A stretch of 55,614 nucleotides of DNA, taken from an uncultured bacterium (GTDB taxonomy: Bacteria > Oederibacteriota > JAJYGY01 > DAIDJD01). The position numbers and the translations under genes were made by a program. Under the pieces are notes generated by a model. The model saw only the letters and a list, made by a program, of their open reading frames with translations, made no database searches and was not told the DNA's origin. Numbering within the stretch: the stretch's first letter is position 1; each line of letters opens with the position of its first letter. This document shows positions 1 to 55,614 of this stretch, piece by piece. The stretch is from positions 1 through 55,614 of the forward strand of contig CAZFUM010000001.1 of the NCBI GenBank assembly GCA_964521965.1, in the 5' to 3' direction.

Positions 1-210
1 CTTAATACCTGGACTCAATACAGCTTTCCGCTCACGGGCTTTGCTGGCCCCTATACCAAATGGGATCCTGCAGCCTGTGGCGGTGCGGGATGCGCCGTGT
101 CATCACCAGCGACTTTGGCTGAAATCAAGCAAACCATTTCTCGTTTTATGGTCGACTGCAATGCTGCTAGCGGCGCTGACTTTGACATCGATGAAATAGG
201 CATATATTAA
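1..210 (+). CDS. 3' fragment of an ORF cut by the window start; C-terminal part of a CBM-like secreted protein, laid out like the next gene
   Basis: Frame 1 is open from base 1 to TAA at 208-210 (...TISRFMVDCNAASGADFDIDEIGIY*). The tail resembles the ...VAIDVQISEKQGDGTVYFDDVVFK tail of the following ORF. Confidence 0.4.
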   Translation, partial: LNTWTQYSFPLTGFAGPYTKWDPAACGGAGCAVSSPATLAEIKQTISRFMVDCNAASGADFDIDEIGIY

Positions 211-224
211 GACAAGGGGGAAGC

Positions 225-860
225 GTGCGTCTTCAACATGGTTTAATACTCATCCTGGCTGCTGGCCTTTCTACTAGCTGCGCGGGGGTACTCCAGATCA
301 AGGCTCGCGGTGGCGGAGCCACAGCCACCTGCGGTGGCAAGTCGGTTCTTTTTGACGACTTTGAAAAGAAGTTGGGCGGCCCATGGAACTATGGCGACAC
401 AGCCAATGGGGGCAGCTGCAGCATGGGCGCAGAAAATTCTGAAGTACACGCAGGTAGCAATGCTATGAAGATCGAGTACAAGTCGGGTACCGGAACATGG
501 GGTTGCGGCTCTGGTTGGACGACCAACTACATGCCCACTGCGGGCTATTTTGATGCTACGGGCACTTGTGGCGTCGAGTTCTGGGCCAAGGCACCGATTG
601 GGGCCAACTTGTTCTTTAGTATTAAAGAAGGGAAGCAAAACGGCGGTGATGATGAGGTCTACAATGGCCCAGCCGTAACGGGTAATGGCCGCTGGAAAAA
701 ATACTATGTAAAATTTGAGTCATTTACCCGAGGTATCTACTCGGGTAATCAAGCTGGTGATGACAGCTTTACCAATTCTTCACTTGTTGCCATCGATGTA
801 CAAATATCTGAGAAGCAGGGTGACGGAACTGTCTATTTTGACGATGTAGTCTTCAAATAG
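225..860 (+). CDS. Secreted lipoprotein with a carbohydrate-binding-module-like (CBM11/CIA30-like) beta-sandwich domain
   Basis: GTG start follows AAGGGGGA. The N-terminus MRLQHGLILILAAGLSTSC has a lipobox-like L-S-T-S-C. DDFE...WNYGD...VHAGSNAMKIEYK...VEFWAKAP...GTVYFDDVVF is the usual pattern of CBM11/CIA30-type modules. Confidence 0.6.
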   Translation: MRLQHGLILILAAGLSTSCAGVLQIKARGGGATATCGGKSVLFDDFEKKLGGPWNYGDTANGGSCSMGAENSEVHAGSNAMKIEYKSGTGTWGCGSGWTTNYMPTAGYFDATGTCGVEFWAKAPIGANLFFSIKEGKQNGGDDEVYNGPAVTGNGRWKKYYVKFESFTRGIYSGNQAGDDSFTNSSLVAIDVQISEKQGDGTVYFDDVVFK

Positions 861-875
861 CCTTTAAAAGCCTAT

Positions 876-913
876 AAAAAAGGCCCGTAGCTGAACTCCT
901 ACGGGCCTTTTTT
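876..913. terminator. Rho-independent terminator (A-tract / 10-bp stem / T-tract)
   Basis: aggcccgtag (881-890) pairs perfectly with ctacgggcct (899-908) around an 8-nt loop. It is followed by a T-run at 908-913 and preceded by an A-run. Confidence 0.75.
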
Positions 914-1018
914 AATTTCGCAGCGTTGACGAAACTGCCCAAAAACCTTAGACTTACAAGGCTTTTCGAGCTTTTTGACCTGCTACAACGACACCCTCTT
1001 CTAAGGCCCAAAGCCACG

Positions 1019-1966
1019 ATGAAAGGCTCACAAAAAGAAGCCGTCAACGGCTACCTGTTTATCTCGCCCTGGATTTTTGGGTTTTTGACCCTCATGTTAG
1101 GGCCTGTGCTTTTTGCATTTTATCTCTCATTTGCCGAATGGGATCCAATCAAAGGCTTAGGCGCCATTGAATGGGTGGGGTTGAAAAACTTTCGAGAGAT
1201 GGCCACAGATCCTCGTTTTGCGAAATCGGTCTACAACACCTTTGCTTTCACTTTTGCGTCTGTGCCACTAACCATGTCCGCCGGAATTTTAGTGGCGTTG
1301 TTAATGAATCAGAAGCTCAAATCGATCTCAATCTTTCGAACTATTTTCTACCTGCCTTCCGTCACCGCAGGCATCGCATCATCCGTGCTTTGGTATTTCA
1401 TTTTTCAACCCCAGTATGGCCTCCTGAATTATTCGATCCAAGAGTTTGGCCGCATCCTGAATTTTTTGGTGGGTTCCATACTGCCTGTGAGCTTCAATTT
1501 ACAGGGACCAGAATGGCTTACCGATCCCAATTGGGTTAAGACAGCTTATGTCATCATGAGCTTGTGGGGCGTCGGCTCGGGCATGATCATCTACTTAGCT
1601 GGCTTGCAAGGCATTCCTGAGCAACTTTACGAAGCCGCAGACATCGATGGCGCTAGCAGCTGGCAACAGTTTTTAAATGTCACGCTGCCCATGCTTTCAC
1701 CCGTCATCTTCTATAATCTTATCTTGAGCCTGATTGGCTCATTTCAGATCTTTACCCAAGCTTTTGTGCTTTCAAATGGCAACGGCTCACCAGCCGATGC
1801 TGCGCTATTCTTTGTGCTCTATATTTATCAGCAAGCGTTTCAGTTCCAGCATTTCGGATATGCCTCGGCTTTAGCCTGGGTGCTTTTTGTCGTCATTCTT
1901 ATTGCCACGGGTCTCCAGTTTAAATTCCAAGGCTGGGTGTACTACGAAGGCGAAGTCAAGAACTGA
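1019..1966 (+). CDS. ABC sugar transporter permease, CUT1 family (MalF/UgpA-like)
   Basis: Six TM segments and an EAA-loop region (LYEAADIDGASSWQQFLNVTLPML). The N-terminus MKGSQKEAVNGYLFISPWIFGF is typical. The track ORF opens at TTG 926, but that lies 13 nt after the terminator and has no SD. Confidence 0.9.
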   Translation: MKGSQKEAVNGYLFISPWIFGFLTLMLGPVLFAFYLSFAEWDPIKGLGAIEWVGLKNFREMATDPRFAKSVYNTFAFTFASVPLTMSAGILVALLMNQKLKSISIFRTIFYLPSVTAGIASSVLWYFIFQPQYGLLNYSIQEFGRILNFLVGSILPVSFNLQGPEWLTDPNWVKTAYVIMSLWGVGSGMIIYLAGLQGIPEQLYEAADIDGASSWQQFLNVTLPMLSPVIFYNLILSLIGSFQIFTQAFVLSNGNGSPADAALFFVLYIYQQAFQFQHFGYASALAWVLFVVILIATGLQFKFQGWVYYEGEVKN

Positions 1967-1975
1967 CCGGAGACC

Positions 1976-2905
1976 ATGATGAATTCCCCCACTACAAGCT
2001 CCTTCTGGTCCAGCAAACGGCGTATTGAAACGCTACGCAAAAGCGTGGCTCTGACCGTTATTGCCTTGCTATCGGTCACGATGATCGTGCCGGTGGCTTG
2101 GATGATTGCCATCTCATTAAAAGAACCTCAAAATGTTTTTCAAATGCCTCCCTTTAAGGTTGATTGGCATTGGATTAACTATCTGGAAGCATGGTATCCC
2201 CAAGGCCAGCCTACTTACGGCGACAATTTCATGGAAAACGTGAGGCTTTTCTTCCTCGAAAAAGAGTCCTTCTGGCTATACCTCTTTAATACTTTAGTGA
2301 TCACGGCCATGAGTACGTTCGGCGCCTGCCTTTCAGCCGCTATTGTAGCCTTTGGCTTTGCTCGCCTCCGCTTTCCTGGCCGCAATGGCCTTTTTCTCTT
2401 AGTTGTTTCGACTATCATGGTGCCTCACCAGGTCATCATGATTCCTACCTTTATGCTGTTTTCAAGCTTAGGCTGGCGCGATACCTACCTGCCTTTGATT
2501 GTTCCGGCCTTCTTAGGCGGCGGTGCTTATAATATTTTCTTGCTACGCCAATTCTTCATGACCATTCCTTACGAACTCGACGAAGCCGCCAAAATTGACG
2601 GCTGCAGCAGTTTCGGAACTTTTTGGCGCATCTTGTTACCGCTTTCTATTCCAGCCCTCGTCACAGTTGTGATCTTTGGTGTGGTCTATAACTGGAATGA
2701 CTTCTTAAACCCACTCATTTACATCAGTGATTCGCGAAAATTCACTTTAGTGCTAGGCCTCAATCAATTTCGTAGCCTTTATGGCAGTAGCACCAATTTG
2801 ATGATGGCTGCCAGCACGCTGGTGCTCTTACCGATCCTCTTGCTCTTTTTCTTTGGGCAGAAATACTTCATTCAAGGCATCGCCACCACTGGTCTAAAGG
2901 GCTAA
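1976..2905 (+). CDS. ABC sugar transporter permease, CUT1 family (MalG/UgpE-like)
   Basis: GGAG SD. EAA loop LDEAAKIDGCSSFGTFWRILLPLSIPAL. C-terminal QKYFIQGIATTGLKG is typical of MalG-type permeases. Confidence 0.9.
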   Translation: MMNSPTTSSFWSSKRRIETLRKSVALTVIALLSVTMIVPVAWMIAISLKEPQNVFQMPPFKVDWHWINYLEAWYPQGQPTYGDNFMENVRLFFLEKESFWLYLFNTLVITAMSTFGACLSAAIVAFGFARLRFPGRNGLFLLVVSTIMVPHQVIMIPTFMLFSSLGWRDTYLPLIVPAFLGGGAYNIFLLRQFFMTIPYELDEAAKIDGCSSFGTFWRILLPLSIPALVTVVIFGVVYNWNDFLNPLIYISDSRKFTLVLGLNQFRSLYGSSTNLMMAASTLVLLPILLLFFFGQKYFIQGIATTGLKG

Positions 2906-2920
2906 TTCTGGCGTTGCGAA

Positions 2921-2963
2921 GCCCCTCGTGCCGGTTCGCAACCCGGCCAGGGGCTTTTGTTTT
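2921..2963 (+). terminator. Rho-independent terminator after the permease pair
   Basis: Imperfect hairpin gcccct-cgt-gccgg / ccggc-c-aggggc, followed by ttttgtttt. Confidence 0.6.
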
Positions 2964-2983
2964 GAAGTCACCTCGAGTCTTGC

Positions 2984-4321
2984 ATGGCGAAAGTCACTAA
3001 AAAAATTGGCTTAGGCCTCTTGGGCCTCGGCACCGTGGGCAGCGGCGTTGCAGAACTACTTGTCAAAAACCGTCAGCATATTGAAAGCCGTGTGGGCGCA
3101 TCGCTTGAATTGCGTTGGGCCTTGGTTCGCGACAGCGGCAAAGTACGAAGCGTATTGCCGCCCGGCATGCGTGTTACCACCAACGCCGACGATGTTTTAA
3201 ATGACCCCGATACTCACATTGTCGTCGAACTCATGGGTGGCTTTGAACCAGCTCGCGATTATATTCTCAGGGCCATTGCTAAAGGCAAACATGTCGTAAC
3301 GGCCAACAAAGCCGTTCTCGCCAAGCATTGGGATGAGATCTTTCAAAGTGCCCATGACAAAGGCGTCGATGTCTATCTAGAAGCTGCCGTAGGCGCCGGC
3401 ATTCCCTGCATTCAAGCTATCAACGACGGTCTCGCTGCTAACCGCATTCGTGAAATTCAGGCCATCATTAATGGCACGACCAATTTCATACTAACGGGCA
3501 TGGCCTCTTATGGACAAACTTTCGAGAAGTCACTCAAAGATGCCCAGGCCAAAGGATATGCCGAAGCAGACCCTTCTTTTGATATCGATGGCACTGATGC
3601 GGCCCACAAACTTGCCATCTTGAGCTCTATTGCTTTTGACCAGCGTGTCCGAATTGAAGACATCTACGTACAGGGCATACGTGGCATCACCAAGGCCGAT
3701 ATTGATGCTGCCAAGCTTGAAATGGGATGTACGGTCAAGCACTTGGCCATAGCAAGGGCCCGTGATGACGAGTCGCTTGAAGTTCAGGTAGTGCCGGCCC
3801 TCATTCCCCGCGATCACCCCTTAGATTCTGTCGAAGGCGTCTACAATGGCATCTTAGTAACTGGCGATGCCGTCGGCCGCGTTATGCTTTATGGTCGAGG
3901 GGCAGGCAAATTGCCAACAGCCTCGGCAGTTATTTCAGACATCATCTATGTCGCTCGTAATGTGGCCGTAGGTGTAGCCGGCAAGGTTCCTTCTGTCGCG
4001 TATGACGTGGACCGCGTCGAATCACGCAGAATTACACCCCACGACGAAATTCGAAATCGCTACTTCTTGCGCTTCACGTGCCTCGATCAGCCTGGTGTTC
4101 TCGCGGCTATCGCCAATATTTTGTCAGAGCATGGCATCTCTATCTCTTCCGTCGCCCAAAATCAGAGGCAAAAGGGAAGTTCGGTGCCGGTTTACCTTTC
4201 GACTTATACCGCCAAAGAAAAAGCCATGCGCGATGCCATTGTCAAGATTGAGTCGTTGCCTGCCGTAAAGCAGGGTACTCTGGTCTTGCGACTCGAGATA
4301 CCTGAAGAAGAAAACACGTGA
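2984..4321 (+). CDS. hom: Homoserine dehydrogenase with C-terminal ACT domain
   Basis: N-terminal Rossmann motif [12 protein letters not shown]. Core ANKAVLA...EAAVGAGIP...[12 protein letters not shown]-like tail [29 protein letters not shown]. Confidence 0.95.
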
Positions 4322-5394
4322 GCCAGAAAGGCCTCATTGAGACCTACCGCCGTTTCTTGCCAGTCAGCCGCAAGACGCCGATTATCACGCTCTTTGAAGG
4401 CAACACGCCCCTGGTTCCAGCCTCCCGCTTGGCCCAGGTGATAGCACCTGATATCGACTTGCACCTCAAGTTCGAGGGCGCTAATCCGACAGGATCGTTT
4501 AAGGACCGTGGCATGACCTTAGCCGTATCAAAAGCTGCTGAAGAGGGAAGCCGTTGCATCATGTGCGCCTCAACTGGCAACACTTCTGCGTCAGCTGCGG
4601 CTTATGCCGCACGAGCAGGTATGAAATGCATCGTTTTGTTGCCCAAAGGGGCCATTGCCCTCGGCAAGTTGGCCCAAGCCCTTATGCATGGCGCTGAAGT
4701 AGTGGCCATTGACGGAAACTTTGATCAAGCTCTCGATTTAGCACGCGAAATGACTTCACGCCATCCCATTACCCTGGTCAATTCAGTCAATCCTTACCGG
4801 CTTGAGGGTCAGAAAACAGGCGCTTTTGAGGTGCTCGAGCAATTGGGGCAAGCGCCTGATTTTCACGCCATGCCTGTAGGCAATGCCGGCAATATTGCAG
4901 CTTATTGGCGCGGCTACCGTGAGGCCAAAAAGGCCGGTTGGGCCAAACGACTACCTGTCATGCTGGGATTTCAAGCTGCCGGCGCCGCGCCCATAGTCAA
5001 AGGCAAGATCGTCAAACATCCTGAAACCATCGCCACTGCCATCCGAATTGGCAATCCAGCTAGTTGGAAATTGGCTCTGGCGGCTCGTGTCGAGTCTGGC
5101 GGGGATATCTTGGCTGTCAGTGACCGCCAGATACTCGAAGCATACGCAGCCGTAGCCAAATATGAAGGTGTGTTTTGTGAGCCGGCCTCGGCCGCCTCAC
5201 TTGCGGGCGTGCGCATGTTGTCCTCAAAAGGCTACTTTAGCCGAGCCCGCAAGAAGCTAGGCCGAAAACCCCGTGTCGTCTGCGTGCTCACGGGCCACGG
5301 ACTTAAAGATCCAGATACCGCCATTGGACATAGCCCCAAACCTCGTGTTATCGCACCAACCCTTAAGGCCCTCGAAAGCCTTGTCAAGGTCTAG
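4318..5394 (+). CDS. thrC: Threonine synthase (short, PLP-dependent)
   Basis: GTG start overlaps the hom stop (GTGA). PLP-lysine motif [24 protein letters not shown] and NAGN motifs. Confidence 0.95.
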
Positions 5395-5446
5395 CAAGGT
5401 ACCCAAGGGTTTGCAATAATATGCACTTATTGAACTTATCCGTGAG

Positions 5447-6613
5447 ATGCCCACTTGTGAGGCCCATGTGCTGTTCATGAAACACCCGCTCTGCGCCACC
5501 GTACTGCTACTTGTTCTCACCATGGCTGGCCAGGTACATGCCGAGGCTTCGGCGGTAGAACTTTATCAGGCTGGTCAGATCGAACTCGACCAGAACGACT
5601 GGACCGGAGCCGCCAAAAAATTTGAGCACGCTATCGAAGTTCAAAAAAACTATTCCGAAGCCTATGACAAACTCGGCCTTGCCCTTTATAACCAAGGCAA
5701 GATTAACGATGCCATTACTCAATTCACTCAAGCAGCTTTTTTAAATCCAAGATTCACTGAAGCTCTTTATCACGTGGGAATGGGCTATGAGTTCCAGCAT
5801 AACGATTTGGCCATGCGTGACGATGAAAAGACTCTCAAAAAACTTTTGAAATCCCAGTACAAAAAGGCGATTGATTGGTACAGCAAAGCCGTTAACGTTG
5901 CACCCGAGAATGATATGCCAGCGGTGGCGCGGTCCCATTTTCGCCTGGGAGTCATCAAACGCGATCTCGAGCTTAAAAAGAGCGGCAAGGACGGCGCTAA
6001 ACCTAATATGAAGCCCGCTATGGATCATCTTGAAAAAGCTGTAGCCCTCATTCCTGATTTTCCCGAAGCGCACAATGAACTCGGTCGAGTCTATGACATC
6101 ATTGGTCGCTATCCCGAAGCCATTGATCAGTTCACTTTAGCGATTCAAGGCCACAAATTTTTTGCATCAGCTTTTAGTAATCGAGGTGTTGCTCGTTGGC
6201 ATGATGGTAACTGGGATCTGGCTCTAGCGGATTGCCGTAAAGCAGTTGAAATCGATCGAAATTTTGCAGGTGGCCGCTTTAACTTGGGGCAGGTAGTCTT
6301 TGCGCGAGTGCAAGAACTCAAGGCCAATCAAGACAGGGCCGTGGTGCATCTTGAAGTTCAAAAGGCCATCGATGAATTTACTGCCGCCATCACCATTGAT
6401 TCAAAATTTAAGGATGCGTGGCATGCTCTAGCAAAGGCTCAATGGGCCTATCATGACTATGAGAGTGCAAAAAAGACTTATGAAAAAATCTTATTCGATA
6501 ACAAAAAGGATAAAGAAGCCAAGAAAGCCATGAAAGCTTTAGCCAAAGAAGAGAAAATATTTAAAGCCCATGTCCCCAAGCAATACTTGCAGGGAGAGGC
6601 ACCCAAGAAATAG
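5447..6613 (+). CDS. Secreted TPR-repeat protein
   Basis: Signal peptide MKHPLCATVLLLVLTMAGQVHA, so ATG 5477 may be the real start. Repeated TPR signatures (A..YD.LGLALYNQGK...AI..F..A..L.P). Lys-rich tail. Confidence 0.8.
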   Translation: MPTCEAHVLFMKHPLCATVLLLVLTMAGQVHAEASAVELYQAGQIELDQNDWTGAAKKFEHAIEVQKNYSEAYDKLGLALYNQGKINDAITQFTQAAFLNPRFTEALYHVGMGYEFQHNDLAMRDDEKTLKKLLKSQYKKAIDWYSKAVNVAPENDMPAVARSHFRLGVIKRDLELKKSGKDGAKPNMKPAMDHLEKAVALIPDFPEAHNELGRVYDIIGRYPEAIDQFTLAIQGHKFFASAFSNRGVARWHDGNWDLALADCRKAVEIDRNFAGGRFNLGQVVFARVQELKANQDRAVVHLEVQKAIDEFTAAITIDSKFKDAWHALAKAQWAYHDYESAKKTYEKILFDNKKDKEAKKAMKALAKEEKIFKAHVPKQYLQGEAPKK

Positions 6614-6616
6614 CTC

Positions 6617-7813
6617 ATGAAAACCATAGTCTTACTTTGCGACGGGATGTCTGATCATCCCCAGGCCTCATTGGGCGACAAAACGCCCCTTCAAGTCGCC
6701 AAAAAACCTAACATGGACCGCCTATGTGCTCAGGGCGAAACTGGCCTAGCCAATACAGGTGTGCCAGAATTGCCTATGGGCTCTGACGTGGGTAATATGG
6801 CTGTGCTCGGCTATGACCCGCGAAAATATTACAGTGGTCGCGCTCCATTTGAAGCCCTTAATTTAGGCGTCACGCTCGCTAAAGGCGAAACAGCTTTTCG
6901 CTGCAATTTAGTCCACGTCAAAGATCAAATCATGGACGATTACAGTGCTGGTCATATCAATACCGATGATGCCAAAGAACTCATCAAGATGCTCGATAAG
7001 CGCTTGGGTACGGACAAACTGCGCTTTGTTGCTGGCACCCAATATCGCCACCTCGCCATTTTTAAAGGCGCAGGATTTGAAGAAGCTAAATGCACCCCAC
7101 CTCATGACATTTCAGGTAAGACCATCGAAGAGCATTTGCCCAAAGGAAACAAAGGCAAAGAACTCAAACAGTTGATGCTAGATTCGAATCTTTATCTAGA
7201 AGGTCACGAGGTTAATCGCGAACGCCGGCGCGATGGCAAGAAAACTGCGAATATGATTTGGCTTTGGGGCCAGGGAAAAGCAGTTGAAATGCCAACATTC
7301 AAGTCACGCTTTCAACTGGATGGTGCGGTCATTTCTGCGGTTGACCTCATCAAGGGGCTAGGCCGTTCAATTGGCCTCGATGTTATTGATGTGCCAGGCG
7401 CCACAGGCTGGATCGACACGGATTTTGTCGGCAAGGCCAAAGCTGGCCTAAAGGCCCTGAAAAAGAAAGATTTTCTATACTTGCACCTTGAAGTTACCGA
7501 TGAAGCCGGACATAAAGGCGACACCGAGACCAAGGTTAAGGCCATCGAAGAAATTGACAGCAAGGTACTCGGCACTTTGCTCGAAGGATTGCAAGGCGAA
7601 GAGTATCAAATTCTCATTATTCCTGATCATCCGACACCACTCGAGACTCGCACCCATGCGCTTGAACCCGTGCCTTACGTTTGGTACGACAGCCGACCTG
7701 GCGTTCTCAAGGTGAGCGGTCTAAGCTATGACGAGACCCAAGCCAAATCATCTGGCATCTTTTGGCAAGAAGGCTGGGCTCTTTTGCCCGCCATACTAAA
7801 AGCAAAGGAGTAA
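6617..7813 (+). CDS. Cofactor-independent phosphoglycerate mutase family (archaeal ApgM type); operon context suggests a non-canonical homoserine kinase
   Basis: MKTIVLLCDGMSDHP...PMGSDVGNMAVLGYDP...FRCNLV...HLEVTDEAGHKGD...IIPDHPTP are alkaline-phosphatase-superfamily / ApgM motifs. The gene starts 3 nt after the TPR gene and ends 4 nt before lysC. Confidence 0.85.
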   Translation: MKTIVLLCDGMSDHPQASLGDKTPLQVAKKPNMDRLCAQGETGLANTGVPELPMGSDVGNMAVLGYDPRKYYSGRAPFEALNLGVTLAKGETAFRCNLVHVKDQIMDDYSAGHINTDDAKELIKMLDKRLGTDKLRFVAGTQYRHLAIFKGAGFEEAKCTPPHDISGKTIEEHLPKGNKGKELKQLMLDSNLYLEGHEVNRERRRDGKKTANMIWLWGQGKAVEMPTFKSRFQLDGAVISAVDLIKGLGRSIGLDVIDVPGATGWIDTDFVGKAKAGLKALKKKDFLYLHLEVTDEAGHKGDTETKVKAIEEIDSKVLGTLLEGLQGEEYQILIIPDHPTPLETRTHALEPVPYVWYDSRPGVLKVSGLSYDETQAKSSGIFWQEGWALLPAILKAKE

Positions 7814-7817
7814 TTCA

Positions 7818-9038
7818 TTGCCCCTGGTGGTTCATAAATATGGCGGTTCATCGGTCGCCACCCCTGAGCATATGAAGAATGTTGCCAAACGCATTACGCG
7901 CACCCGTCAGCAAGGCAATGACTTGGTGGTGGTGGTTTCAGCCCCCGGCGACACAACCGACGACCTCATCGCCCTTGCTCGCCAAATTACTAACGAGCCA
8001 GACGAGCGCGAAATGGACATGTTGCTTGCTACCGGTGAGCAGCAGAGTATTGCATTGCTAGCCATTGCCATCAAAGACCTTGGCTATGACGCCATTTCAT
8101 TTACAGGCCCGCAAGTCGGCATCATCACTGATGAAGTTTACGGCAAAGCCAGAATTGTCAAAGTGGGTGATGAAAAAATTCGCAAAGCTCTTAAATTAGG
8201 CAAGATCGTAATTGTCGCTGGCTTTCAGGGCCAAACCGAAAACGAAGAAATCACTACCTTAGGACGGGGCGGTTCAGACCTCACTGCCGTAGCTCTCGCG
8301 GCCGCATTAAACGCCGATGTATGTGATTTTTACAAAGATGTTGATGGAGTCTTCACGGCTGACCCCCGTTTGGTACCGGACGCAAAGAAACTGAATGCTA
8401 TCTCCTATGAAGAAATGCTAGAAATGGCATCATCAGGGGCACAGGTACTTAATTCCCGTTCTGTGGAATTTGCCAAGAAGAATGGTGTTAAAATTCACGT
8501 GCGTTCGAGTTTACATGATGGGCCCGGCACGCTCATCATAGGGGAGGTCAAAGGTATGGAAGACGTACTCGTTTCTGGCATTACTTATAATAAGGATGAA
8601 GCCAAACTCACTCTGCTAGGTGTTAAGGACAAACCTGGTATTGCCGCCACCGTCTTTCGAGCATTAGCCAATGCTGAAGTGAATGTCGACATGATTATTC
8701 AAGACGTATCTGAACAAGGTGTCAACAATATGTCCTTCACCGTTGCTAAAACCGATCTCAAAAAAGCCCAAGATACTTTGCGCAAAGTTTCTGAACAGCT
8801 AGCCGCAGGCGGCATTTCAACCGACGAGAGCATTGCCAAGATTTCAGTGGTGGGCGTGGGTATGCGTTCCCATTCGGGCGTAGCTGCCCAAATGTTTGAA
8901 GCTCTCGCAAAAGGCAACATCAATATTCAGATGATCTCCACTTCTGAAATAAAGATTTCTTGTGTCATTCACGAGCAAGATACTGACCGTGCGGTGCGCG
9001 CCTTACATGAACAATTCAAGCTCGGAGCCCGAACATGA
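7818..9038 (+). CDS. lysC: Aspartate kinase, monofunctional, with two C-terminal ACT domains
   Basis: TTG start. VHKYGGSSV, VVVVSAPGDTTD, GRGGSDLTAVALAAAL, and ACT repeats (LTLLGVKDKPGIAATVFRALA / VSVVGVGMRSHSGVAAQMFEALA). Confidence 0.95.
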   Translation: MPLVVHKYGGSSVATPEHMKNVAKRITRTRQQGNDLVVVVSAPGDTTDDLIALARQITNEPDEREMDMLLATGEQQSIALLAIAIKDLGYDAISFTGPQVGIITDEVYGKARIVKVGDEKIRKALKLGKIVIVAGFQGQTENEEITTLGRGGSDLTAVALAAALNADVCDFYKDVDGVFTADPRLVPDAKKLNAISYEEMLEMASSGAQVLNSRSVEFAKKNGVKIHVRSSLHDGPGTLIIGEVKGMEDVLVSGITYNKDEAKLTLLGVKDKPGIAATVFRALANAEVNVDMIIQDVSEQGVNNMSFTVAKTDLKKAQDTLRKVSEQLAAGGISTDESIAKISVVGVGMRSHSGVAAQMFEALAKGNINIQMISTSEIKISCVIHEQDTDRAVRALHEQFKLGART

Positions 9039-9163
9039 TCTCAGACGGCCTGCAGAGCGATTCATCTGATTTTTCACCACGCTGGCACGCCATGGCGACC
9101 GGCATCATTGCTGCTACGCTACTGGCAGTTTATTACACGGTCAAAGAACTGGTACTGCGCTAA
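9035..9163 (+). CDS. Candidate 42-aa single-pass membrane micro-protein (not in the ORF track)
   Basis: ATG overlaps the lysC stop (ATGA) and GGAG lies 7 nt upstream. Translation MISDGLQSDSSDFSPRWHAMATGIIAATLLAVYYTVKELVLR* has one hydrophobic helix. It fills nearly the whole lysC-cimA gap. Confidence 0.3.
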   Translation: MISDGLQSDSSDFSPRWHAMATGIIAATLLAVYYTVKELVLR

Positions 9164-9175
9164 GCAGGGGAAACC

Positions 9176-10765
9176 ATGGGCAAATTATTGAGACATGATA
9201 TTGAAATTCTAGACACCACATTGCGGGATGGTTCCCAAGGTGAGGATGTTAGCTTCTCGGTGGATGATAAGCTGTCTATAGCTCGCCTACTTGACGACCT
9301 CGGCGTGCGTTTCATTGAGGGCGGCTGGCCTGCACCTGGCAACGCCAAGGACCAAGCATTCTTTCACCGTGCCCGCCGCCTCAAATTCAAAAACTCGCAA
9401 TTAGTGGCTTTTGGGTCGACCTGCCGGGTCAAAGCTAAAGCCGCATCCGATCCATTCCTCAAAGCTCTACTCATGGCTGAGACCAAGACAATCTGCATCT
9501 TTGGCAAGAGCTCAGACTTGCATGTTAAAAATGTACTACGTACTAGTTTAGATGAAAACTTACGCATGATTCATGATTCGGTTGCCTTCTTCAAACAAGC
9601 CAAACGCACTCTGATTTACGATGCGGAACATTTTTTTGATGGCTATAAACGCAACCCATCCTATGCTCTGAAATCCTTACAGGCAGCTTTTGACGCTGGC
9701 GCAGACCGCCTCGTCCTTTGTGATACCAATGGCGGCTGCCTGCCGTGGGAAATAGAACGCATGACCCGTGACGTAACAAAATCTTTCCCTGATTCGGTTA
9801 TCGGCATTCATGCGCATAATGACGGCGATTTAGCCGTGGCCAACAGCCTCTCGGCTGTAGCCCAAGGTGCACGCCATGTACAGGGAACCATGAATGGCCT
9901 AGGGGAACGTTGTGGAAATGCCAACCTAGTATCTATTATTCCAGACCTAACCTTTAAAATGGGCTTGAGCGCCGTACCTGCAGGCTCGCTAAGCCGCTTA
10001 ACTGCCTTGGCGCGCGAAGTAGCGAGCATTGCTAACTTACCCTTGGGCGATCACCAGCCTTTTGCAGGAGCTTCAGCTTTTGCACACAAAGCGGGCGTAC
10101 ATATTGATGCCATGCTCAAAGATCCACGATCCTATGAGCACCTAGAACCTGAAAAGGTAGGGAATGAACGACGCTTGCTGGCGTCTGAACAGGCTGGCAA
10201 AGCTACCATGCTTGCCAAAGCAAAACATTATGGGATACGGCTCAACCATGGTATTGAAAGTGCTCGCGAAATCATCGCCAAGATCAAAGAACTTGAAGTT
10301 CAGGGCTATCAGTTCGAAGGAGCCGACGCATCGCTCGAGCTGATGATGCGGCGCCATCTCGGACAGGCAAAACCCTATTTTAGATTAGAAAGCTATCACG
10401 TCAGCGTCGAACATCATGACGGTCTCGACCCTGCCGAAGCGACCATCAAGTTGGTGGTCAGAGGCAAAGAACAACACACCGTGGCCGAGGGAAATGGCCC
10501 TGTCAATGCGTTAGACCAGGCTCTGCGCAACGCCCTCATCCCTTTTTATCCTTCGCTTAAAAAAACTCAGCTTGTTGACTATAAAGTCAGGGTGCTCAAA
10601 TCGAGTGGAGGTACCGCTGGCAAAGTTCGTGTGCTTATTCAGACGAGCGATGGAAAAACAACCTGGAACACGATGGGTGTTCACGAAAACATCATTGAAG
10701 CTTCTTGGGAAGCCTTAGTAGATTCTGTTGAACATAAATTGCACCGTGAGCGAGTTAAGCCTTGA
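9176..10765 (+). CDS. cimA: (R)-citramalate synthase (LeuA/CimA family, long form with LeuA-dimer regulatory domain)
   Basis: ILDTTLRDGSQGEDVSFSVDDKL...IEGGWPAPGN, DAEHFFDGYKRNPSYAL, LCDTNGG, HAHND, and C-terminal GNGPVNALDQALRNAL...DYKVRVL. The whole protein closely parallels the characterised Geobacter-type CimA as I remember it. Confidence 0.85.
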   Translation: MGKLLRHDIEILDTTLRDGSQGEDVSFSVDDKLSIARLLDDLGVRFIEGGWPAPGNAKDQAFFHRARRLKFKNSQLVAFGSTCRVKAKAASDPFLKALLMAETKTICIFGKSSDLHVKNVLRTSLDENLRMIHDSVAFFKQAKRTLIYDAEHFFDGYKRNPSYALKSLQAAFDAGADRLVLCDTNGGCLPWEIERMTRDVTKSFPDSVIGIHAHNDGDLAVANSLSAVAQGARHVQGTMNGLGERCGNANLVSIIPDLTFKMGLSAVPAGSLSRLTALAREVASIANLPLGDHQPFAGASAFAHKAGVHIDAMLKDPRSYEHLEPEKVGNERRLLASEQAGKATMLAKAKHYGIRLNHGIESAREIIAKIKELEVQGYQFEGADASLELMMRRHLGQAKPYFRLESYHVSVEHHDGLDPAEATIKLVVRGKEQHTVAEGNGPVNALDQALRNALIPFYPSLKKTQLVDYKVRVLKSSGGTAGKVRVLIQTSDGKTTWNTMGVHENIIEASWEALVDSVEHKLHRERVKP

Positions 10766-11595
10766 GGCGCAATGCCCCCATCGGCATCTTTGATTCGGGG
10801 GTCGGCGGGCTCACCGTGGCTCGCGAAATTATGCGCCAGCTTCCCGGCGAACGCGTTATCTATTTTGGCGACACGGCCCGCGCGCCTTATGGCAATAAGA
10901 GTCCCCGTGCTTTAATCCGATATGCCCTGGAAAGCGCACGTTTTCTTTCGAAGCAAGGCGTTAAATTCTTGGTCGTTGCCTGCAATTCATCCTCTGCCTA
11001 TAGCCTGCCCACATTACGCAGGCACTTCAAAAAGCTTCCTCTCTTAGGGGTTATTGATGCTGGCGCACAGGCTGCCATCCACGCATCGCGTGGTGAGAAA
11101 CTAGGTGTCATAGGCACCTTGGCCACGATTCGCTCAGGCGCCTATCTAAAAGCTTTACGTGCGCTTTCGCCCAAGGCTAATCCCTTGCTTTTGGCCTGCC
11201 CGCTTTTTGTGCCCTTAGTTGAAGAAGGATGGCTTAATTCTCCCGTCACACGCCAAGTAGCCCAACGTTACTTACTGCCCATGAAACGCAAGAAAGTTGA
11301 AACTCTTGTACTGGGATGCACGCATTACCCGCTCTTAAAACAGGTTATTAGCCGCGTCATGGGTTCGCAGGTCCGATTGGTTGACTCTGCCAAAGAAACC
11401 GCCCACCAAGTGGCCATTATTTTGCGCGAACTAGGGCTCGAGTCAAAAAAACGCAAACTTGCTTTTCGGCAACATTGTTTTTATGTCTCGGATCTTCCTG
11501 AACAATTCACGATTGTTGGCCAACGCTTTTTGGGGCAAGCCTTGCGCCAGGTGAAGCAAGTGGTTCCAATGCCTTGGACCGGACCTTTGACGTGA
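10762..11595 (+). CDS. murI: Glutamate racemase
   Basis: TTG start overlaps the cimA stop (TTGA). IGIFDSGVGGLTV, VVACNSSS and LGCTHYPLL include both catalytic Cys motifs. Confidence 0.95.
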   Translation: MRRNAPIGIFDSGVGGLTVAREIMRQLPGERVIYFGDTARAPYGNKSPRALIRYALESARFLSKQGVKFLVVACNSSSAYSLPTLRRHFKKLPLLGVIDAGAQAAIHASRGEKLGVIGTLATIRSGAYLKALRALSPKANPLLLACPLFVPLVEEGWLNSPVTRQVAQRYLLPMKRKKVETLVLGCTHYPLLKQVISRVMGSQVRLVDSAKETAHQVAIILRELGLESKKRKLAFRQHCFYVSDLPEQFTIVGQRFLGQALRQVKQVVPMPWTGPLT

Positions 11596-12167
11596 GCCTG
11601 CTAAGCCCTCTCAAAACTAAATGGATATCAAAAATGACGGGCTATGATGGTTCGCCACTTTCATCTCAATGGGCCTACCGCCGTTTTGGCATACTTGGCG
11701 ATAGCTTGCTAGCCTTCCGAGGACCCTGTCACGTAGAAGTCGCTGATTTAGCAGACCTTGAAGATTTTCGAAGCGGCGCCTACATTGAGTCGCGAGACAT
11801 GCTCCACTTTATTGCTGAGCATTTCGACGCTAACTTGGGCGAAGGCATACTTCGACAGTATCTACTCGTGAATCTACTTATGGATGAGATCAATGCTCGC
11901 CAGAAAAAGGTTCGCATTCGGCGGAATGGTAATGACCTTTGGGCGGGCCAACGCAAACTGAGTGTTTCGATCGCAGCCCCCACCACGGTGTCAGTTAAGA
12001 TTCATGTGGGAGTAAACATTTCTTCAAAGGGAACACCCGTACCCACTCTTGGTCTAAGCGATCTTAAGATTGCCCCGTTGGTCCTGGCCCGAGCCGTACT
12101 CAAACGTTGCGCTGCCGATGCCAAGGCTCTTGCTAAAGCTCAGGTTAAAGTGAGAGCCTATCCCTAA
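11592..12167 (+). CDS. Conserved hypothetical protein (possibly DUF366-like; family assignment from memory only)
   Basis: The ORF is open from 11574. GTG 11592 overlaps the murI stop (GTGA), and ATG 11634 is an alternative start. Motif YDGSPLSSQWAYRRFGILGDSLLAFRGPC. No TM segment or signal peptide. Confidence 0.55.
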   Translation: MSLLSPLKTKWISKMTGYDGSPLSSQWAYRRFGILGDSLLAFRGPCHVEVADLADLEDFRSGAYIESRDMLHFIAEHFDANLGEGILRQYLLVNLLMDEINARQKKVRIRRNGNDLWAGQRKLSVSIAAPTTVSVKIHVGVNISSKGTPVPTLGLSDLKIAPLVLARAVLKRCAADAKALAKAQVKVRAYP

Positions 12168-12186
12168 TTTCGCATATCAAATTCAT

Positions 12187-12225
12187 AAAAAAAGACCCCT
12201 GCTTTACAGCCGGGGTCTTTTTTTT
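12187..12225. terminator. Bidirectional rho-independent terminator between convergent operons
   Basis: aaaaaaa-gacccc (12194-12199) / ggggtc (12212-12217)-tttttttt. The A-run and T-run allow function on both strands. Confidence 0.75.
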
Positions 12226-12240
12226 GAATGCGATTTCGAT

Positions 12241-13629
12241 TTAAGATTTAATTCGCGCCATCAAGCTATCAATTTGACTAACGAAAAGGCCATTATTTTC
12301 CATGACTTCTTTGACCTTTTCAATTGCGTGTATCACGGTGCTGTGATTCTTACCGCCGAAAGCCTCACCGATTTCAGTCAAAGAAGCATTTGTGAGCTCA
12401 CGAGCAATATACATAGCCGCTTGCCGCGCCAGCACAACATTGGCAGTGCGAGTGCGACCACGCAAGTCATTCAGTTTGATATTAAAATGGGTAGCAGCCT
12501 CGTTCTGAATCAAATCCATGCTGACTACACGTGTTTCAGCCTGCAGTACATCATGCAGCACCTGGCGCGAAAGATCGAGATTCAGTTCTTGCTTGGTCAA
12601 TGAAGCAAATGCGGCCACGCGATTCAAGGAACCTTCCATGTCGCGAATATTGCTGCGCATGGATTCAGCCAGCAATAAGATCACATCGTTGGGTACCTGC
12701 AGGCTTTCGATTTCACATTTCTTCTTTAAAATGGCAATTCGAGTTTCAAGATCAGGGGGTTGAATATCCACCGTCAGACCCCATTCAAAACGCGAACGCA
12801 ACTTATCAAAAACCTGAATGTCGCGCGGATGGCTGTCTGAGGTGGCCACGATCTGCTTACTATTTTCAAATAGAGCATTAAACGTATTCAAGAATTCTTG
12901 CTGCATCGAGTCTTTACGTTCCATGAACTGAATATCATCTACGAGCAAAACATCAGTATCACGGAAGGCCATACGAAACTCGTCCATGCGATTCGACCGC
13001 AGGCAACGCACCATTTCATTAAGAAATATCTCAGACGAGACGTACAAGACTCTTAACTCGGGGCGATGGGCCCGAATAAAATTACCAATAGCATGCAGCA
13101 GATGGGTCTTACCCAAGCCGACCTTGCCATAAATAAAGAGGGGGTTGTATGAGAGGCTGGGGGTTTCACCCACAGCCATCGAAGCTGCGCAGGCAAAACG
13201 GTTGCTATTTCCGATGATAAAATTCTCGAATTTATAGCGACTATTAAGGGGTATGCCCTTAAGAATTTCGGCCGAAGGCTGGTAGGCGTCCCTTTGGTCA
13301 GGGCGGGGATTCCGATTAGCAGGGGCACTCGGAGCTTCCAGAGGTGCCTGGCTCAGATTAGTTTCCCAACGTTTACGGCTGCCCTCATCCACCAGGATCC
13401 TAAATTCCACAGGCTTGCCAGCAATTTTGGCTAGACTGTCATGAATTGAAGGTAGGTAGTGAGTTTGCACCCATTCAAGTATAAATTGGCTGGGTACCAG
13501 TATTTGAAGGATTTCGCCTTCCCACTGTGCCGAACTAGGGGCAAACCAAGTGTCGAAAGACGACGAATCGATCTTTGATGCCAAAACGTCAAGCGTTTGG
13601 CGCCAAAGGGTTTCTTTGACCAGGTTCAA
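12241..13629 (-). CDS. dnaA: Chromosomal replication initiator protein DnaA
   Basis: TTG start with GAGG 7 nt upstream. Walker A GKVGLGKTHLLHAIG, Walker B LLVDDIQF, and C-terminal DNA-binding helix AMYIARELTNASLTEIGEAFGGKNHSTVIHA. Confidence 0.95.
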   Translation of the reverse strand: MNLVKETLWRQTLDVLASKIDSSSFDTWFAPSSAQWEGEILQILVPSQFILEWVQTHYLPSIHDSLAKIAGKPVEFRILVDEGSRKRWETNLSQAPLEAPSAPANRNPRPDQRDAYQPSAEILKGIPLNSRYKFENFIIGNSNRFACAASMAVGETPSLSYNPLFIYGKVGLGKTHLLHAIGNFIRAHRPELRVLYVSSEIFLNEMVRCLRSNRMDEFRMAFRDTDVLLVDDIQFMERKDSMQQEFLNTFNALFENSKQIVATSDSHPRDIQVFDKLRSRFEWGLTVDIQPPDLETRIAILKKKCEIESLQVPNDVILLLAESMRSNIRDMEGSLNRVAAFASLTKQELNLDLSRQVLHDVLQAETRVVSMDLIQNEAATHFNIKLNDLRGRTRTANVVLARQAAMYIARELTNASLTEIGEAFGGKNHSTVIHAIEKVKEVMENNGLFVSQIDSLMARIKS

Positions 13630-13740
13630 GTCGATGCCTCGGGAGCTTGGACGAAAAGTTACGTCAAAGCGATCAGGGCTGTATTATAGTGCCCGGCCTA
13701 AAAAAGGCAACGTCAAAAATCATTTTTCTGTCTAAGGCAA

Positions 13741-14292
13741 ATGAGCGCCCGCACACCTGAGATCGATCTACACCCACAAGCTATGCCTGGCCAGGGCCCT
13801 GAACAGGCCCTGGCAGCTTGCCGCCATTTTCTTGAAACGACGCATGCGGCAGGGCATGCCGAAGTGCGTATTATCACCGGTTTAGGCCTTCATGGCGATG
13901 GCACGCCCCGCCTGCGCCTGCGCGTTGAAAGGGAAGTGCTGAGCGCCATGGCAATGCGCATCATTGCCACCCACTATGAGCAGAATGGCGCTGTCATCCG
14001 TGTTGAGTTCAATAAGACTGCAGCAAAGCCTAGCGCCCGCCATTTGCGGGCCCTCAAACAGCAAGCGACATTGCATCAGCGCATTCAGCTCGAAGAGCGC
14101 CTACTCGTAGCCTGGGACCGTTTAGATGCCGCCTGGGAAGCTCTTGATCATGGCGATCTGAGACGTGCAAAATTAAAGGCCAATCAGTTAATGAGAGAAT
14201 TTTTTACCGCTAGGCCAGCGCTAACTGAAGATCAGGACGCACTCGAGATCTTCTTGAAAGATATTGAAAAAAAACTCCACGAGGGGGATTAG
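13741..14292 (+). CDS. Smr (small MutS-related) domain protein with a helical C-terminal extension
   Basis: IDLHPQ...ALAACRHFLE...GHAEVRIITGLGLHGDG...LRLRVEREV fits the Smr domain pattern. It is divergent from dnaA. Confidence 0.7.
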   Translation: MSARTPEIDLHPQAMPGQGPEQALAACRHFLETTHAAGHAEVRIITGLGLHGDGTPRLRLRVEREVLSAMAMRIIATHYEQNGAVIRVEFNKTAAKPSARHLRALKQQATLHQRIQLEERLLVAWDRLDAAWEALDHGDLRRAKLKANQLMREFFTARPALTEDQDALEIFLKDIEKKLHEGD

Positions 14293-14293
14293 T

Positions 14294-16354
14294 ATGAAGG
14301 TTTCACATTTTTGGATTAGAGCCCTTCCTGTACTGGCGCTATCGCTAGCTCAGCTTGGACAAAGCCATGCCGTCACCCCGGCCTGGGGCCGTTTTCATCT
14401 GGTAGCGGGTGGCGGTGATCCTGATTTTCGTGACGCGGCGTATGTTGACGCTGCGTTGAATTCACCGACGGCCTCCGCGGTGAGTCAAGATGGCAAGTGG
14501 ATCTACGTAGCCGATTTGGCCAATCATGCTATTCGACGAATTGACGTGGCCCAAGGTTGCAAGGTTGAAACTTTGGCTGGCGGACCTTTGAGCGAAGCTT
14601 GCAAAAGCCCCATGTCGCTGGCCCTGGTTTCTGAGCAGAACATGCTTGTCCTTGCCGCAGGCAAAAAACCTGTATTGATGAGATTGAACGCGAATGGCGG
14701 AAGCCCCAGCGAATGGAAACTTGATGGGAAAGAAGTTCCCTGCGAAGCGGTTGCTGCACATCCTTTGAGGCCCTGGGTCTATGGACTTGATCCGCTTAGT
14801 GGCTCGGTCTATTTCGGGGACCTCGGCAAGAATAGCTTGGTGAAAATCGGCGAGTTTGTTGAATTTAAGCCGGGCCCCGGCCAGGCTCCGCCTGCACCTG
14901 GCCAATGGCAATTGGCGGCCACTGACACTGAGCTCTACGCCCTTGACCGCTACCGTGGCCGACTCTGGCGCCTCTTGCGCGATCAAGGCCCCCTTGTCGG
15001 CAATCCGCGCGAAGACTTCCCCCTCAACGGCACCCTGAAAGCCGAGGGCTTGCAGAGCTGGGGCGAAGCCAGTGTTCGTGGACTTTGCGCAGTTCGTGTT
15101 GAACGTGAGCGCCCATTTTGGGAGATTTGGGTTTGGGATGAATCCAAGCCCGCATTCTGGGTCTATGATCCTCAAACCCTTAAGACCCGTGAAATGTACC
15201 TGCGCACTGCGCAGGGCAACTTTATCAAGCCAAGCGACCCTGCGCCACGCTGGCCCAGAGATACCTACGACATCACCGATGCGACTTATCGGCCCGCGCT
15301 GAAAGGCCCTCTAGGTATCGTGAGTGACCATGCCCGCGGCCTGCTCTATATCGCCGAAAGCAAAGGCAATCGCATGCTGGGACTGCAGCGTCCTGAATGG
15401 ACAGCCGTGAGCCTCACCGAACTTGATGATTACTATCACTATCAACGTATACCAGGGGTTAAGCGCATCTTATTGGTGGGTGACTCCATGGTTCTCTCGG
15501 ATGATTTAGGCGCCAAAGATGAAGCCCGAATCGAAACCGGGTTTGGAAAGAAACTTGAGTTCTACCTCAATCTTTTTTCATCCTTAAAGGGGAAGAACCA
15601 ACGATATCAAGTCCTACAGAAGTCAATGGCGTTGGGCGCCATGGGGGGAGGCGTCAGTGCATATTTAGCGAGCCTGCCTATACCCCAGAACGGAACCGAA
15701 TTTGACGAAGCCATCACTCTGCTCACTTACATGAATGTGAACCTAGAACTACTTTCAATGATACGGACCAAATCGCCCGATGATGTGCCCGGCGCTTTAG
15801 TAGATCCAGCCTACTGGGGCCAGACAACAGACGAACTTCGCGAGAACATGGGACCATTACGGCGCAGCTTCATGGATTGGCTTCGCAAGAATCCAAAAGA
15901 CTATGAAGCCTACCTTCGCACTGATGAAACCGCCTCGCGACTCGACACACCCCAAAGTCCTTTCGCCTTTGACTTATTACAAAAACCCACGTACCAAGCC
16001 TGGGTGTCAAAGGCGCATCAAAAAGTGGTGAAACGCTGCGTTGAAAACATGAAGAAGCGAAAAGCAGGGTATATTCAAATACTGCTGCCGATGCGCAACC
16101 AGCTGGCTCCTGGTGAAAATATCAAAGGAGGCTACAGTTTCAGCGACACGACCCAAGCGCCATGGTTCGACGCTGAGCTTGCCAAGATCGCCAAAGAAGA
16201 AGGCGTACCCTTTATCAGTTTGACTGATGCCATGCGCTCGCTTGAACCAAACGTATTTCCTTTGGTCGGCTACAATACGCACCATTACCGTACACAGGGA
16301 ATTGAATGGGCGGCCTTGATTACGGCCTGGACATATATCGAAAGACAGCTTTGA
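14294..16354 (+). CDS. Secreted NHL-repeat beta-propeller protein fused to a C-terminal SGNH/GDSL-like (AlgX/AlgJ-like) hydrolase/acyltransferase domain
   Basis: ATG 14294 follows GAGGGGGA, 1 nt after the Smr stop. Signal peptide MKVSHFWIRALPVLALSLAQLGQSHA. NHL-like units (GKWIYVADLANHAIRRID; RGLLYIAESKGNRMLGL). SGNH block I ILLVGDSMVLS and a distal ...YNTHHYRTQG. Confidence 0.8.
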   Translation: MKVSHFWIRALPVLALSLAQLGQSHAVTPAWGRFHLVAGGGDPDFRDAAYVDAALNSPTASAVSQDGKWIYVADLANHAIRRIDVAQGCKVETLAGGPLSEACKSPMSLALVSEQNMLVLAAGKKPVLMRLNANGGSPSEWKLDGKEVPCEAVAAHPLRPWVYGLDPLSGSVYFGDLGKNSLVKIGEFVEFKPGPGQAPPAPGQWQLAATDTELYALDRYRGRLWRLLRDQGPLVGNPREDFPLNGTLKAEGLQSWGEASVRGLCAVRVERERPFWEIWVWDESKPAFWVYDPQTLKTREMYLRTAQGNFIKPSDPAPRWPRDTYDITDATYRPALKGPLGIVSDHARGLLYIAESKGNRMLGLQRPEWTAVSLTELDDYYHYQRIPGVKRILLVGDSMVLSDDLGAKDEARIETGFGKKLEFYLNLFSSLKGKNQRYQVLQKSMALGAMGGGVSAYLASLPIPQNGTEFDEAITLLTYMNVNLELLSMIRTKSPDDVPGALVDPAYWGQTTDELRENMGPLRRSFMDWLRKNPKDYEAYLRTDETASRLDTPQSPFAFDLLQKPTYQAWVSKAHQKVVKRCVENMKKRKAGYIQILLPMRNQLAPGENIKGGYSFSDTTQAPWFDAELAKIAKEEGVPFISLTDAMRSLEPNVFPLVGYNTHHYRTQGIEWAALITAWTYIERQL

Positions 16355-17328
16355 AGCACGCTGCCCGGGCATTTTGCATCTGCCTGCTCACAGCTGAAAT
16401 CGGGCTACGCTTGGCAAGCTCTAGCTTCTGGCAAGAATGGGGCAGGGCAGAACTTGTGGGCGCATCCAGTTTGACAGATTATGTCACTGCCGTACGCATA
16501 GCAGTTCCAAGCCAAACTCACGTTTGGCTTTTTGGTGACAGTGTGCTTTACGGTAGTGCCCTGCTCGAGCACCACACGCCCCATTGGCGCGAGAAGACAG
16601 TTGGCAGCTATTTAAGGCGACAGGATTCTCAACGAAACTGGAGTGAAATATCAGCCGAAGGCTTGCTGATTCCTGATTTGAGGGCGATTGTTCAAATAGC
16701 GCAACCTGCAGCTCGTGATACGCTCATCATAGAACTTAACTACCGAATGTTCAGCGCTGACGCAGGCCAAATTGAGAATTCTTATTCACGCAATTTTCTA
16801 GCGCCTGCATATCAATCAGATTGGGAAGAGAATCTTGCTGCCTATTCAGCCTATTATCGGTACGCCCAAATTGCCCGATATCTTTTTTGGCAACCATCAC
16901 GCGAGACACGCGTGGCCCAATGGCTGCGTTTCGGCAAGGCTCTTGGCACAGGGCCCGCTGTAGACGACGAGCTCAGAGCCAATCTGTTAGCGATGAAAAT
17001 CTCACCCTATTATTCTGCGCCGGCTCTGGCGCCCCAGCATGCAGGTCTAGCCGCACTGAATGCCTGGTTGCCTGAATTGCTCCAACAAAAAGGCAGGGTA
17101 CTGGTCTTCCTCACCCCACAAAATTGGGACTTAATCGGCGAGTATACCGATGAAAAGGCTTATGCCAAAAACCGAAAAATCCTGAAAAATTTGCCTTGGC
17201 CCAAGAATGTAATCTATGTGGATTGGGCTGACAGAAAACCCAGTCAAGGACGTTTCTTAGATCATTGCCATCTAGACGAAGTCGGTAATCAGGAGCTGGC
17301 GACATGGCTGCTCAAGGAGCTGCCATGA
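16306..17328 (+). CDS. Membrane-anchored SGNH-family protein (DltD/AlgJ/PatB-like O-acyltransferase/esterase)
   Basis: SGNH block I VWLFGDSVLYGS and block V FLDHCHLDEVGNQELA. N-terminal hydrophobic segment AFCICLLTAEIGL. ATG 16306 has an AGGGA SD. TTG 16351, which overlaps the upstream stop, is an alternative start. Confidence 0.75.
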   Translation: MGGLDYGLDIYRKTALKHAARAFCICLLTAEIGLRLASSSFWQEWGRAELVGASSLTDYVTAVRIAVPSQTHVWLFGDSVLYGSALLEHHTPHWREKTVGSYLRRQDSQRNWSEISAEGLLIPDLRAIVQIAQPAARDTLIIELNYRMFSADAGQIENSYSRNFLAPAYQSDWEENLAAYSAYYRYAQIARYLFWQPSRETRVAQWLRFGKALGTGPAVDDELRANLLAMKISPYYSAPALAPQHAGLAALNAWLPELLQQKGRVLVFLTPQNWDLIGEYTDEKAYAKNRKILKNLPWPKNVIYVDWADRKPSQGRFLDHCHLDEVGNQELATWLLKELP

Positions 17329-17435
17329 AGTGGCGCAATTGGCTCATAGGTGTGGCGGCATTCTTGCTGCTGACAGCGCTATTGGTCTGGGGCGCTGGCT
17401 TTGCCGCTTCTAAATTCATATACGTGGACTTTTAG
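17325..17435 (+). CDS. DltX-like 36-aa single-pass membrane peptide (not in the ORF track)
   Basis: AAGGAG lies 5 nt upstream. The ATG overlaps the upstream TGA (ATGA), and its TAG abuts the ATG of the MBOAT gene. Translation is MKWRNWLIGVAAFLLLTALLVWGAGFAASKFIYVDF*. Confidence 0.6.
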   Translation: MKWRNWLIGVAAFLLLTALLVWGAGFAASKFIYVDF

Positions 17436-18575
17436 ATGATATTCAATACGCCCTGGTTCATCGCGTTTCTCATCATCTACTATGCGATGACCTGGCTCAC
17501 GCCAGGCCCCAAAACACGCTATGCATTGTTATTGATAGCTTGCGCTATTTTTCACACGCATTTCGCTGGACCGTCTGGTGTGGCCCCCATCATCGTCATG
17601 GCGGTCAGCACATACTATATCGCTGGGCCACTTTCACGAGCCCAGGGCGCGCGGCGCATGCACTACCTTTTGCTTGGCCTAGCCGTGCCGGTAGCAGGGC
17701 TGATCTGGTACAAATATCGCGGATTCTTTGGCATGGGCCAGGTTGGCGCTATGCCACTGGCGATTTCGTTTTTCACTTTTGAATTTGCGCATTATCTCAC
17801 TGACATTTACAAGGGTTCGCAGCCCATACGCAATGCGGGTGACTTCACGCTGTTTAGCATCTATTTTCCGTCTATCGTCTCGGGTCCTATCAAGCGCTAT
17901 CAGCCATTCACCGAAAGTCTGAAGCGGGGCATTCCCCATCCCATGCATAATCCTTTGGCCCTCAAAGGCGCAGGCCGCGTGCTGCTAGGTTTTTCTAAGA
18001 AAATGCTCGTGGCCGATAATTGCAGCGTAGCTATCGCTTTACTTGAGAAAGCAGATCAATGGAACACGTCATCTGTCGTTGCCTTAATCGTTTTGCTCAC
18101 CATTCGTATTCTCTTTGACTTTTCTGGCTATTCAGATATCGCCATTGGTCTGGCAGAAATTTGCGGCATTGAAGTGCCGCAGAATTTCAATTTTCCCTAT
18201 GCTGCACGCAACATTCAAGATTTCTGGCGGCGGTGGCATATGTCGCTGTCGAGTTGGATACGCGACTATATTTACATACCGTTGGGTGGTTCACGCGCCG
18301 CACCCTGGCGTCGAGCTCTTAATCTCTTACTCGCCATGGGCCTTTGTGGGCTCTGGCATGGGGCGGCCTGGAACTTTGTGCTCTGGGGCCTTTACCATGG
18401 CATGGGAATGAGCGTTCACGCTCTGTGGGCCAAACGCTTTCCGGCTCCTGAAGGCCGAGATCCATTGCGTTTTGTTTTTTCGTGGGCGCTAACCCTCGTT
18501 TTTGTGGCCTGGGGTTGGTTGCTCTTTACCTATCCATTGGCTAAAGTAATCGAAATTTCCCGCCATCTGTTTTGA
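17436..18575 (+). CDS. MBOAT-family membrane-bound O-acyltransferase (DltB/AlgI/PatA-like)
   Basis: FFTFEFAHYLTDIYKG, SIVSGPIKRY, FWRRWHMSLSSWIRDYIYIPLGG, and GLWHGAAWNFVLWGLYHG with the conserved His. At 379 aa it is closer to DltB size than to AlgI. Confidence 0.9.
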   Translation: MIFNTPWFIAFLIIYYAMTWLTPGPKTRYALLLIACAIFHTHFAGPSGVAPIIVMAVSTYYIAGPLSRAQGARRMHYLLLGLAVPVAGLIWYKYRGFFGMGQVGAMPLAISFFTFEFAHYLTDIYKGSQPIRNAGDFTLFSIYFPSIVSGPIKRYQPFTESLKRGIPHPMHNPLALKGAGRVLLGFSKKMLVADNCSVAIALLEKADQWNTSSVVALIVLLTIRILFDFSGYSDIAIGLAEICGIEVPQNFNFPYAARNIQDFWRRWHMSLSSWIRDYIYIPLGGSRAAPWRRALNLLLAMGLCGLWHGAAWNFVLWGLYHGMGMSVHALWAKRFPAPEGRDPLRFVFSWALTLVFVAWGWLLFTYPLAKVIEISRHLF

Positions 18576-18588
18576 GGCCTGCCTAAAA

Positions 18589-20123
<1,535 letters not shown>

Positions 20124-20127
20124 GCAT

Positions 20128-21309
20128 ATGAAGCTTCACGAATACCAAGCCAAAGACTTGCTCGAGGCTACCGGCGTCAAAGTGCTCAAAGGCTTTGTGG
20201 CCAGCCAGAAGAGCGAGATTGAGGGCGCTATTTCAAAATTAAGCGACAAGGGCCCCTGGGTCGTTAAAGCCCAAGTACACGCAGGCGGCCGCGGCAAGGC
20301 TGGTGGCGTCAAGCTGGCCAAGACCAAGCCGGAACTTAAAGAAAAGGCCGAGGCCATTCTGGGCATGACCCTGATCTCAAACCAGACTGGTCCCCAAGGC
20401 GTATTGGTGAAAAAGATTTTGTTGGTTGAGGCTGTGGACATCGCTAAAGAAATCTATGTTTCGATTTTAATGGACCGCAAAGTTGGCAAGCCTTTGGTCA
20501 TTGCCTCGGCTGAAGGCGGCATGGAAATCGAAGAACTAGCCAAGACCAACCCTGAAAAGATTCTCAAAGTGCATTTGGACCCCCTGGCCGGCATGCAGGC
20601 CTATCAAGCCCGTGATTTGGCTTATCAATTGGCTCCTGGCGAGCCGGCAGACAGCACCGTATACGCCAATCTCACCGAGTTGCTGCTGGGCCTTTCGCGC
20701 GCGTTCTTTAAGTACGATGCCAGCCTGGTCGAGGTGAACCCCTTAATTATCACGCCTGACAAGCAGGTCATTGCTTTAGACGCCAAAGTGGCCATTGAAG
20801 ACAACGCCCTTTACCGTCATCCTGAAATCGAAGCCATGCGCGACGTGGCCGAAGAAAACCCCAAAGAAGTCAAAGCTGCTGAAGCTGGCCTGAATTACAT
20901 CTCTTTGGACGGCAACATCGGCTGCTTGGTCAATGGCGCTGGACTGGCCATGGCTACGATGGATTTGATCAAACTGCACGGCGGCTCGCCCAATAACTTC
21001 TTAGACGTTGGCGGTGGAGCCAACAAAGACACCATGCTAGCGGCATTTAAGCTGCTACTCAGCGATACCCAAGTCAAAGGCATATTAGTCAATATTTTTG
21101 GCGGCATTGTGCGTTGCGATCTCGTGGCCCAGGGTGTGATTGATGCGGCCAAAGAAGTGAAGCTGACCGTTCCCATGGTTGTGCGCTTAGAGGGCACTAA
21201 TTCAGAAGAAGGCCGAAAACTTATCGCCAACTCAGGACTTCCCATCACCCCTGCCGATGGTTTCAATGACGCGACTTTGAAAATCGTTGCGGCTGTGGGG
21301 GGAAAATAA
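20128..21309 (+). CDS. sucC: Succinyl-CoA synthetase beta subunit
   Basis: [47 protein letters not shown], and [10 protein letters not shown]. Confidence 0.95.
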
Positions 21310-21310
21310 T

Positions 21311-22189
21311 ATGTCGATCATTATCAACAAGAATACAAAAGTTCTATTTCAAGGCATTGGCAAGGCCGGCAGCTTTCACCTCAAAGGCTGCAAAGACTAT
21401 GGCAGCAAGGTGGTCGCGGGTGTGCAGCCCAAAAAAGGCGGCACCACGGTTGAGGGCGTGCCTGCATTTAATACGGTACGCCAAGCTGTCAAAGAAACCG
21501 GCGCTGATGCGAGCGCCATCTTTGTGCCAGCTCCTGGCTGCGCTGACGCCATCCTCGAAGCTGCCGACGCGGGTATCAAAACTATTGTTTGCATCACCGA
21601 AGGCATCCCCGTGCTGGACATGAGCCGCACCAAGCAGATCCTGCGTCAGCAGTATCCTGACGTGCGCCTGATCGGCCCCAACTGCCCTGGCATCATCACC
21701 GTGGACGAATGCAAAATCGGCATCATGCCGGGCTATATTCACAAAAAAGGCAAATGCGGCATTGTGTCAAAATCAGGCACGTTGACCTATGAAGCCGTGC
21801 ACCAAACGACGACCGCAGGCTTTGGCCAGACAACCTGTGTGGGCATTGGCGGCGATCCGATCCTAGGTTCCACTTACTTAGACATTCTGCCTTTATTTGA
21901 AAAAGATCCCGACACCGAGATCATCGTGCTCATCGGCGAAATCGGCGGCGATGCAGAAAAGCAGGCCGCTGAATATTGGAAAGCCAATATGAAAAAGCCT
22001 ATCGTCGCCTTTGTAGCTGGCCGCACAGCCCCTGCAGGCAAGCGCATGGGCCACGCTGGCGCCATCATCGGCGGCGCAGACGACACCGCTGACGCCAAAC
22101 TCAAAATGCTAGCTAGCTATGGCATCTACACCGTAGAGAATCCGAGCATGATCGGGGCCAAGGTGGCTGAAGTGCTAGGCAAAAAATAG
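21311..22189 (+). CDS. sucD: Succinyl-CoA synthetase alpha subunit
   Basis: ATG 21311 lies 1 nt after the sucC stop; the track ORF opens earlier, at 21287. [23 protein letters not shown], and the phospho-His motif MGHAGAII. Confidence 0.95.
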
Positions 22190-22212
22190 ATATTCATATG
22201 TATTATGCAAAA

Positions 22213-22251
22213 TAAAAAAAAGCCCCGCATTGCTGCGGGGCTTTTTGTTTT
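22213..22251. terminator. Bidirectional rho-independent terminator between sucD and gltA
   Basis: aaaaaaaa-agccccgca (22221-22229) / tgcggggct (22234-22242)-ttttgttttt, with a 4-nt loop. Confidence 0.8.
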
Positions 22252-22267
22252 TAAGAGGGAACTAAGT

Positions 22268-23452
22268 TCAGCGCTTATCGATGGGCACGTACTCCACGCC
22301 CACGGGGCCGACCCACTCGCCTTCAGGGCGGATGAGGCGGTTATTGGCGAGTTGCTCCATGACGTGGGCCAGCCAACCTGAGACGCGGCTGAGGGCAAAG
22401 ATGGGCGTGTACATTTCTAAGTCAATGCCCATGCAGTAATAAACCGAGGCCGAATAGAAGTCGACGTTGGGATAAATATTCTTGATTTCGAGCATAGCCT
22501 GCTCAACTTCACGGCTCAGCAAGTACATATACTCGTGGCCGGTCTTTTTGCAGAGTTCTTCGCTCATCTTGCGCAAATGGGTGGCACGGGGATCTTCTGT
22601 CTTATACATGCGATGACCAAAACCCATAATCTTTTTCTTCTTCTCTAAGCCATCTTTCACCCATTCTTTGGCAATCTTCGGGTCTTTGATTTCGAGCAGC
22701 ATGCGCGCCACAGCTGTATTAGCGCCGCCGTGCAACGGGCCTTTGAGGGCTCCAATAGCCGCCACGACCGCGCTATGCGGGTCAGTCAGGGTACCGGCCG
22801 CTACGCGAGCTGTAAATGTCGATGCGTTGAATTCATGGTCTGCATGCAAGACGAGGCATTTATCAAACATCTTTTCGGTTTGCTGATCAGGGTCAGTGCC
22901 GGTCATGCAGCGCAAAAAATTAAAGGCAATACTTTTGCCGGGTGTAGGCTGAATAAGCGCCTGACCTTTCATCACACGTTGCAACGCAGCAACTAAGGGA
23001 CCCATTTGGGCCGTTAATCGGATAGCACGAGCCACGTTAGCGCTGTCCATGGCATAGCCAGAGCCATCACTCTTAAGCTGGCCCATCATAGACTGGCCAT
23101 TGGCAGGCGTTGCGTTGTTATCTTCTTTGTATTTGCGCTCGGTCAACGCCAGGTTAGCGACAGCGGCTTGCAGCAATGACATGGGATTTGCGTCACCAGG
23201 AAATTGCTTGATAAGGGCCTCAGTTTCGCTAGGCAACTTGATTTCGGCCCAAAGTTTTTGGTTAAAAGTATCCAGCTCGGATTTCTTAGGTAGTCGCCCG
23301 AACCAGAGCAACCAAATGCACTCTTCAAACGAACAATGATCTGCGACATCGTGAATTGAAAGGCCGCGATAGGTGAGTACACCCAGCTTACCGTCAATTG
23401 TGCTGATAGCTGTTTGGCCTGCAATAATTCCTTCGAGTCCGCCGCCCGCCAT
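22268..23452 (-). CDS. gltA: Citrate synthase (short form of about 390 aa)
   Basis: LVLHADHEFNASTF, GALKGPLHGGAN, MGFGHRMYKTEDPR, and DFYSA motifs. Confidence 0.95.
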   Translation of the reverse strand: MAGGGLEGIIAGQTAISTIDGKLGVLTYRGLSIHDVADHCSFEECIWLLWFGRLPKKSELDTFNQKLWAEIKLPSETEALIKQFPGDANPMSLLQAAVANLALTERKYKEDNNATPANGQSMMGQLKSDGSGYAMDSANVARAIRLTAQMGPLVAALQRVMKGQALIQPTPGKSIAFNFLRCMTGTDPDQQTEKMFDKCLVLHADHEFNASTFTARVAAGTLTDPHSAVVAAIGALKGPLHGGANTAVARMLLEIKDPKIAKEWVKDGLEKKKKIMGFGHRMYKTEDPRATHLRKMSEELCKKTGHEYMYLLSREVEQAMLEIKNIYPNVDFYSASVYYCMGIDLEMYTPIFALSRVSGWLAHVMEQLANNRLIRPEGEWVGPVGVEYVPIDKR

Positions 23453-23486
23453 TGAAACCTCATAGAATAAAAGTCGAAACCGCCCT

Positions 23487-23516
23487 GATTCTAGTCAGCC
23501 AGGCCATACCCTGACA
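23487..23516 (-). promoter_or_regulatory. Candidate sigma70-type promoter for gltA
   Basis: The minus strand reads TTGTCA-18 nt-TAGAAT, about 30 nt upstream of a GAGG SD and the ATG at 23452. Confidence 0.3.
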
Positions 23517-23551
23517 AGCTAAAACAGGCAAAATTAAGCTCTTTTAGGTAT

Positions 23552-25507
23552 TCAATTCAAGATTCTTCGCACATCTGCACGACTTGGATCAAGTTCAAGT
23601 ACTTTCTGAAAGGCTTGGCGTCCCTCGGCGGGGCGCCCCGTCTTAAAATACGTTACCCCTAGGTTATACCAAGCATCAATATAGCCTGGCTTATTACTAA
23701 GACTTTGGCGGTAGGCAAGTTCGGCTTCTTGCATGCGCCCCATGCGGTGCAGGGCATTGCCGCGGTTATAGGGAAATTCGTGGCTGCTCGCATCCCAAAC
23801 TTCAGCGTCCTCATAAAGTTTGAGCGCATCGGCCAAGGCGCCGGATTCTTCAGCTAAGGTGCCCAAAGAATTATGAAAAATCGCAAAATCATTCACCATC
23901 AGCTTGCGACTATTAACGTCTAGCTTTGGATCACGGTAGCCACGCTTGCGAACTAAGGCCAGATTGTGGCGGCCACGCTGAAGCCAATCTTTAGGTGCCG
24001 CTGCAGCCAAAACCAGGGGCTGATAGATTTGACCCGCAGGTAGCAGGCGCCAGCCATTCAGCTCTTTGGGCAACTCGTTATAGGTGAAAAACTGGGGCTT
24101 TTCGGCATTGAGGCGAAGCAGTGCTTCGAGTATGGCAGGGGTAGATTCATTGCCAGCGCGAGTATCCACCCAAGGCAGCCGCATAGCCGGAAAACGCCGA
24201 GCCAAATCTTCACGTACCCAACGCATAGGCAATAACGGCACACCCACGATTGCCACGTCCCTGCGTTCTCCTTTGACAAACTGGGCATACCAAAGGGGAA
24301 ATACCGACGCATCGCCCGAAGTATAAAGCACTGAGTTGCGTGGCAGAGCTGCCAAAACATCTCGGGCTCTGTCGAGCGCCATGAAATATTGCGAGCGATC
24401 GCGCTTAGAAAATTGGGTTGCACCCACAGTCAAGAGACCTGCGCTGCATATAATTAAGAAGGCCGGGCTCCATTTTTTTGGCAACTTACTAAAAAGCCAT
24501 GCTGCAAGAAGGCCTTGGCAAAGATAAGCAGGGAACAAATAGGGTTCCATAATTTCAAGTCGTTCTGCCGCCAGATTGAGATAAAACGTCACAGCCAGCA
24601 ATGGAGCCAACACCCCCAGCACAAGGGCGTTGACCCAAGCATCGCGGCGCCCATGCCATGCTGCCCAAGCAGCCAAGGGCAGCGCCACATAATGGCCTTC
24701 ACGCAAGAGATAGCCCAACGCCTCACGTAATTGCTGCCAGGAGCCTGCCAGACTTCGCGTGCCCTCGGCAGCGGCATATTGCGCTCTTAGAAAATAAAAA
24801 AAGAAATCTCCCAAGGAATTAAATTCGCCCCAATGCACCGGTGGACTTGATGCTGAACGCAAAGGGAAATAGGCGTATAACGTGAGTCCTGGCAAAAGCA
24901 GCCAGCTTTGACGCAACCATAACCGCCACGCCAAAGGCTTGCCTTGGCGAGCCAAGATGAAGAATGCGGGTGCTAGCACGAGTTGACTCATGTAGTGGTG
25001 AGCCGCGCCCAGGCCTAACAAAAGCCAGAAAGCAGCGTACCGCTGCTTCTCACGCATGACCAGAGTTAGGACCAAAATTTCTGCCAGGGTGATGGCATTG
25101 TTCAAGCCATAAACCGAGCCTTTGGCGATCAAAGCCTGGCGCCAAAAAGCGGGCCCAAGCCCAATTGCGATAGCAGCCAAAATGGCTAACCAGAAGTTTC
25201 GGGTTAGAGACAAAACCCAAAAACCTAGCAGCCCAGCGGTTAGAGAAAACCAAAAAGCCGAAGCCGCGGCCAATCGCCAGCCCGCATCACCTAGAGGCAG
25301 GATGCAGGCCGTACGGTGCAACAACGTGTGAAGGGGATATCCGGGCGGATGGCCTATGCTAAGGGTCCAGGCCAGGGTCGCGGTCTCGCCGCTGTCATCG
25401 AGATAAATTGACGACGAAAGCGTCTGCAGGTAAAAAACGAAAACAGTCAAAAAAAGAGCCGCCCCCAGGGCGGCTCTTTTTTGAATTGGGATACTATCGG
25501 GCGTCAT
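23552..25507 (-). CDS. DUF2723 / TMEM260-like polytopic GT-C-fold glycosyltransferase with C-terminal TPR repeats
   Basis: The N-terminal YLDDSGETATLAWTLSIGHPPGYPLHTLL motif is typical of DUF2723. At least 10 TM segments. C-terminal TPRs (RGNALHRMGRMQEAELAYRQSLSNKPGYIDAWYNLGVTYFKTGR). Confidence 0.8.
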   Translation of the reverse strand: MTPDSIPIQKRAALGAALFLTVFVFYLQTLSSSIYLDDSGETATLAWTLSIGHPPGYPLHTLLHRTACILPLGDAGWRLAAASAFWFSLTAGLLGFWVLSLTRNFWLAILAAIAIGLGPAFWRQALIAKGSVYGLNNAITLAEILVLTLVMREKQRYAAFWLLLGLGAAHHYMSQLVLAPAFFILARQGKPLAWRLWLRQSWLLLPGLTLYAYFPLRSASSPPVHWGEFNSLGDFFFYFLRAQYAAAEGTRSLAGSWQQLREALGYLLREGHYVALPLAAWAAWHGRRDAWVNALVLGVLAPLLAVTFYLNLAAERLEIMEPYLFPAYLCQGLLAAWLFSKLPKKWSPAFLIICSAGLLTVGATQFSKRDRSQYFMALDRARDVLAALPRNSVLYTSGDASVFPLWYAQFVKGERRDVAIVGVPLLPMRWVREDLARRFPAMRLPWVDTRAGNESTPAILEALLRLNAEKPQFFTYNELPKELNGWRLLPAGQIYQPLVLAAAAPKDWLQRGRHNLALVRKRGYRDPKLDVNSRKLMVNDFAIFHNSLGTLAEESGALADALKLYEDAEVWDASSHEFPYNRGNALHRMGRMQEAELAYRQSLSNKPGYIDAWYNLGVTYFKTGRPAEGRQAFQKVLELDPSRADVRRILN

Positions 25508-25516
25508 GAACCTGAC

Positions 25517-25915
25517 TCAGGCGTTGAAATACTTGTCCAAAAAATCCATTGTATTATCCTCGTCACGCACAACATGCAAACCCATCGCCCAGTGGCCATA
25601 CAAATTGAAGGCATTACGCTTAACACGCGCCACGTGAGTTGTGATACGCATTTTTGTTTTCGCTCGATTCTCGAGGGTCAAGGTGACATCAAGCACGGTT
25701 TTTAAATCAAGCTCAACATCTGAATTGATGAGCAGGCCCGTCCGGCTAATATTGATCGTACGTCCGCCAAAACTATCGCCTGGACGCATCATGGTGCGCC
25801 CTACACGAAGCATCGGCAACGCCACTACCTTGCATTCTACTGGCAACACCTTGGTAACTCGCTTGGCGATGCGTGTTTCATCGACAACCTTTTTTGCGCG
25901 TTTTGAAACGGCCAT
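25517..25915 (-). CDS. PilZ-domain protein (predicted c-di-GMP receptor)
   Basis: ATG 25915 has GAGG 5 nt upstream. An RxxxR element (RIAKR) and N-x-S-x-x-G (NISRTG) are spaced about 37 aa apart. The longer track ORF (to 26011) would run through the tRNA-Leu gene. Confidence 0.7.
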   Translation of the reverse strand: MAVSKRAKKVVDETRIAKRVTKVLPVECKVVALPMLRVGRTMMRPGDSFGGRTINISRTGLLINSDVELDLKTVLDVTLTLENRAKTKMRITTHVARVKRNAFNLYGHWAMGLHVVRDEDNTMDFLDKYFNA

Positions 25916-25933
25916 GCCTGCCTCAAAAAATAG

Positions 25934-26017
25934 TGCCGAAGGAGAGACTCGAACTCTCATGCCCTTGCGGACGGAGGATTTTGAGTCCTCTGCGTCTACC
26001 AGTTCCACCACTTCGGC
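25934..26017 (-). tRNA. tRNA-Leu (CAA), class II with a long variable arm
   Basis: The reverse complement is GCCGAAGTGGTGGAACTGGTAGACGCAGAGGACTCAAAATCCTCCGTCCGCAAGGGCATGAGAGTTCGAGTCTCTCCTTCGGCA. Acceptor GCCGAAG/CTTCGGC. Anticodon loop CTCAAAA. CCA is not encoded. Confidence 0.9.
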
Positions 26018-26028
26018 TTGCGGCCGTC

Positions 26029-26057
26029 ATGTTAAATTTTTCATAGAATTGGGTCAA
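26029..26057 (-). promoter_or_regulatory. Candidate sigma70-type promoter driving tRNA-Leu (and possibly the downstream PilZ gene)
   Basis: The minus strand reads TTGACC-17 nt-TAACAT. The -10 element ends 11 nt before the mature tRNA 5' end. Confidence 0.4.
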
Positions 26058-26193
26058 AGGTTTTTATCGACTAAATACCGGAAAGGCCCATATTTTATAG
26101 CTCTTTTGGTTTGACAATCATTTTGACAGGTGTTACCTTGAAGGTTGCGCTAGGCTAAAAAGACATAAAAGCTCGAAAAATTCGGGGCTTTTC

Positions 26194-28782
26194 GTGGCAG
26201 ATGACAAAAAAACAGTCGTTAAAATGGCTTATATCTATTCCCAGGAAGGTCGCTGGGAAAAAGCCATTGCTGAATATAAAAAGCTGATTAAGCTCGATCC
26301 TGAAGACTTTAATGCCCAGAACATGATGGGTGATGTTTATGTCAAAAAGGGAGAGGCGCAACCAGCTTTTGAATCCTATTGGATTGCCTCTGAAGCCTAT
26401 TCACGCCTTGGCCAAATGGAAAAAGCCGGGGTAGTTTATCGAAAAATTGCAAAACTTGATCCGAAACTACTCACTCCTGAATCACAAAAAAAACAGGTCG
26501 TTTTTCAAAAACTAGCAGAAGGCGACGCCGCCCTCGAAGCGGGCGAATTTGACAGAGCCATCGAAGCCTATCAAGCCGTACTGCAACTTGACCCTGAACG
26601 TTTTGATATATTCCAAAAACTGGGTGACCTTCACCTTCGCAAAGGTGAGCTCGAAAAAGCCGTGCGCCAGTACAAAGATATTGCCGACATTTATTTCAAA
26701 AATAAATTGCACAAAAAAGCCGCCCCAATTTACAAGAAAATCATTGAGCTAGACCCATCTGATGTCGATGCACACGCAGCCATGGGCGAGATCCACGCTA
26801 AGTCTGGCAACGAAAGCGACGCCAAAAAAGAATACTTATTAATAGCTGAGGCCATGCTCAATAAGGGCGACCTCGACACGGCCATGAATTTTGCCAAAAA
26901 AGCTGTGGCACTCAAAAGCATTGAAGCCTATTTCTACCTTGGCCAGGTCCTCTTCAAGCAAGGTAAGTTTGACGAAGCCAAAGCTGAATACGAGAAATTA
27001 TTACGCGTAAAGAGCAACCATGCTGGCGCCCTCATTAGCATGGGCCAGATTCAACTCAAGGCTGGTAGTGCCGACGAAGCCCTAAAGAATTTCGAGAAGG
27101 CTCTCAAGGTAGACAAAAACAATCTCGAAGCTTACGAGCTAGCTGCAGCGCAACTGGCCGTGAAGGGCCAAAATCAGCAAGCGGCAGTTTATTTAGCCGA
27201 AGCTTCAGCTATAGCGGCCATGGGCAACCAAACTGAAAGAGCGGCTGAGCTAGCGCAACGGGCCAAAGGTTTGGATCCTGCAGTCAAAATGACTGATAGT
27301 CAGGGCGCAGAGAACAACGCCAATATTGAAGGCAGCGGTCAAACAGCTGCACCCCTAAGCCCGCCTGCCCCTGTGACAACATTCACTCCCTCTAGCTCGA
27401 CAGCGCCAACGCCAGAGCCAGAGCCTTTACACGAAGAACTGCCCAGTTCTGCTCCGGCACTGCCACCCCTACCCGTGATCGCAAGTTTCGCGATGCCTCC
27501 GGCCCCAGCACCACAGCTCGAAGCGCCTGCCCAAGATCCACAAGAAGAGCGCAGCACTTTATTGACCATGGCGCAGAATTTAATGGCCGAAGGATCGCTG
27601 GATGAGGCGCTCAGTGTCTATCAACGCATCCTTACAGATTTTCCTGAGGATGCCGAAGCCAAAGCTGGCCAACGACGAGTATTCAGCCTCTTGGCTCAAG
27701 ACGCCATGGGTGGGGCTGTTCCTGCCATAGCCCATACGGCACAAGAAGACGAAGCGCGTCGCAAGGCAGAGGTCGATTCAGCCAAACTGCGCGCCGAAGA
27801 AGATGCTAGGCTCAAAGCCGACGCCGCCGACGCCTCTGCGCGCCTAGAACAATTGCGCCAGCAGGCAGAAGATGAACAAAGAAAATTGGTTGAAATGCGC
27901 CGTGCCCAAGATGAAGCGCACAGAAAGGCCGAGGCAGAAGAAATTGCGCTTCGTGAAGCTGCCGACGCCCGACGCAAAGCTGAAGATGAAACAGCTCGTA
28001 AGAAGCAGGAAGAAGATAGCAAACGTCTGAGCGAAGACGAGCTTCGCAAGCAGGTCGAGACGCAAATACGCAAACAGCTCGAAGAAGAATATCGACGCAA
28101 AGCCGAAGAAGATGCCCGCAAAAGAGCTGATGAAGAAGTAGAACGCAGGGTCGAAGAAGCGCGCAAGAAAGCCGAAGAAGAGGCCCGCACAAAAGTCGAA
28201 GAAGAGACGCGTAGAATATTTGCGGAAGAGAGCAAAAAGCTCGACGCGGAAAAGGATGATACTCGAAAAATGCTCCAGGCCGAGATGCGCTTAGCTATCG
28301 AAGCGCAAGAAAAAGCCAAATTCGACCAAGAGTCCCTGACTAAAGTAGATGCTGAGCGCAAAAAGGCCGAGTTCGAGACCAAGCAAAAAATTCAACAAGA
28401 GGTGCTAGCTCGCGTACAATCCCAACAAAAAGAGAAGCAGGCGGTCTACCAGAAGACCATTGAAGAAATTCGCAGAAAAGTCGAAGAAGCTAAACAACTA
28501 CCCGGTGAATCAGCCAAGCCTGCTCCGGCGCAAGCTAGCAGCGCAGTAGATGAAATGGATGATTTTATGACCGCCACCGTGGCCGATATTTACACCAAAC
28601 AAGGTTTGGTCAAGGAAGCCGTCAAGATTTATGAAAAGATTCTTGCAAGAGAACCCGGCAATGCCGAGATACGAAAAAAGCTTGATGCCTTGACCGGAAA
28701 AGTGCCTGCGCCTGAAATGGCCAGAACTGAAGAAAAAAGCGATGAGAGCACAAAGAAGAAAAGCAAGGTATCCTATCTTTGA
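26194..28782 (+). CDS. Large cytoplasmic TPR protein with a Pro/Thr-rich linker and a long E/K/R/A-rich charged helical (TolA-like / single-alpha-helix-like) region
   Basis: GTG start. About 370 aa of N-terminal TPRs. Linker APLSPPAPVTTFTPSSSTAPTPEPEP. About 250 aa of RKAEEDARKRADEEVERRVEEARKKAEEEARTKVEEE-type sequence. A terminal TPR. No signal peptide. Confidence 0.85.
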   Translation: MADDKKTVVKMAYIYSQEGRWEKAIAEYKKLIKLDPEDFNAQNMMGDVYVKKGEAQPAFESYWIASEAYSRLGQMEKAGVVYRKIAKLDPKLLTPESQKKQVVFQKLAEGDAALEAGEFDRAIEAYQAVLQLDPERFDIFQKLGDLHLRKGELEKAVRQYKDIADIYFKNKLHKKAAPIYKKIIELDPSDVDAHAAMGEIHAKSGNESDAKKEYLLIAEAMLNKGDLDTAMNFAKKAVALKSIEAYFYLGQVLFKQGKFDEAKAEYEKLLRVKSNHAGALISMGQIQLKAGSADEALKNFEKALKVDKNNLEAYELAAAQLAVKGQNQQAAVYLAEASAIAAMGNQTERAAELAQRAKGLDPAVKMTDSQGAENNANIEGSGQTAAPLSPPAPVTTFTPSSSTAPTPEPEPLHEELPSSAPALPPLPVIASFAMPPAPAPQLEAPAQDPQEERSTLLTMAQNLMAEGSLDEALSVYQRILTDFPEDAEAKAGQRRVFSLLAQDAMGGAVPAIAHTAQEDEARRKAEVDSAKLRAEEDARLKADAADASARLEQLRQQAEDEQRKLVEMRRAQDEAHRKAEAEEIALREAADARRKAEDETARKKQEEDSKRLSEDELRKQVETQIRKQLEEEYRRKAEEDARKRADEEVERRVEEARKKAEEEARTKVEEETRRIFAEESKKLDAEKDDTRKMLQAEMRLAIEAQEKAKFDQESLTKVDAERKKAEFETKQKIQQEVLARVQSQQKEKQAVYQKTIEEIRRKVEEAKQLPGESAKPAPAQASSAVDEMDDFMTATVADIYTKQGLVKEAVKIYEKILAREPGNAEIRKKLDALTGKVPAPEMARTEEKSDESTKKKSKVSYL

Positions 28783-28828
28783 TTGCAAGCAGGTTTCCGT
28801 TGCCTGAGCAGATCACAAGGAGCATGGT

Positions 28829-29656
28829 TTGAGTTACGAACAGCATTTTGGTTTGGTCGAACAACCCTTTTCTAATGCAGCGGACAGTCGTTTTTATTTT
28901 CAGAGTGAGCAGCATCAAGAGGCGATGATCCGCATCCAGCATTCCATCGATACCATGAAAGGTCTGACGGTGGTCATCGGCGGCAGCGGCGCTGGCAAAA
29001 CTCTCTTGGCGCGGCGCGTGCTTGAAAAACTCGAAGAAGACGACAAGCAAAACGAAGCCGCACTACTCGTCATTGTGCATTCTGAAATATCCGCTGAGTG
29101 GCTATTACGCAAAATCGCCTTGCAACTGGGCATTGATCAACCCGCTGAGAAAAAAGCTGATTTGCTACCCCAGCTCTTTGAGCGTTTGATGGCCATTTAC
29201 GAGGCTGGACGTCGGGCTGTTGTGATTATTGATGAAGCCAACATGCTTAAATCAAAAGAAATCTTTGAAGAGTTTAGGGGTTTATCAAATCTCGAAGTGC
29301 CGGGCCGCAAACTCATCTCAATTGTTCTATTTGGTTTGCCTGACCTTGAACTCAATATGTCTGTCGACCCACCCTTAGTGCAACGAGTGGCGGTTAAAGT
29401 GCAGCTCAAGCCACTCACTCCGCAGGGAACTGGCGCTTATATTCAGCATCGCATGCGTGTGGCTGGTACCCAACGCGAAATTTTTTCGCCGGACGGTATC
29501 GCGGCCATTCACAAAGCCAGCCAAGGCGTGCCGCGCCTTATCAATACACTTTGCGACAATGCCTTACTTGAGGCCTTTTTGGTAAAGAGGGAGCAGGTGA
29601 GTGACGCCCTGGTCCGCGACGTCGCCAAAGATCTCGGCCTCACCTTAGGAGTCTGA
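28829..29656 (+). CDS. ExeA/GspA/MshM-like AAA+ ATPase (cytoplasmic domain only)
   Basis: TTG start. The N-terminus YEQHFGLVEQPFSNAADSRFYFQSEQHQEA is typical of ExeA-family proteins. Walker A GGSGAGKT and Walker B VVIIDEAN. No TM segment or peptidoglycan-binding domain. Confidence 0.8.
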   Translation: MSYEQHFGLVEQPFSNAADSRFYFQSEQHQEAMIRIQHSIDTMKGLTVVIGGSGAGKTLLARRVLEKLEEDDKQNEAALLVIVHSEISAEWLLRKIALQLGIDQPAEKKADLLPQLFERLMAIYEAGRRAVVIIDEANMLKSKEIFEEFRGLSNLEVPGRKLISIVLFGLPDLELNMSVDPPLVQRVAVKVQLKPLTPQGTGAYIQHRMRVAGTQREIFSPDGIAAIHKASQGVPRLINTLCDNALLEAFLVKREQVSDALVRDVAKDLGLTLGV

Positions 29657-29657
29657 C

Positions 29658-30608
29658 GTGAACCGCACTGGACTTTGGCATAAACTATTAGCATTAGCGC
29701 TTGTGCTTGTAGCTGCCTCTTGGGTGCTGGGCGACAAACCACAGGGCTTGCGACAACGCTTGCCTTTGGGCCGGTCTCGAATTGCCGTGGTACCGCTTTA
29801 CGGCGAGATCGTTGATCCCGGTCCCGTGACTCGCTTACTACGCCGCTACCGCGATGACATCTCAGGCGTGAAAGCCATTGTGCTCGCTATTGATAGTCCA
29901 GGTGGCGACGTTGCTTCATCGCAAGAAATCAGCGATACCATTCGCGAAATTCAGAATGACGGCATTCCCGTGGTGGCGGCTCTAGGTTCAGTTGCGGCTT
30001 CGGGTGGCTATTATGTCGCCGCGCCTGCGCGCCGAGTAGTCGCCAACGCAGGTACTCTCACGGGTAGCATTGGCGTGATCTTTGAGGCGCCCTACTATGG
30101 TGGTCTTTTTCAAAAAGTAGGTGTGGATCTCCAAATCGTCAAATCGGGTGAATTCAAAGATATGGGCAATCCAACTCGCCGTATGGGCGACGCAGAACGC
30201 CGACGCTTTCAAGAAGTCATTGATGATGTCTATGATCAGTTCTTGCACGAAATCCTCTCAGGCCGCAAAGAGGCACTGACACAACTCTTGGCCGAAAAAC
30301 GCGGGGTCAAAGCTGCTCGCATTGATGAAGCTCAGCTGCTAGCCTACCTGCGTACTTTTGCTGATGGCCGCGTTTTTTCAGGTCGTCAGGCTTTGGCCTA
30401 TGGTTTGGTCGATGAGCTTGGTGGTTTGAGTCAAGCTATCCGTGTCGCGGCTGAGCTGGCTCAAGTCGAAGATTACGATGTCATCACGCACCGTCCCGCT
30501 CGCAGCTTCAGCGAATGGATAACGGGCATGAGCAAGACTGAACTCAAAGGCGAACTAAAAGAAGCCTTTGGTGTCAAAGCCCGTCGCTTTGGATTCTTTG
30601 CCTGGTAG
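29658..30608 (+). CDS. sppA: Signal peptide peptidase SppA, 36K type (S49 family)
   Basis: GTG start with an AGGAG SD, 1 nt after the upstream stop. N-terminal TM anchor. IDSPGG, and the catalytic-Ser region GSVAASGGYYVA. Confidence 0.9.
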   Translation: MNRTGLWHKLLALALVLVAASWVLGDKPQGLRQRLPLGRSRIAVVPLYGEIVDPGPVTRLLRRYRDDISGVKAIVLAIDSPGGDVASSQEISDTIREIQNDGIPVVAALGSVAASGGYYVAAPARRVVANAGTLTGSIGVIFEAPYYGGLFQKVGVDLQIVKSGEFKDMGNPTRRMGDAERRRFQEVIDDVYDQFLHEILSGRKEALTQLLAEKRGVKAARIDEAQLLAYLRTFADGRVFSGRQALAYGLVDELGGLSQAIRVAAELAQVEDYDVITHRPARSFSEWITGMSKTELKGELKEAFGVKARRFGFFAW

Positions 30609-30628
30609 ACACACGAGGAGGTAAGACT

Positions 30629-32881
30629 ATGGCCGAAGACATCGGTCAAAATCCCGAAGAAACACAGAGCCCTGCCATCGACGAACGCGCAATCACCCGC
30701 GGCGCCAACTCCAGTTCAGATGCGTCTCGCAAGAAATCTGCGTGGATGGGTGGAGGCGTTTGGCTGATCCTTGGTTTGATATTTATGGCGCTCAGCTTGA
30801 TGGGGATTTTCACCTATGCTTCAGGTTCAAGCCTGCCATGGATCTTAGGTGCGGGCTTGCTGGGTTGGGGACTCTTAGATCTCGCCAATAGCGCACGTGG
30901 CATGAATGACTGGAAGTCAAAAGGGGCGAAAGCCCGCAATCTTCTGAATTTAGCTCGCGGACTCTTCCTAGCTGGATTAGGCGGCTTTTTACTCGTCCGA
31001 ACTTTAACTCACGCTCTCCCTTTGGCTTCCAATTCATTACTACTTCTAGGCGTGGGCTTTATGGTTCTATACTTGGTCGTAGCCTATGTCGTTGAACTTA
31101 CGACCGAATCACGCGACGTACTGCCTCATGCCATGCTACTTTCCGCCCTGGCTCTTCAATTTCTTGCCTTTGTTTACCTTAGTGTGCCCTTCACATTAAC
31201 CTGGGCCTCAGTCTTCGGCTTTACCTCACTACTCTTTGCTACACTTGCCATTTTGCGAGGCGCTCTTAAAGCTAACCCTTCAGTCGCGGGCAGCGTTGCT
31301 TTGGCGACGATCGGCCTAGCACTACCACTAGTACTATTTCTGCTTCATTCTATCTGGGGCCGTGCGCTTCAGCCGGTGCAACAAGAAACACTTTTTGTCC
31401 CCCGTTTTCAAGAACTGCATGGACCCGTTAGTCGCCAAGCCCACGGCTTAGCGTGGTCGCCCGTGCATTCTCAGGCCAGTGTACCTGGCCTTATCGCTTA
31501 TTCCGACAAGTTGGCCTATCTAGATCGCCAAGCTAAAACCGGAAACCAGGTACTAAATATCTATGTCCAAAACGAAAGGAAGCCTTACACCTTGAACTAT
31601 GCCGTAAGTTCTAGCGCTCAAGCGGCATGGTGGGCGCCGGATGCACGCCAAGTCTTGGTCACATCGCTGCAAGGCAAGCCCGTCAAAGGGGAACTCAGTA
31701 TCTATAATTGGGTCGACCCTACTGACAGCAGTACAGCAGTGACCCGTTCCGCCACGCTTAAAGCTGACGTGATGCAGCAACGCGCCCATGGCCAAATTTG
31801 GACACCCAAGAGTGATGCTTTCTACTATGCCGCACCCTCTTCGGCAATGAAGCAAAAAAGGGTCAAGCTGGCTATGAGTAGTCCTGATTTTTCTAAAAAA
31901 CCAAAAATATTGGCAGGCGGCCAATTTCGTTTTCATCCGGCCCTCAACCAGCTTGGCGACACCTTGCTTTATGTTAGTCATGAAGAAAGTAAGCGTGTGC
32001 TCGAAATTGGGCAGGGCTCAGAGGGTGCCCATGTTCGGCAGTTCTCGTCAGACAGAGAAAAGCATCGCTTCCCAGCCTGGAACGCCAAACAAACTCATGT
32101 GCTCTTTTTTGACGCTGAGGGCACCTTTAAATTTATGAGTTCCAACGATCAAAATGATGCCCAACCCTTTGAAAACTATATGCTCAACAGTAAGATCTGG
32201 AAGACCCAGTCCAACAGCGAAATGTTTACCTTAGATGAAGTAGAAACCGGATCACGGGGTCGTATTTTTATATCGCGTCCCGATGGCCGCCGTGAAAAGT
32301 TAATATACGAGACGAACTGCTCAGAAATCTTCCCGCCGATTTGGTCAAACGACGGGCGACGCATTGCCATGATCATCCGCGATGGCCGACGCTATTCCAT
32401 ACTCACCATGAATTCCGATGGTTCTTGGCCCACACGCTTCTTCCTCACCCATGATCGCCTACGCCAATTGAGCTGGTGCCCTGATTCAGCCCACCTGGCG
32501 TACTTATGCGACCGTAACGAAGGCAAGCAGGAACTTTGGATAGCCGCTGCTGATGGAACCAGCCCAGAGCGACTGTATGAAAGTCATGGTCAATTAAGCA
32601 GTCTGAGTTGGTCACCCGAAGGCCAACACGTCGCAGTCGAAGAAAAAGATGCTTACACCTTGTTGGGTTTTCGCATTATTCGCCCCGATCTTTTTGGCAT
32701 CATGGTTGTTGATATCAAAGATCGCAAAGCCCGATCTCTCACAGCCGGCCGTCTTTTTGCGCGCCAGCCTGCCTTCTCGCCCCACGGCAGTATGATGGGC
32801 TTCTTCACTGACGGAGCGCGATGGTCGCTTAGCCTGAATGCAGACCGCGCAGCAGTTTTAGCTGTCTCGCAACTACGTTGA
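30629..32881 (+). CDS. Polytopic inner-membrane protein with a large C-terminal PD40/TolB-like beta-propeller region
   Basis: GAGGAGG SD. About 7 hydrophobic helices in the first ~250 aa. Then repeated PD40 signatures (WSNDGRRIAMI, WCPDSAHLAYL, WSPEGQHVAV, FSPHGSMMGF). Confidence 0.8.
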   Translation: MAEDIGQNPEETQSPAIDERAITRGANSSSDASRKKSAWMGGGVWLILGLIFMALSLMGIFTYASGSSLPWILGAGLLGWGLLDLANSARGMNDWKSKGAKARNLLNLARGLFLAGLGGFLLVRTLTHALPLASNSLLLLGVGFMVLYLVVAYVVELTTESRDVLPHAMLLSALALQFLAFVYLSVPFTLTWASVFGFTSLLFATLAILRGALKANPSVAGSVALATIGLALPLVLFLLHSIWGRALQPVQQETLFVPRFQELHGPVSRQAHGLAWSPVHSQASVPGLIAYSDKLAYLDRQAKTGNQVLNIYVQNERKPYTLNYAVSSSAQAAWWAPDARQVLVTSLQGKPVKGELSIYNWVDPTDSSTAVTRSATLKADVMQQRAHGQIWTPKSDAFYYAAPSSAMKQKRVKLAMSSPDFSKKPKILAGGQFRFHPALNQLGDTLLYVSHEESKRVLEIGQGSEGAHVRQFSSDREKHRFPAWNAKQTHVLFFDAEGTFKFMSSNDQNDAQPFENYMLNSKIWKTQSNSEMFTLDEVETGSRGRIFISRPDGRREKLIYETNCSEIFPPIWSNDGRRIAMIIRDGRRYSILTMNSDGSWPTRFFLTHDRLRQLSWCPDSAHLAYLCDRNEGKQELWIAAADGTSPERLYESHGQLSSLSWSPEGQHVAVEEKDAYTLLGFRIIRPDLFGIMVVDIKDRKARSLTAGRLFARQPAFSPHGSMMGFFTDGARWSLSLNADRAAVLAVSQLR

Positions 32882-32903
32882 TTTAGACCCAAGGAACTGT
32901 GCC

Positions 32904-35870
32904 ATGGCAGGCTTTGTTCGTGTCCTCATTCTGCTTTTGGCATTTGCAAACGCCGGCCCGCTGCATGCCTACAACAAGCAGCGGGCCAAAAAATTTGAAT
33001 GGAAAGTACTCAGTACCCCTCATTTTGAAATTTATTTTTATCCCGAAGAAGAAGAACTAGCGCGCCGAGCCGCAATCATTGCCGAAAAAGGCTATCTCAA
33101 TAATTCACGTTTGCTAGACTATTTCGCCAAAGAGAAAATTCCGCTCTTCCTCTATCAAAGCCACCTCGAATTTCAACAAACCAATATCTCGAGAGAAGTC
33201 ATAGGTCCTGGGACAGGTGGTTTCACCGAAGGTTTCAAGAACCGCATGGTGCTGCCGACCATGGGCTCTGAAAAATGGCTCGAAGTAGTTATTGTCCATG
33301 AGTTGGCCCACGCCACCCAGTTCAACATCCTCTATGGCGAAGGTTCGCGGTCCTGGCAGGTTCTCCGCAACTACGTCATCCCACTTTGGGTCATGGAGGG
33401 CATGGCTGAATATTGCGCCCACAATTGGGATAGCTATTCTGACATGGTCATGCGCGATGCTGTACTCAATGACCGCATACCTGACCTCGATATGATGGAC
33501 GGTTTCAGCCATTTGGATGAAGTTTACGTAGCCTATAAGGCGGGCCAAACCGCCATTCAGTTTCTCTCTGACACCCAGGGCCCCGCTGCCGTTGCGAGCT
33601 TAATGAAAAAATTTAAGGCGCAAATCTCTGTTGGTCAGGTCATTCGCGACGTCACCGGAAAATCCTACGGCCAATTTAATCGTGAATGGAAAGCCTCGCT
33701 TCGTCAAAAATATTGGAGCGCACTAGGAGAGAAAAAGGCCGCTGGCGCCTATGCTAAGCCCCTCACTCATGATGATTCAAGCCGCTTTACGCACAGTAAT
33801 GGCGCCACTTGGTCGCCCGATGGTCGCCACCTGGCCTATGTCACAACACTAAGAGGGCGCGAAGAAATTTGGGTCATGGATGCAGATGGCAAGAACGCTA
33901 AGCCTCTCTTCACAGGACCTTTTGAAGAGATTGGACGTTCAGGCGGCTATGGCGTGTCGGGCCAGCGCCTCAGTTGGACCAACCGCGGCAATCAGATTGC
34001 CTTTATTCAGGCTCGAGCCGGTCGCAAACGCCTGACGCTAGGATCGACATCGAATGGCAAGCTTCGCGAGCTAGAACTTCCTTTTGACGAAATGAGCTCG
34101 CCACGTTTTAGCCCCGATGGCAGACAGATCGCTTTGGCCGTTTATCAAGGTGGCCGTTCAAGGCTCATGACGGTTGAGGTCGACAGCGCCTTGTGCCGTG
34201 AAATCTACAGCGACCCAAGCTTATCGATGATTGCCGATCCAGCTTGGTCGCCCATGGGCGATCGCCTGCTTTTCAGTGCTGAACAAAATCGTAGCAACCA
34301 AATTTTTGAAGTGAGTAGCCAAGGCGGAACGGCAAAACGCATTAGCTCAGGCCAAAACGATGCCATCATGCCTGCCTACCTCGACAAGGGCGAGAAAGTG
34401 CTCTTCAGCAGTGATGCCGGGGGAGCTTATGACCTCTACACCATGGACCGAACGGGTGGCCAGCTGCTTCAGCACACAAAGCTCGTGACAGGTTTCTTTC
34501 AAGCCGAGCCGAGTCCCAATGGCTCAAAATTACTTTGCGTAGCTTATGAAGATGGCTGTCAAAACATCTATGTCATGGATGCCCCGGGCTATCTGCGTGA
34601 GCCACCCAGCGCAGGGCTACGCCTATTATCTAATCCCTACCTGGCCGTGGCGCGTCTGCTAACAGCCACAGCCCACGAGTCAGGCGTGGGGCTACCCGGA
34701 GACGCGGCTCTTGAAGGCATGAGCCCAGACTTAGATGCGGCGATGGCATTGCCTAAAACACCACTCGCAGGGCACTATCTTGACGGTGACGCCCTTGCCG
34801 TAACCTTAACAGCTCAAGATATAAGCACACGGCCCTATCGCCTTAAAATTACACCCGATATTTTCTTTATGGTATTGGCGTTTGACAATTTCAGCGGCCT
34901 AGTGGGCGGTGGCTATTTTACTGCCAGTGATATGCTGGGCGACCATAATTTTAATATCTTTGCCAATTTCGTGCCGGGCTATCAGTCTGTTTTTCAGACT
35001 GACTATGTTTGGTTCAAAGGACCGTTCACTTATTCTGTGGCTGCGTTCTATCGCAATACCAATTATTTCTTAACAGGTATTAACCCCCAGCAAGTCGCTT
35101 CAACTTTCTTAGACCAAGATTGGGGCGCTGCATTGACAGCCTCTTATCCCCTCAGCGCATTCACCCGACTCGAAACTTCATTGGGCTCGCGATATCTACT
35201 ACGCGCAGCCAATGGCGCCGGCTTTGTCGATCCTGTGCTACGCTCAACGCTAGGCGAGTCTCTCATTAATTCTGTCAGCCTAAACTTGGTGCATGACACC
35301 CACACCTTTCAAGACTACCAGCCTTATCGCGGCCAATTGCTTCGCTTGACCACCAGCTATGCTGATAAATTCTTGGGGGCAACCCGTAATTTTGCTTTGC
35401 ACCAAGCCGAGTACCGTTTCGCTCTACCACTGACTTTTTTGAGCCGCGATACGGTCTTTAGCGCAAGGGCCTTGGCTTTAGGTCAAAGCGGCTCAGATCG
35501 CCACCTCTTCTATTTTGGTGGGGCACAAGTACGCGGCCTTAGCTATAACGAGGAACTAGCCGAACATCTTGGTATGATCAACATTCAGATCCGCCAACCC
35601 TACCTTAAAAATATAAATGGAAGCCTTTGGCCCTTAGATTATCTTTTGATTAAAGACGCTCAATTAGTCTTCTATTACGACTTTGGCTTGGCTCTGCGCG
35701 ATGGGCAGTCCTTACTTTGGAGCGATGTAAGGGCGGGTTACGGCGGTGGCATACGCCTTCACACCTTTATGTTTGAAAAAGTACTCTTAGTATTCAGCTT
35801 TGATATCGCTCAACGCACCGACCGTTACGGAACAACCTACTATTACTTCAATTTAGGGCAGATATTTTGA
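32904..35870 (+). CDS. Secreted multidomain protein: HExxH metallopeptidase-like domain + PD40/TolB-like propeller(s) + C-terminal Omp85/surface-antigen-type beta-barrel
   Basis: Signal peptide MAGFVRVLILLLAFANAGPLHA. VVIVHELAHATQF...MEGMAEY (peptidase MA-like). WSPDGRHLAYV, FSPDGRQIALA and WSPMGDRLLFSA (PD40). LFYFGGAQVRGLSYNE, and a C-terminal ...YYFNLGQIF ending in Phe (OMP beta-signal). Confidence 0.8.
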   Translation: MAGFVRVLILLLAFANAGPLHAYNKQRAKKFEWKVLSTPHFEIYFYPEEEELARRAAIIAEKGYLNNSRLLDYFAKEKIPLFLYQSHLEFQQTNISREVIGPGTGGFTEGFKNRMVLPTMGSEKWLEVVIVHELAHATQFNILYGEGSRSWQVLRNYVIPLWVMEGMAEYCAHNWDSYSDMVMRDAVLNDRIPDLDMMDGFSHLDEVYVAYKAGQTAIQFLSDTQGPAAVASLMKKFKAQISVGQVIRDVTGKSYGQFNREWKASLRQKYWSALGEKKAAGAYAKPLTHDDSSRFTHSNGATWSPDGRHLAYVTTLRGREEIWVMDADGKNAKPLFTGPFEEIGRSGGYGVSGQRLSWTNRGNQIAFIQARAGRKRLTLGSTSNGKLRELELPFDEMSSPRFSPDGRQIALAVYQGGRSRLMTVEVDSALCREIYSDPSLSMIADPAWSPMGDRLLFSAEQNRSNQIFEVSSQGGTAKRISSGQNDAIMPAYLDKGEKVLFSSDAGGAYDLYTMDRTGGQLLQHTKLVTGFFQAEPSPNGSKLLCVAYEDGCQNIYVMDAPGYLREPPSAGLRLLSNPYLAVARLLTATAHESGVGLPGDAALEGMSPDLDAAMALPKTPLAGHYLDGDALAVTLTAQDISTRPYRLKITPDIFFMVLAFDNFSGLVGGGYFTASDMLGDHNFNIFANFVPGYQSVFQTDYVWFKGPFTYSVAAFYRNTNYFLTGINPQQVASTFLDQDWGAALTASYPLSAFTRLETSLGSRYLLRAANGAGFVDPVLRSTLGESLINSVSLNLVHDTHTFQDYQPYRGQLLRLTTSYADKFLGATRNFALHQAEYRFALPLTFLSRDTVFSARALALGQSGSDRHLFYFGGAQVRGLSYNEELAEHLGMINIQIRQPYLKNINGSLWPLDYLLIKDAQLVFYYDFGLALRDGQSLLWSDVRAGYGGGIRLHTFMFEKVLLVFSFDIAQRTDRYGTTYYYFNLGQIF

Positions 35871-35900
35871 ACGTTTTATAAGCCGCAATAGTATAAAAGC

Positions 35901-35927
35901 TTGACACCCTTAGGGGTGTCTTATAAT
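35901..35927 (+). promoter_or_regulatory. Candidate strong sigma70 promoter of the yceD-rpmF-plsX-fab operon, with a palindrome in the spacer
   Basis: Perfect TTGACA (35901-35906) and TATAAT (35922-35927) separated by 15 nt. The 7-bp inverted repeat gacaccc-ttag-gggtgtc overlaps the -35 element and spacer. Confidence 0.5.
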
Positions 35928-35961
35928 GTTTCGTTCCCAAATGGGCTCTTTGGGAGCAACC

Positions 35962-36516
35962 GTGTATTCGGTCAAATTGAATCTCGTACCAGAAACAGGG
36001 CTTTTCGAAGAAAAAGGCCTGAAACTGCGCCTGGATGAACTAGAACTCAGCGAACCCTTTGTTGAAGGCTCGTTGAGTTTTGATATGCAGTTAAGGCGGA
36101 TAGGTGACAAAGTCATGGGCAAGTTTGCAGCCCAGGGGCGCTATGATCTGACTTGTTCCCGTTGCTTGATTTCTCTCGAAGAAGGTTTTTCCACAGAATT
36201 TATTGTGGATTTCGAGCCTGAACCTAAAAGCACGGGCTCGCGTTCAGATTTGGATCCGGAAGATCCCGATCTGGCCGTTTCGTATTTCAAAAATGAGCTG
36301 CTGCCCCTAGGCGAAGAATTTCGCCAAGAGTTAGAGCTCTTAATACCTTGGGCTCCCCTTTGCAAGAAAGATTGCAAAGGTTTGTGCCTCCATTGTGGAT
36401 TGAACCTAAACGAACACGACTGCCCTGGCACGGTGGACGATCAAAAGCGTCCCTTTGCTAAACTCTCTCAACTCTTGCATCAGGCCATACCCCGAAAGCC
36501 ACCGAAAGGAAAATAG
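35962..36516 (+). CDS. yceD: YceD/DUF177 family protein (23S rRNA accumulation protein)
   Basis: GTG 35962 has a GGGAG SD 5 nt upstream. The track start ATG 35926 lies inside the -10 box. Paired Cys motifs CSRCL ... CKKDCKGLCLHCGLNLN. Its position before rpmF-plsX is conserved. Confidence 0.8.
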   Translation: MYSVKLNLVPETGLFEEKGLKLRLDELELSEPFVEGSLSFDMQLRRIGDKVMGKFAAQGRYDLTCSRCLISLEEGFSTEFIVDFEPEPKSTGSRSDLDPEDPDLAVSYFKNELLPLGEEFRQELELLIPWAPLCKKDCKGLCLHCGLNLNEHDCPGTVDDQKRPFAKLSQLLHQAIPRKPPKGK

Positions 36517-36521
36517 ATCTC

Positions 36522-36710
36522 ATGCCTAACCCAAAACGACGTCATTCGAAACAGCGCCGCAATACTCGCCGCGCCCAATGGGAACGCCGCATCCAACCTC
36601 TCGGCCTGGGTAGCTGTTCGCAATGCCGCCAGCCCAAGTTGCCTCATCGCGTATGCCCCAATTGCGGGTATTATGACGGCCGCGAAATCATCGCCGCCGA
36701 AGAGGCCTGA
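36522..36710 (+). CDS. rpmF: 50S ribosomal protein L32 (Zn-ribbon, four-Cys form)
   Basis: MPNPKRRHSKQRRNTRRAQW...CSQCRQPKLPHRVCPNCGYYDGRE. Confidence 0.95.
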   Translation: MPNPKRRHSKQRRNTRRAQWERRIQPLGLGSCSQCRQPKLPHRVCPNCGYYDGREIIAAEEA

Positions 36711-36718
36711 ACTTAAGC

Positions 36719-37738
36719 ATGTCCCAGCAAGTCCGGGTCGCGGTTGACGCCATGACTTCTGAGAAGGGCGTGCTGCAAGCTGTCTTGGGGGCTCAACTGG
36801 CACTGCAAGAGTTCGCCGACCTTAAGGTGATACTTGTCGGTGATCCAACCCAACTCGAACCCCTGGTTCATGCCCAACGTTTCGGCGATCGGCTTGAAAT
36901 AGTACCCTCCCGAGAAACGATTGGCATGGAAGACGAGCCGGGAGCAGCTTTCAAAGCTAAGAAAGATGCTTCGGTATCTGTAGCCAATAGACTAGTTGCT
37001 GAGGGCAAAGCAGACGCCGTTATGTCGCCCGGTAACACAGGTGCCAGCTTGACTGCCTCTACATTAATACTTGGACGTGTGAAAGGCGTACGCCGCCCTG
37101 CTATCATGACCCTTCTACCTTCGAGCCACGGCAGTACGGCATTACTTGATTCAGGTGCCGTGGTGGATTGCCGCCCCGAAGACCTGCTGCAGTGGGGCCT
37201 CATGGGCTCCATTTATATGAAGGAAGTACGGGGCATTCAACAACCCCGGGTCGGTTTGCTCTCAATTGGCGAGGAAGATCATAAGGGCAACGCCCTCACT
37301 AAAGAATCACTGCCCCTTCTCAAGCAAACCAACCTTAATTTTATCGGCAATATTGAAGGGCGCGACCTCTTTAACGGCCATTGTGATGTGGCGGTCTGCG
37401 ACGGATTTGTTGGAAATGTCGTGCTTAAGACAGCGGAGGGCCTGGCAAAAATGGTCCTTAACGGCCTCAAAGAATCTTTTTTAAAAAGCAATTTTCTGGT
37501 CAAGATTGGGGGCTTTTTATCAAAGCCTGCCTTCCATTCTTTTCGCAAACGAGTCAGTGCTGACGATGCCGGTGGAGCCGTGCTGCTGGGTGTTAACGGC
37601 GTCAGCGTGATCGCACATGGTGCAGCTAATAAAATCATGATTAAAAACGCCATTCGCGTAGCGCATGAATGTGTGCGCCTAGGCGTCATTGGCAAAATTA
37701 AAATTGCATTAGAAAACAGCCCTGAGGTTGTCGCTTGA
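36719..37738 (+). CDS. plsX: Phosphate acyltransferase PlsX
   Basis: VAVDAMTSEKG, SPGNTGA, LLSIGEE, and GFVGNVVLKTAEG motifs. Confidence 0.95.
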   Translation: MSQQVRVAVDAMTSEKGVLQAVLGAQLALQEFADLKVILVGDPTQLEPLVHAQRFGDRLEIVPSRETIGMEDEPGAAFKAKKDASVSVANRLVAEGKADAVMSPGNTGASLTASTLILGRVKGVRRPAIMTLLPSSHGSTALLDSGAVVDCRPEDLLQWGLMGSIYMKEVRGIQQPRVGLLSIGEEDHKGNALTKESLPLLKQTNLNFIGNIEGRDLFNGHCDVAVCDGFVGNVVLKTAEGLAKMVLNGLKESFLKSNFLVKIGGFLSKPAFHSFRKRVSADDAGGAVLLGVNGVSVIAHGAANKIMIKNAIRVAHECVRLGVIGKIKIALENSPEVVA

Positions 37739-38721
37739 GCCGGCCATTTGCCAGCATTTTGGGCACGGGCTGCTATTTGCCGCCCAAGATACTTACCAAT
37801 GCCGATCTTGAAAAGCGCGTAGACACCACCGACGAATGGATAGTCAGCCGGACCGGTATTCGTGAACGCCGCATGGCCGCCCCCGAAGAGCATGTTTCTG
37901 ACATGGCCAGCAAGGCTGCCGAAAAAGCGCTGGCAGCGGCCGGGTTGAGGGCCAGCGACATCGACGCTATCCTTGTTGCCACTCTCACCCCCGACTATAC
38001 CTGGCCTGCCGCAGCCTGCCTAATTCAGCGCAAGCTAGGCGCAACCCAGGCCTACGCTCTCGATATCTCAGCCGCCTGTTCAGGCTTTGTGTATGCCCTC
38101 AGCTTGGCAGAAGGCATGATAGCCGCAGGCAATGCAAAGTATGTTCTGGTGATTGGCGCCGAAAAGCTAACTTCTTTAGTAGATTGGACCGACCGTAACA
38201 CCTGCGTGCTCTTTGGCGATGGAGCAGGCGCTGCCGTAGTCGGACCCGTGCAGGCTCACCGGAAGATCTTAGCTACCCATCTAGGTTCGGATGGCAATGC
38301 GGTCGAGCTCCTCTATCAACCCGGCGGCGGGACCCTTTGTCCAGCCAGCATAAAAAGCATCGAAGAAAAGCAGCACTACCTCAAGATGAACGGCAAAGAG
38401 GTCTTTAAATTCGCTGTGCGAGTCATGGTCGAAGCTTCTGAAGCCGTAATGAAAAAAGCGGGCCTCGAATTAAAAGATGTCTCGCTCTTCATCCCTCATC
38501 AAGCCAATATACGTATTATTGAATCGGCCGCTGACCGCCTCGGCTTGCCGCCTGACAAGGTCTTCATCAATTTAGATCGCTATGGCAACACCTCGGCTGC
38601 CTCGGTAGCCATTGCCTTAGACGAAGCAGCCGAGCAGGGAAGAATCAAACAGGGTGACAAGGTCGTCTTAGTTGCTTTTGGTGCTGGCCTGACATGGGCC
38701 TCTGCTGCATTGGAATGGTAG
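37735..38721 (+). CDS. fabH: 3-oxoacyl-ACP synthase III
   Basis: TTG start overlaps the plsX stop (TTGA). TSDEWI-type motif TTDEWIVSRTGIRERR, active-site AACSGF, HQAN, and GNTSAAS. Confidence 0.95.
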   Translation: MSRPFASILGTGCYLPPKILTNADLEKRVDTTDEWIVSRTGIRERRMAAPEEHVSDMASKAAEKALAAAGLRASDIDAILVATLTPDYTWPAAACLIQRKLGATQAYALDISAACSGFVYALSLAEGMIAAGNAKYVLVIGAEKLTSLVDWTDRNTCVLFGDGAGAAVVGPVQAHRKILATHLGSDGNAVELLYQPGGGTLCPASIKSIEEKQHYLKMNGKEVFKFAVRVMVEASEAVMKKAGLELKDVSLFIPHQANIRIIESAADRLGLPPDKVFINLDRYGNTSAASVAIALDEAAEQGRIKQGDKVVLVAFGAGLTWASAALEW

Positions 38722-38722
38722 C

Positions 38723-39655
38723 ATGAGCATTGCTTATCTCTTCCCGGGCCAAGGTTCGCAGACTGTCGGTATGGCTGCAGATTTAGCAAGCAGCCACCCC
38801 CTTGCCTTTCGCTTACTCGACCAAGCCAATGAAGTGCTTGGACGGGACCTCAAACAGATTATACTTACAGGACCTGACGAAAGCCTCAAAGACACTCGCA
38901 ACACCCAACCGGCTCTTTACGTCGCAAACCTAGCCTATTACGAAGCCGCCAAAAACTTTTTACCGCCGGCCGATTTTGTGGCGGGCCATTCCTTGGGCGA
39001 GTACTGTGCCCTCACCGTCGCCGGAGTATTCAGCTTTGAAGATGGACTAAAACTGGTTGAAGCTCGAGCTCAAGCTATGTTTGAAGCAGGTCAAAGCAGC
39101 GGCGGTGCCATGTCAGCTGTACTAGGCTTAGACGACGACAAGGTTGAAGCCGCTTGTCGCGAAGCTAGCTCTGCTGGCGGCGTAGTTGTTCCGGCCAATT
39201 TTAATTCTCCGGGCCAGGTCGTGATTTCAGGTGACCCAGTCACCGTGGCCAAAGCCGTTGCGCTCTGCAAGGCGGCGGGTGCCCTTAAATGTGTGCCTCT
39301 CGCTGTATCAGGCGCTTTTCACTCACCCCTCATGAAGCCTGCAGGCCAAAAACTCGAAGGCGCTATGACTCAAGTGGTCTGGCAGCCACCCCGCATTAAG
39401 GTCGTGGCCAATGTCGACGCTGCGCCTTATGCTGATGCTGAGGCAGTCAAGCGAGGCTTAGTTGCGCAAATCAGCTCACCGGTGCGCTGGACCGCCAGCA
39501 TGAATTATCTCGAGGGAGCAGGCCTGACCCAATATTTTGAAATCGGCCCAGGACGCGTGTTGGCTGGCTTAATGAAAAAAATCAACAAGACTGCCCAAGT
39601 TGTCAATTTAGGCGATTCGGCCTCGCTGGCGTCAGCCACCGCGCCCGCGACCTAA
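38723..39655 (+). CDS. fabD: Malonyl-CoA:ACP transacylase
   Basis: FPGQGSQ, active-site GHSLGEY, and VSGAFHSPLM. Confidence 0.95.
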   Translation: MSIAYLFPGQGSQTVGMAADLASSHPLAFRLLDQANEVLGRDLKQIILTGPDESLKDTRNTQPALYVANLAYYEAAKNFLPPADFVAGHSLGEYCALTVAGVFSFEDGLKLVEARAQAMFEAGQSSGGAMSAVLGLDDDKVEAACREASSAGGVVVPANFNSPGQVVISGDPVTVAKAVALCKAAGALKCVPLAVSGAFHSPLMKPAGQKLEGAMTQVVWQPPRIKVVANVDAAPYADAEAVKRGLVAQISSPVRWTASMNYLEGAGLTQYFEIGPGRVLAGLMKKINKTAQVVNLGDSASLASATAPAT

Positions 39656-39667
39656 GGGGATATAGAT

Positions 39668-40417
39668 ATGTCACAGGATCTCAAAGACAAAGTTGCCATT
39701 GTTACAGGCGGCACCCAAGGCATTGGCCTAGAAATCGCTAAGCTTTTTGCCATACATGGTGCTCAGGTACTTATCAGCGGCCGTACACAAGATAAGGCCA
39801 TAACTGTCGCTGAGCAAATATCCAAAGAAAACAACGCCAACGTGGCCGGAATTCAAGCCGATGTGGCAAAATCAAGCGATGTCGAGGCTATGGTGAACAT
39901 GGCTCTTGACAAGTTCAAACGCATCGATATCTTAGTCAACAACGCAGGCATTACTCGTGACAACCTGCTCCTTCGCATGACCGAGCAAGATTTTGACGAG
40001 GTGGTGGCAACCAACCTTAAAGGTGCTTTTCTTTGCTGCAAGGCCGTCTGCCGTACTATGCTCAAGCAACGCCAAGGCAGCATGATCAATATTTCAAGCG
40101 TCGTGGGCCTAAGCGGCAATGCCGGGCAAGCCAACTACGCGGCCACCAAGGCCGGCCTGATCGGGCTGACCAAGTCACTGGCCAAAGAACTAGCTTCACG
40201 TACAATTCGCGTTAATGCCATCGCGCCGGGCTTCATTCGCACCGCGATGACAGACGATCTAAGTGAAGAGGCCCGAAAAGCCTTGTTAGATCAAATTCCC
40301 CTAGGCCGCTTTGGCGAAGGCAGTGAAATTGCCGAGGTTGCCTTGTTTTTAGGTTCTGATCGTTCCCGCTATGTCACCGGGCAGGTGCTCCGGATTGACG
40401 GCGGCATGATGATGTAA
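39668..40417 (+). CDS. fabG: 3-oxoacyl-ACP reductase
   Basis: [14 protein letters not shown], the catalytic S...YAATKAG motif, and [10 protein letters not shown]. Confidence 0.95.
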
Positions 40418-40436
40418 CCAACGAGAGGAGACAAGC

Positions 40437-40673
40437 GTGGCCATCGAAGAAAAGGTCAAAGAGATCATCGTCGAACAGCTCGGTGTAGAGGCTGCCCAGG
40501 TTAAAGAAGACGCTTCATTCATCGACGATCTTGGCGCGGACTCCCTCGATACCGTCGAGCTGGTGATGGCGTTCGAAGAAGAATTCAATATCGAGATTCC
40601 TGACGAAGAGGCCGAGAAAATTAAGAAGGTTTCTGACGCCATCGATTACATCAAGGCTCACGCCAAATCGTGA
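40437..40673 (+). CDS. acpP: Acyl carrier protein
   Basis: GTG start after GAGAGGAG. Phosphopantetheine site [20 protein letters not shown]. Confidence 0.95.
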
Positions 40674-40712
40674 GCCCTTCCCATGACGGGAAGCGTTCAT
40701 GATGGCAAGGCA

Positions 40713-40755
40713 AACGCGATCCGGCGCGCAATAGCAGGGATCGCGTTTTCTTTTG
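40713..40755 (+). terminator. Intra-operon hairpin plus T-tract between acpP and fabF (probable partial terminator/attenuator)
   Basis: A 10-bp perfect stem, aacgcgatcc (40713-40722) / ggatcgcgtt (40738-40747), is followed by ttcttttg. A second small hairpin, cttccc-atgac-gggaag, lies just upstream. Confidence 0.5.
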
Positions 40756-40777
40756 AATCTTTGCTGAGGACAACAAG

Positions 40778-42031
40778 ATGTTCCAACGGCGAATAGTGGT
40801 CACGGGTCTGGGTGCTGTTACGCCCCTAGGCCTTGATGTTGAAACCTCATTCAAAGGGTTACTTGAGGGCAAATCGGGCGTAACCGTTTTTGACCGTTTT
40901 GACATGACCGGCTATGCTGCCAAGATTGCGGGGACGGTCAAGGGTTTCGAACTTTCGCCCAGCATCGCTGACAAAAAAGAAGCACGTCGCATGGACACCT
41001 TTGTTCAATTTGCGGTGGCTTGCGCAGACCAAGCTATTCGCGATTCAGGCATCGACCTTGACAAAGTTGATCGTGATCGTTTTGGAGCCCTCATCGGCAG
41101 CGGCATTGGCGGCTTAGCTGTCATCGAAGAACAAAATAGAATCATCTATGAAAAAGGCCCAGGAAGAGTGAATCCATTTCTCATTCCTATGCTCATCGTT
41201 AACATGGCCCCGGGGCATGTGGCCATAAAATTTGGCCTTCGTGGCCCCAATATCTGCGTGGCCACGGCTTGCGCCACCGGTAACCACGCTATTGGCGATG
41301 CTGCTTGGATCATTTCTCGCGGCGATGCCGACATCATGATCGCCGGCGGCACAGAGGCTGCCATCACGCCTTTGGGCTTGGCTGGTTTTTGTTCAGCTCG
41401 TGCTCTTTCTACGCGTAATGATTCGCCTGAAACCGCCAGCCGTCCTTTTGACAGGGATCGGGATGGTTTTGTCATGGGCGAAGGCTGCGGCCTACTTATT
41501 CTTGAAGAACTAGAACACGCTAAAAAGCGTGGCGCTAAGATTTATGCCGAAATCGGGGGCTATGGCCTGTCGGATGACGCTCATCACATGACCGCCCCCC
41601 CTGAAGATGGCAACGGCGCATACCGGGCCATGAAAATGGCATTGGATAACGCCAAGGTTCGGCCCGAAGAAGTCGATTATGTAAATGCTCACGGAACCTC
41701 AACGCCCCTCGGCGACAAGGCTGAGACTTTGGCCATTTGCCGACTCTTTGGCGAACATGCGACATCTAAGAAACTTTGGATTTCATCGACCAAATCAATG
41801 ACGGGACATCTCTTGGGTGCAGCGGGTGGCGTTGAATCTGTGGCCTGCATTAAGATGTTACAAACCGGAAAAATTCATCCCACCATTAATCAGTTCAATA
41901 GCGATCCCGATTGCGGTCTAGACTATGTGCCTAATCAAGCCCGCGAAAAGAAGATCAAATACGCCCTGAATAATTCATTTGGCTTCGGCGGCGTGAACGC
42001 CTGTCTTTTGCTGAAAACCTTCGAGGACTAA
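40778..42031 (+). CDS. fabF: 3-oxoacyl-ACP synthase II
   Basis: [15 protein letters not shown], active-site [18 protein letters not shown], and SFGFGGVNA. Confidence 0.95.
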
Positions 42032-42745
42032 GTGCCCCGTCGCGGGGCAGATCGGGCTGAGGTCGATGCCTTGCTAGGTCGCATGGGCGTGAGTACTAAC
42101 AACCCTGAGATCTTCACTGACGCTTTGCGTCATCGCAGTGTGCTCAATGAAAGCTCGGCCAAACAGTCTAGCAACGAACGTCTAGAATTCTTGGGCGATT
42201 CGGTGCTAGGCGCAGCTGTCTCAGAATATCTTTACACCCAATTTCCAGACCTCAACGAAGGCCAACTGGCACGTAAAAAATCTGCTCTCGTCAGTGAAAC
42301 CTCGCTGGCTGCCTGGGCTAGTCATTATGAGATGGGCCGTTACCTAGAATTGGGCAAGGGCGAAGAACAAACCGGGGGCAGAGAAAAACAAGCCATCTTG
42401 GCCGACGCTTTTGAAGCGGTCTTAGGCGCACTCTTTATGGACCAAGGCTGGAAAGCTGCCCAAGACTTTATATTTCGCTGCGTACAAGAAAACCCCCTAG
42501 CTCGCGGAGTCCAGAAAACCCTCGATGCTAAATCGCGTTTGCAAGAATGGAGCCAAAAGCTATATAAGAAACCCCCCTTTTATCGCCTATTGAAAACTGA
42601 AGGACCGGATCACGCCAAGGAGTTTGAAGTTGAGGTTTTAGTCGGCGGCCAAATTATTGCGCGCGGAAAAGGAAAAACTAAGAAGGAAGCTGAACAAGAT
42701 GGCGCATCACGCGCTTTGGACGATCTTGTCCACAAGGAAGCCTGA
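42032..42745 (+). CDS. rnc: Ribonuclease III
   Basis: GTG start directly after the fabF stop. RNase III signature NERLEFLGDSVLG. C-terminal dsRBD GPDHAKEFEVEV...GKGKTKKEAEQDGA. Confidence 0.95.
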   Translation: MPRRGADRAEVDALLGRMGVSTNNPEIFTDALRHRSVLNESSAKQSSNERLEFLGDSVLGAAVSEYLYTQFPDLNEGQLARKKSALVSETSLAAWASHYEMGRYLELGKGEEQTGGREKQAILADAFEAVLGALFMDQGWKAAQDFIFRCVQENPLARGVQKTLDAKSRLQEWSQKLYKKPPFYRLLKTEGPDHAKEFEVEVLVGGQIIARGKGKTKKEAEQDGASRALDDLVHKEA

Positions 42746-42832
42746 TCCTAGTTGCGAAAACCCGGGTCTTCGATTATGCTTTCGCCTCACTTTGTGAATT
42801 TTCTCACAAAGTCCCCTGACGGAGCCCGAGCG

Positions 42833-43306
42833 ATGCCAGGCGATCCCCTACAAGACGTTATCGTCACAACCCGCCTTGATAAAGTGCTGGGTTGGGCCCG
42901 CAAATATTCCCTCTTTCAATATCCTTTTGTGACGGCTTGCTGCGGCATGGAATACATGGCTGTATCAGCCTCGCATTATGACACCGACCGCTTTGGCGCT
43001 GCCTTTCCTCGTTTTTCACCTCGCCAAGCTGACCTCTTGATGGTGGTCGGCACTATCACCCACAAACAGGCCCCCATTCTTAAGCGCGTCTATGACCAAA
43101 TGTGCGACCCGAAATGGGTAGTGGCGTTTGGTGTTTGCGCTACTTCAGGTGGGTTCTATCAAAATTATGGCTCGGTTCCTGGCATCGATTGCTTTCTGCC
43201 CGTGGACATGTACATCCCAGGCTGCCCGCCTCGCCCTGAGACCGTGATTGACGCCTTACTTAAACTGCAAGAACGCATTCAAAATTCCCGTCAGGCCTTG
43301 GTCTAA
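42833..43306 (+). CDS. nuoB: NADH-quinone oxidoreductase subunit B
   Basis: FVTACCGMEYMAV, GVCATSGG and IPGCPPRPE (N2 cluster ligands). ATG 42833 has GGAG 8 nt upstream. The frame is open from 42752, so the start is uncertain. Confidence 0.9.
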   Translation: MPGDPLQDVIVTTRLDKVLGWARKYSLFQYPFVTACCGMEYMAVSASHYDTDRFGAAFPRFSPRQADLLMVVGTITHKQAPILKRVYDQMCDPKWVVAFGVCATSGGFYQNYGSVPGIDCFLPVDMYIPGCPPRPETVIDALLKLQERIQNSRQALV

Positions 43307-43309
43307 AGC

Positions 43310-43861
43310 ATGAGCAATATCAGCCTTTCGCAGCTGCTTGCCGATAAATTGGGTACCCTGCGTTTGAATCTTGAGATTCAGTCGGGCGCCGAAGTGCAAG
43401 TCATCGCTCCGGCCTCGTTGCTCACAGCCATTGATTTACTCAAACAAGACGAAGCCTTAGCTTTCGATCTGCTTATGGATTTAGCGGGCGCGGACTATTC
43501 AAAGTATCCCAACGCCCCTAGCAATCCTCTTTGCGTTTCCTACCAGCTTTATTCGACTCGCCACAACCAGCGGGCTTGGCTCAAGGTTTACCTGCCCATG
43601 CAGGGGCCTGAAATAGCCTCACTGTGCGCTGTCTTTGCCGCAGCCAATTGGTACGAACGAGAATGTTGGGATATGTACGGCGTGGTCTTTAAGGGCCATC
43701 CCCATCTCAAACGCATCTTACTTTACGAAGAATTCGAAGGCCATCCGCTGCGCAAAGACTATCCCATTATGAAAATGCAGCCGCTCATTCCGATGCGCAA
43801 CGCTGTGGACTATGAAGCCGTCGCTCAGCAGGCCCGCCGCGAAAACGTGGAAGGGAGCTGA
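43310..43861 (+). CDS. nuoC: NADH-quinone oxidoreductase subunit C
   Basis: ANWYERECWDMYGVVFKGHPHLKRILL...HPLRKDYP. Confidence 0.92.
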   Translation: MSNISLSQLLADKLGTLRLNLEIQSGAEVQVIAPASLLTAIDLLKQDEALAFDLLMDLAGADYSKYPNAPSNPLCVSYQLYSTRHNQRAWLKVYLPMQGPEIASLCAVFAAANWYERECWDMYGVVFKGHPHLKRILLYEEFEGHPLRKDYPIMKMQPLIPMRNAVDYEAVAQQARRENVEGS

Positions 43862-43867
43862 GCCGCC

Positions 43868-45097
43868 GTGCCCATGGAACTCAAAGAAAAGTTTCCCGAA
43901 AGAGCCGCCGATCGCGAGGACTTTGATATTCAGCCCATGATTATCAATATGGGGCCTTCGCATCCCGCCATGCATGGCACCGTCAAAATGGTGCTAAAAC
44001 TAGATGGCGAGACGGTTGTGGGCGCCGAGATGGACATCGGCTATTTGCATCGCTGCTTCGAAAAAACTGTCGAGTGCAAGACTTGGAACCAAGCTATTCC
44101 CTACACAGACCGCCTCAACTACGTCAGCCCCCTCATCAATAACGTGGGCTACGCGATGGCCGTCGAAAAACTTCTGGGCATCACCGTACCCGAGCGCTGC
44201 CAGTACATTCGCGTTGTCATGAGTGAGTTATCTCGCGTGGGCGATCACCTGACCTGCATCGGTGCATCCGCCATGGAGTTAGGCGCACTCACCCCCTTTC
44301 TCTATTTCGTCAAGGCCCGCGAGTACACTTGGCAGCTCATCGAAGAAGTTACTGGTGCGCGCTTGACAATTTCTTACACCCGCGTGGGCGGTGTGGTGCG
44401 CGATCTTCCCGCTAGTTTTGGCGAACGCTATGCCTATGTAGAGAGCAAAGTTTACGAAGCCGTGAGCGAAGTACGCGCTTTGCTCGACCACAACCGCATC
44501 TTTATTGACCGCATGAAGGGCATTGGCATCATGCCCAAAGAGAGAGCGCTAAGTTACGGTATGACAGGCCCCTTTGCACGCGCGTCGGGTCTGCCTTATG
44601 ACGTCCGCAAGGCACAGCCTTATCTCATTTATGACCGCATGAAATTCGAGGTGCCCACCCGCAGCGCAGGCGACAATTACGCTCGCTATGAGGTGCGACT
44701 AGCCGAGATCGAACAGAGCCTAAGCATCATTCGCCAATGTTTAGCGCAAATGCCAGAAGGCCCTATACGCAGCAAAGACACGCGCGTAAGCCTGCCCCGC
44801 AAGAAAGAGGTCTATTCAAACATCGAAGCCCTTATGAACCATTTCAAGCTCATCATGCCTGGCCACGGCATACGCCCTGAAGCTGGCGAAGTGTACATGG
44901 CCGTTGAAGGCGGCAATGGCGAACTCGGTTTCTGGGTTATTTCTGACGGTTCAGACCGGCCTTACCGCGTGCGCGTGCGCCCGCCCTGCTTTCCCATTAC
45001 TTCTGCAGTCGAAGAACTGGTGCTCGGCGAGCAACTCTCTGACATCATCCCAATCTTTGGCAGCGTCAACATGATTGGCGGAGAGATCGACCGATGA
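43868..45097 (+). CDS. nuoD: NADH-quinone oxidoreductase subunit D
   Basis: NMGPSHPAMHGT, DIGYLHRCFEK, and the C-terminal VRVRPPCFP...GSVNMIGGEIDR. Confidence 0.95.
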   Translation: MPMELKEKFPERAADREDFDIQPMIINMGPSHPAMHGTVKMVLKLDGETVVGAEMDIGYLHRCFEKTVECKTWNQAIPYTDRLNYVSPLINNVGYAMAVEKLLGITVPERCQYIRVVMSELSRVGDHLTCIGASAMELGALTPFLYFVKAREYTWQLIEEVTGARLTISYTRVGGVVRDLPASFGERYAYVESKVYEAVSEVRALLDHNRIFIDRMKGIGIMPKERALSYGMTGPFARASGLPYDVRKAQPYLIYDRMKFEVPTRSAGDNYARYEVRLAEIEQSLSIIRQCLAQMPEGPIRSKDTRVSLPRKKEVYSNIEALMNHFKLIMPGHGIRPEAGEVYMAVEGGNGELGFWVISDGSDRPYRVRVRPPCFPITSAVEELVLGEQLSDIIPIFGSVNMIGGEIDR

Positions 45098-45579
45098 GCA
45101 TTTTGACCTCAGACCTCAAAGAGAAATTTGAGACTCTGCTGACGCATTACCCGGCGGACCAGCGTCAAGCGGCGGTTATTCCCATTTTGCATTTGGCTCA
45201 AGCCAAAGCCGGCTTACTCACGGCAGACGCCCAACAAGAAGTGGCAGATTACATTGGCATTCCTGTATCGAAGGTGCACGAAGTAGTCAGCTTCTACACC
45301 ATGCTGAGCGAAAAACCTCGCGGCAGAAATCACATGTTGGTTTGCAAGACACTACCCTGCGAATTAACTGGCTGCAGCGCGGTCATCAAGGCTGTCCACG
45401 ATAAGCTCGGTTTGAATGACGGCCAGGTTAGCGCTGACGGCAAGTTTTCTCTCGAAGTGGTGGAATGTTTAGCTCGCTGCGGTGAAGGCCCTGTCATGCA
45501 AGTTGGCGAAGAAGTCTTCACCGAGCTCACGCCCGAAAAGACCGCCCAAGTCATTGATCAGCTCGCAAAGAGGCCCTGA
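45094..45579 (+). CDS. nuoE: NADH-quinone oxidoreductase subunit E (2Fe-2S)
   Basis: ATGA overlap with nuoD. The Cys pattern VCKTLPC...C..C(G)EGPVMQV is that of the N1a cluster. Confidence 0.92.
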   Translation: MSILTSDLKEKFETLLTHYPADQRQAAVIPILHLAQAKAGLLTADAQQEVADYIGIPVSKVHEVVSFYTMLSEKPRGRNHMLVCKTLPCELTGCSAVIKAVHDKLGLNDGQVSADGKFSLEVVECLARCGEGPVMQVGEEVFTELTPEKTAQVIDQLAKRP

Positions 45580-46886
45580 TGGCTGAGACCCTGCTGCTCA
45601 CGCGCAATTTTGATAATCCCAAGGCATTGACCTTGGACGGCTATATCGCCACAGGCGGCTACGAGGGGCTTAAGAAAGCTCTGAAAATGGAGAAAGCTGC
45701 CATTGTCGAAGAAGTAAAAAAAGCTAACTTACGCGGCCGCGGTGGCGCTGGCTTTCCTGCAGGCATGAAGTGGTCCTTTTTGCCAAAAGATCACAAAGGC
45801 CCCAAATACCTTTGTGTCAATGCCGACGAAGGCGAACCAGGTACTTTTAAAGACGGGCCCTTAATGGAAAAAGACCCGCACCAAATGATAGAAGGCGTGA
45901 TCATTGCTTGCTACGCCCTCGATATCCATACGGCTTATATTTACATTCGCGGCGAGTTTCACAAATCTATCGCCATCGTCGATAAAGCACTCGAAGAATG
46001 TCGCACTCAGGGCGTTTTTGGCGACAAGATTTTTGGCACCGACTTCAAACTCGCCATCTGGACCCATCCTGGTGCCGGCGCCTATATTTGTGGCGAAGAA
46101 ACTGGATTAATTAGCTCGCTCGAGGGCAAGAAAGGCTTCCCAAAACTAAAGCCGCCCTTCCCAGCCATTAAAGGTCTTTTTGATTCGCCGACAATAGTGA
46201 ACAACGTCGAGACCTTGGCCTGCGTGCCTCACATCTTGACCTTGGGCGCCGAAGCATTTGCAGCCTTGGGTGTTGAAAAAAACGGCGGCACAAAACTCTA
46301 TTGCGTATCCGGTCAGATTAGCAAGCCAGGCCTCTACGAATTGTCCCACGCCACCACCTTGCGGCAATTGCTCTTTGACGTTTGCGGCGGGCCTCGGCCA
46401 GGCCGAACTATCAAAGCTGTCATTCCGGGTGGCTCGTCTGCGCCTGTATTGACCGCCGACGAGTTAGATGTACGCATGGATTTTGATTCATTGATGAAAG
46501 CCGGCTCCATGCTGGGCTCGGCGGCAATCATCGTGATGGATGACAGCACAAGTATGGTAAGGGCCCTCGACAACCTCTTGGCCTTCTATGCGCACGAATC
46601 TTGTGGCCAATGCACACCCTGTCGCGAAGGCACACGCTGGATGAATAAAATTTTGCACGATATCGCCGCAGGCCAAGGCGAGGTGGGCGATCTTGACAAA
46701 GTACTCAACATCACGGATCAAATGGTCGGCAATACCATTTGCGTGTTAGCGGATGCTGCCGCTTTTCCAGCCCGCAGTTTCATTACCAAGTTCCGTTCTG
46801 AATTCGAGACCTACATCAAGGGTGGCCAACGCCTATCCTTGACCGGTTTTAAGCCCGAGGCCGCGCCGGCCTTGGCGGCACACTGA
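45579..46886 (+). CDS. nuoF: NADH-quinone oxidoreductase subunit F (FMN/NADH-binding, 4Fe-4S)
   Basis: LRGRGGAGFPAGMKW, NADEGEPGTFKD, and ESCGQCTPCREG. Confidence 0.95.
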   Translation: MAETLLLTRNFDNPKALTLDGYIATGGYEGLKKALKMEKAAIVEEVKKANLRGRGGAGFPAGMKWSFLPKDHKGPKYLCVNADEGEPGTFKDGPLMEKDPHQMIEGVIIACYALDIHTAYIYIRGEFHKSIAIVDKALEECRTQGVFGDKIFGTDFKLAIWTHPGAGAYICGEETGLISSLEGKKGFPKLKPPFPAIKGLFDSPTIVNNVETLACVPHILTLGAEAFAALGVEKNGGTKLYCVSGQISKPGLYELSHATTLRQLLFDVCGGPRPGRTIKAVIPGGSSAPVLTADELDVRMDFDSLMKAGSMLGSAAIIVMDDSTSMVRALDNLLAFYAHESCGQCTPCREGTRWMNKILHDIAAGQGEVGDLDKVLNITDQMVGNTICVLADAAAFPARSFITKFRSEFETYIKGGQRLSLTGFKPEAAPALAAH

Positions 46887-46899
46887 GGCAGGGAAGCGC

Positions 46900-48459
46900 A
46901 TGCCCAAAATAACCGTCAACGGCAAAGAGATCGAAGCAGCTACGGGTAGCAACCTCATTGAGGCTGCCCGCCAAGCTGGTGCCGAGATCCCGCATTTTTG
47001 TTACCACCCCGGTCTCTCAATCGCCGGCAATTGCCGCATGTGCCTGATCGAGATCGAAAAAGCCCCTAAACTACAAATCGCCTGCAATACCACGGTCAGT
47101 GAAGGCATGGTGGTGCTTACCGACAGCGACAAAGTCAAAAAAGCTCGCCAAGGTGTGATGGAGTTTTTACTGCTCAACCACCCCATTGACTGCCCCATTT
47201 GCGACTGTGCCGGCGAATGCTACCTGCAAGATTACTACATGGATCACGACCTTAAGTCTTCACGCTTTCAGCTAGGCAAAAACAAGAAAGAAAAGGCTCG
47301 GGAAATTGGCCCCCACGTGATGCTCGACCAAGAACGCTGCATCATCTGCTCACGCTGCGTACGCTTCACCGACGAAATTAGCAAAACGCACGAATTGGGC
47401 ATTTTTGGGCGCGGCAGTACCGAGGTGCTAGACCTAGCCCCTGGCCAACGCCTTGAAAATGCATATTCGGGCTGCGTCGTTGATCTTTGCCCAGTAGGCG
47501 CCTTGACCGACAAAGATTTTCGCTTCAAATCGCGGCCTTGGTTCTTGCAAGAAACTGAGACTGTCTGCGGCGGTTGCGCCATGGGCTGCAATATCGTGCT
47601 TAACACCAACCCTAATCCCTACAACAAAGTTGGCCAAGAACGCGCCTACCGCATCTACCCTCGCGAGAATACTGACGTAAACGCGTGGTGGATTTGCGAC
47701 GAAGGCCGTTACTCATACAAAGCAATTGACCATGGCCGCGCCGAGCATGTGCGCGTAGCAGGACGCAATACTTTACCCGAGTCCGCCCTCGACACCCTCG
47801 CAGCCGCGCTCAAGACCGTGGCCCCCGGTAAAGCCGGCTTTTTGCTTTCGCCCCAAATGAGCAACGAAGAATTATGGGCCTGGAAATGGCTTGCGAACGA
47901 GATGGGCATTCAAGCGCTGGAATTTGGCGATAACATCAAGGCTACGGGCAGTTCAGACGCATATCTTATTAAGGCCGACAAAAACCCAAATACACAGGGC
48001 GCCAAAGATTTAGGCCTCGCCTCGAGTTCAAACCTTTTGATTCAGGCAGCTGCCGGAGCCCTTGATTTACTTATCGTGGCTGAGCATCAGCACTCGAATA
48101 TCGCCAAACTCGCTGGCAAAGTCGCCACTCTGGTAGGCCTTTACAGCCAACAATCGGGCGGCGCTGACAGCATGGGTATTTTACTGCCCCGCGCCCACTA
48201 CGCTGAGCAAGACGGTAGCTTCACCAATGTTCAAGGTCGGGTGCAGCGATTCCGCAAAGCCCTCGAGCCACTCGGTGAATCGCGACCAGCATGGGAATGG
48301 GCCCTGGCCCTGGGACGCCGTTTGAGCTTGAACGCACCCGCCAGCGATGCAGCTGGCTTCTTTAGCCACCTTAGCAGCGAAGTGGCGGCCTATAAGGGAA
48401 TGACTTGGGACCAATTGGGACGCCGCGGCGCGCTAAGCGCAGCTGGCGCCGGAGTCTAA
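46900..48459 (+). CDS. nuoG: NADH-quinone oxidoreductase subunit G, unusually short (519 aa)
   Basis: 2Fe-2S CYHPGLSIAGNCRMC. HPIDCPICDCAGEC. CIICSRCVRF...CPVGALT. CGGCAMGC. Only about 290 aa of molybdopterin-oxidoreductase-like region follow. Confidence 0.9.
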   Translation: MPKITVNGKEIEAATGSNLIEAARQAGAEIPHFCYHPGLSIAGNCRMCLIEIEKAPKLQIACNTTVSEGMVVLTDSDKVKKARQGVMEFLLLNHPIDCPICDCAGECYLQDYYMDHDLKSSRFQLGKNKKEKAREIGPHVMLDQERCIICSRCVRFTDEISKTHELGIFGRGSTEVLDLAPGQRLENAYSGCVVDLCPVGALTDKDFRFKSRPWFLQETETVCGGCAMGCNIVLNTNPNPYNKVGQERAYRIYPRENTDVNAWWICDEGRYSYKAIDHGRAEHVRVAGRNTLPESALDTLAAALKTVAPGKAGFLLSPQMSNEELWAWKWLANEMGIQALEFGDNIKATGSSDAYLIKADKNPNTQGAKDLGLASSSNLLIQAAAGALDLLIVAEHQHSNIAKLAGKVATLVGLYSQQSGGADSMGILLPRAHYAEQDGSFTNVQGRVQRFRKALEPLGESRPAWEWALALGRRLSLNAPASDAAGFFSHLSSEVAAYKGMTWDQLGRRGALSAAGAGV

Positions 48460-48460
48460 A

Positions 48461-49606
48461 ATGCCGACGTTAACCCTTAGCCCTGAACTTATTTTCTGGG
48501 TAGCTACCCTTGGCAAAGTTATTTTTATCATGACGGTGGTGATGCTATCGGGTCTCGTTCTATCTTGGGTAGAACGCAAGCAGAGCGCCATTATGCAAGA
48601 TCGCATTGGCGCCAACCGCGCCGCCCTGCACATCCCAGGCACAAATCTTAAATTTCGTTTTATGGGGCTGATTCACAACCTGGCCGATGCGCTCAAGGGC
48701 ATCACCAAAGAAGACTTCATCCCGCCAGGATCTAGCAAGTTCCTTCATACCCTGGCGCCGTGGCTGGCCTGCAGCACCGCCGTACTAGCATTTGCCGTAC
48801 TGCCTTTTGGTGGCGAATGGACCGTACCCGGCACCCAAAGCGTCGTTCACTTCACCATTGCACCCATGTCGGTAGCAACGCTTTTTGTTTTTGCCATGCT
48901 TTCAATTGGTGTCTATGGCGTCGTCTTGGCTGGCTATGTCAGTAATAACAAGTGGGGCATACTCGGTGCCCTGCGCGCGTCGGCCCAGGTTATCTCTTAC
49001 GAAGTCGCGGCAGGCCTCACCCTGATGGGGTGCCTACTCATTTACGGAACCTTAGATTTTCGCGAAATGGTGACTTGGCAACAAACTCATCTTTTTTCAT
49101 TTGGCTTAGCTAAGTGGGGCATCTTCACCCAACCTTTAGCATTTGTACTCTTTTTGACGGCAGCCATTGTTGAGATGAAACGCGTACCTTTTGACTTGCC
49201 CGAAGCCGAGTCAGAAATTATTGGCTACTTTCTAGAATACTCAGGCATGAAGTTCATGCTCTTTATGATGGCTGAGTTCATCGAGACCCTACTCTTTGCC
49301 TGGATTATCGTTTTGGTTTTTTTGGGTGGCTGGGACGTGCCCTTTATGAAACTGCTAGAAGGCGGGGCATCGGGTATCTATTTAGGTGAACGCCTGATTC
49401 GAGAATTGCCTTATTACGGCGTGGTCGTCCTGCAGGCCCTAGCTTTTATAACTAAGATAGTCTTCCTATGTTGGCTCATGATGCTCATACGCTGGTCTCT
49501 GCCACGTTTCCGCTATGACCAGATCATGCACTTGGGATGGAAGATCATGCTCCCGCTGGCGCTCATCAACGTGGCCGTTACAGCCCTGTGGCTAGCCTAC
49601 TTCTGA
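48461..49606 (+). CDS. nuoH: NADH-quinone oxidoreductase subunit H
   Basis: ERKQSAIMQDRIGANR, VPFDLPEAESEIIGYFLEYSGMKF, and a polytopic profile. Confidence 0.95.
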   Translation: MPTLTLSPELIFWVATLGKVIFIMTVVMLSGLVLSWVERKQSAIMQDRIGANRAALHIPGTNLKFRFMGLIHNLADALKGITKEDFIPPGSSKFLHTLAPWLACSTAVLAFAVLPFGGEWTVPGTQSVVHFTIAPMSVATLFVFAMLSIGVYGVVLAGYVSNNKWGILGALRASAQVISYEVAAGLTLMGCLLIYGTLDFREMVTWQQTHLFSFGLAKWGIFTQPLAFVLFLTAAIVEMKRVPFDLPEAESEIIGYFLEYSGMKFMLFMMAEFIETLLFAWIIVLVFLGGWDVPFMKLLEGGASGIYLGERLIRELPYYGVVVLQALAFITKIVFLCWLMMLIRWSLPRFRYDQIMHLGWKIMLPLALINVAVTALWLAYF

Positions 49607-49607
49607 T

Positions 49608-50168
49608 TTGGAGCGCGACCCCGTGGCCCCCAAACTAAGCCTCATCGAGAGGATGTACTTGCCAGAAATCGCCAAGGGCCTTGCCCTTACAGCGCGGCAT
49701 TTCTTTCGTAACATGATTCTGCATAGCTTGCATAAGGTGGGCATGGCCAAAGACACAGAGGCCATGGTCACCATTGAATATCCCGAAGTGCGACGCGCTT
49801 ACCCTTTTGTAGCCCGTTCGCGCCACCGCCTAACGCAGCGTGAAGACGGCACCCCACGCTGCGTGGCCTGCATGATGTGCGCGACGGCTTGCCCAGCTGA
49901 CTGCATCTACATCGAAGCCGAAGAGCATCCGGACCCGAGCATTGAAAAGCGCCCCCGCCATTTCGACATCGATATGTCCAAATGCGTTTATTGCGGCTTC
50001 TGCGTGGAAGCCTGCCCCGAAGATGCCATTCGCATGGACACAGGCCAATTTGAATTGGCCTTCTTTGACCGCAAAGGCCTCATCTACGACATGCCCACCT
50101 TACTCAGTGATGACCCTTACGCAGCCAAAAAAGCTGCCCTTAAAAAAGCTGCAGGAGACCGCGCGTGA
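49608..50168 (+). CDS. nuoI: NADH-quinone oxidoreductase subunit I (2x 4Fe-4S ferredoxin)
   Basis: CVACMMCATACP and CVYCGFCVEACP. TTG start at 49608; ATG 49653 is an alternative. Confidence 0.92.
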   Translation: MERDPVAPKLSLIERMYLPEIAKGLALTARHFFRNMILHSLHKVGMAKDTEAMVTIEYPEVRRAYPFVARSRHRLTQREDGTPRCVACMMCATACPADCIYIEAEEHPDPSIEKRPRHFDIDMSKCVYCGFCVEACPEDAIRMDTGQFELAFFDRKGLIYDMPTLLSDDPYAAKKAALKKAAGDRA

Positions 50169-50530
50169 ACGAGAACCTCATCGCCCTGCTGATCTTTTTC
50201 ATCGTTGTTGCTGCCAATTTTGGTGGCATGTTAGCTGCATCCACTTTCCTCGGCCCTCGCCGCCGCAATCCAGTCAAAGATGAACCCTTTGAATGTGGCA
50301 GTATACCCGTCGGCCCTACCAACGGCCGTTTTCACGTACGGTTTTACATGGTTGCGATGCTCTTCTTAATCTTTGATATCGAAGTGGTCTTTCTCTATCC
50401 TTTTGTGCTGATCTTCAAAGAATCGCTAGCACAAGGCACCCTCGCGTTGGGTGCGGTAGGCCTCTTTTTAGTGGTACTGACTTTAGGCCTGATATATGAA
50501 TGGCGCCGTGGGGGCATGGAATGGGACTGA
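50165..50530 (+). CDS. nuoA: NADH-quinone oxidoreductase subunit A (ND3 homologue), in a non-canonical position
   Basis: GTG start overlaps the nuoI stop (GTGA). PFECGSIPVG...FYMVAMLFLIFDIEVVFLYPF...IYEWRRGGMEWD matches the NuoA/ND3 pattern. Three TM helices. Confidence 0.9.
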   Translation: MNENLIALLIFFIVVAANFGGMLAASTFLGPRRRNPVKDEPFECGSIPVGPTNGRFHVRFYMVAMLFLIFDIEVVFLYPFVLIFKESLAQGTLALGAVGLFLVVLTLGLIYEWRRGGMEWD

Positions 50531-51045
50531 GCCATATTATCTACGCGGGTTTTGCCGCCTTTGCCCTAGCCAGCGCCCTAGCCGTGGTTTTTACCAAAAA
50601 CACAGTGCACTCAGCGCTTTATTTCGTGACCCATCTGCTCTGCGTCTCGGTGCTTTATGCCTTGCTACAGGCTCCCCTCATCGCTGTACTGCAGGTGGCC
50701 ATCTATGCCGGCGCTGTGATGGTTTTATTTATATTTGCCATCATGATTCTCGATGCTTCGATTCTTGAAAAAATGTCACCTTCTTTAGAACGTGGGCAAA
50801 TAGCCGCAGCCATATCTCTAGCATTAGCGCTCTTGCTTGGTTTCATGAGCCTCACAGGCCGCTTTCACCTCGAAAGCCTACTGGCGCCAGTCTCAGGCAC
50901 TCTTGCCGAGGGCAACGAGAGTATTGCAGCCATCGCCCGTTTGCTTTACGGCAAATACCTCGCGGCTTTCGAGCTGGTCGGCATACTGCTCTTTGTCGCC
51001 GTCGTGGGCATCATGGTCATGGCAAAGCGGAGGCTCGATTCATGA
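50521..51045 (+). CDS. nuoJ: NADH-quinone oxidoreductase subunit J
   Basis: ATG 50521 overlaps the nuoA end by 10 nt. VFTKNTVHSALYFV...IAVLQVAIYAGAVMVLFIFAIM is typical of NuoJ/ND6. Confidence 0.9.
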   Translation: MGLSHIIYAGFAAFALASALAVVFTKNTVHSALYFVTHLLCVSVLYALLQAPLIAVLQVAIYAGAVMVLFIFAIMILDASILEKMSPSLERGQIAAAISLALALLLGFMSLTGRFHLESLLAPVSGTLAEGNESIAAIARLLYGKYLAAFELVGILLFVAVVGIMVMAKRRLDS

Positions 51046-51359
51046 ACTTATTCGACCCTATGCACGCCAATTTTACACTCGGCCTAGCTAGCATGATTTT
51101 TTGCATAGGAGCCATGGGTGTACTGATTCGCCGCGATCCGCTGGTCATGTTCATCTGCATAGAAATGATGTTCAACGCAGCTAATCTCGCGTTAGTGGCT
51201 TTTGCCCGCCATCTCGGCCTGGCCCAGGGTCAGGCTTTAGTCTTCTTGGTGATTGCTGTGGCTGCCGCTGAAGTGGCCGTGGGTCTGGCTATCATCATCG
51301 CCATCTTCCGCACCGAAAAAGACATCGATGTGGACCAAATTTCGACCCTCAAAGGCTGA
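51042..51359 (+). CDS. nuoK: NADH-quinone oxidoreductase subunit K
   Basis: ATGA overlap with nuoJ. IEMMFNAANLALVAF...AAAEVAVGLAIII is typical of NuoK/ND4L. Confidence 0.92.
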   Translation: MNLFDPMHANFTLGLASMIFCIGAMGVLIRRDPLVMFICIEMMFNAANLALVAFARHLGLAQGQALVFLVIAVAAAEVAVGLAIIIAIFRTEKDIDVDQISTLKG

Positions 51360-51376
51360 GTCCAAGGGAGTTTGAA

Positions 51377-53326
51377 TTGAAATCGCTTTTAATCGTACTC
51401 TTTGCCCCACTACTTGGGGCTATAGCCAACCGTCTCAGTGCTGGCCGCCTGCCCAAAAACGCTGTGGCAGCCATAGCCTGCGGTAGCCTTGCCATTTCGC
51501 TATCAGCCGCCATTTTATCTTTTCTGAATCTTAGCCACTTAGCGGTGAATGCCCGCAGTGTCATCGAGCCTGTTTTTGTTTGGGCCGCAGTCGGCACTGA
51601 GAGCCTGAGTTTCAACCTTTTGATTGATCCGCTTTCTGCCATCATGCTTTTGGTTGTTACCGGTGTTGGTTTCTTGATTCATGTTTATTCAACTTCATAC
51701 ATGCATGAAGAGAGCAAATACGAATACGCTCGCTACTTTGCATATCTGAATTTCTTTGTCTTCTCGATGCTGACTCTGGTCTTAGCTGCCAATTTTATGG
51801 TTCTATTCATCGGCTGGGAGCTAGTCGGCGTGTCGTCCTACTTACTCATCGGCTATTACCGCTCTAAAACGAGCGCTGCCGATGCCGGAAAAAAAGCTTT
51901 TATCGTTAATCGCGTAGGTGATTTGGGCTTCTTGCTAGCTATCTTTATCATCTTGAATGTTTTTAACAGCGTTGAATTTGCCCAAGTACTGCCTCGCGCA
52001 AAAGCCATGCTAGGCGAGGGTAGCGAGGTTGCCACGCTTGTAGCGCTCTTGCTCTTCATGGGCGCGATGGGCAAGTCAGCTCAAGTGCCCTTGCATGTCT
52101 GGCTACCCGATGCGATGGAAGGCCCCACGCCTGTCTCAGCATTGATCCATGCTGCCACCATGGTGACAGCTGGTGTCTTCATGGTGGCGCGTTGTCATGC
52201 CATCTTCGAGCTGTCACCCACGGCATTGCACATCATCTCGGGCTTAGGTGTCTTCACCGCAGTCTTTGCCGCGTCGATCGCACTTGTCCAAAACGACATC
52301 AAACGAATCATGGCTTATTCGACCCTGTCACAACTTGGCTATATGATGTTAGGCGTGGGTGTGGGCGCATACAGTGCTGGCTTCTTCCATCTTTTCACCC
52401 ACGCATTTTTTAAAGCTTTATTATTCCTCGGTTGCGGTTCAGTCATGCACGCCATGCACGGCGAACTCGACATGACACGCATGGGTGGCTTGCGCAAGAA
52501 ACTGCCCATCACTTATTGGACCTTCTTTATAGGCGCCATCTGCCTTATCGGCATACCGGGTACCTCGGGCTTTTTCTCAAAAGACGAAATTCTTTGGGAA
52601 GCACTCAATTCACCCCACGGTTCAGTTTGGCTTTGGGCTGCCGGCACTTTCGGATCTCTCCTCACGGCTTTTTATGTGGCCCGCCTTTTCTTCAAGACTT
52701 TTCATGGCGAGCCGCGTGACCACCATACCTTTGAACATGCCCACGAAAGCGCCGCTCCCATGACCATCCCACTCATCGTCTTGGCTGTGCTCTCGATCGC
52801 GGTCGGCTTTTTAGGCCTTCCACACTTCATCATCCACTTTGCACCTTTTCAAGACTGGCTAGCTCCGGTCTTTGCTGATGTGATCAGGGCAGGGAACCAC
52901 ACCATCAATAACACCGCGCCGATCACCGCTCATTCGGTTAGCCCCTGGGCTCTCATCGGTATTTATATTGCACTCGCAAGCTTGGGTATCATCACGGCTT
53001 GGAATCTCTTTGGCAGAGCTTCGCAGCTTCCGGGCCGCATCTACACCAGCTTTAGCAGGCCCTACAAAATTCTTTGGAATAAATATTATGTCGATGAACT
53101 CTATGACCTAATCTTTGTACGCGGATTCTTGGGCCTTTGCCGCATTCTCTACAACTATTTTGAGCGCATGGTGGTCGACGGCGCGGTCAATGCCACGGCC
53201 TGGATCAGTGCGGCTGCAGGTGCCGCTGTACGCGCTACGCTGCATGATGGCATGGTGAGGCGCTACGCTTCCGCTGTGCTTTTTGGCGCCATTGCCATCC
53301 TCTTCATTCTTCTCAACACCAAGTGA
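51377..53326 (+). CDS. nuoL: NADH-quinone oxidoreductase subunit L
   Basis: TTG start. FIGWELVGVSSYLLIGY, GKSAQVPLHVWLPDAMEGPTPVSALIHAATMV, and a long C-terminal amphipathic-arm region. Confidence 0.95.
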   Translation: MKSLLIVLFAPLLGAIANRLSAGRLPKNAVAAIACGSLAISLSAAILSFLNLSHLAVNARSVIEPVFVWAAVGTESLSFNLLIDPLSAIMLLVVTGVGFLIHVYSTSYMHEESKYEYARYFAYLNFFVFSMLTLVLAANFMVLFIGWELVGVSSYLLIGYYRSKTSAADAGKKAFIVNRVGDLGFLLAIFIILNVFNSVEFAQVLPRAKAMLGEGSEVATLVALLLFMGAMGKSAQVPLHVWLPDAMEGPTPVSALIHAATMVTAGVFMVARCHAIFELSPTALHIISGLGVFTAVFAASIALVQNDIKRIMAYSTLSQLGYMMLGVGVGAYSAGFFHLFTHAFFKALLFLGCGSVMHAMHGELDMTRMGGLRKKLPITYWTFFIGAICLIGIPGTSGFFSKDEILWEALNSPHGSVWLWAAGTFGSLLTAFYVARLFFKTFHGEPRDHHTFEHAHESAAPMTIPLIVLAVLSIAVGFLGLPHFIIHFAPFQDWLAPVFADVIRAGNHTINNTAPITAHSVSPWALIGIYIALASLGIITAWNLFGRASQLPGRIYTSFSRPYKILWNKYYVDELYDLIFVRGFLGLCRILYNYFERMVVDGAVNATAWISAAAGAAVRATLHDGMVRRYASAVLFGAIAILFILLNTK

Positions 53327-54840
53327 GCCCGGGCATGCCTACTGCGTTACTCAGCGTCATCGTCTTTAGCCCTCTGGCCCTCGGCCTTGTACTTATGCTG
53401 CTGCCCAAAACAAAACAAGGGCTGACTCGAAGCTACTCGCTCATCGCCACCGTAGCCCATTTTGCATTAGTTCTCAGTCTGGCACCCCGCTTTTTGGCAA
53501 CCGACACGCCCTTAATGCTCGAAGAGCAGCGCACTTGGTTCACGGCCTGGGGCTCGACTTATCACCTCAACATGGATGGCCTCAGCTATGCATTGGTCTT
53601 ACTCAATGCCTTACTGACGCCTTTTGCCATTCTCATTTCTTGGAAAGCGGTGCGCGAAAAGACGCGTGCTTTTCATTTTTTCATATTCGCCATGCAGACC
53701 GCGGCTCACGGTGTCTTCCTAGCAGCCGATGGCCTGCTCTTCTATTTCTTCTGGGAATTCTCTCTCATTCCCATGTATTTCTTAATTGGCATCTGGGGTG
53801 GAGAACGACGAATCTATGCAACGATCAAATTTGTACTCTACACCTTACTGGGTTCTTTGCTGATGTTGGTCGCCATGATCTGGCTGGCCCTGGCGGTGCG
53901 TGATCAAGCCGGCCAAATTAGCTTTGCACTGGCCGACTGGAAAACTTTAAGCATTTCAGTTGAAACCCAACGTTGGCTCTTTTTAGCATTCTTTGTGGCA
54001 TTTGCCATCAAAGTACCACTTTTCCCGCTCCACACATGGCTACCCGATGCTCACGTCGAGGCCCCTACGGCCGGTTCTGTATTGCTTGCCGGCGTTCTAC
54101 TCAAACTAGGTACCTACGGCATACTCCGCTTCTGCTTACCATTATTTCCAGAAGCCGCCCTACTCTACCAACGCCCCATTGTCTGGCTTGGCATGATTTC
54201 GCTTATCTATGGCGCAGCGATGGTACTCGTCCAGACAGACTTTAAGAAAATGGTGGCCTATTCTTCCGTGTCACACATGGGCGCCTGCGTTCTCGGTATT
54301 TTTAGCTTCACGCTATCGGGCAACCAAGGTGCAGCCCTCACGATGATCAATCACGGCATTTCGACAGGCGCGCTTTTCATGATCGTGGGCATTTTCTATG
54401 AGCGCACGCACACCCGCGACCTTGGCCAATACGGCGGCGCAGTGGCTAAAATGCCCGCTTTGGGACTGCTCTTCTTGCCGATAGCCATGTCATCCATGGG
54501 CGTGCCTGGCACGAATGGCTTCGTGAGTGAATTCTTAGTCCTACGGGGTCTCTTTAAATGGGATCCGATGATGGGGGCCTTGGCCACCACGGGCATTGTT
54601 TTAAGTGCAGCCTATATGCTGCGCTTGACGCAAAAAGTCATGTATGGGCCGATTGCGTCACACGCGATGGAAGAGCTCACCGATCTTGACCTACGCGAGA
54701 AACTTTCACTAGGTGCCTTAGTACTTATCATCTTTGCGCTGGGCATTTTCCCGCAGATCATTCTCGGCCTCACCGAAAACTCGGTGAACTCCATTCTTCT
54801 TTCTATGATCCGCCCGGTTGCCGGCGCGGGCGCGCCCTGA
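53323..54840 (+). CDS. nuoM: NADH-quinone oxidoreductase subunit M
   Basis: GTG start overlaps the nuoL stop; ATG 53335 is an alternative. FFWEFSLIPMYFLIGIWGG, PLHTWLPDAHVEAPTAGSVLLAGVLLK, and VAYSSVSHMG. Confidence 0.95.
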   Translation: MSPGMPTALLSVIVFSPLALGLVLMLLPKTKQGLTRSYSLIATVAHFALVLSLAPRFLATDTPLMLEEQRTWFTAWGSTYHLNMDGLSYALVLLNALLTPFAILISWKAVREKTRAFHFFIFAMQTAAHGVFLAADGLLFYFFWEFSLIPMYFLIGIWGGERRIYATIKFVLYTLLGSLLMLVAMIWLALAVRDQAGQISFALADWKTLSISVETQRWLFLAFFVAFAIKVPLFPLHTWLPDAHVEAPTAGSVLLAGVLLKLGTYGILRFCLPLFPEAALLYQRPIVWLGMISLIYGAAMVLVQTDFKKMVAYSSVSHMGACVLGIFSFTLSGNQGAALTMINHGISTGALFMIVGIFYERTHTRDLGQYGGAVAKMPALGLLFLPIAMSSMGVPGTNGFVSEFLVLRGLFKWDPMMGALATTGIVLSAAYMLRLTQKVMYGPIASHAMEELTDLDLREKLSLGALVLIIFALGIFPQIILGLTENSVNSILLSMIRPVAGAGAP

Positions 54841-54847
54841 GAATCTG

Positions 54848-55614
54848 ATGAACAGTGTTTTTGTCGCGGCCAATCTAAGTGCTCACTATCCTGAATTACT
54901 GCTTTTCCTAGCCGCCTTTGCTGTGCTTGGCGTTGATATGGTCGCCCGGGGCAAGCGCACCCTGACATTAAGTCTCAGTGCTTTGGCCTTTGGCTTCTCA
55001 CTATGGCTAGCAATTCACCCTTCGACTGGCGACACGGCTTTTCCAGGCATGCTTGCCCACGATGCTCTTGCCCGCGGTAGCAAACCGCTTTTAGCACTTT
55101 GCGGCTTACTTGCCATTGCCCTGGCTGCTCCTAGTGCCAAAGCATTGCGCCTAGCCTACGCTGAATTTGAAGCCCTTATGCTTTTTGCCGTGGCCGGCAT
55201 GATGATCTTTGCCCAGGCCACCGATTTGGCCATGGCCTTTGTGGCGCTCGAAACCTTTTCTTTAGCTATGTATGTCATGGCGGGTTTTGACCGCCGTCGC
55301 GCTTCAAGTCGTGAGGCCGCTCTAAAATATTTCTTAATCGGGGCTTTTGCGGCAGCTTTCTTCTTGTTCGGTATGGCCCTCTTGTTTGGCGCAACGGGTT
55401 CAGTTTCAATTCCTGAAATTGGGCAGGTCTTTTCAACTTTGCAGTCCGATGATCCGCGCAGGCTATTTATGCTTTGTGGCATTGGCCTGGTGCTAGTAGC
55501 TTTGGCATTCAAGGTCGGTCTGGCACCTTTCCACCTTTGGGCGCCCGATACCTACGAAGGTGCTCCCAGCCCTGTCACCGCCTTCTTAGGCGCGGGTGCA
55601 AAGATCGCGGGTTT
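54848..55614 (+). CDS. nuoN: NADH-quinone oxidoreductase subunit N, 5' part (runs off the window end)
   Basis: ATG 54848 is 7 nt after the nuoM stop, and the frame stays open to base 55614. Translation MNSVFVAANLSAHYPELLLFLAAFAVLGVDM... ends in ...KVGLAPFHLWAPDTYEGAPSPVTAFL, the antiporter-like subunit motif. Confidence 0.9.
   Translation, partial: MNSVFVAANLSAHYPELLLFLAAFAVLGVDMVARGKRTLTLSLSALAFGFSLWLAIHPSTGDTAFPGMLAHDALARGSKPLLALCGLLAIALAAPSAKALRLAYAEFEALMLFAVAGMMIFAQATDLAMAFVALETFSLAMYVMAGFDRRRASSREAALKYFLIGAFAAAFFLFGMALLFGATGSVSIPEIGQVFSTLQSDDPRRLFMLCGIGLVLVALAFKVGLAPFHLWAPDTYEGAPSPVTAFLGAGAKIAG

Follow-up and report, generated by a model that had tools for sequence, protein, structure and literature searches.

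In bacterial MBOAT-SGNH acyltransferase pathways the hexapeptide motif FXYXXF serves as an acyl shuttle, its Tyr being the experimentally shown acyl carrier in DltX and PatA (PMC12148441). As traced in that paper, the tyrosine acyl shuttle is a recently established principle of acyl transfer across the bacterial membrane, with Dlt shown to use it in 2023 and PatAB in 2025. In the Dlt pathway of Firmicutes (dltXABCD) the motif ends a separate microprotein, DltX. The B. thuringiensis DltX, GFHDTNTSTFIYNEF, ends FIYNEF (PMC5541007), and the tail of the one from L. plantarum is NQAKFIYNEF (PMC13653941), so the ending FIYNEF, given for DltX in the initial annotation of the DNA studied here, is true for both. 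The other MBOAT-SGNH pathways have the motif fused to the MBOAT, and in 2025 the separate microprotein was described as limited to Dlt (PMC12148441). In particular, PatA, AlgI and WssH carry the motif at the C-terminus on two extra transmembrane (TM) helices, acetyl-FIYANF donates to PatB, and the PatA/PatB, AlgI/AlgJ and WssH/WssI systems are stated to be without a DltX-like microprotein (PMC12148441).

In the analyzed window (the entire 55.6-kb stretch of DNA), an SGNH-partner gene, an FxYxxF micro-ORF and an MBOAT gene are contiguous at positions 16306-18575, so that this cassette has the three components by which PMC12148441 defines bacterial MBOAT-SGNH acyltransferase pathways. Unlike in PatA, AlgI and WssH, where two extra TM helices carry the motif at the end of the MBOAT, here it is encoded by a separate gene, and the MBOAT is about 90 residues shorter. 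We consider it probable that this gene encodes a stand-alone membrane microprotein, which supplies the acyl-shuttle motif FIYVDF in trans to the short MBOAT, as DltX does for DltB.

The micro-ORF, read directly from the sequence, occupies positions 17325..17435 of the + strand and consists of 36 codons followed by TAG. The coding signals by which it was originally noticed are all in place. A Shine-Dalgarno sequence AAGGAG (17314..17319, + strand) lies 5 nt upstream of the ATG (17325-17327), the latter shares the tetranucleotide ATGA with the TGA (17326-17328) of the upstream gene encoding the 340-aa SGNH protein, and the stop codon TAG (17433-17435) is directly followed by the MBOAT start codon at 17436. 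An alternative in-frame ATG at 17304, preceded by AGGAG, would yield a 43-aa product, the version given in the ORF listing. The start at 17325 is favoured, since in locus L081 the homologous start (with its Shine-Dalgarno region, CAGGAGCTGCC-ATG) is the sole one available, a 4-nt overlap of the start with the SGNH stop recurs in 7/7 gene-called relatives, and a 36-aa relative (P0121), 89% identical to the peptide, is called from the same start.

The 36-aa product, MKWRNWLIGVAAFLLLTALLVWGAGFAASKFIYVDF, has a basic N-terminus (K2, R4), followed by approximately 20 hydrophobic residues and an 11-residue tail FAASKFIYVDF, probably extracytoplasmic by analogy with known shuttles. The layout, with one probable TM helix at about residues 6-25, agrees with that of DltX from B. 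thuringiensis (PMC5541007). The hexapeptide FIYVDF, encoded at 17415..17432 (+ strand), is an FxYxxF motif as defined in PMC12148441, and its Tyr33 codon is 17421-17423. As for other readings of the same DNA, an antisense 35-aa ORF (17312-17419) was dismissed, the codon periodicity being that of the + strand frame, and a frameshift fusion of the SGNH protein with the peptide was rejected because of incompatible topology.

A metagenome scan seeded solely with motifs of the SGNH partner yielded 64 loci. The micro-ORF directly follows the SGNH gene in 56 of them, with the tail consensus S[K/R/G]-F-[I/L]-Y-[V/A]-D-F and then a stop codon, while the other eight comprise two truncated contigs and six distant SGNH relatives beside a long AlgI/PatA-type MBOAT. 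The micro-ORF was also found in four further loci. Conservation of the ORF and of its C-terminal F-I-Y-x-[DE]-F had been proposed as checks in the initial annotation: every related SGNH/short-MBOAT locus proved to contain an intact, syntenic micro-ORF, and the motif is essentially invariant, F, Y, D and F of the hexapeptide being constant in 60/60 unique tails. The TM segment of the family also has invariant residues (Gly at -28, Phe at -24, Leu at -17). At the nucleotide level, the entropies in the first, second and third codon positions are 0.83/0.38/1.40 for the 60 unique 96-nt tails, and 0.20/0.12/1.15 for their last nine codons. Synonymous codons of the motif are used almost equally (TAT/TAC 32:25; GAT/GAC 29:27), and all three stop codons occur among the unique tails (TAA 19, TGA 25, TAG 13). 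The micro-ORF is a real gene under purifying selection at the protein level, and we infer that it is translated.

The micro-ORF is also tightly coupled to the SGNH and MBOAT genes. In most loci the MBOAT gene starts 0-30 nt after the micro-ORF; still, the micro-ORF is retained where 213-2092 nt separate the two (L098, L147, L137), as well as where the genes are arranged differently (L001). The shuttle peptide is likewise separate in a Verrucomicrobiae locus arranged MBOAT-SGNH-micro-ORF, where it ends PFIYVAF. Nor is the motif a chance occurrence: there is a single instance of [FYW][ILVMF]Y..[FYW]-stop in all six frames of the window, and the stricter F[ILVM]Y..F-stop was found in five short ORFs in 891 kb of control loci, two of the five being real shuttle tails. 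Direct searches with the peptide were nearly empty, and the family was instead reached through the neighbour genes. A phmmer search against 1.84 billion representatives gave P0121 as the sole relative, the two other matches being repeat or low-complexity artefacts; the 43-aa version as a query in a word-index database search retrieved a single near-identical peptide; and the only match in a PDB sequence search, to a light-harvesting protein, was spurious.

The MBOAT gene (17436..18575, + strand) encodes a 379-aa protein that belongs to the superfamily both by its match to the Pfam profile PF03062 (1.3e-24, 87.6 bits at a cut-off of 27) and by the conserved His in the catalytic position. This residue, His308 in WHG, is invariant and aligns with H336 of DltB, and the AF2 model of the protein is superimposed on DltB (6bug) with the TM-score of 0.70. 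The protein ends ...VIEISRHLF at residue 379, having neither an FxYxxF tail nor the two extra C-terminal helices of AlgI/PatA-type MBOATs, whereas its long relatives (about 470 aa) run approximately 90 residues further, to FIYF[R/Q/E]F, and are not accompanied by a micro-ORF.

The same distribution holds across the loci. The micro-ORF accompanies the short-type MBOAT (379-405 aa) in all 52 loci that encode one, and FxYxxF is missing from the end of every complete short MBOAT, while all five complete long MBOATs beside distant SGNH relatives end FIYF[EQ]F and lack the micro-ORF. A genome scan based on the MBOAT alignment used patterns that were too general, so that 78 of its 80 loci fall outside the short family; these 78, nearly all with long AlgI-type MBOATs, served as a control set, and F.Y..F is found at the C-terminus of 74 of the 80 MBOATs. 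Thus, the motif is carried by exactly one of the two, the MBOAT or the micro-ORF. As the short MBOAT is devoid of the motif-bearing C-terminal helices, the motif would be supplied in trans. An AF2 model of an artificial fusion of the peptide and the MBOAT, used as a stand-in for a multimer, was good in the MBOAT part and had pLDDT 34-52 in the peptide part, and therefore provides no structural support for docking.

The SGNH partner is a 340-aa membrane-anchored SGNH-like transferase (16306..17328, + strand), recognized by its conserved catalytic blocks and by Foldseek. Residues G77-D78-S79, N145 and D319-x-x-H322 are invariant in the alignments, so that the block I Ser, the block III Asn and the block V D-x-x-H of SGNH/GDSL proteins are present along with the fold. 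As in DltD, an SGNH-like LTA D-alanyltransferase, there is an N-terminal membrane anchor and the canonical SGNH order, with an early Ser nucleophile (GDS) and D-x-x-H near the C-terminus. The best Foldseek matches of its AF2 model (pLDDT 70) are DltD structures 3bma, 7dxm and 6o93 (E 4e-5, TM-score about 0.44, range 0.40-0.46), and many GDSL esterases are matched as well (probability 1.00); hence DltD may be the nearest fold, as weakly indicated by the model. Unlike DltD proper, the protein is only 11-15% identical to DltD and matches no Pfam or NCBIfam DltD profile; as it has no Pfam match at all, we assign it to a divergent subfamily.

Two more genes are conserved members of the cassette. 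The upstream one (14264..16354, + strand), identified by a weak NHL match, a three-way alignment and co-occurrence in many loci, encodes a secreted 696-aa protein with an N-terminal NHL beta-propeller and a second SGNH-like domain at the C-terminus (GDS 406-408, His674). The downstream one (18589..19002, + strand) encodes a 137-aa protein with an N-terminal hydrophobic stretch, signal-peptide-like by eye; tblastn matches are found downstream of the MBOAT in many loci, and genes of 136-157 aa are called just 3' of it. With another SGNH-like protein and a small protein that is probably secreted, the multi-component periplasmic module is reminiscent of AlgJ/AlgX/AlgF. However, unlike the components of PatA/PatB and AlgI/AlgJ, the NHL-SGNH and 137-aa proteins show no match to the AlgX, AlgF or PatB families. 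A scan for promoters and terminators at 13.5-19.3 kb gave counts within the shuffle expectation.

The resemblance of the peptide to DltX is one of architecture and motif. Like DltX, it is a microprotein of at most 50 aa that starts with basic residues, probably crosses the membrane once and has a short tail, which would be extracytoplasmic; both terminate in F-I-Y-x-[D/E]-F with the invariant Tyr (FIYVDF compared to FIYNEF), and the partners are a short MBOAT without the fused motif and an SGNH protein structurally nearest to DltD. Sequence homology, on the other hand, is undetectable outside the hexapeptide. The peptide gave no match to DltX (PF12459/DUF3687) in Pfam at E<=1, with only a spurious match to PufX, and none to the DltX model in NCBIfam. 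The profile HMM of the micro-ORF family scored 3.9 bits on the B. thuringiensis DltX, with shuffled decoys reaching 7.0, and it gave no signal above shuffled decoys on the C-termini of long MBOATs. Our claim is accordingly limited to analogy and a common motif: judging by sequence, the peptide is a DltX analogue rather than a detectable homologue, and of the initial label "DltX-like" the architecture and the motif are retained, while a relationship to the DltX family is not.

Given these similarities, the cassette could perform genuine Dlt-type aminoacylation (D-alanylation or similar), with a DltB orthologue fed by a DltC-like carrier and a DltA-like ligase encoded elsewhere. The trio is similar in size to DltD/DltX/DltB, the tail K-F-I-Y-x-[D/E]-F shares with DltX the acidic residue at +2, the SGNH partner has its best fold match in DltD, and the best NCBIfam model for the MBOAT is the DltB equivalog TIGR04091. 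The score against the latter, however, is 198 bits at a cut-off of 375, and long AlgI/PatA-type MBOATs score nearly equally (155-175 bits; short relatives 176-195). Moreover, comparison over the catalytic core of the MBOAT gives just 121 bits for DltB but 175-202 bits for AlgI/PatA-type enzymes; by these scores the protein is nearer to the latter and is not a DltB equivalog. The ligase and the carrier are also missing from the vicinity. The large ORFs of the 55.6-kb window contain no AMP-binding enzyme, and neither AMP-binding nor PP-binding genes are present in or beside the cassette in the window or as neighbours in the gene-called relatives; hence, unlike dltX, the micro-ORF is not encoded alongside dltA and dltC there, in accordance with the initial annotation, which had noted no adjacent dltA/dltC. 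Across 392 kb of loci the cassettes have no carrier-protein gene in their vicinity, the sole such gene being the housekeeping acpP of the fab operon, 23 kb away. The gene order, SGNH-X-MBOAT or MBOAT-SGNH-X, also differs from X-A-B-C-D of Dlt, and the labelled relatives come from Thermoanaerobaculia (Acidobacteriota) and Verrucomicrobiae MAGs rather than from Firmicutes. We thus regard Dlt-type aminoacylation as improbable, and the acyl group is probably not D-alanine.

We find it about equally improbable that the peptide is a conserved membrane subunit (an anchor, assembly factor or regulator) whose Tyr carries no acyl group, the MBOAT and SGNH proteins acting directly. The shuttle function is assigned by analogy, and the invariant residues of the TM segment are consistent with helix packing; but the most conserved part is the presumably extracytoplasmic hexapeptide, with a pattern identical to that of the proven shuttle (PMC12148441), and the strict either/or placement of the motif is predicted by a catalytic module acting in trans and not by a mere anchor. 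Even less credible is a non-functional micro-ORF, arising by chance or kept as an upstream ORF just for translational coupling of the SGNH and MBOAT genes. It is indeed very short, overlaps or abuts both neighbouring genes, and is uncalled in at least one NCBI MAG annotation (L083), but its amino acids are conserved while third codon positions and stop codons vary freely, and it is kept in the altered gene order and at a distance from the MBOAT. Given these comparative sequence data, the non-functional reading is effectively refuted.

The trans-acting shuttle that we prefer can be outlined from the published Dlt and PatAB biochemistry, from which we infer the acyl-Tyr chemistry, topology, donor and acceptor. 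The microprotein would span the membrane once in the N-in/C-out orientation, and the short MBOAT would have lost, or never had, the two motif-carrying C-terminal helices. Via the region of His308, it would take an acyl group from a cytoplasmic donor, most likely acetyl-CoA, as the module includes no carrier protein or ligase, and esterify the microprotein at Tyr33, on the outer side of the inner membrane. The acyl-Tyr tail may then swing into the active site of the anchored SGNH enzyme, acylating Ser79, and the enzyme would pass the acyl group on to a periplasmic or envelope acceptor, possibly assisted by the NHL-SGNH and 137-aa proteins. The cassette resembles PatA/PatB, AlgI/AlgJ(/F/X) and WssH/WssI in that its MBOAT core is 39-47% identical to long MBOATs, an SGNH partner and the same FxYxxF shuttle motif are present, and acetyl-CoA is the probable donor. 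The tyrosine acyl shuttle in an uncharacterised envelope-acylation pathway, suggested in the initial annotation, is thus supported by the conservation and the motif, with the acyl-Tyr chemistry proposed by analogy. As for the diderm context claimed there, complex I is indeed encoded in the window, while Omp85 was not found among the window ORFs scanned.

These data suggest that a separate shuttle peptide also exists in an uncharacterised envelope-acylation module of soil/peat bacteria. Carriers of the cassette include the assemblies GCA_046331465.1 and GCA_027452205.1. The micro-ORF family would be a natural counter-example to the statement that the separate microprotein is limited to Dlt (PMC12148441), and one from bacteria whose labelled relatives belong to diderm phyla. 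The shuttle would then be a portable module, existing in fused as well as in split form, which accounts for the seeming absence of the catalytic tail in a whole class of short AlgI-like MBOATs. It also draws attention to a gene of 36-57 aa, labelled "hypothetical protein" or missed by annotation pipelines, and hints at an undescribed envelope modification in little-studied soil/peat lineages. If the donor is acetyl-CoA, in vitro reconstitution of trans-shuttling would be simpler than with Dlt.

A broader, rather doubtful possibility is that all five genes (the NHL-SGNH protein, anchored SGNH, shuttle microprotein, short MBOAT and 137-aa secreted protein) form a self-contained, undescribed envelope-acylation module, in which the Tyr shuttle became free-standing independently of Dlt. 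In that case one acyl-peptide could serve two different SGNH transferases, or, alternatively, a non-acetyl acyl group and a novel acceptor could be involved.

Finally, in 43 of 51 loci the micro-ORF and the MBOAT gene share the reading frame across a single stop codon, which might reflect occasional read-through to a tethered X-MBOAT form.

The micro-ORF is located on the forward strand at 17325-17435 (ATG at 17325, TAG at 17433-17435) and, as read from the sequence, encodes MKWRNWLIGVAAFLLLTALLVWGAGFAASKFIYVDF. Its layout in the initial annotation is confirmed: the ATG shares bases with the TGA of the 340-aa SGNH ORF (ATGA), AAGGAG precedes it at 17314-17319 on the same strand, and the TAG directly abuts the ATG of the MBOAT gene at 17436. 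A second in-frame ATG at 17304, 8 nt downstream of another AGGAG, would give a 43-aa product with additional N-terminal residues MAAQGAA (17304-17324). The start at 17325 is favoured, since the 4-nt overlap of the micro-ORF start with the SGNH stop is observed in 7/7 gene-called relatives, and an 89%-identical peptide of 36 aa is annotated from the equivalent start; dual initiation from 17304 and 17325 is possible.

To avoid circularity, the metagenome search was seeded by the SGNH-partner alignment alone (patterns F[LF]DHCHL and L[LF]GDSV). In 56 of the 64 loci returned, a small ORF ending in S-[K/R/G]-F-[I/L]-Y-[V/A]-D-F lies directly 3' of the SGNH gene, as expected from the predicted synteny of the micro-ORF in SGNH-MBOAT loci and conservation of its C-terminal F-I-Y-x-[DE]-F. 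Among the remaining eight loci, two contigs end before that point, and six contain distant SGNH relatives with long MBOATs. Nucleotide entropies at the three codon positions are 0.83/0.38/1.40 in 60 unique 96-nt tails and 0.20/0.12/1.15 in their last nine codons, as expected of a protein under purifying selection. Tyr is encoded by TAT (32) and TAC (25), Asp by GAT (29) and GAC (27), and the stop codons are TAA (19), TGA (25) and TAG (13). The TM segment is variable in sequence, with hydrophobicity kept and Gly, Phe and Leu positions invariant. Chance rarely produces the shuttle motif: it occurs once in the six frames of the window, and 891 kb of control loci yield five small-ORF matches, two of them being shuttle tails themselves. 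Public gene calls label these peptides just 'hypothetical protein', and the window's own peptide has no entry in the protein collection.

What decides the comparison is the complementarity of the motif location. The micro-ORF is present in 52/52 loci with a short-type MBOAT (379-405 aa where complete), and the motif is absent from every complete short MBOAT within these loci. Of the MBOATs from genomes, 74/80 are about 470 aa long and end in F-[IL]-Y-F-[RQ]-F, and all five complete long MBOATs beside distant SGNH relatives end in FIYF[EQ]F, with no micro-ORF. Long MBOATs run approximately 90 residues past the end of the short form, in agreement with the 'two additional TM helices' described earlier (PMC12148441). 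The micro-ORF/short-MBOAT system is widespread in metagenomes: among the best 120 listed relatives of the MBOAT (representatives of 90%-identity clusters), nearly all have the short form. Those relatives that carry a label are Thermoanaerobaculia and Verrucomicrobiae MAGs. The conserved tail, complementary to the MBOAT C-terminus, supports the DltX-like acyl-shuttle interpretation proposed initially, the feature being a microprotein predicted to act in trans as a tyrosine acyl shuttle, outside the Dlt pathway.

Several loci from the scans differ from the window cassette. In L139 (754-3203) and L140-L144, distant relatives of the 340-aa SGNH family (23-28% identity) adjoin long MBOATs ending in FIYF[EQ]F; the micro-ORF is absent, and NHL and 137-aa partners were not detected. 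These loci resemble an unsplit version of the cassette. The locus L001:6001-8578 (Verrucomicrobiae MAG) is more distant, with the order short MBOAT (398 aa), SGNH-like protein (436 aa, GGNS...DRSH), micro-ORF; the latter, 57 aa long, overlaps the SGNH stop (ATGA) and ends in PFIYVAF, the acidic residue at +2 missing. In L080:6001-7470 (Bacteroidaceae MAG), an in-frame stop at 7366-7368 splits a long-type MBOAT and is followed by 33 codons for the final TM helix and ...SSFIYFNF. A sequencing error, a pseudogene and a shuttle beginning to split off at the downstream end are all conceivable explanations.

In DltX, D-alanine is carried by the invariant Tyr of an FXYXXF 'acyl shuttle' motif at the C-terminus; PatA acetylates itself on the corresponding C-terminal Tyr, and PatB accepts O-acetyl-FIYANF as a donor (PMC12148441). 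The DltX ending FIYNEF, given in the initial annotation, is indeed found in B. thuringiensis (...TSTFIYNEF; PMC5541007) and L. plantarum (NQAKFIYNEF; PMC13653941). At sequence level, the suggested likeness to DltX holds for the hexapeptide tail but not beyond it, as profile comparison revealed no similarity outside the hexapeptide, and Pfam and NCBIfam profile searches of the peptide gave no match to the DltX family. Moreover, DltX is encoded in the dltXABCD operon, whereas the window micro-ORF lies outside any such operon. The peptide appears to work like DltX, while its membership in the DltX family is not demonstrable. The MBOAT scores below the DltB equivalog cut-off (198 bits vs 375), the long MBOATs scoring almost equally, and its core, which scores 121 bits (29% identity) against DltB, is closer to AlgI/PatA-type proteins, with 175-202 bits and 39-47% identity. 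The system falls within the definition of MBOAT-SGNH acyltransferase pathways (PMC12148441). According to the rule stated there, non-Dlt pathways have the motif fused to the MBOAT and no microprotein, whereas here the microprotein is separate. The tyrosine-shuttle mechanism itself is already known; what appears new is a separate microprotein outside Dlt, no such peptide having come up in full-text literature searches, with a prior mention possible in the original 2023 paper.

The cassette contains two SGNH-type proteins. The 696-aa protein (14264-16354, forward strand) has weak N-terminal NHL-repeat matches, suggesting a beta-propeller, and a C-terminal second SGNH-like domain (GDS 406-408, His674). 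Its gene overlaps the adjacent Smr-domain gene at the annotated TTG start and shares its last 49 nt with the 340-aa ORF; because of these overlaps, either or both proteins may start further downstream. The 340-aa protein has an N-terminal anchor and invariant GDS (Ser79), Asn145 and D319-x-x-H322. It has no Pfam match, and the structures most similar to its AF2 model (pLDDT 70) are those of DltD (3bma, 7dxm, 6o93; E 4e-5 to 7e-4, TM 0.40-0.46), generic GDSL esterases ranking behind. The 379-aa MBOAT (forward strand, from 17436) matches PF03062 at 1.3e-24, its invariant His308 being aligned to DltB His336. The last gene, also on the forward strand, encodes the 137-aa protein with an N-terminal hydrophobic stretch, signal-peptide-like by eye. 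The gene set recurs among relatives in the same or slightly permuted order, and the flanking genes differ between loci, hence the cassette looks self-contained.

In the window, dnaA (12241-13629, reverse strand) closely precedes the cassette region, and tRNA-Cys(GCA) (19056-19132) is 54 nt downstream of the last cassette gene; three ORFs before this tRNA are putative mdh and sucCD, as read from position and translation. A 651-aa protein (23552-25507, reverse strand) with a TMEM260-like protein O-mannosyltransferase domain and C-terminal TPR repeats is a further candidate for envelope/protein glycosylation nearby, and tRNA-Leu(CAA) is found at 25933-26017 (reverse strand). Of the genome context described initially, complex I is present (nuo operon, 43310-54840), but Omp85 has no family match in any ORF scanned. 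The reported lack of dltA/dltC beside the cassette stands: no adenylating enzyme was found among the window ORFs scanned, including all of at least 400 aa, and across 392 kb of related loci the cassette has no carrier-protein gene nearby. The housekeeping gene acpP (40440-40661, by tblastn), part of the fatty-acid synthesis cluster (36719-42031; plsX, fabH, fabD, fabF by Pfam), is the sole carrier-protein gene found.

In the proposed mechanism, the MBOAT would load an acyl group onto Tyr33 of the microprotein, the anchored SGNH enzyme would receive it on Ser79 from the acyl-Tyr tail, and this enzyme would then modify an envelope acceptor. Acetyl-CoA is the most probable donor, given the lack of a ligase or carrier in the module and the MBOAT core being nearer to the AlgI/PatA type than to DltB. 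The lack of conserved polysaccharide-synthesis context suggests, speculatively, a housekeeping envelope polymer as the acceptor. When the peptide and the MBOAT were fused artificially and modelled with AF2, the MBOAT part came out well (DltB TM 0.70), while the peptide has pLDDT 34-52, and thus the model adds nothing on docking.

Between the micro-ORF and the MBOAT gene, the stop-to-start gap is a multiple of 3 nt in 43/51 unique loci (window 17433-17438; L004, L083-L148), so that both are usually in one reading frame across a single stop. The in-frame gaps are 0, 3, 6, 9, 12, 15, 18, 21, 30, 132 and 213 nt, making 11 gap-length classes vs six out-of-frame ones, and spacer sequences vary within each class. 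The best 120 homologues listed include no MBOAT fusion of about 440 aa. The in-frame bias possibly reflects read-through, a constraint on reinitiation, or a historical relic.

Follow-up and report, generated by a model that had tools for sequence, protein, structure and literature searches.

Five co-directional genes in the 55,614-nt stretch of DNA analysed here (the window) encode proteins whose predicted locations span the whole cell envelope. A sequence-only reading had proposed that they could form a single trans-envelope machine of a kind it could not name. The question raised by the locus is whether the five products belong to one machine, to several modules that have a theme in common, or to genes that are neighbors and nothing else. 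The features concerned are listed here by position, strand and assignment.

25517-25930, minus strand: PilZ-domain gene (PilZ E 2.2e-7), divergent from g1 and 5' of it
26194-28782, plus strand: g1, 862 aa, GTG start, TPR protein
28829-29656, plus strand: g2, 275 aa, TTG start, predicted ExeA-type ATPase
29658-30608, plus strand: g3, 316 aa, GTG start, predicted SppA
30629-32881, plus strand: g4, 750 aa, ATG start, predicted membrane-bound propeller protein
32904-35870, plus strand: g5, 988 aa, ATG start, predicted protease-propeller-Omp85 protein
35903-35920, no strand assigned: palindromic G+C-rich hairpin GACACCC-TTAG-GGGTGTC, 7-bp stem, between the g5 stop codon and yceD

The ORF listing agreed exactly with the five co-directional ORFs, their sizes and the internal gaps of 46, 1, 20 and 22 nt given earlier. 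Folding of the gaps yielded no stable hairpin, which bears out the view that no terminator lies between the genes. Shine-Dalgarno-like motifs were found 5' of g2, g4 and g5, that of g2 being AAGGAG ahead of its TTG start. Promoter-like matches in the region (15 vs. 11.7±3.3 in shuffled sequence) and terminator-like matches (32 vs. 22.4±5.2) were not clearly in excess. Judged from the spacing alone, g1-g5 are probably co-transcribed. Prediction of TM segments and signal peptides, together with AF2 models, placed g1 and g2 in the cytoplasm, g3 and g4 at the inner membrane and g5 at the outer membrane, as had been proposed. The order and tight spacing of the array are kept within the window's own lineage. 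At the g2/g3 junction two relatives have a 4-nt overlap, a third has one base in common and in L088 the genes are 10 nt apart. The overlaps between g2 and SppA in this lineage, and those between the ATPase and TamB genes of Myxococcota, are of the translational-coupling type.

The g2 protein matched AAA_22 (PF13401) at 78.6 bits, above the Pfam cut-off of 27, and its Walker A (GGSGAGKT, G51-T58) and Walker B (VVIIDE, V131-E136) motifs are both intact. On these grounds g2 is assigned to the ExeA/GspA/MshM class of AAA+ ATPases. No TM or hydrophobic segment was predicted in its 275 residues and no peptidoglycan-binding domain was matched in Pfam; since there is no TM segment, g2 lacks both the TM part and the peptidoglycan-binding part of ExeA/GspA, as the sequence-only reading had stated. 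The best NCBIfam match was TIGR03015, the PEP-CTERM-associated ATPase, which aligned over the full length at 196.3 bits but below its cut-off of 324.5; the Myxococcota orthologue of g2 scored 195.9 bits with the same model, and no exosortase gene lies near g2. Homologues 55-79% identical to g2 were found across many lineages, and g2 probably belongs to the MXAN_5765 family.

ExeA/GspA, MshM and the TIGR03015 ATPase are alike with g2 in ATPase class, and database sources name g2 homologues ExeA or GspA. MshM is paired with the large TPR protein MshN, and the TIGR03015 ATPase with the TPR protein PrsT; g2 likewise has a large TPR partner, although g1 differs from the TPR partners in the ExeA, MshM and TIGR03015 systems in being cytoplasmic and not a lipoprotein. 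In contrast to T2SS and MSHA loci, no secretin, pilin, GspB or msh gene lies nearby. The ORF scan of the window found no MglA, PilB, pilin, secretin or T2SS gene, in keeping with the earlier reading, and neither secretin, GspB nor msh pilus genes were found in the window or at related loci, the sole exception among pilus genes being PilD on the opposite strand in L087.

The g1 protein matched many TPR families in Pfam, at residues 13-360, 456-489 and 797-824, and neither a TM segment nor a signal peptide was predicted. An N-terminal TPR block is followed by a Pro-rich linker (about 380-450), one TPR, an ERK-rich helix (about 550-700, with 52-64% charged residues) and, at the C-terminus, a further TPR with the conserved tail K-x-V-S-Y-L. 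Orthologues in L081, L085, L086 and L087 have the same architecture at 37-50% identity. When the g1 family was compared with Myxococcota SgmX by hhalign, the two aligned with a probability of 100% and an E value of 5.8e-40. The alignment covers 687 columns and stays in register from residue 3 onward, and the tail [KR]x[VI][GST][YF][LVI] was common to both. The SgmX model NF052243 scored 74.9 bits on g1, far below the equivalog cut-off of 1800, compared with 673-1526 bits on Myxococcota proteins (1526 for L105); g1 is thus a distant member of the SgmX family and not an equivalog. By sequence, g1 is a homologue of SgmX, which corresponds to Bd2492 in Bdellovibrio. The cytoplasmic location and the TPR blocks at both ends with a non-TPR region between them fit the published description of SgmX (PMC7519303), although Myxococcota SgmX has a Pro/Ala/acidic linker where g1 has the ERK-rich helix. 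SgmX is a cytoplasmic protein that binds MglA-GTP, and type IVa pili cannot form without it (PMC7519303). By likeness, g1 may also bind MglA and activate type IV pili. The analogy with MshM/MshN drawn earlier had therefore pointed in the right direction, because g1 is homologous to an activator of type IV pili.

In 40 of the 41 informative metagenome loci (those with at least 2.5 kb of sequence 5' of the g2 homologue), a g1-like ORF on the same strand ended within 400 nt directly 5' of the g2 homologue, and such an ORF likewise adjoined it in L085, L086 and L087. The two genes are a conserved cytoplasmic core pair. The conserved neighborhood expected of the ExeA-like gene was thus borne out for g1 but not for the rest of the array: outside the lineage the pair was followed by patatin, TamB or other genes and never by SppA, g4 or g5. 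In Goldbacteria, among others, patatin comes next, and in Goldbacteria a TPR protein with a YfiO/BamD domain and ExbB/ExbD/TonB are encoded two genes further on. The envelope genes that follow the pair differ by clade.

The closest parallel was found in Myxococcota, where the order accC-sgmX-ATPase-tamB-bamA, an arrangement published before, recurs. In 52 Myxococcota loci a TamB-like ORF (PF04357, E 1.5e-56) starts no more than about 200 nt from where the g2 ORF ends, most offsets being -4 to +36 nt when stop-to-stop ORFs are used, and in three further loci the TamB ORF is fused or overlapping. A BamA-like ORF came next in 23 of 26 loci, directly so in 22; that of L105 scored 306 bits with TIGR03303 (cut-off 297). 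The accC gene was upstream in 25/25 loci. In Bdellovibrio the TPR gene is co-transcribed with tamAB (bd2492-bd2494-bd2495) and there is no ATPase gene (PMC3983030). As in the window, the sgmX (MXAN_5766-5763) and bd2492 operons encode a cytoplasmic TPR protein homologous to g1 first and, after an inner-membrane-anchored periplasmic protein, an Omp85-family barrel last (PMC3983030), and the second gene of the Myxococcota operon encodes an ATPase with 55-59% identity to g2. The sgmX operon and the present array both have fatty-acid or lipid synthesis genes beside them, accC in the one case and plsX-fab in the other. The present array differs in having SppA and g4 in place of TamB/DUF490, and in its terminal barrel, which is optional and belongs to a protease-propeller Omp85 protein predicted to lack POTRA domains, whereas BamA/TamA of the other operons carry 5-7. 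In support of the trans-envelope gene logic noticed earlier, an independently evolved Myxococcota operon has the same one: cytoplasmic TPR protein, ExeA-type ATPase, periplasm-spanning inner-membrane protein and Omp85 barrel.

The possibility was considered that the array is a TAM system. TamA-TamB resembles the array in that the gene for an inner-membrane-anchored periplasmic protein precedes that for an Omp85 barrel. However, g4 is not a groove protein of the AsmA/TamB type, and no POTRA was matched in g5. When Myxococcota proteins were used in phmmer searches of the six-frame ORFs of the window, neither TamB-like nor BamA-like ORFs were found. As the array has neither a DUF490/AsmA-like TamB nor a POTRA-bearing TamA, this identification was rejected.

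The third gene is readily classified. It matched TIGR00706 at 201.1 bits (cut-off 155.45) and Peptidase_S49 at 146.6 bits (cut-off 24.9), it has a single N-terminal TM segment (residues 6-24), and it carries the motifs AASGGY and KSGEFKD, which we take to be the catalytic Ser and Lys sites. On these matches g3 is a 36K-type signal peptide peptidase, SppA, predicted to be anchored in the inner membrane. The AF2 model of g4 (pLDDT 80, pTM 0.73) has seven TM helices at residues 40-243 and a beta-rich region at 261-749, and the nearest folds in structure searches were TolB, tricorn and tandem propellers. The model thus agrees with the roughly 7-TM protein with periplasmic propellers described before, and g4 is predicted to be an inner-membrane protein with tandem TolB/tricorn-like propellers in the periplasm. 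With residues 1-540 of g4, only 24 representatives among 1.84 billion matched at E<=1e-3, and a word-index search turned up a single full-length homologue (31% identity) together with one partial match to the propeller. Across relatives g4 has diverged to about 31-33% identity; it is restricted to this lineage and was met only in this array. Its likeness to g5 is limited to the level of PD40 repeats (E about 1e-6).

A signal peptide, Peptidase_MA_2 and PD40 were identified in g5. Its AF2 model (pLDDT 85.4, pTM 0.86) has the following parts.

Residues 25-275: helical peptidase
Residues 297-559: six-bladed propeller
Residues 560-640: disordered linker of low confidence
Residues 649-985: 16-strand barrel

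The strands of the barrel are long, and its blocks mostly have a pLDDT of 75-96. The model matched TolB (Foldseek E 1e-13) and the barrels of BamA/TamA, the Foldseek TM-score normalised to the BamA barrel being 0.64-0.71. The family profile retrieved TolB (E 1e-41), BamA (E about 1e-10) and 9ccg (8.6e-17) from the PDB, and the TolB-like propeller model TIGR02800 scored 125 bits. POTRA domains were matched in neither Pfam nor NCBIfam; PF01103 was not matched in the Pfam scan and NF047779 reached 33.9 bits against a cut-off of 200, although PF01103 matches are precomputed on many g5 homologues. In 61 sequences from many phyla H132, E133, H136 and E165 are invariant. A (V/I)RG(F/Y) motif in loop 6 is the defining mark of the Omp85 superfamily; g5 has VRGL at 876-879, with R877 and G878 invariant in the same 61 sequences (consensus LRGY). 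The invariant HExxH...E and loop-6 RG residues and the modelled 16-strand barrel predict that g5 is a functional protease-Omp85 protein.

The available text of Heinz & Lithgow (2014, PMC4104836) describes a WD40-Omp85 subfamily of the Omp85/TpsB superfamily with non-POTRA N-termini. Like g5, its members have a TolB-like propeller ahead of the Omp85-type barrel and lack POTRA, and the family is spread over several phyla. The invariant HExxH Peptidase_MA_2 domain that precedes the propeller in g5 is unmentioned for WD40-Omp85 in the same text. On sequence and model, then, g5 belongs to the WD40-Omp85 subfamily as a POTRA-less protein that combines an HExxH protease, a TolB propeller and an Omp85 barrel; the literature search found no experimental work on the subfamily. 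Both ends of the array can therefore be named, contrary to the earlier view: g1-g2 as the sgmX/MXAN_5765 pair and g5 as a member of this subfamily. The available part of PMC11116518 shows that type Vd PlpD also has an enzyme domain fused N-terminally to an Omp85 barrel; in PlpD the enzyme is a patatin, whereas g5 has a metalloprotease and a propeller.

The distribution of g5 bears directly on the idea of one dedicated machine, in which g1 and g2 would drive or gate g4, g4 and g5 would be in contact via their propellers and SppA would be a built-in processing protease. Several observations are in its favor: order and tight spacing are kept in spite of the divergence of g4 and of g5 (46-57% identity in relatives), g2 and g3 overlap in relatives, g4 has no other setting, the predicted compartments span the envelope, and there is the parallel TPR-(ATPase)-TamB-Omp85 operon of Myxococcota and Bdellovibrio. 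However, in at least four otherwise collinear relatives g4 is followed by yceD and g5 is missing (L088/L089, L091, L094, L095 and one JGI contig), so that g5 is optional at this locus and present in only part of the lineage. Furthermore, in about 75 of 80 species-level loci from other phyla the g5 homologue has none of g1-g4 nearby. The g5 homologue is followed directly on its 3' side by genes for a BamB-like PQQ propeller and a PEGA protein in 23 loci, which come from Bacteroidota, Ignavibacteria, Calditrichia, Zixibacteria, Latescibacterota and unclassified bacteria. SppA lies directly 5' of it in L005, L082 and L084, and SppA-g5 occurs without the rest of the array in FCPU426-type loci; the neighbors of g5 homologues thus differ by clade, BamB-like and PEGA proteins in FCB phyla and SppA in this lineage, as in FCPU426-type loci. 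The g1-g2 pair also stands alone in other clades. What stood of the five-gene machine, then, is the lineage-kept array and the compartments; the five genes have not evolved together as one unit, and a single dedicated machine is considered quite unlikely.

Conservation within the lineage is of limited help. The array sits in a housekeeping region (dnaA, mdh-sucCD, gltA, yceD-rpmF-plsX-fabHDG-fabF-rnc and nuo), between gltA and yceD-plsX-fab, and the whole 20-gene neighborhood is collinear in the lineage, including 15 or more flanking housekeeping genes. Because collinearity is neighborhood-wide, synteny within the lineage says little about function, a point that also weakens the case for one machine. 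It could be argued instead that the genes have no common function, a g1-g2 pilus or polarity pair, a housekeeping SppA and unrelated g4 and g5 genes having been packed into a dense co-directional core region. The location and the occurrence of each module alone elsewhere are consistent with this. In M. xanthus, moreover, inactivation of mxan_5765 or mxan_5764 left S-motility unaffected (PMC7668184), so the pilus function of SgmX may be independent of the downstream genes. However, two very distant lineages both have an Omp85-family gene after the TPR-ATPase pair, with differing intermediate genes and Omp85 subfamilies, and in Goldbacteria a BamD-like gene comes after the pair; as genes of this kind are few in any one genome, this recurrence is unlikely to be due to chance. 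The coupling-type overlaps (g2-SppA here, ATPase-TamB in Myxococcota) and the co-transcription of the TPR gene with tamAB in Bdellovibrio also argue against mere proximity, and this explanation appears doubtful.

The reading favored here, held with slightly better than even confidence, is that the array, which belongs to an uncultured diderm lineage, is an operon-like, lineage-specific variant of the sgmX/bd2492 type, co-regulated and linked to outer-membrane biogenesis, and not an obligatory complex of five subunits. In the cytoplasm, g1-g2 would regulate the localisation or assembly of an envelope machine, on the model of SgmX, an MglA-GTP effector that recruits the type IV pilus machine and activates it. 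The products of g3, g4 and g5 would jointly serve proteolysis and outer-membrane biogenesis in the periplasm and at the outer membrane, SppA working at the inner membrane and the HExxH protease and TolB-like propeller of g5 hanging in the periplasm from the Omp85 barrel. The five genes would be co-regulated and tied thematically to outer-membrane biogenesis.

A bolder proposal is that g1-g2, with its very strongly conserved ATPase, is an ancient cytoplasmic, ATP-using module that positions or controls outer-membrane-biogenesis machines, g4, g5 and SppA being a non-homologous replacement of TamB/TamA. We regard it as improbable; if true, the array would encode a trans-envelope system not recognised before, with ATPase input from the cytoplasm. 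The machines under the module would be TamB-BamA in Myxococcota, a BamD-like protein in Goldbacteria and Omp85 variants in this lineage.

At the 3' end of the variant operon that we favor, the centroid fold of the hairpin at 35903-35920 keeps the 7-bp stem, although the z-score of the whole segment is only -1.5. A TTGACA...TATAAT-like element overlaps the hairpin. On this weak signal, it probably marks where the array ends on its 3' side and where the yceD-rpmF-plsX-fab unit begins.

At the 5' end, the true start of the PilZ gene must lie inside the listed ORF because a tRNA-Leu gene occupies 25933-26017. In every lineage member examined (L081, the P0015 contig, L091 and the JGI 3300050821 contig) it adjoins g1 in divergent orientation, and no PilZ gene was found next to g1-g2 at the loci examined outside the lineage. 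It is the only pilus-related gene among the window ORFs scanned, and it may provide a c-di-GMP input. A c-di-GMP receptor is tied to the parallel system as well: CdgA binds Bd2492 in Bdellovibrio (PMC3983030), and in the window the PilZ gene adjoins g1.

The array comprises five genes, here called g1 to g5, in the following setting:

26194-35870 (+): five co-directional open reading frames of 862, 275, 316, 750 and 988 aa, namely an SgmX-family TPR protein (g1), an ExeA-type AAA+ ATPase (g2), SppA (g3), a seven-TM protein with tandem propellers (g4) and a protease-propeller-Omp85 protein (g5)
Upstream neighbours: dnaA, mdh-sucCD, gltA, a TMEM260-like TPR protein, a PilZ gene, tRNA-Leu
Downstream neighbours: yceD, plsX-fabH-fabD-fabG, fabF, rnc, nuo

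The array thus sits in the core chromosome, and rpmF and acpP were also called in the downstream block of its relatives. The sequence-only reading had proposed a trans-envelope machine made of these five products. Its coordinates, lengths and gaps of 46, 1, 20 and 22 nt were exactly reproduced, and profile matches, TM prediction and AF2 models agreed with the domain content that it described. None of the four gaps folds into a terminator, and no secretin, pilin or T2SS gene is present in the window, both as had been noted. Promoter and terminator scans of the internal gaps gave no sites, and Shine-Dalgarno motifs precede g2, g4 and g5. The g5 gene is set apart from yceD by a short hairpin rich in G+C and by a promoter-like element. 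Across the region, consensus promoter and terminator matches were not clearly more numerous than in shuffled controls and can neither prove nor refute co-transcription.

The first two genes form a deeply conserved pair. The g1 protein is rich in TPR repeats, without any hydrophobic segment; besides a Pro-rich linker it contains a helix in which 52-64% of the residues are charged. The g2 protein is an AAA_22 ATPase with Walker A and B motifs and no TM segment; a sequence search of the PDB returned only remote TnsC/TniB-type matches, which are uninformative. Homologues 60-79% identical to g2 occur in many uncultured lineages, and across clades the identity is 55-79%, while g1 is far less conserved (34-50% identity to nearer orthologues, 18-20% to Myxococcota SgmX proteins), indicating that the job of g2 is strongly constrained. 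In three distant loci, one of them from Goldbacteria, a large orthologous TPR protein is encoded directly upstream of the g2 homologue. A g2-centred metagenome scan returned 80 loci, and a g1-like ORF adjoined the g2 homologue in 40 of the 41 with enough upstream DNA. The gene after the pair in the three distant loci is a patatin in two and an opposite-strand pilD in the third, and SppA, g4 or g5 is never found there. The genes that follow the pair vary by clade. The possibility was considered that a STAND-like ATPase with a TPR protein serves anti-phage defence; it was rejected on account of the conservation, the core-genome context and the lack of a meaningful PADLOC match.

Three lineages of low to medium G+C, among them Goldbacteria and one at 29% G+C, have a patatin gene behind the pair:

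L085:10911-11711, L086:10866-11678 and L096:3225-4043: patatin-like phospholipase of ~270 aa right after the TPR-ATPase pair

Two genes past the patatin, L086 also encodes a YfiO/BamD-domain TPR protein and ExbB-ExbD-TonB, another lipid/outer-membrane-themed neighbour of the pair.

The closest parallel to the array came from the g2-centred metagenome scan. In 52 high-G+C loci, or 55 if three with fused or overlapping ORFs are included, the g2 homologue is immediately followed by the start of a TamB-like gene of ~1,300 aa (PF04357, E 1.5e-56), mostly at offsets of -4 to +36 nt. Of 26 such loci, 23 have a BamA-like ORF after TamB, immediately after it in 22, and accC lies upstream of the TPR gene in 25 of 25. 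In one of these loci, L105, the BamA-like protein exceeds the TIGR03303 BamA cut-off and contains five POTRA stretches. An exact-sequence look-up identified the TamB-bearing loci as Myxococcota (Hyalangium, Anaeromyxobacteraceae, Myxococcaceae), in which the TPR protein is SgmX (NF052243, 673-1526 bits). Profile-profile comparison aligned the g1 family with Myxococcota SgmX in register from the first residues (probability 100%, E 5.8e-40), and the C-terminal tail [KR]x[VI][GST][YF][LVI] is common to both. The g1 protein is homologous to SgmX and, judged by operon position, g2 to MXAN_5765. The modules had at first been concluded to be unrelated, which was revised after the scan showed the sgmX-ATPase-tamB-bamA parallel.

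The Myxococcota g2 homologues (L100-L171; e.g. L105:9995-10936) carry a variable Pro/Ala-rich C-terminal extension. It ends in a conserved tail, (V/I)DL(A/S/E)E(I/V)DRYLExL, which is missing from g2 of the window and from the closer relatives of g2 and could serve as a docking motif, with TamB or SgmX as examples of a partner.

Milner et al. reported that bd2492 (TPR), bd2494 (DUF490/TamB) and bd2495 (Omp85) of Bdellovibrio are co-transcribed, that Bd2492, which is required for prey invasion, binds MglA, RomR and the c-di-GMP receptor CdgA, and that bd2495 is essential (PMC3983030). In the cytoplasm of M. xanthus, SgmX acts as an effector of MglA-GTP, and type IVa pili do not form without it (PMC7519303). 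The four M. xanthus genes were termed a putative operon of unknown function, and inactivation of mxan_5765 or mxan_5764 did not affect S-motility (PMC7668184). The Myxococcus ATPase is labelled in the literature as 'of unknown function' or as a 'putative Sec system ATPase'. Literature searches found no functional study of it and, in the library searched, no paper connecting TamB with an ExeA-type ATPase beyond the M. xanthus operon.

Within the lineage of the window, relatives with a g5 46-55% identical keep all five genes together with the flanking gltA, PilZ and yceD-rpmF-plsX-fab genes. Several equally close relatives (g2 74-76% identical) pass from g4 straight to yceD, with g5 absent:

L088/L089: g5-less relative, two sequencing runs
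L091: g5-less relative, 169-kb contig
JGI contig of 124 kb: g5-less relative
L094, L095: g5-less relatives, metagenome contigs

These relatives show that g5 is facultative at this site. A search seeded with eight closer g5 sequences yielded 80 species-level genome loci from Acidobacteriota, Bacteroidota, Ignavibacteria, Gemmatimonadota, Calditrichia and other phyla, which were searched with the proteins of the window. Among these loci, g2-g3-g4-g5 is kept only in L002 (51% identity). SppA lies directly upstream of the g5 homologue only in FCPU426-type loci, and in L082 and L084 the two genes were verified to adjoin each other without g4. None of g1-g4 was found near g5 homologues in the other loci of this set.

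In the AF2 model of g5 (pLDDT 85, pTM 0.86), the signal peptide is followed by a helical peptidase with an HExxH site, a TolB-like propeller of six blades, a disordered linker of 80 residues and a barrel of 16 strands. Matches were to TolB for the propeller and to BamA/TamA for the barrel. Residues H132, E133, H136 and E165 and the loop-6 R877-G878 are invariant in 61 sequences, indicating that both the protease and the Omp85 barrel are under selection. More than 1,200 homologues were found in FCPU426, Firestonebacteria, Eisenbacteria, Poribacteria, Zixibacteria, Spirochaetota and others, the nearest only 60% identical; the closest labelled relatives of the window are an unclassified 'bacterium', FCPU426, Firestonebacteria and Goldbacteria. 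The g5 protein belongs to the 'WD40-Omp85' subfamily, which Heinz & Lithgow defined by a TolB-like propeller and the lack of POTRA, with no known function (PMC4104836). A literature search for later functional or experimental work on such proteins found none; the subfamily is described yet uncharacterised.

A BamB-like PQQ propeller (PF13360, E 1e-57) lies directly downstream of the g5 homologue on the same strand in 23 loci from Bacteroidota, Ignavibacteria, Calditrichia, Zixibacteria, Latescibacterota and unclassified bacteria:

L014 (12742-14810), L018-L021, L023, L025, L028, L029, L031, L032, L034, L040, L043, L046, L047, L049, L050, L052, L056, L063, L067, L078: BamB-like loci

A PEGA-domain protein also follows in 19 of them. 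The g5-BamB-like-PEGA arrangement looks like a conserved module, suggesting that the role of this Omp85 subfamily is BAM-like. With its invariant HExxH site and BamB-like neighbour in FCB phyla, the family is a candidate for outer-membrane quality control. An ECF sigma factor is encoded upstream of g5 homologues in 18 loci. In FCPU426-type genomes, a conserved gene of ~272 aa without a Pfam match (L082:8171-8992, L083:9103-9918) lies between prfB and the SppA/g5 homologue, and an ECF sigma/anti-sigma pair lies further upstream.

The g3 protein is SppA above the curated cut-off, with a single N-terminal anchor. For g4, a reasonably confident AF2 model (pLDDT 80) has seven TM helices followed by ~490 residues of beta-propeller, which match TolB, tricorn and tandem propellers. 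Its identity falls to 31-33% where that of g2 is 75%, signifying fast divergence. A word-index search gave one homologue over the full length plus a partial match to the propeller, and an exhaustive search with the first 540 residues matched only 24 representatives among 1.84 billion. The gene is therefore confined to the lineage of the window. A recent duplication of g5 as the source of g4 was rejected, since the similarity is at the level of PD40 repeats (E about 1e-6, short stretches).

What speaks against an obligatory five-subunit machine is that close relatives lack g5 and that each module also occurs on its own. The specific five-gene machine proposed initially does not stand, while a gene set spanning cytoplasm to outer membrane has published precedent in the sgmX/bd2492 operons. 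The array appears to be a variant of this type, and as such a new version of an already-known operon, in which SppA, g4 and g5 would replace TamB and the BamA-like protein as the envelope part. The g1-g2 pair would act as a cytoplasmic localising or assembly regulator, and g3-g5 as a set for proteolysis and biogenesis in the periplasm and outer membrane. Two very distant lineages have an Omp85-family gene behind the pair, and Goldbacteria have the BamD/YfiO protein with ExbBD-TonB there; together these favour a thematic link to outer-membrane biogenesis. The SgmX-ATPase pair, known before only from Myxococcus, is now also seen in deep-branching uncultured lineages, Goldbacteria and that of the window among them. 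Its repeated position ahead of outer-membrane-biogenesis genes of different kinds suggests a cytoplasmic TPR/AAA+ module linked to Omp85-type machines. Of the leads, the most valuable is this ATPase, which is very strongly conserved, accompanies SgmX-family proteins and recurs in gene sets that also encode Omp85-type machinery.

The divergent PilZ gene adjoining g1 is kept in the lineage and is not conserved at the three distant g1-g2 loci. Its position parallels the c-di-GMP input at Bd2492 in Bdellovibrio. Several gene calls around it overlap:

25933-26017 (-): tRNA-Leu(CAA), overlapping the 5' part of the next ORF
25517-26011 (-): ORF of 164 aa as mechanically listed; the PilZ-domain protein proper has ~130 aa, as do those of relatives
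25450-25482 (-): very strong intrinsic-terminator-like hairpin (15 bp, 8 G-C pairs, flanking A and T runs), 35 nt past the PilZ stop codon
23552-25507 (-): listed TMEM260-like/TPR ORF, with the hairpin within its first codons

The true start of the TMEM260-like ORF must therefore be downstream of 25450. This protein O-mannosyltransferase-like TPR protein stays beside PilZ in several relatives (L081, L091, L092/L093).

Other observations concern the remainder of the window:

27696-28382 (-), 27812-28192 (-), 28622-29050 (-): long antisense ORFs facing the ERK-rich, purine-rich g1 coding region
12241-13629 (-): dnaA, ~12.5 kb upstream of the cluster
14264-16354 (+) and 16306-17328 (+): two large ORFs of 696 and 340 aa without a Pfam match
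17436-19002 (+): MBOAT-family acyltransferase and a 137-aa ORF without a match, following these two

The antisense ORFs are most likely composition-bias artefacts and not genes. The position of dnaA places the window near the replication origin region; the GC-skew profile across the window had no clear switch. The MBOAT protein and the 137-aa ORF form a DltB/AlgI-like pairing, and this region may be another envelope-modification unit.
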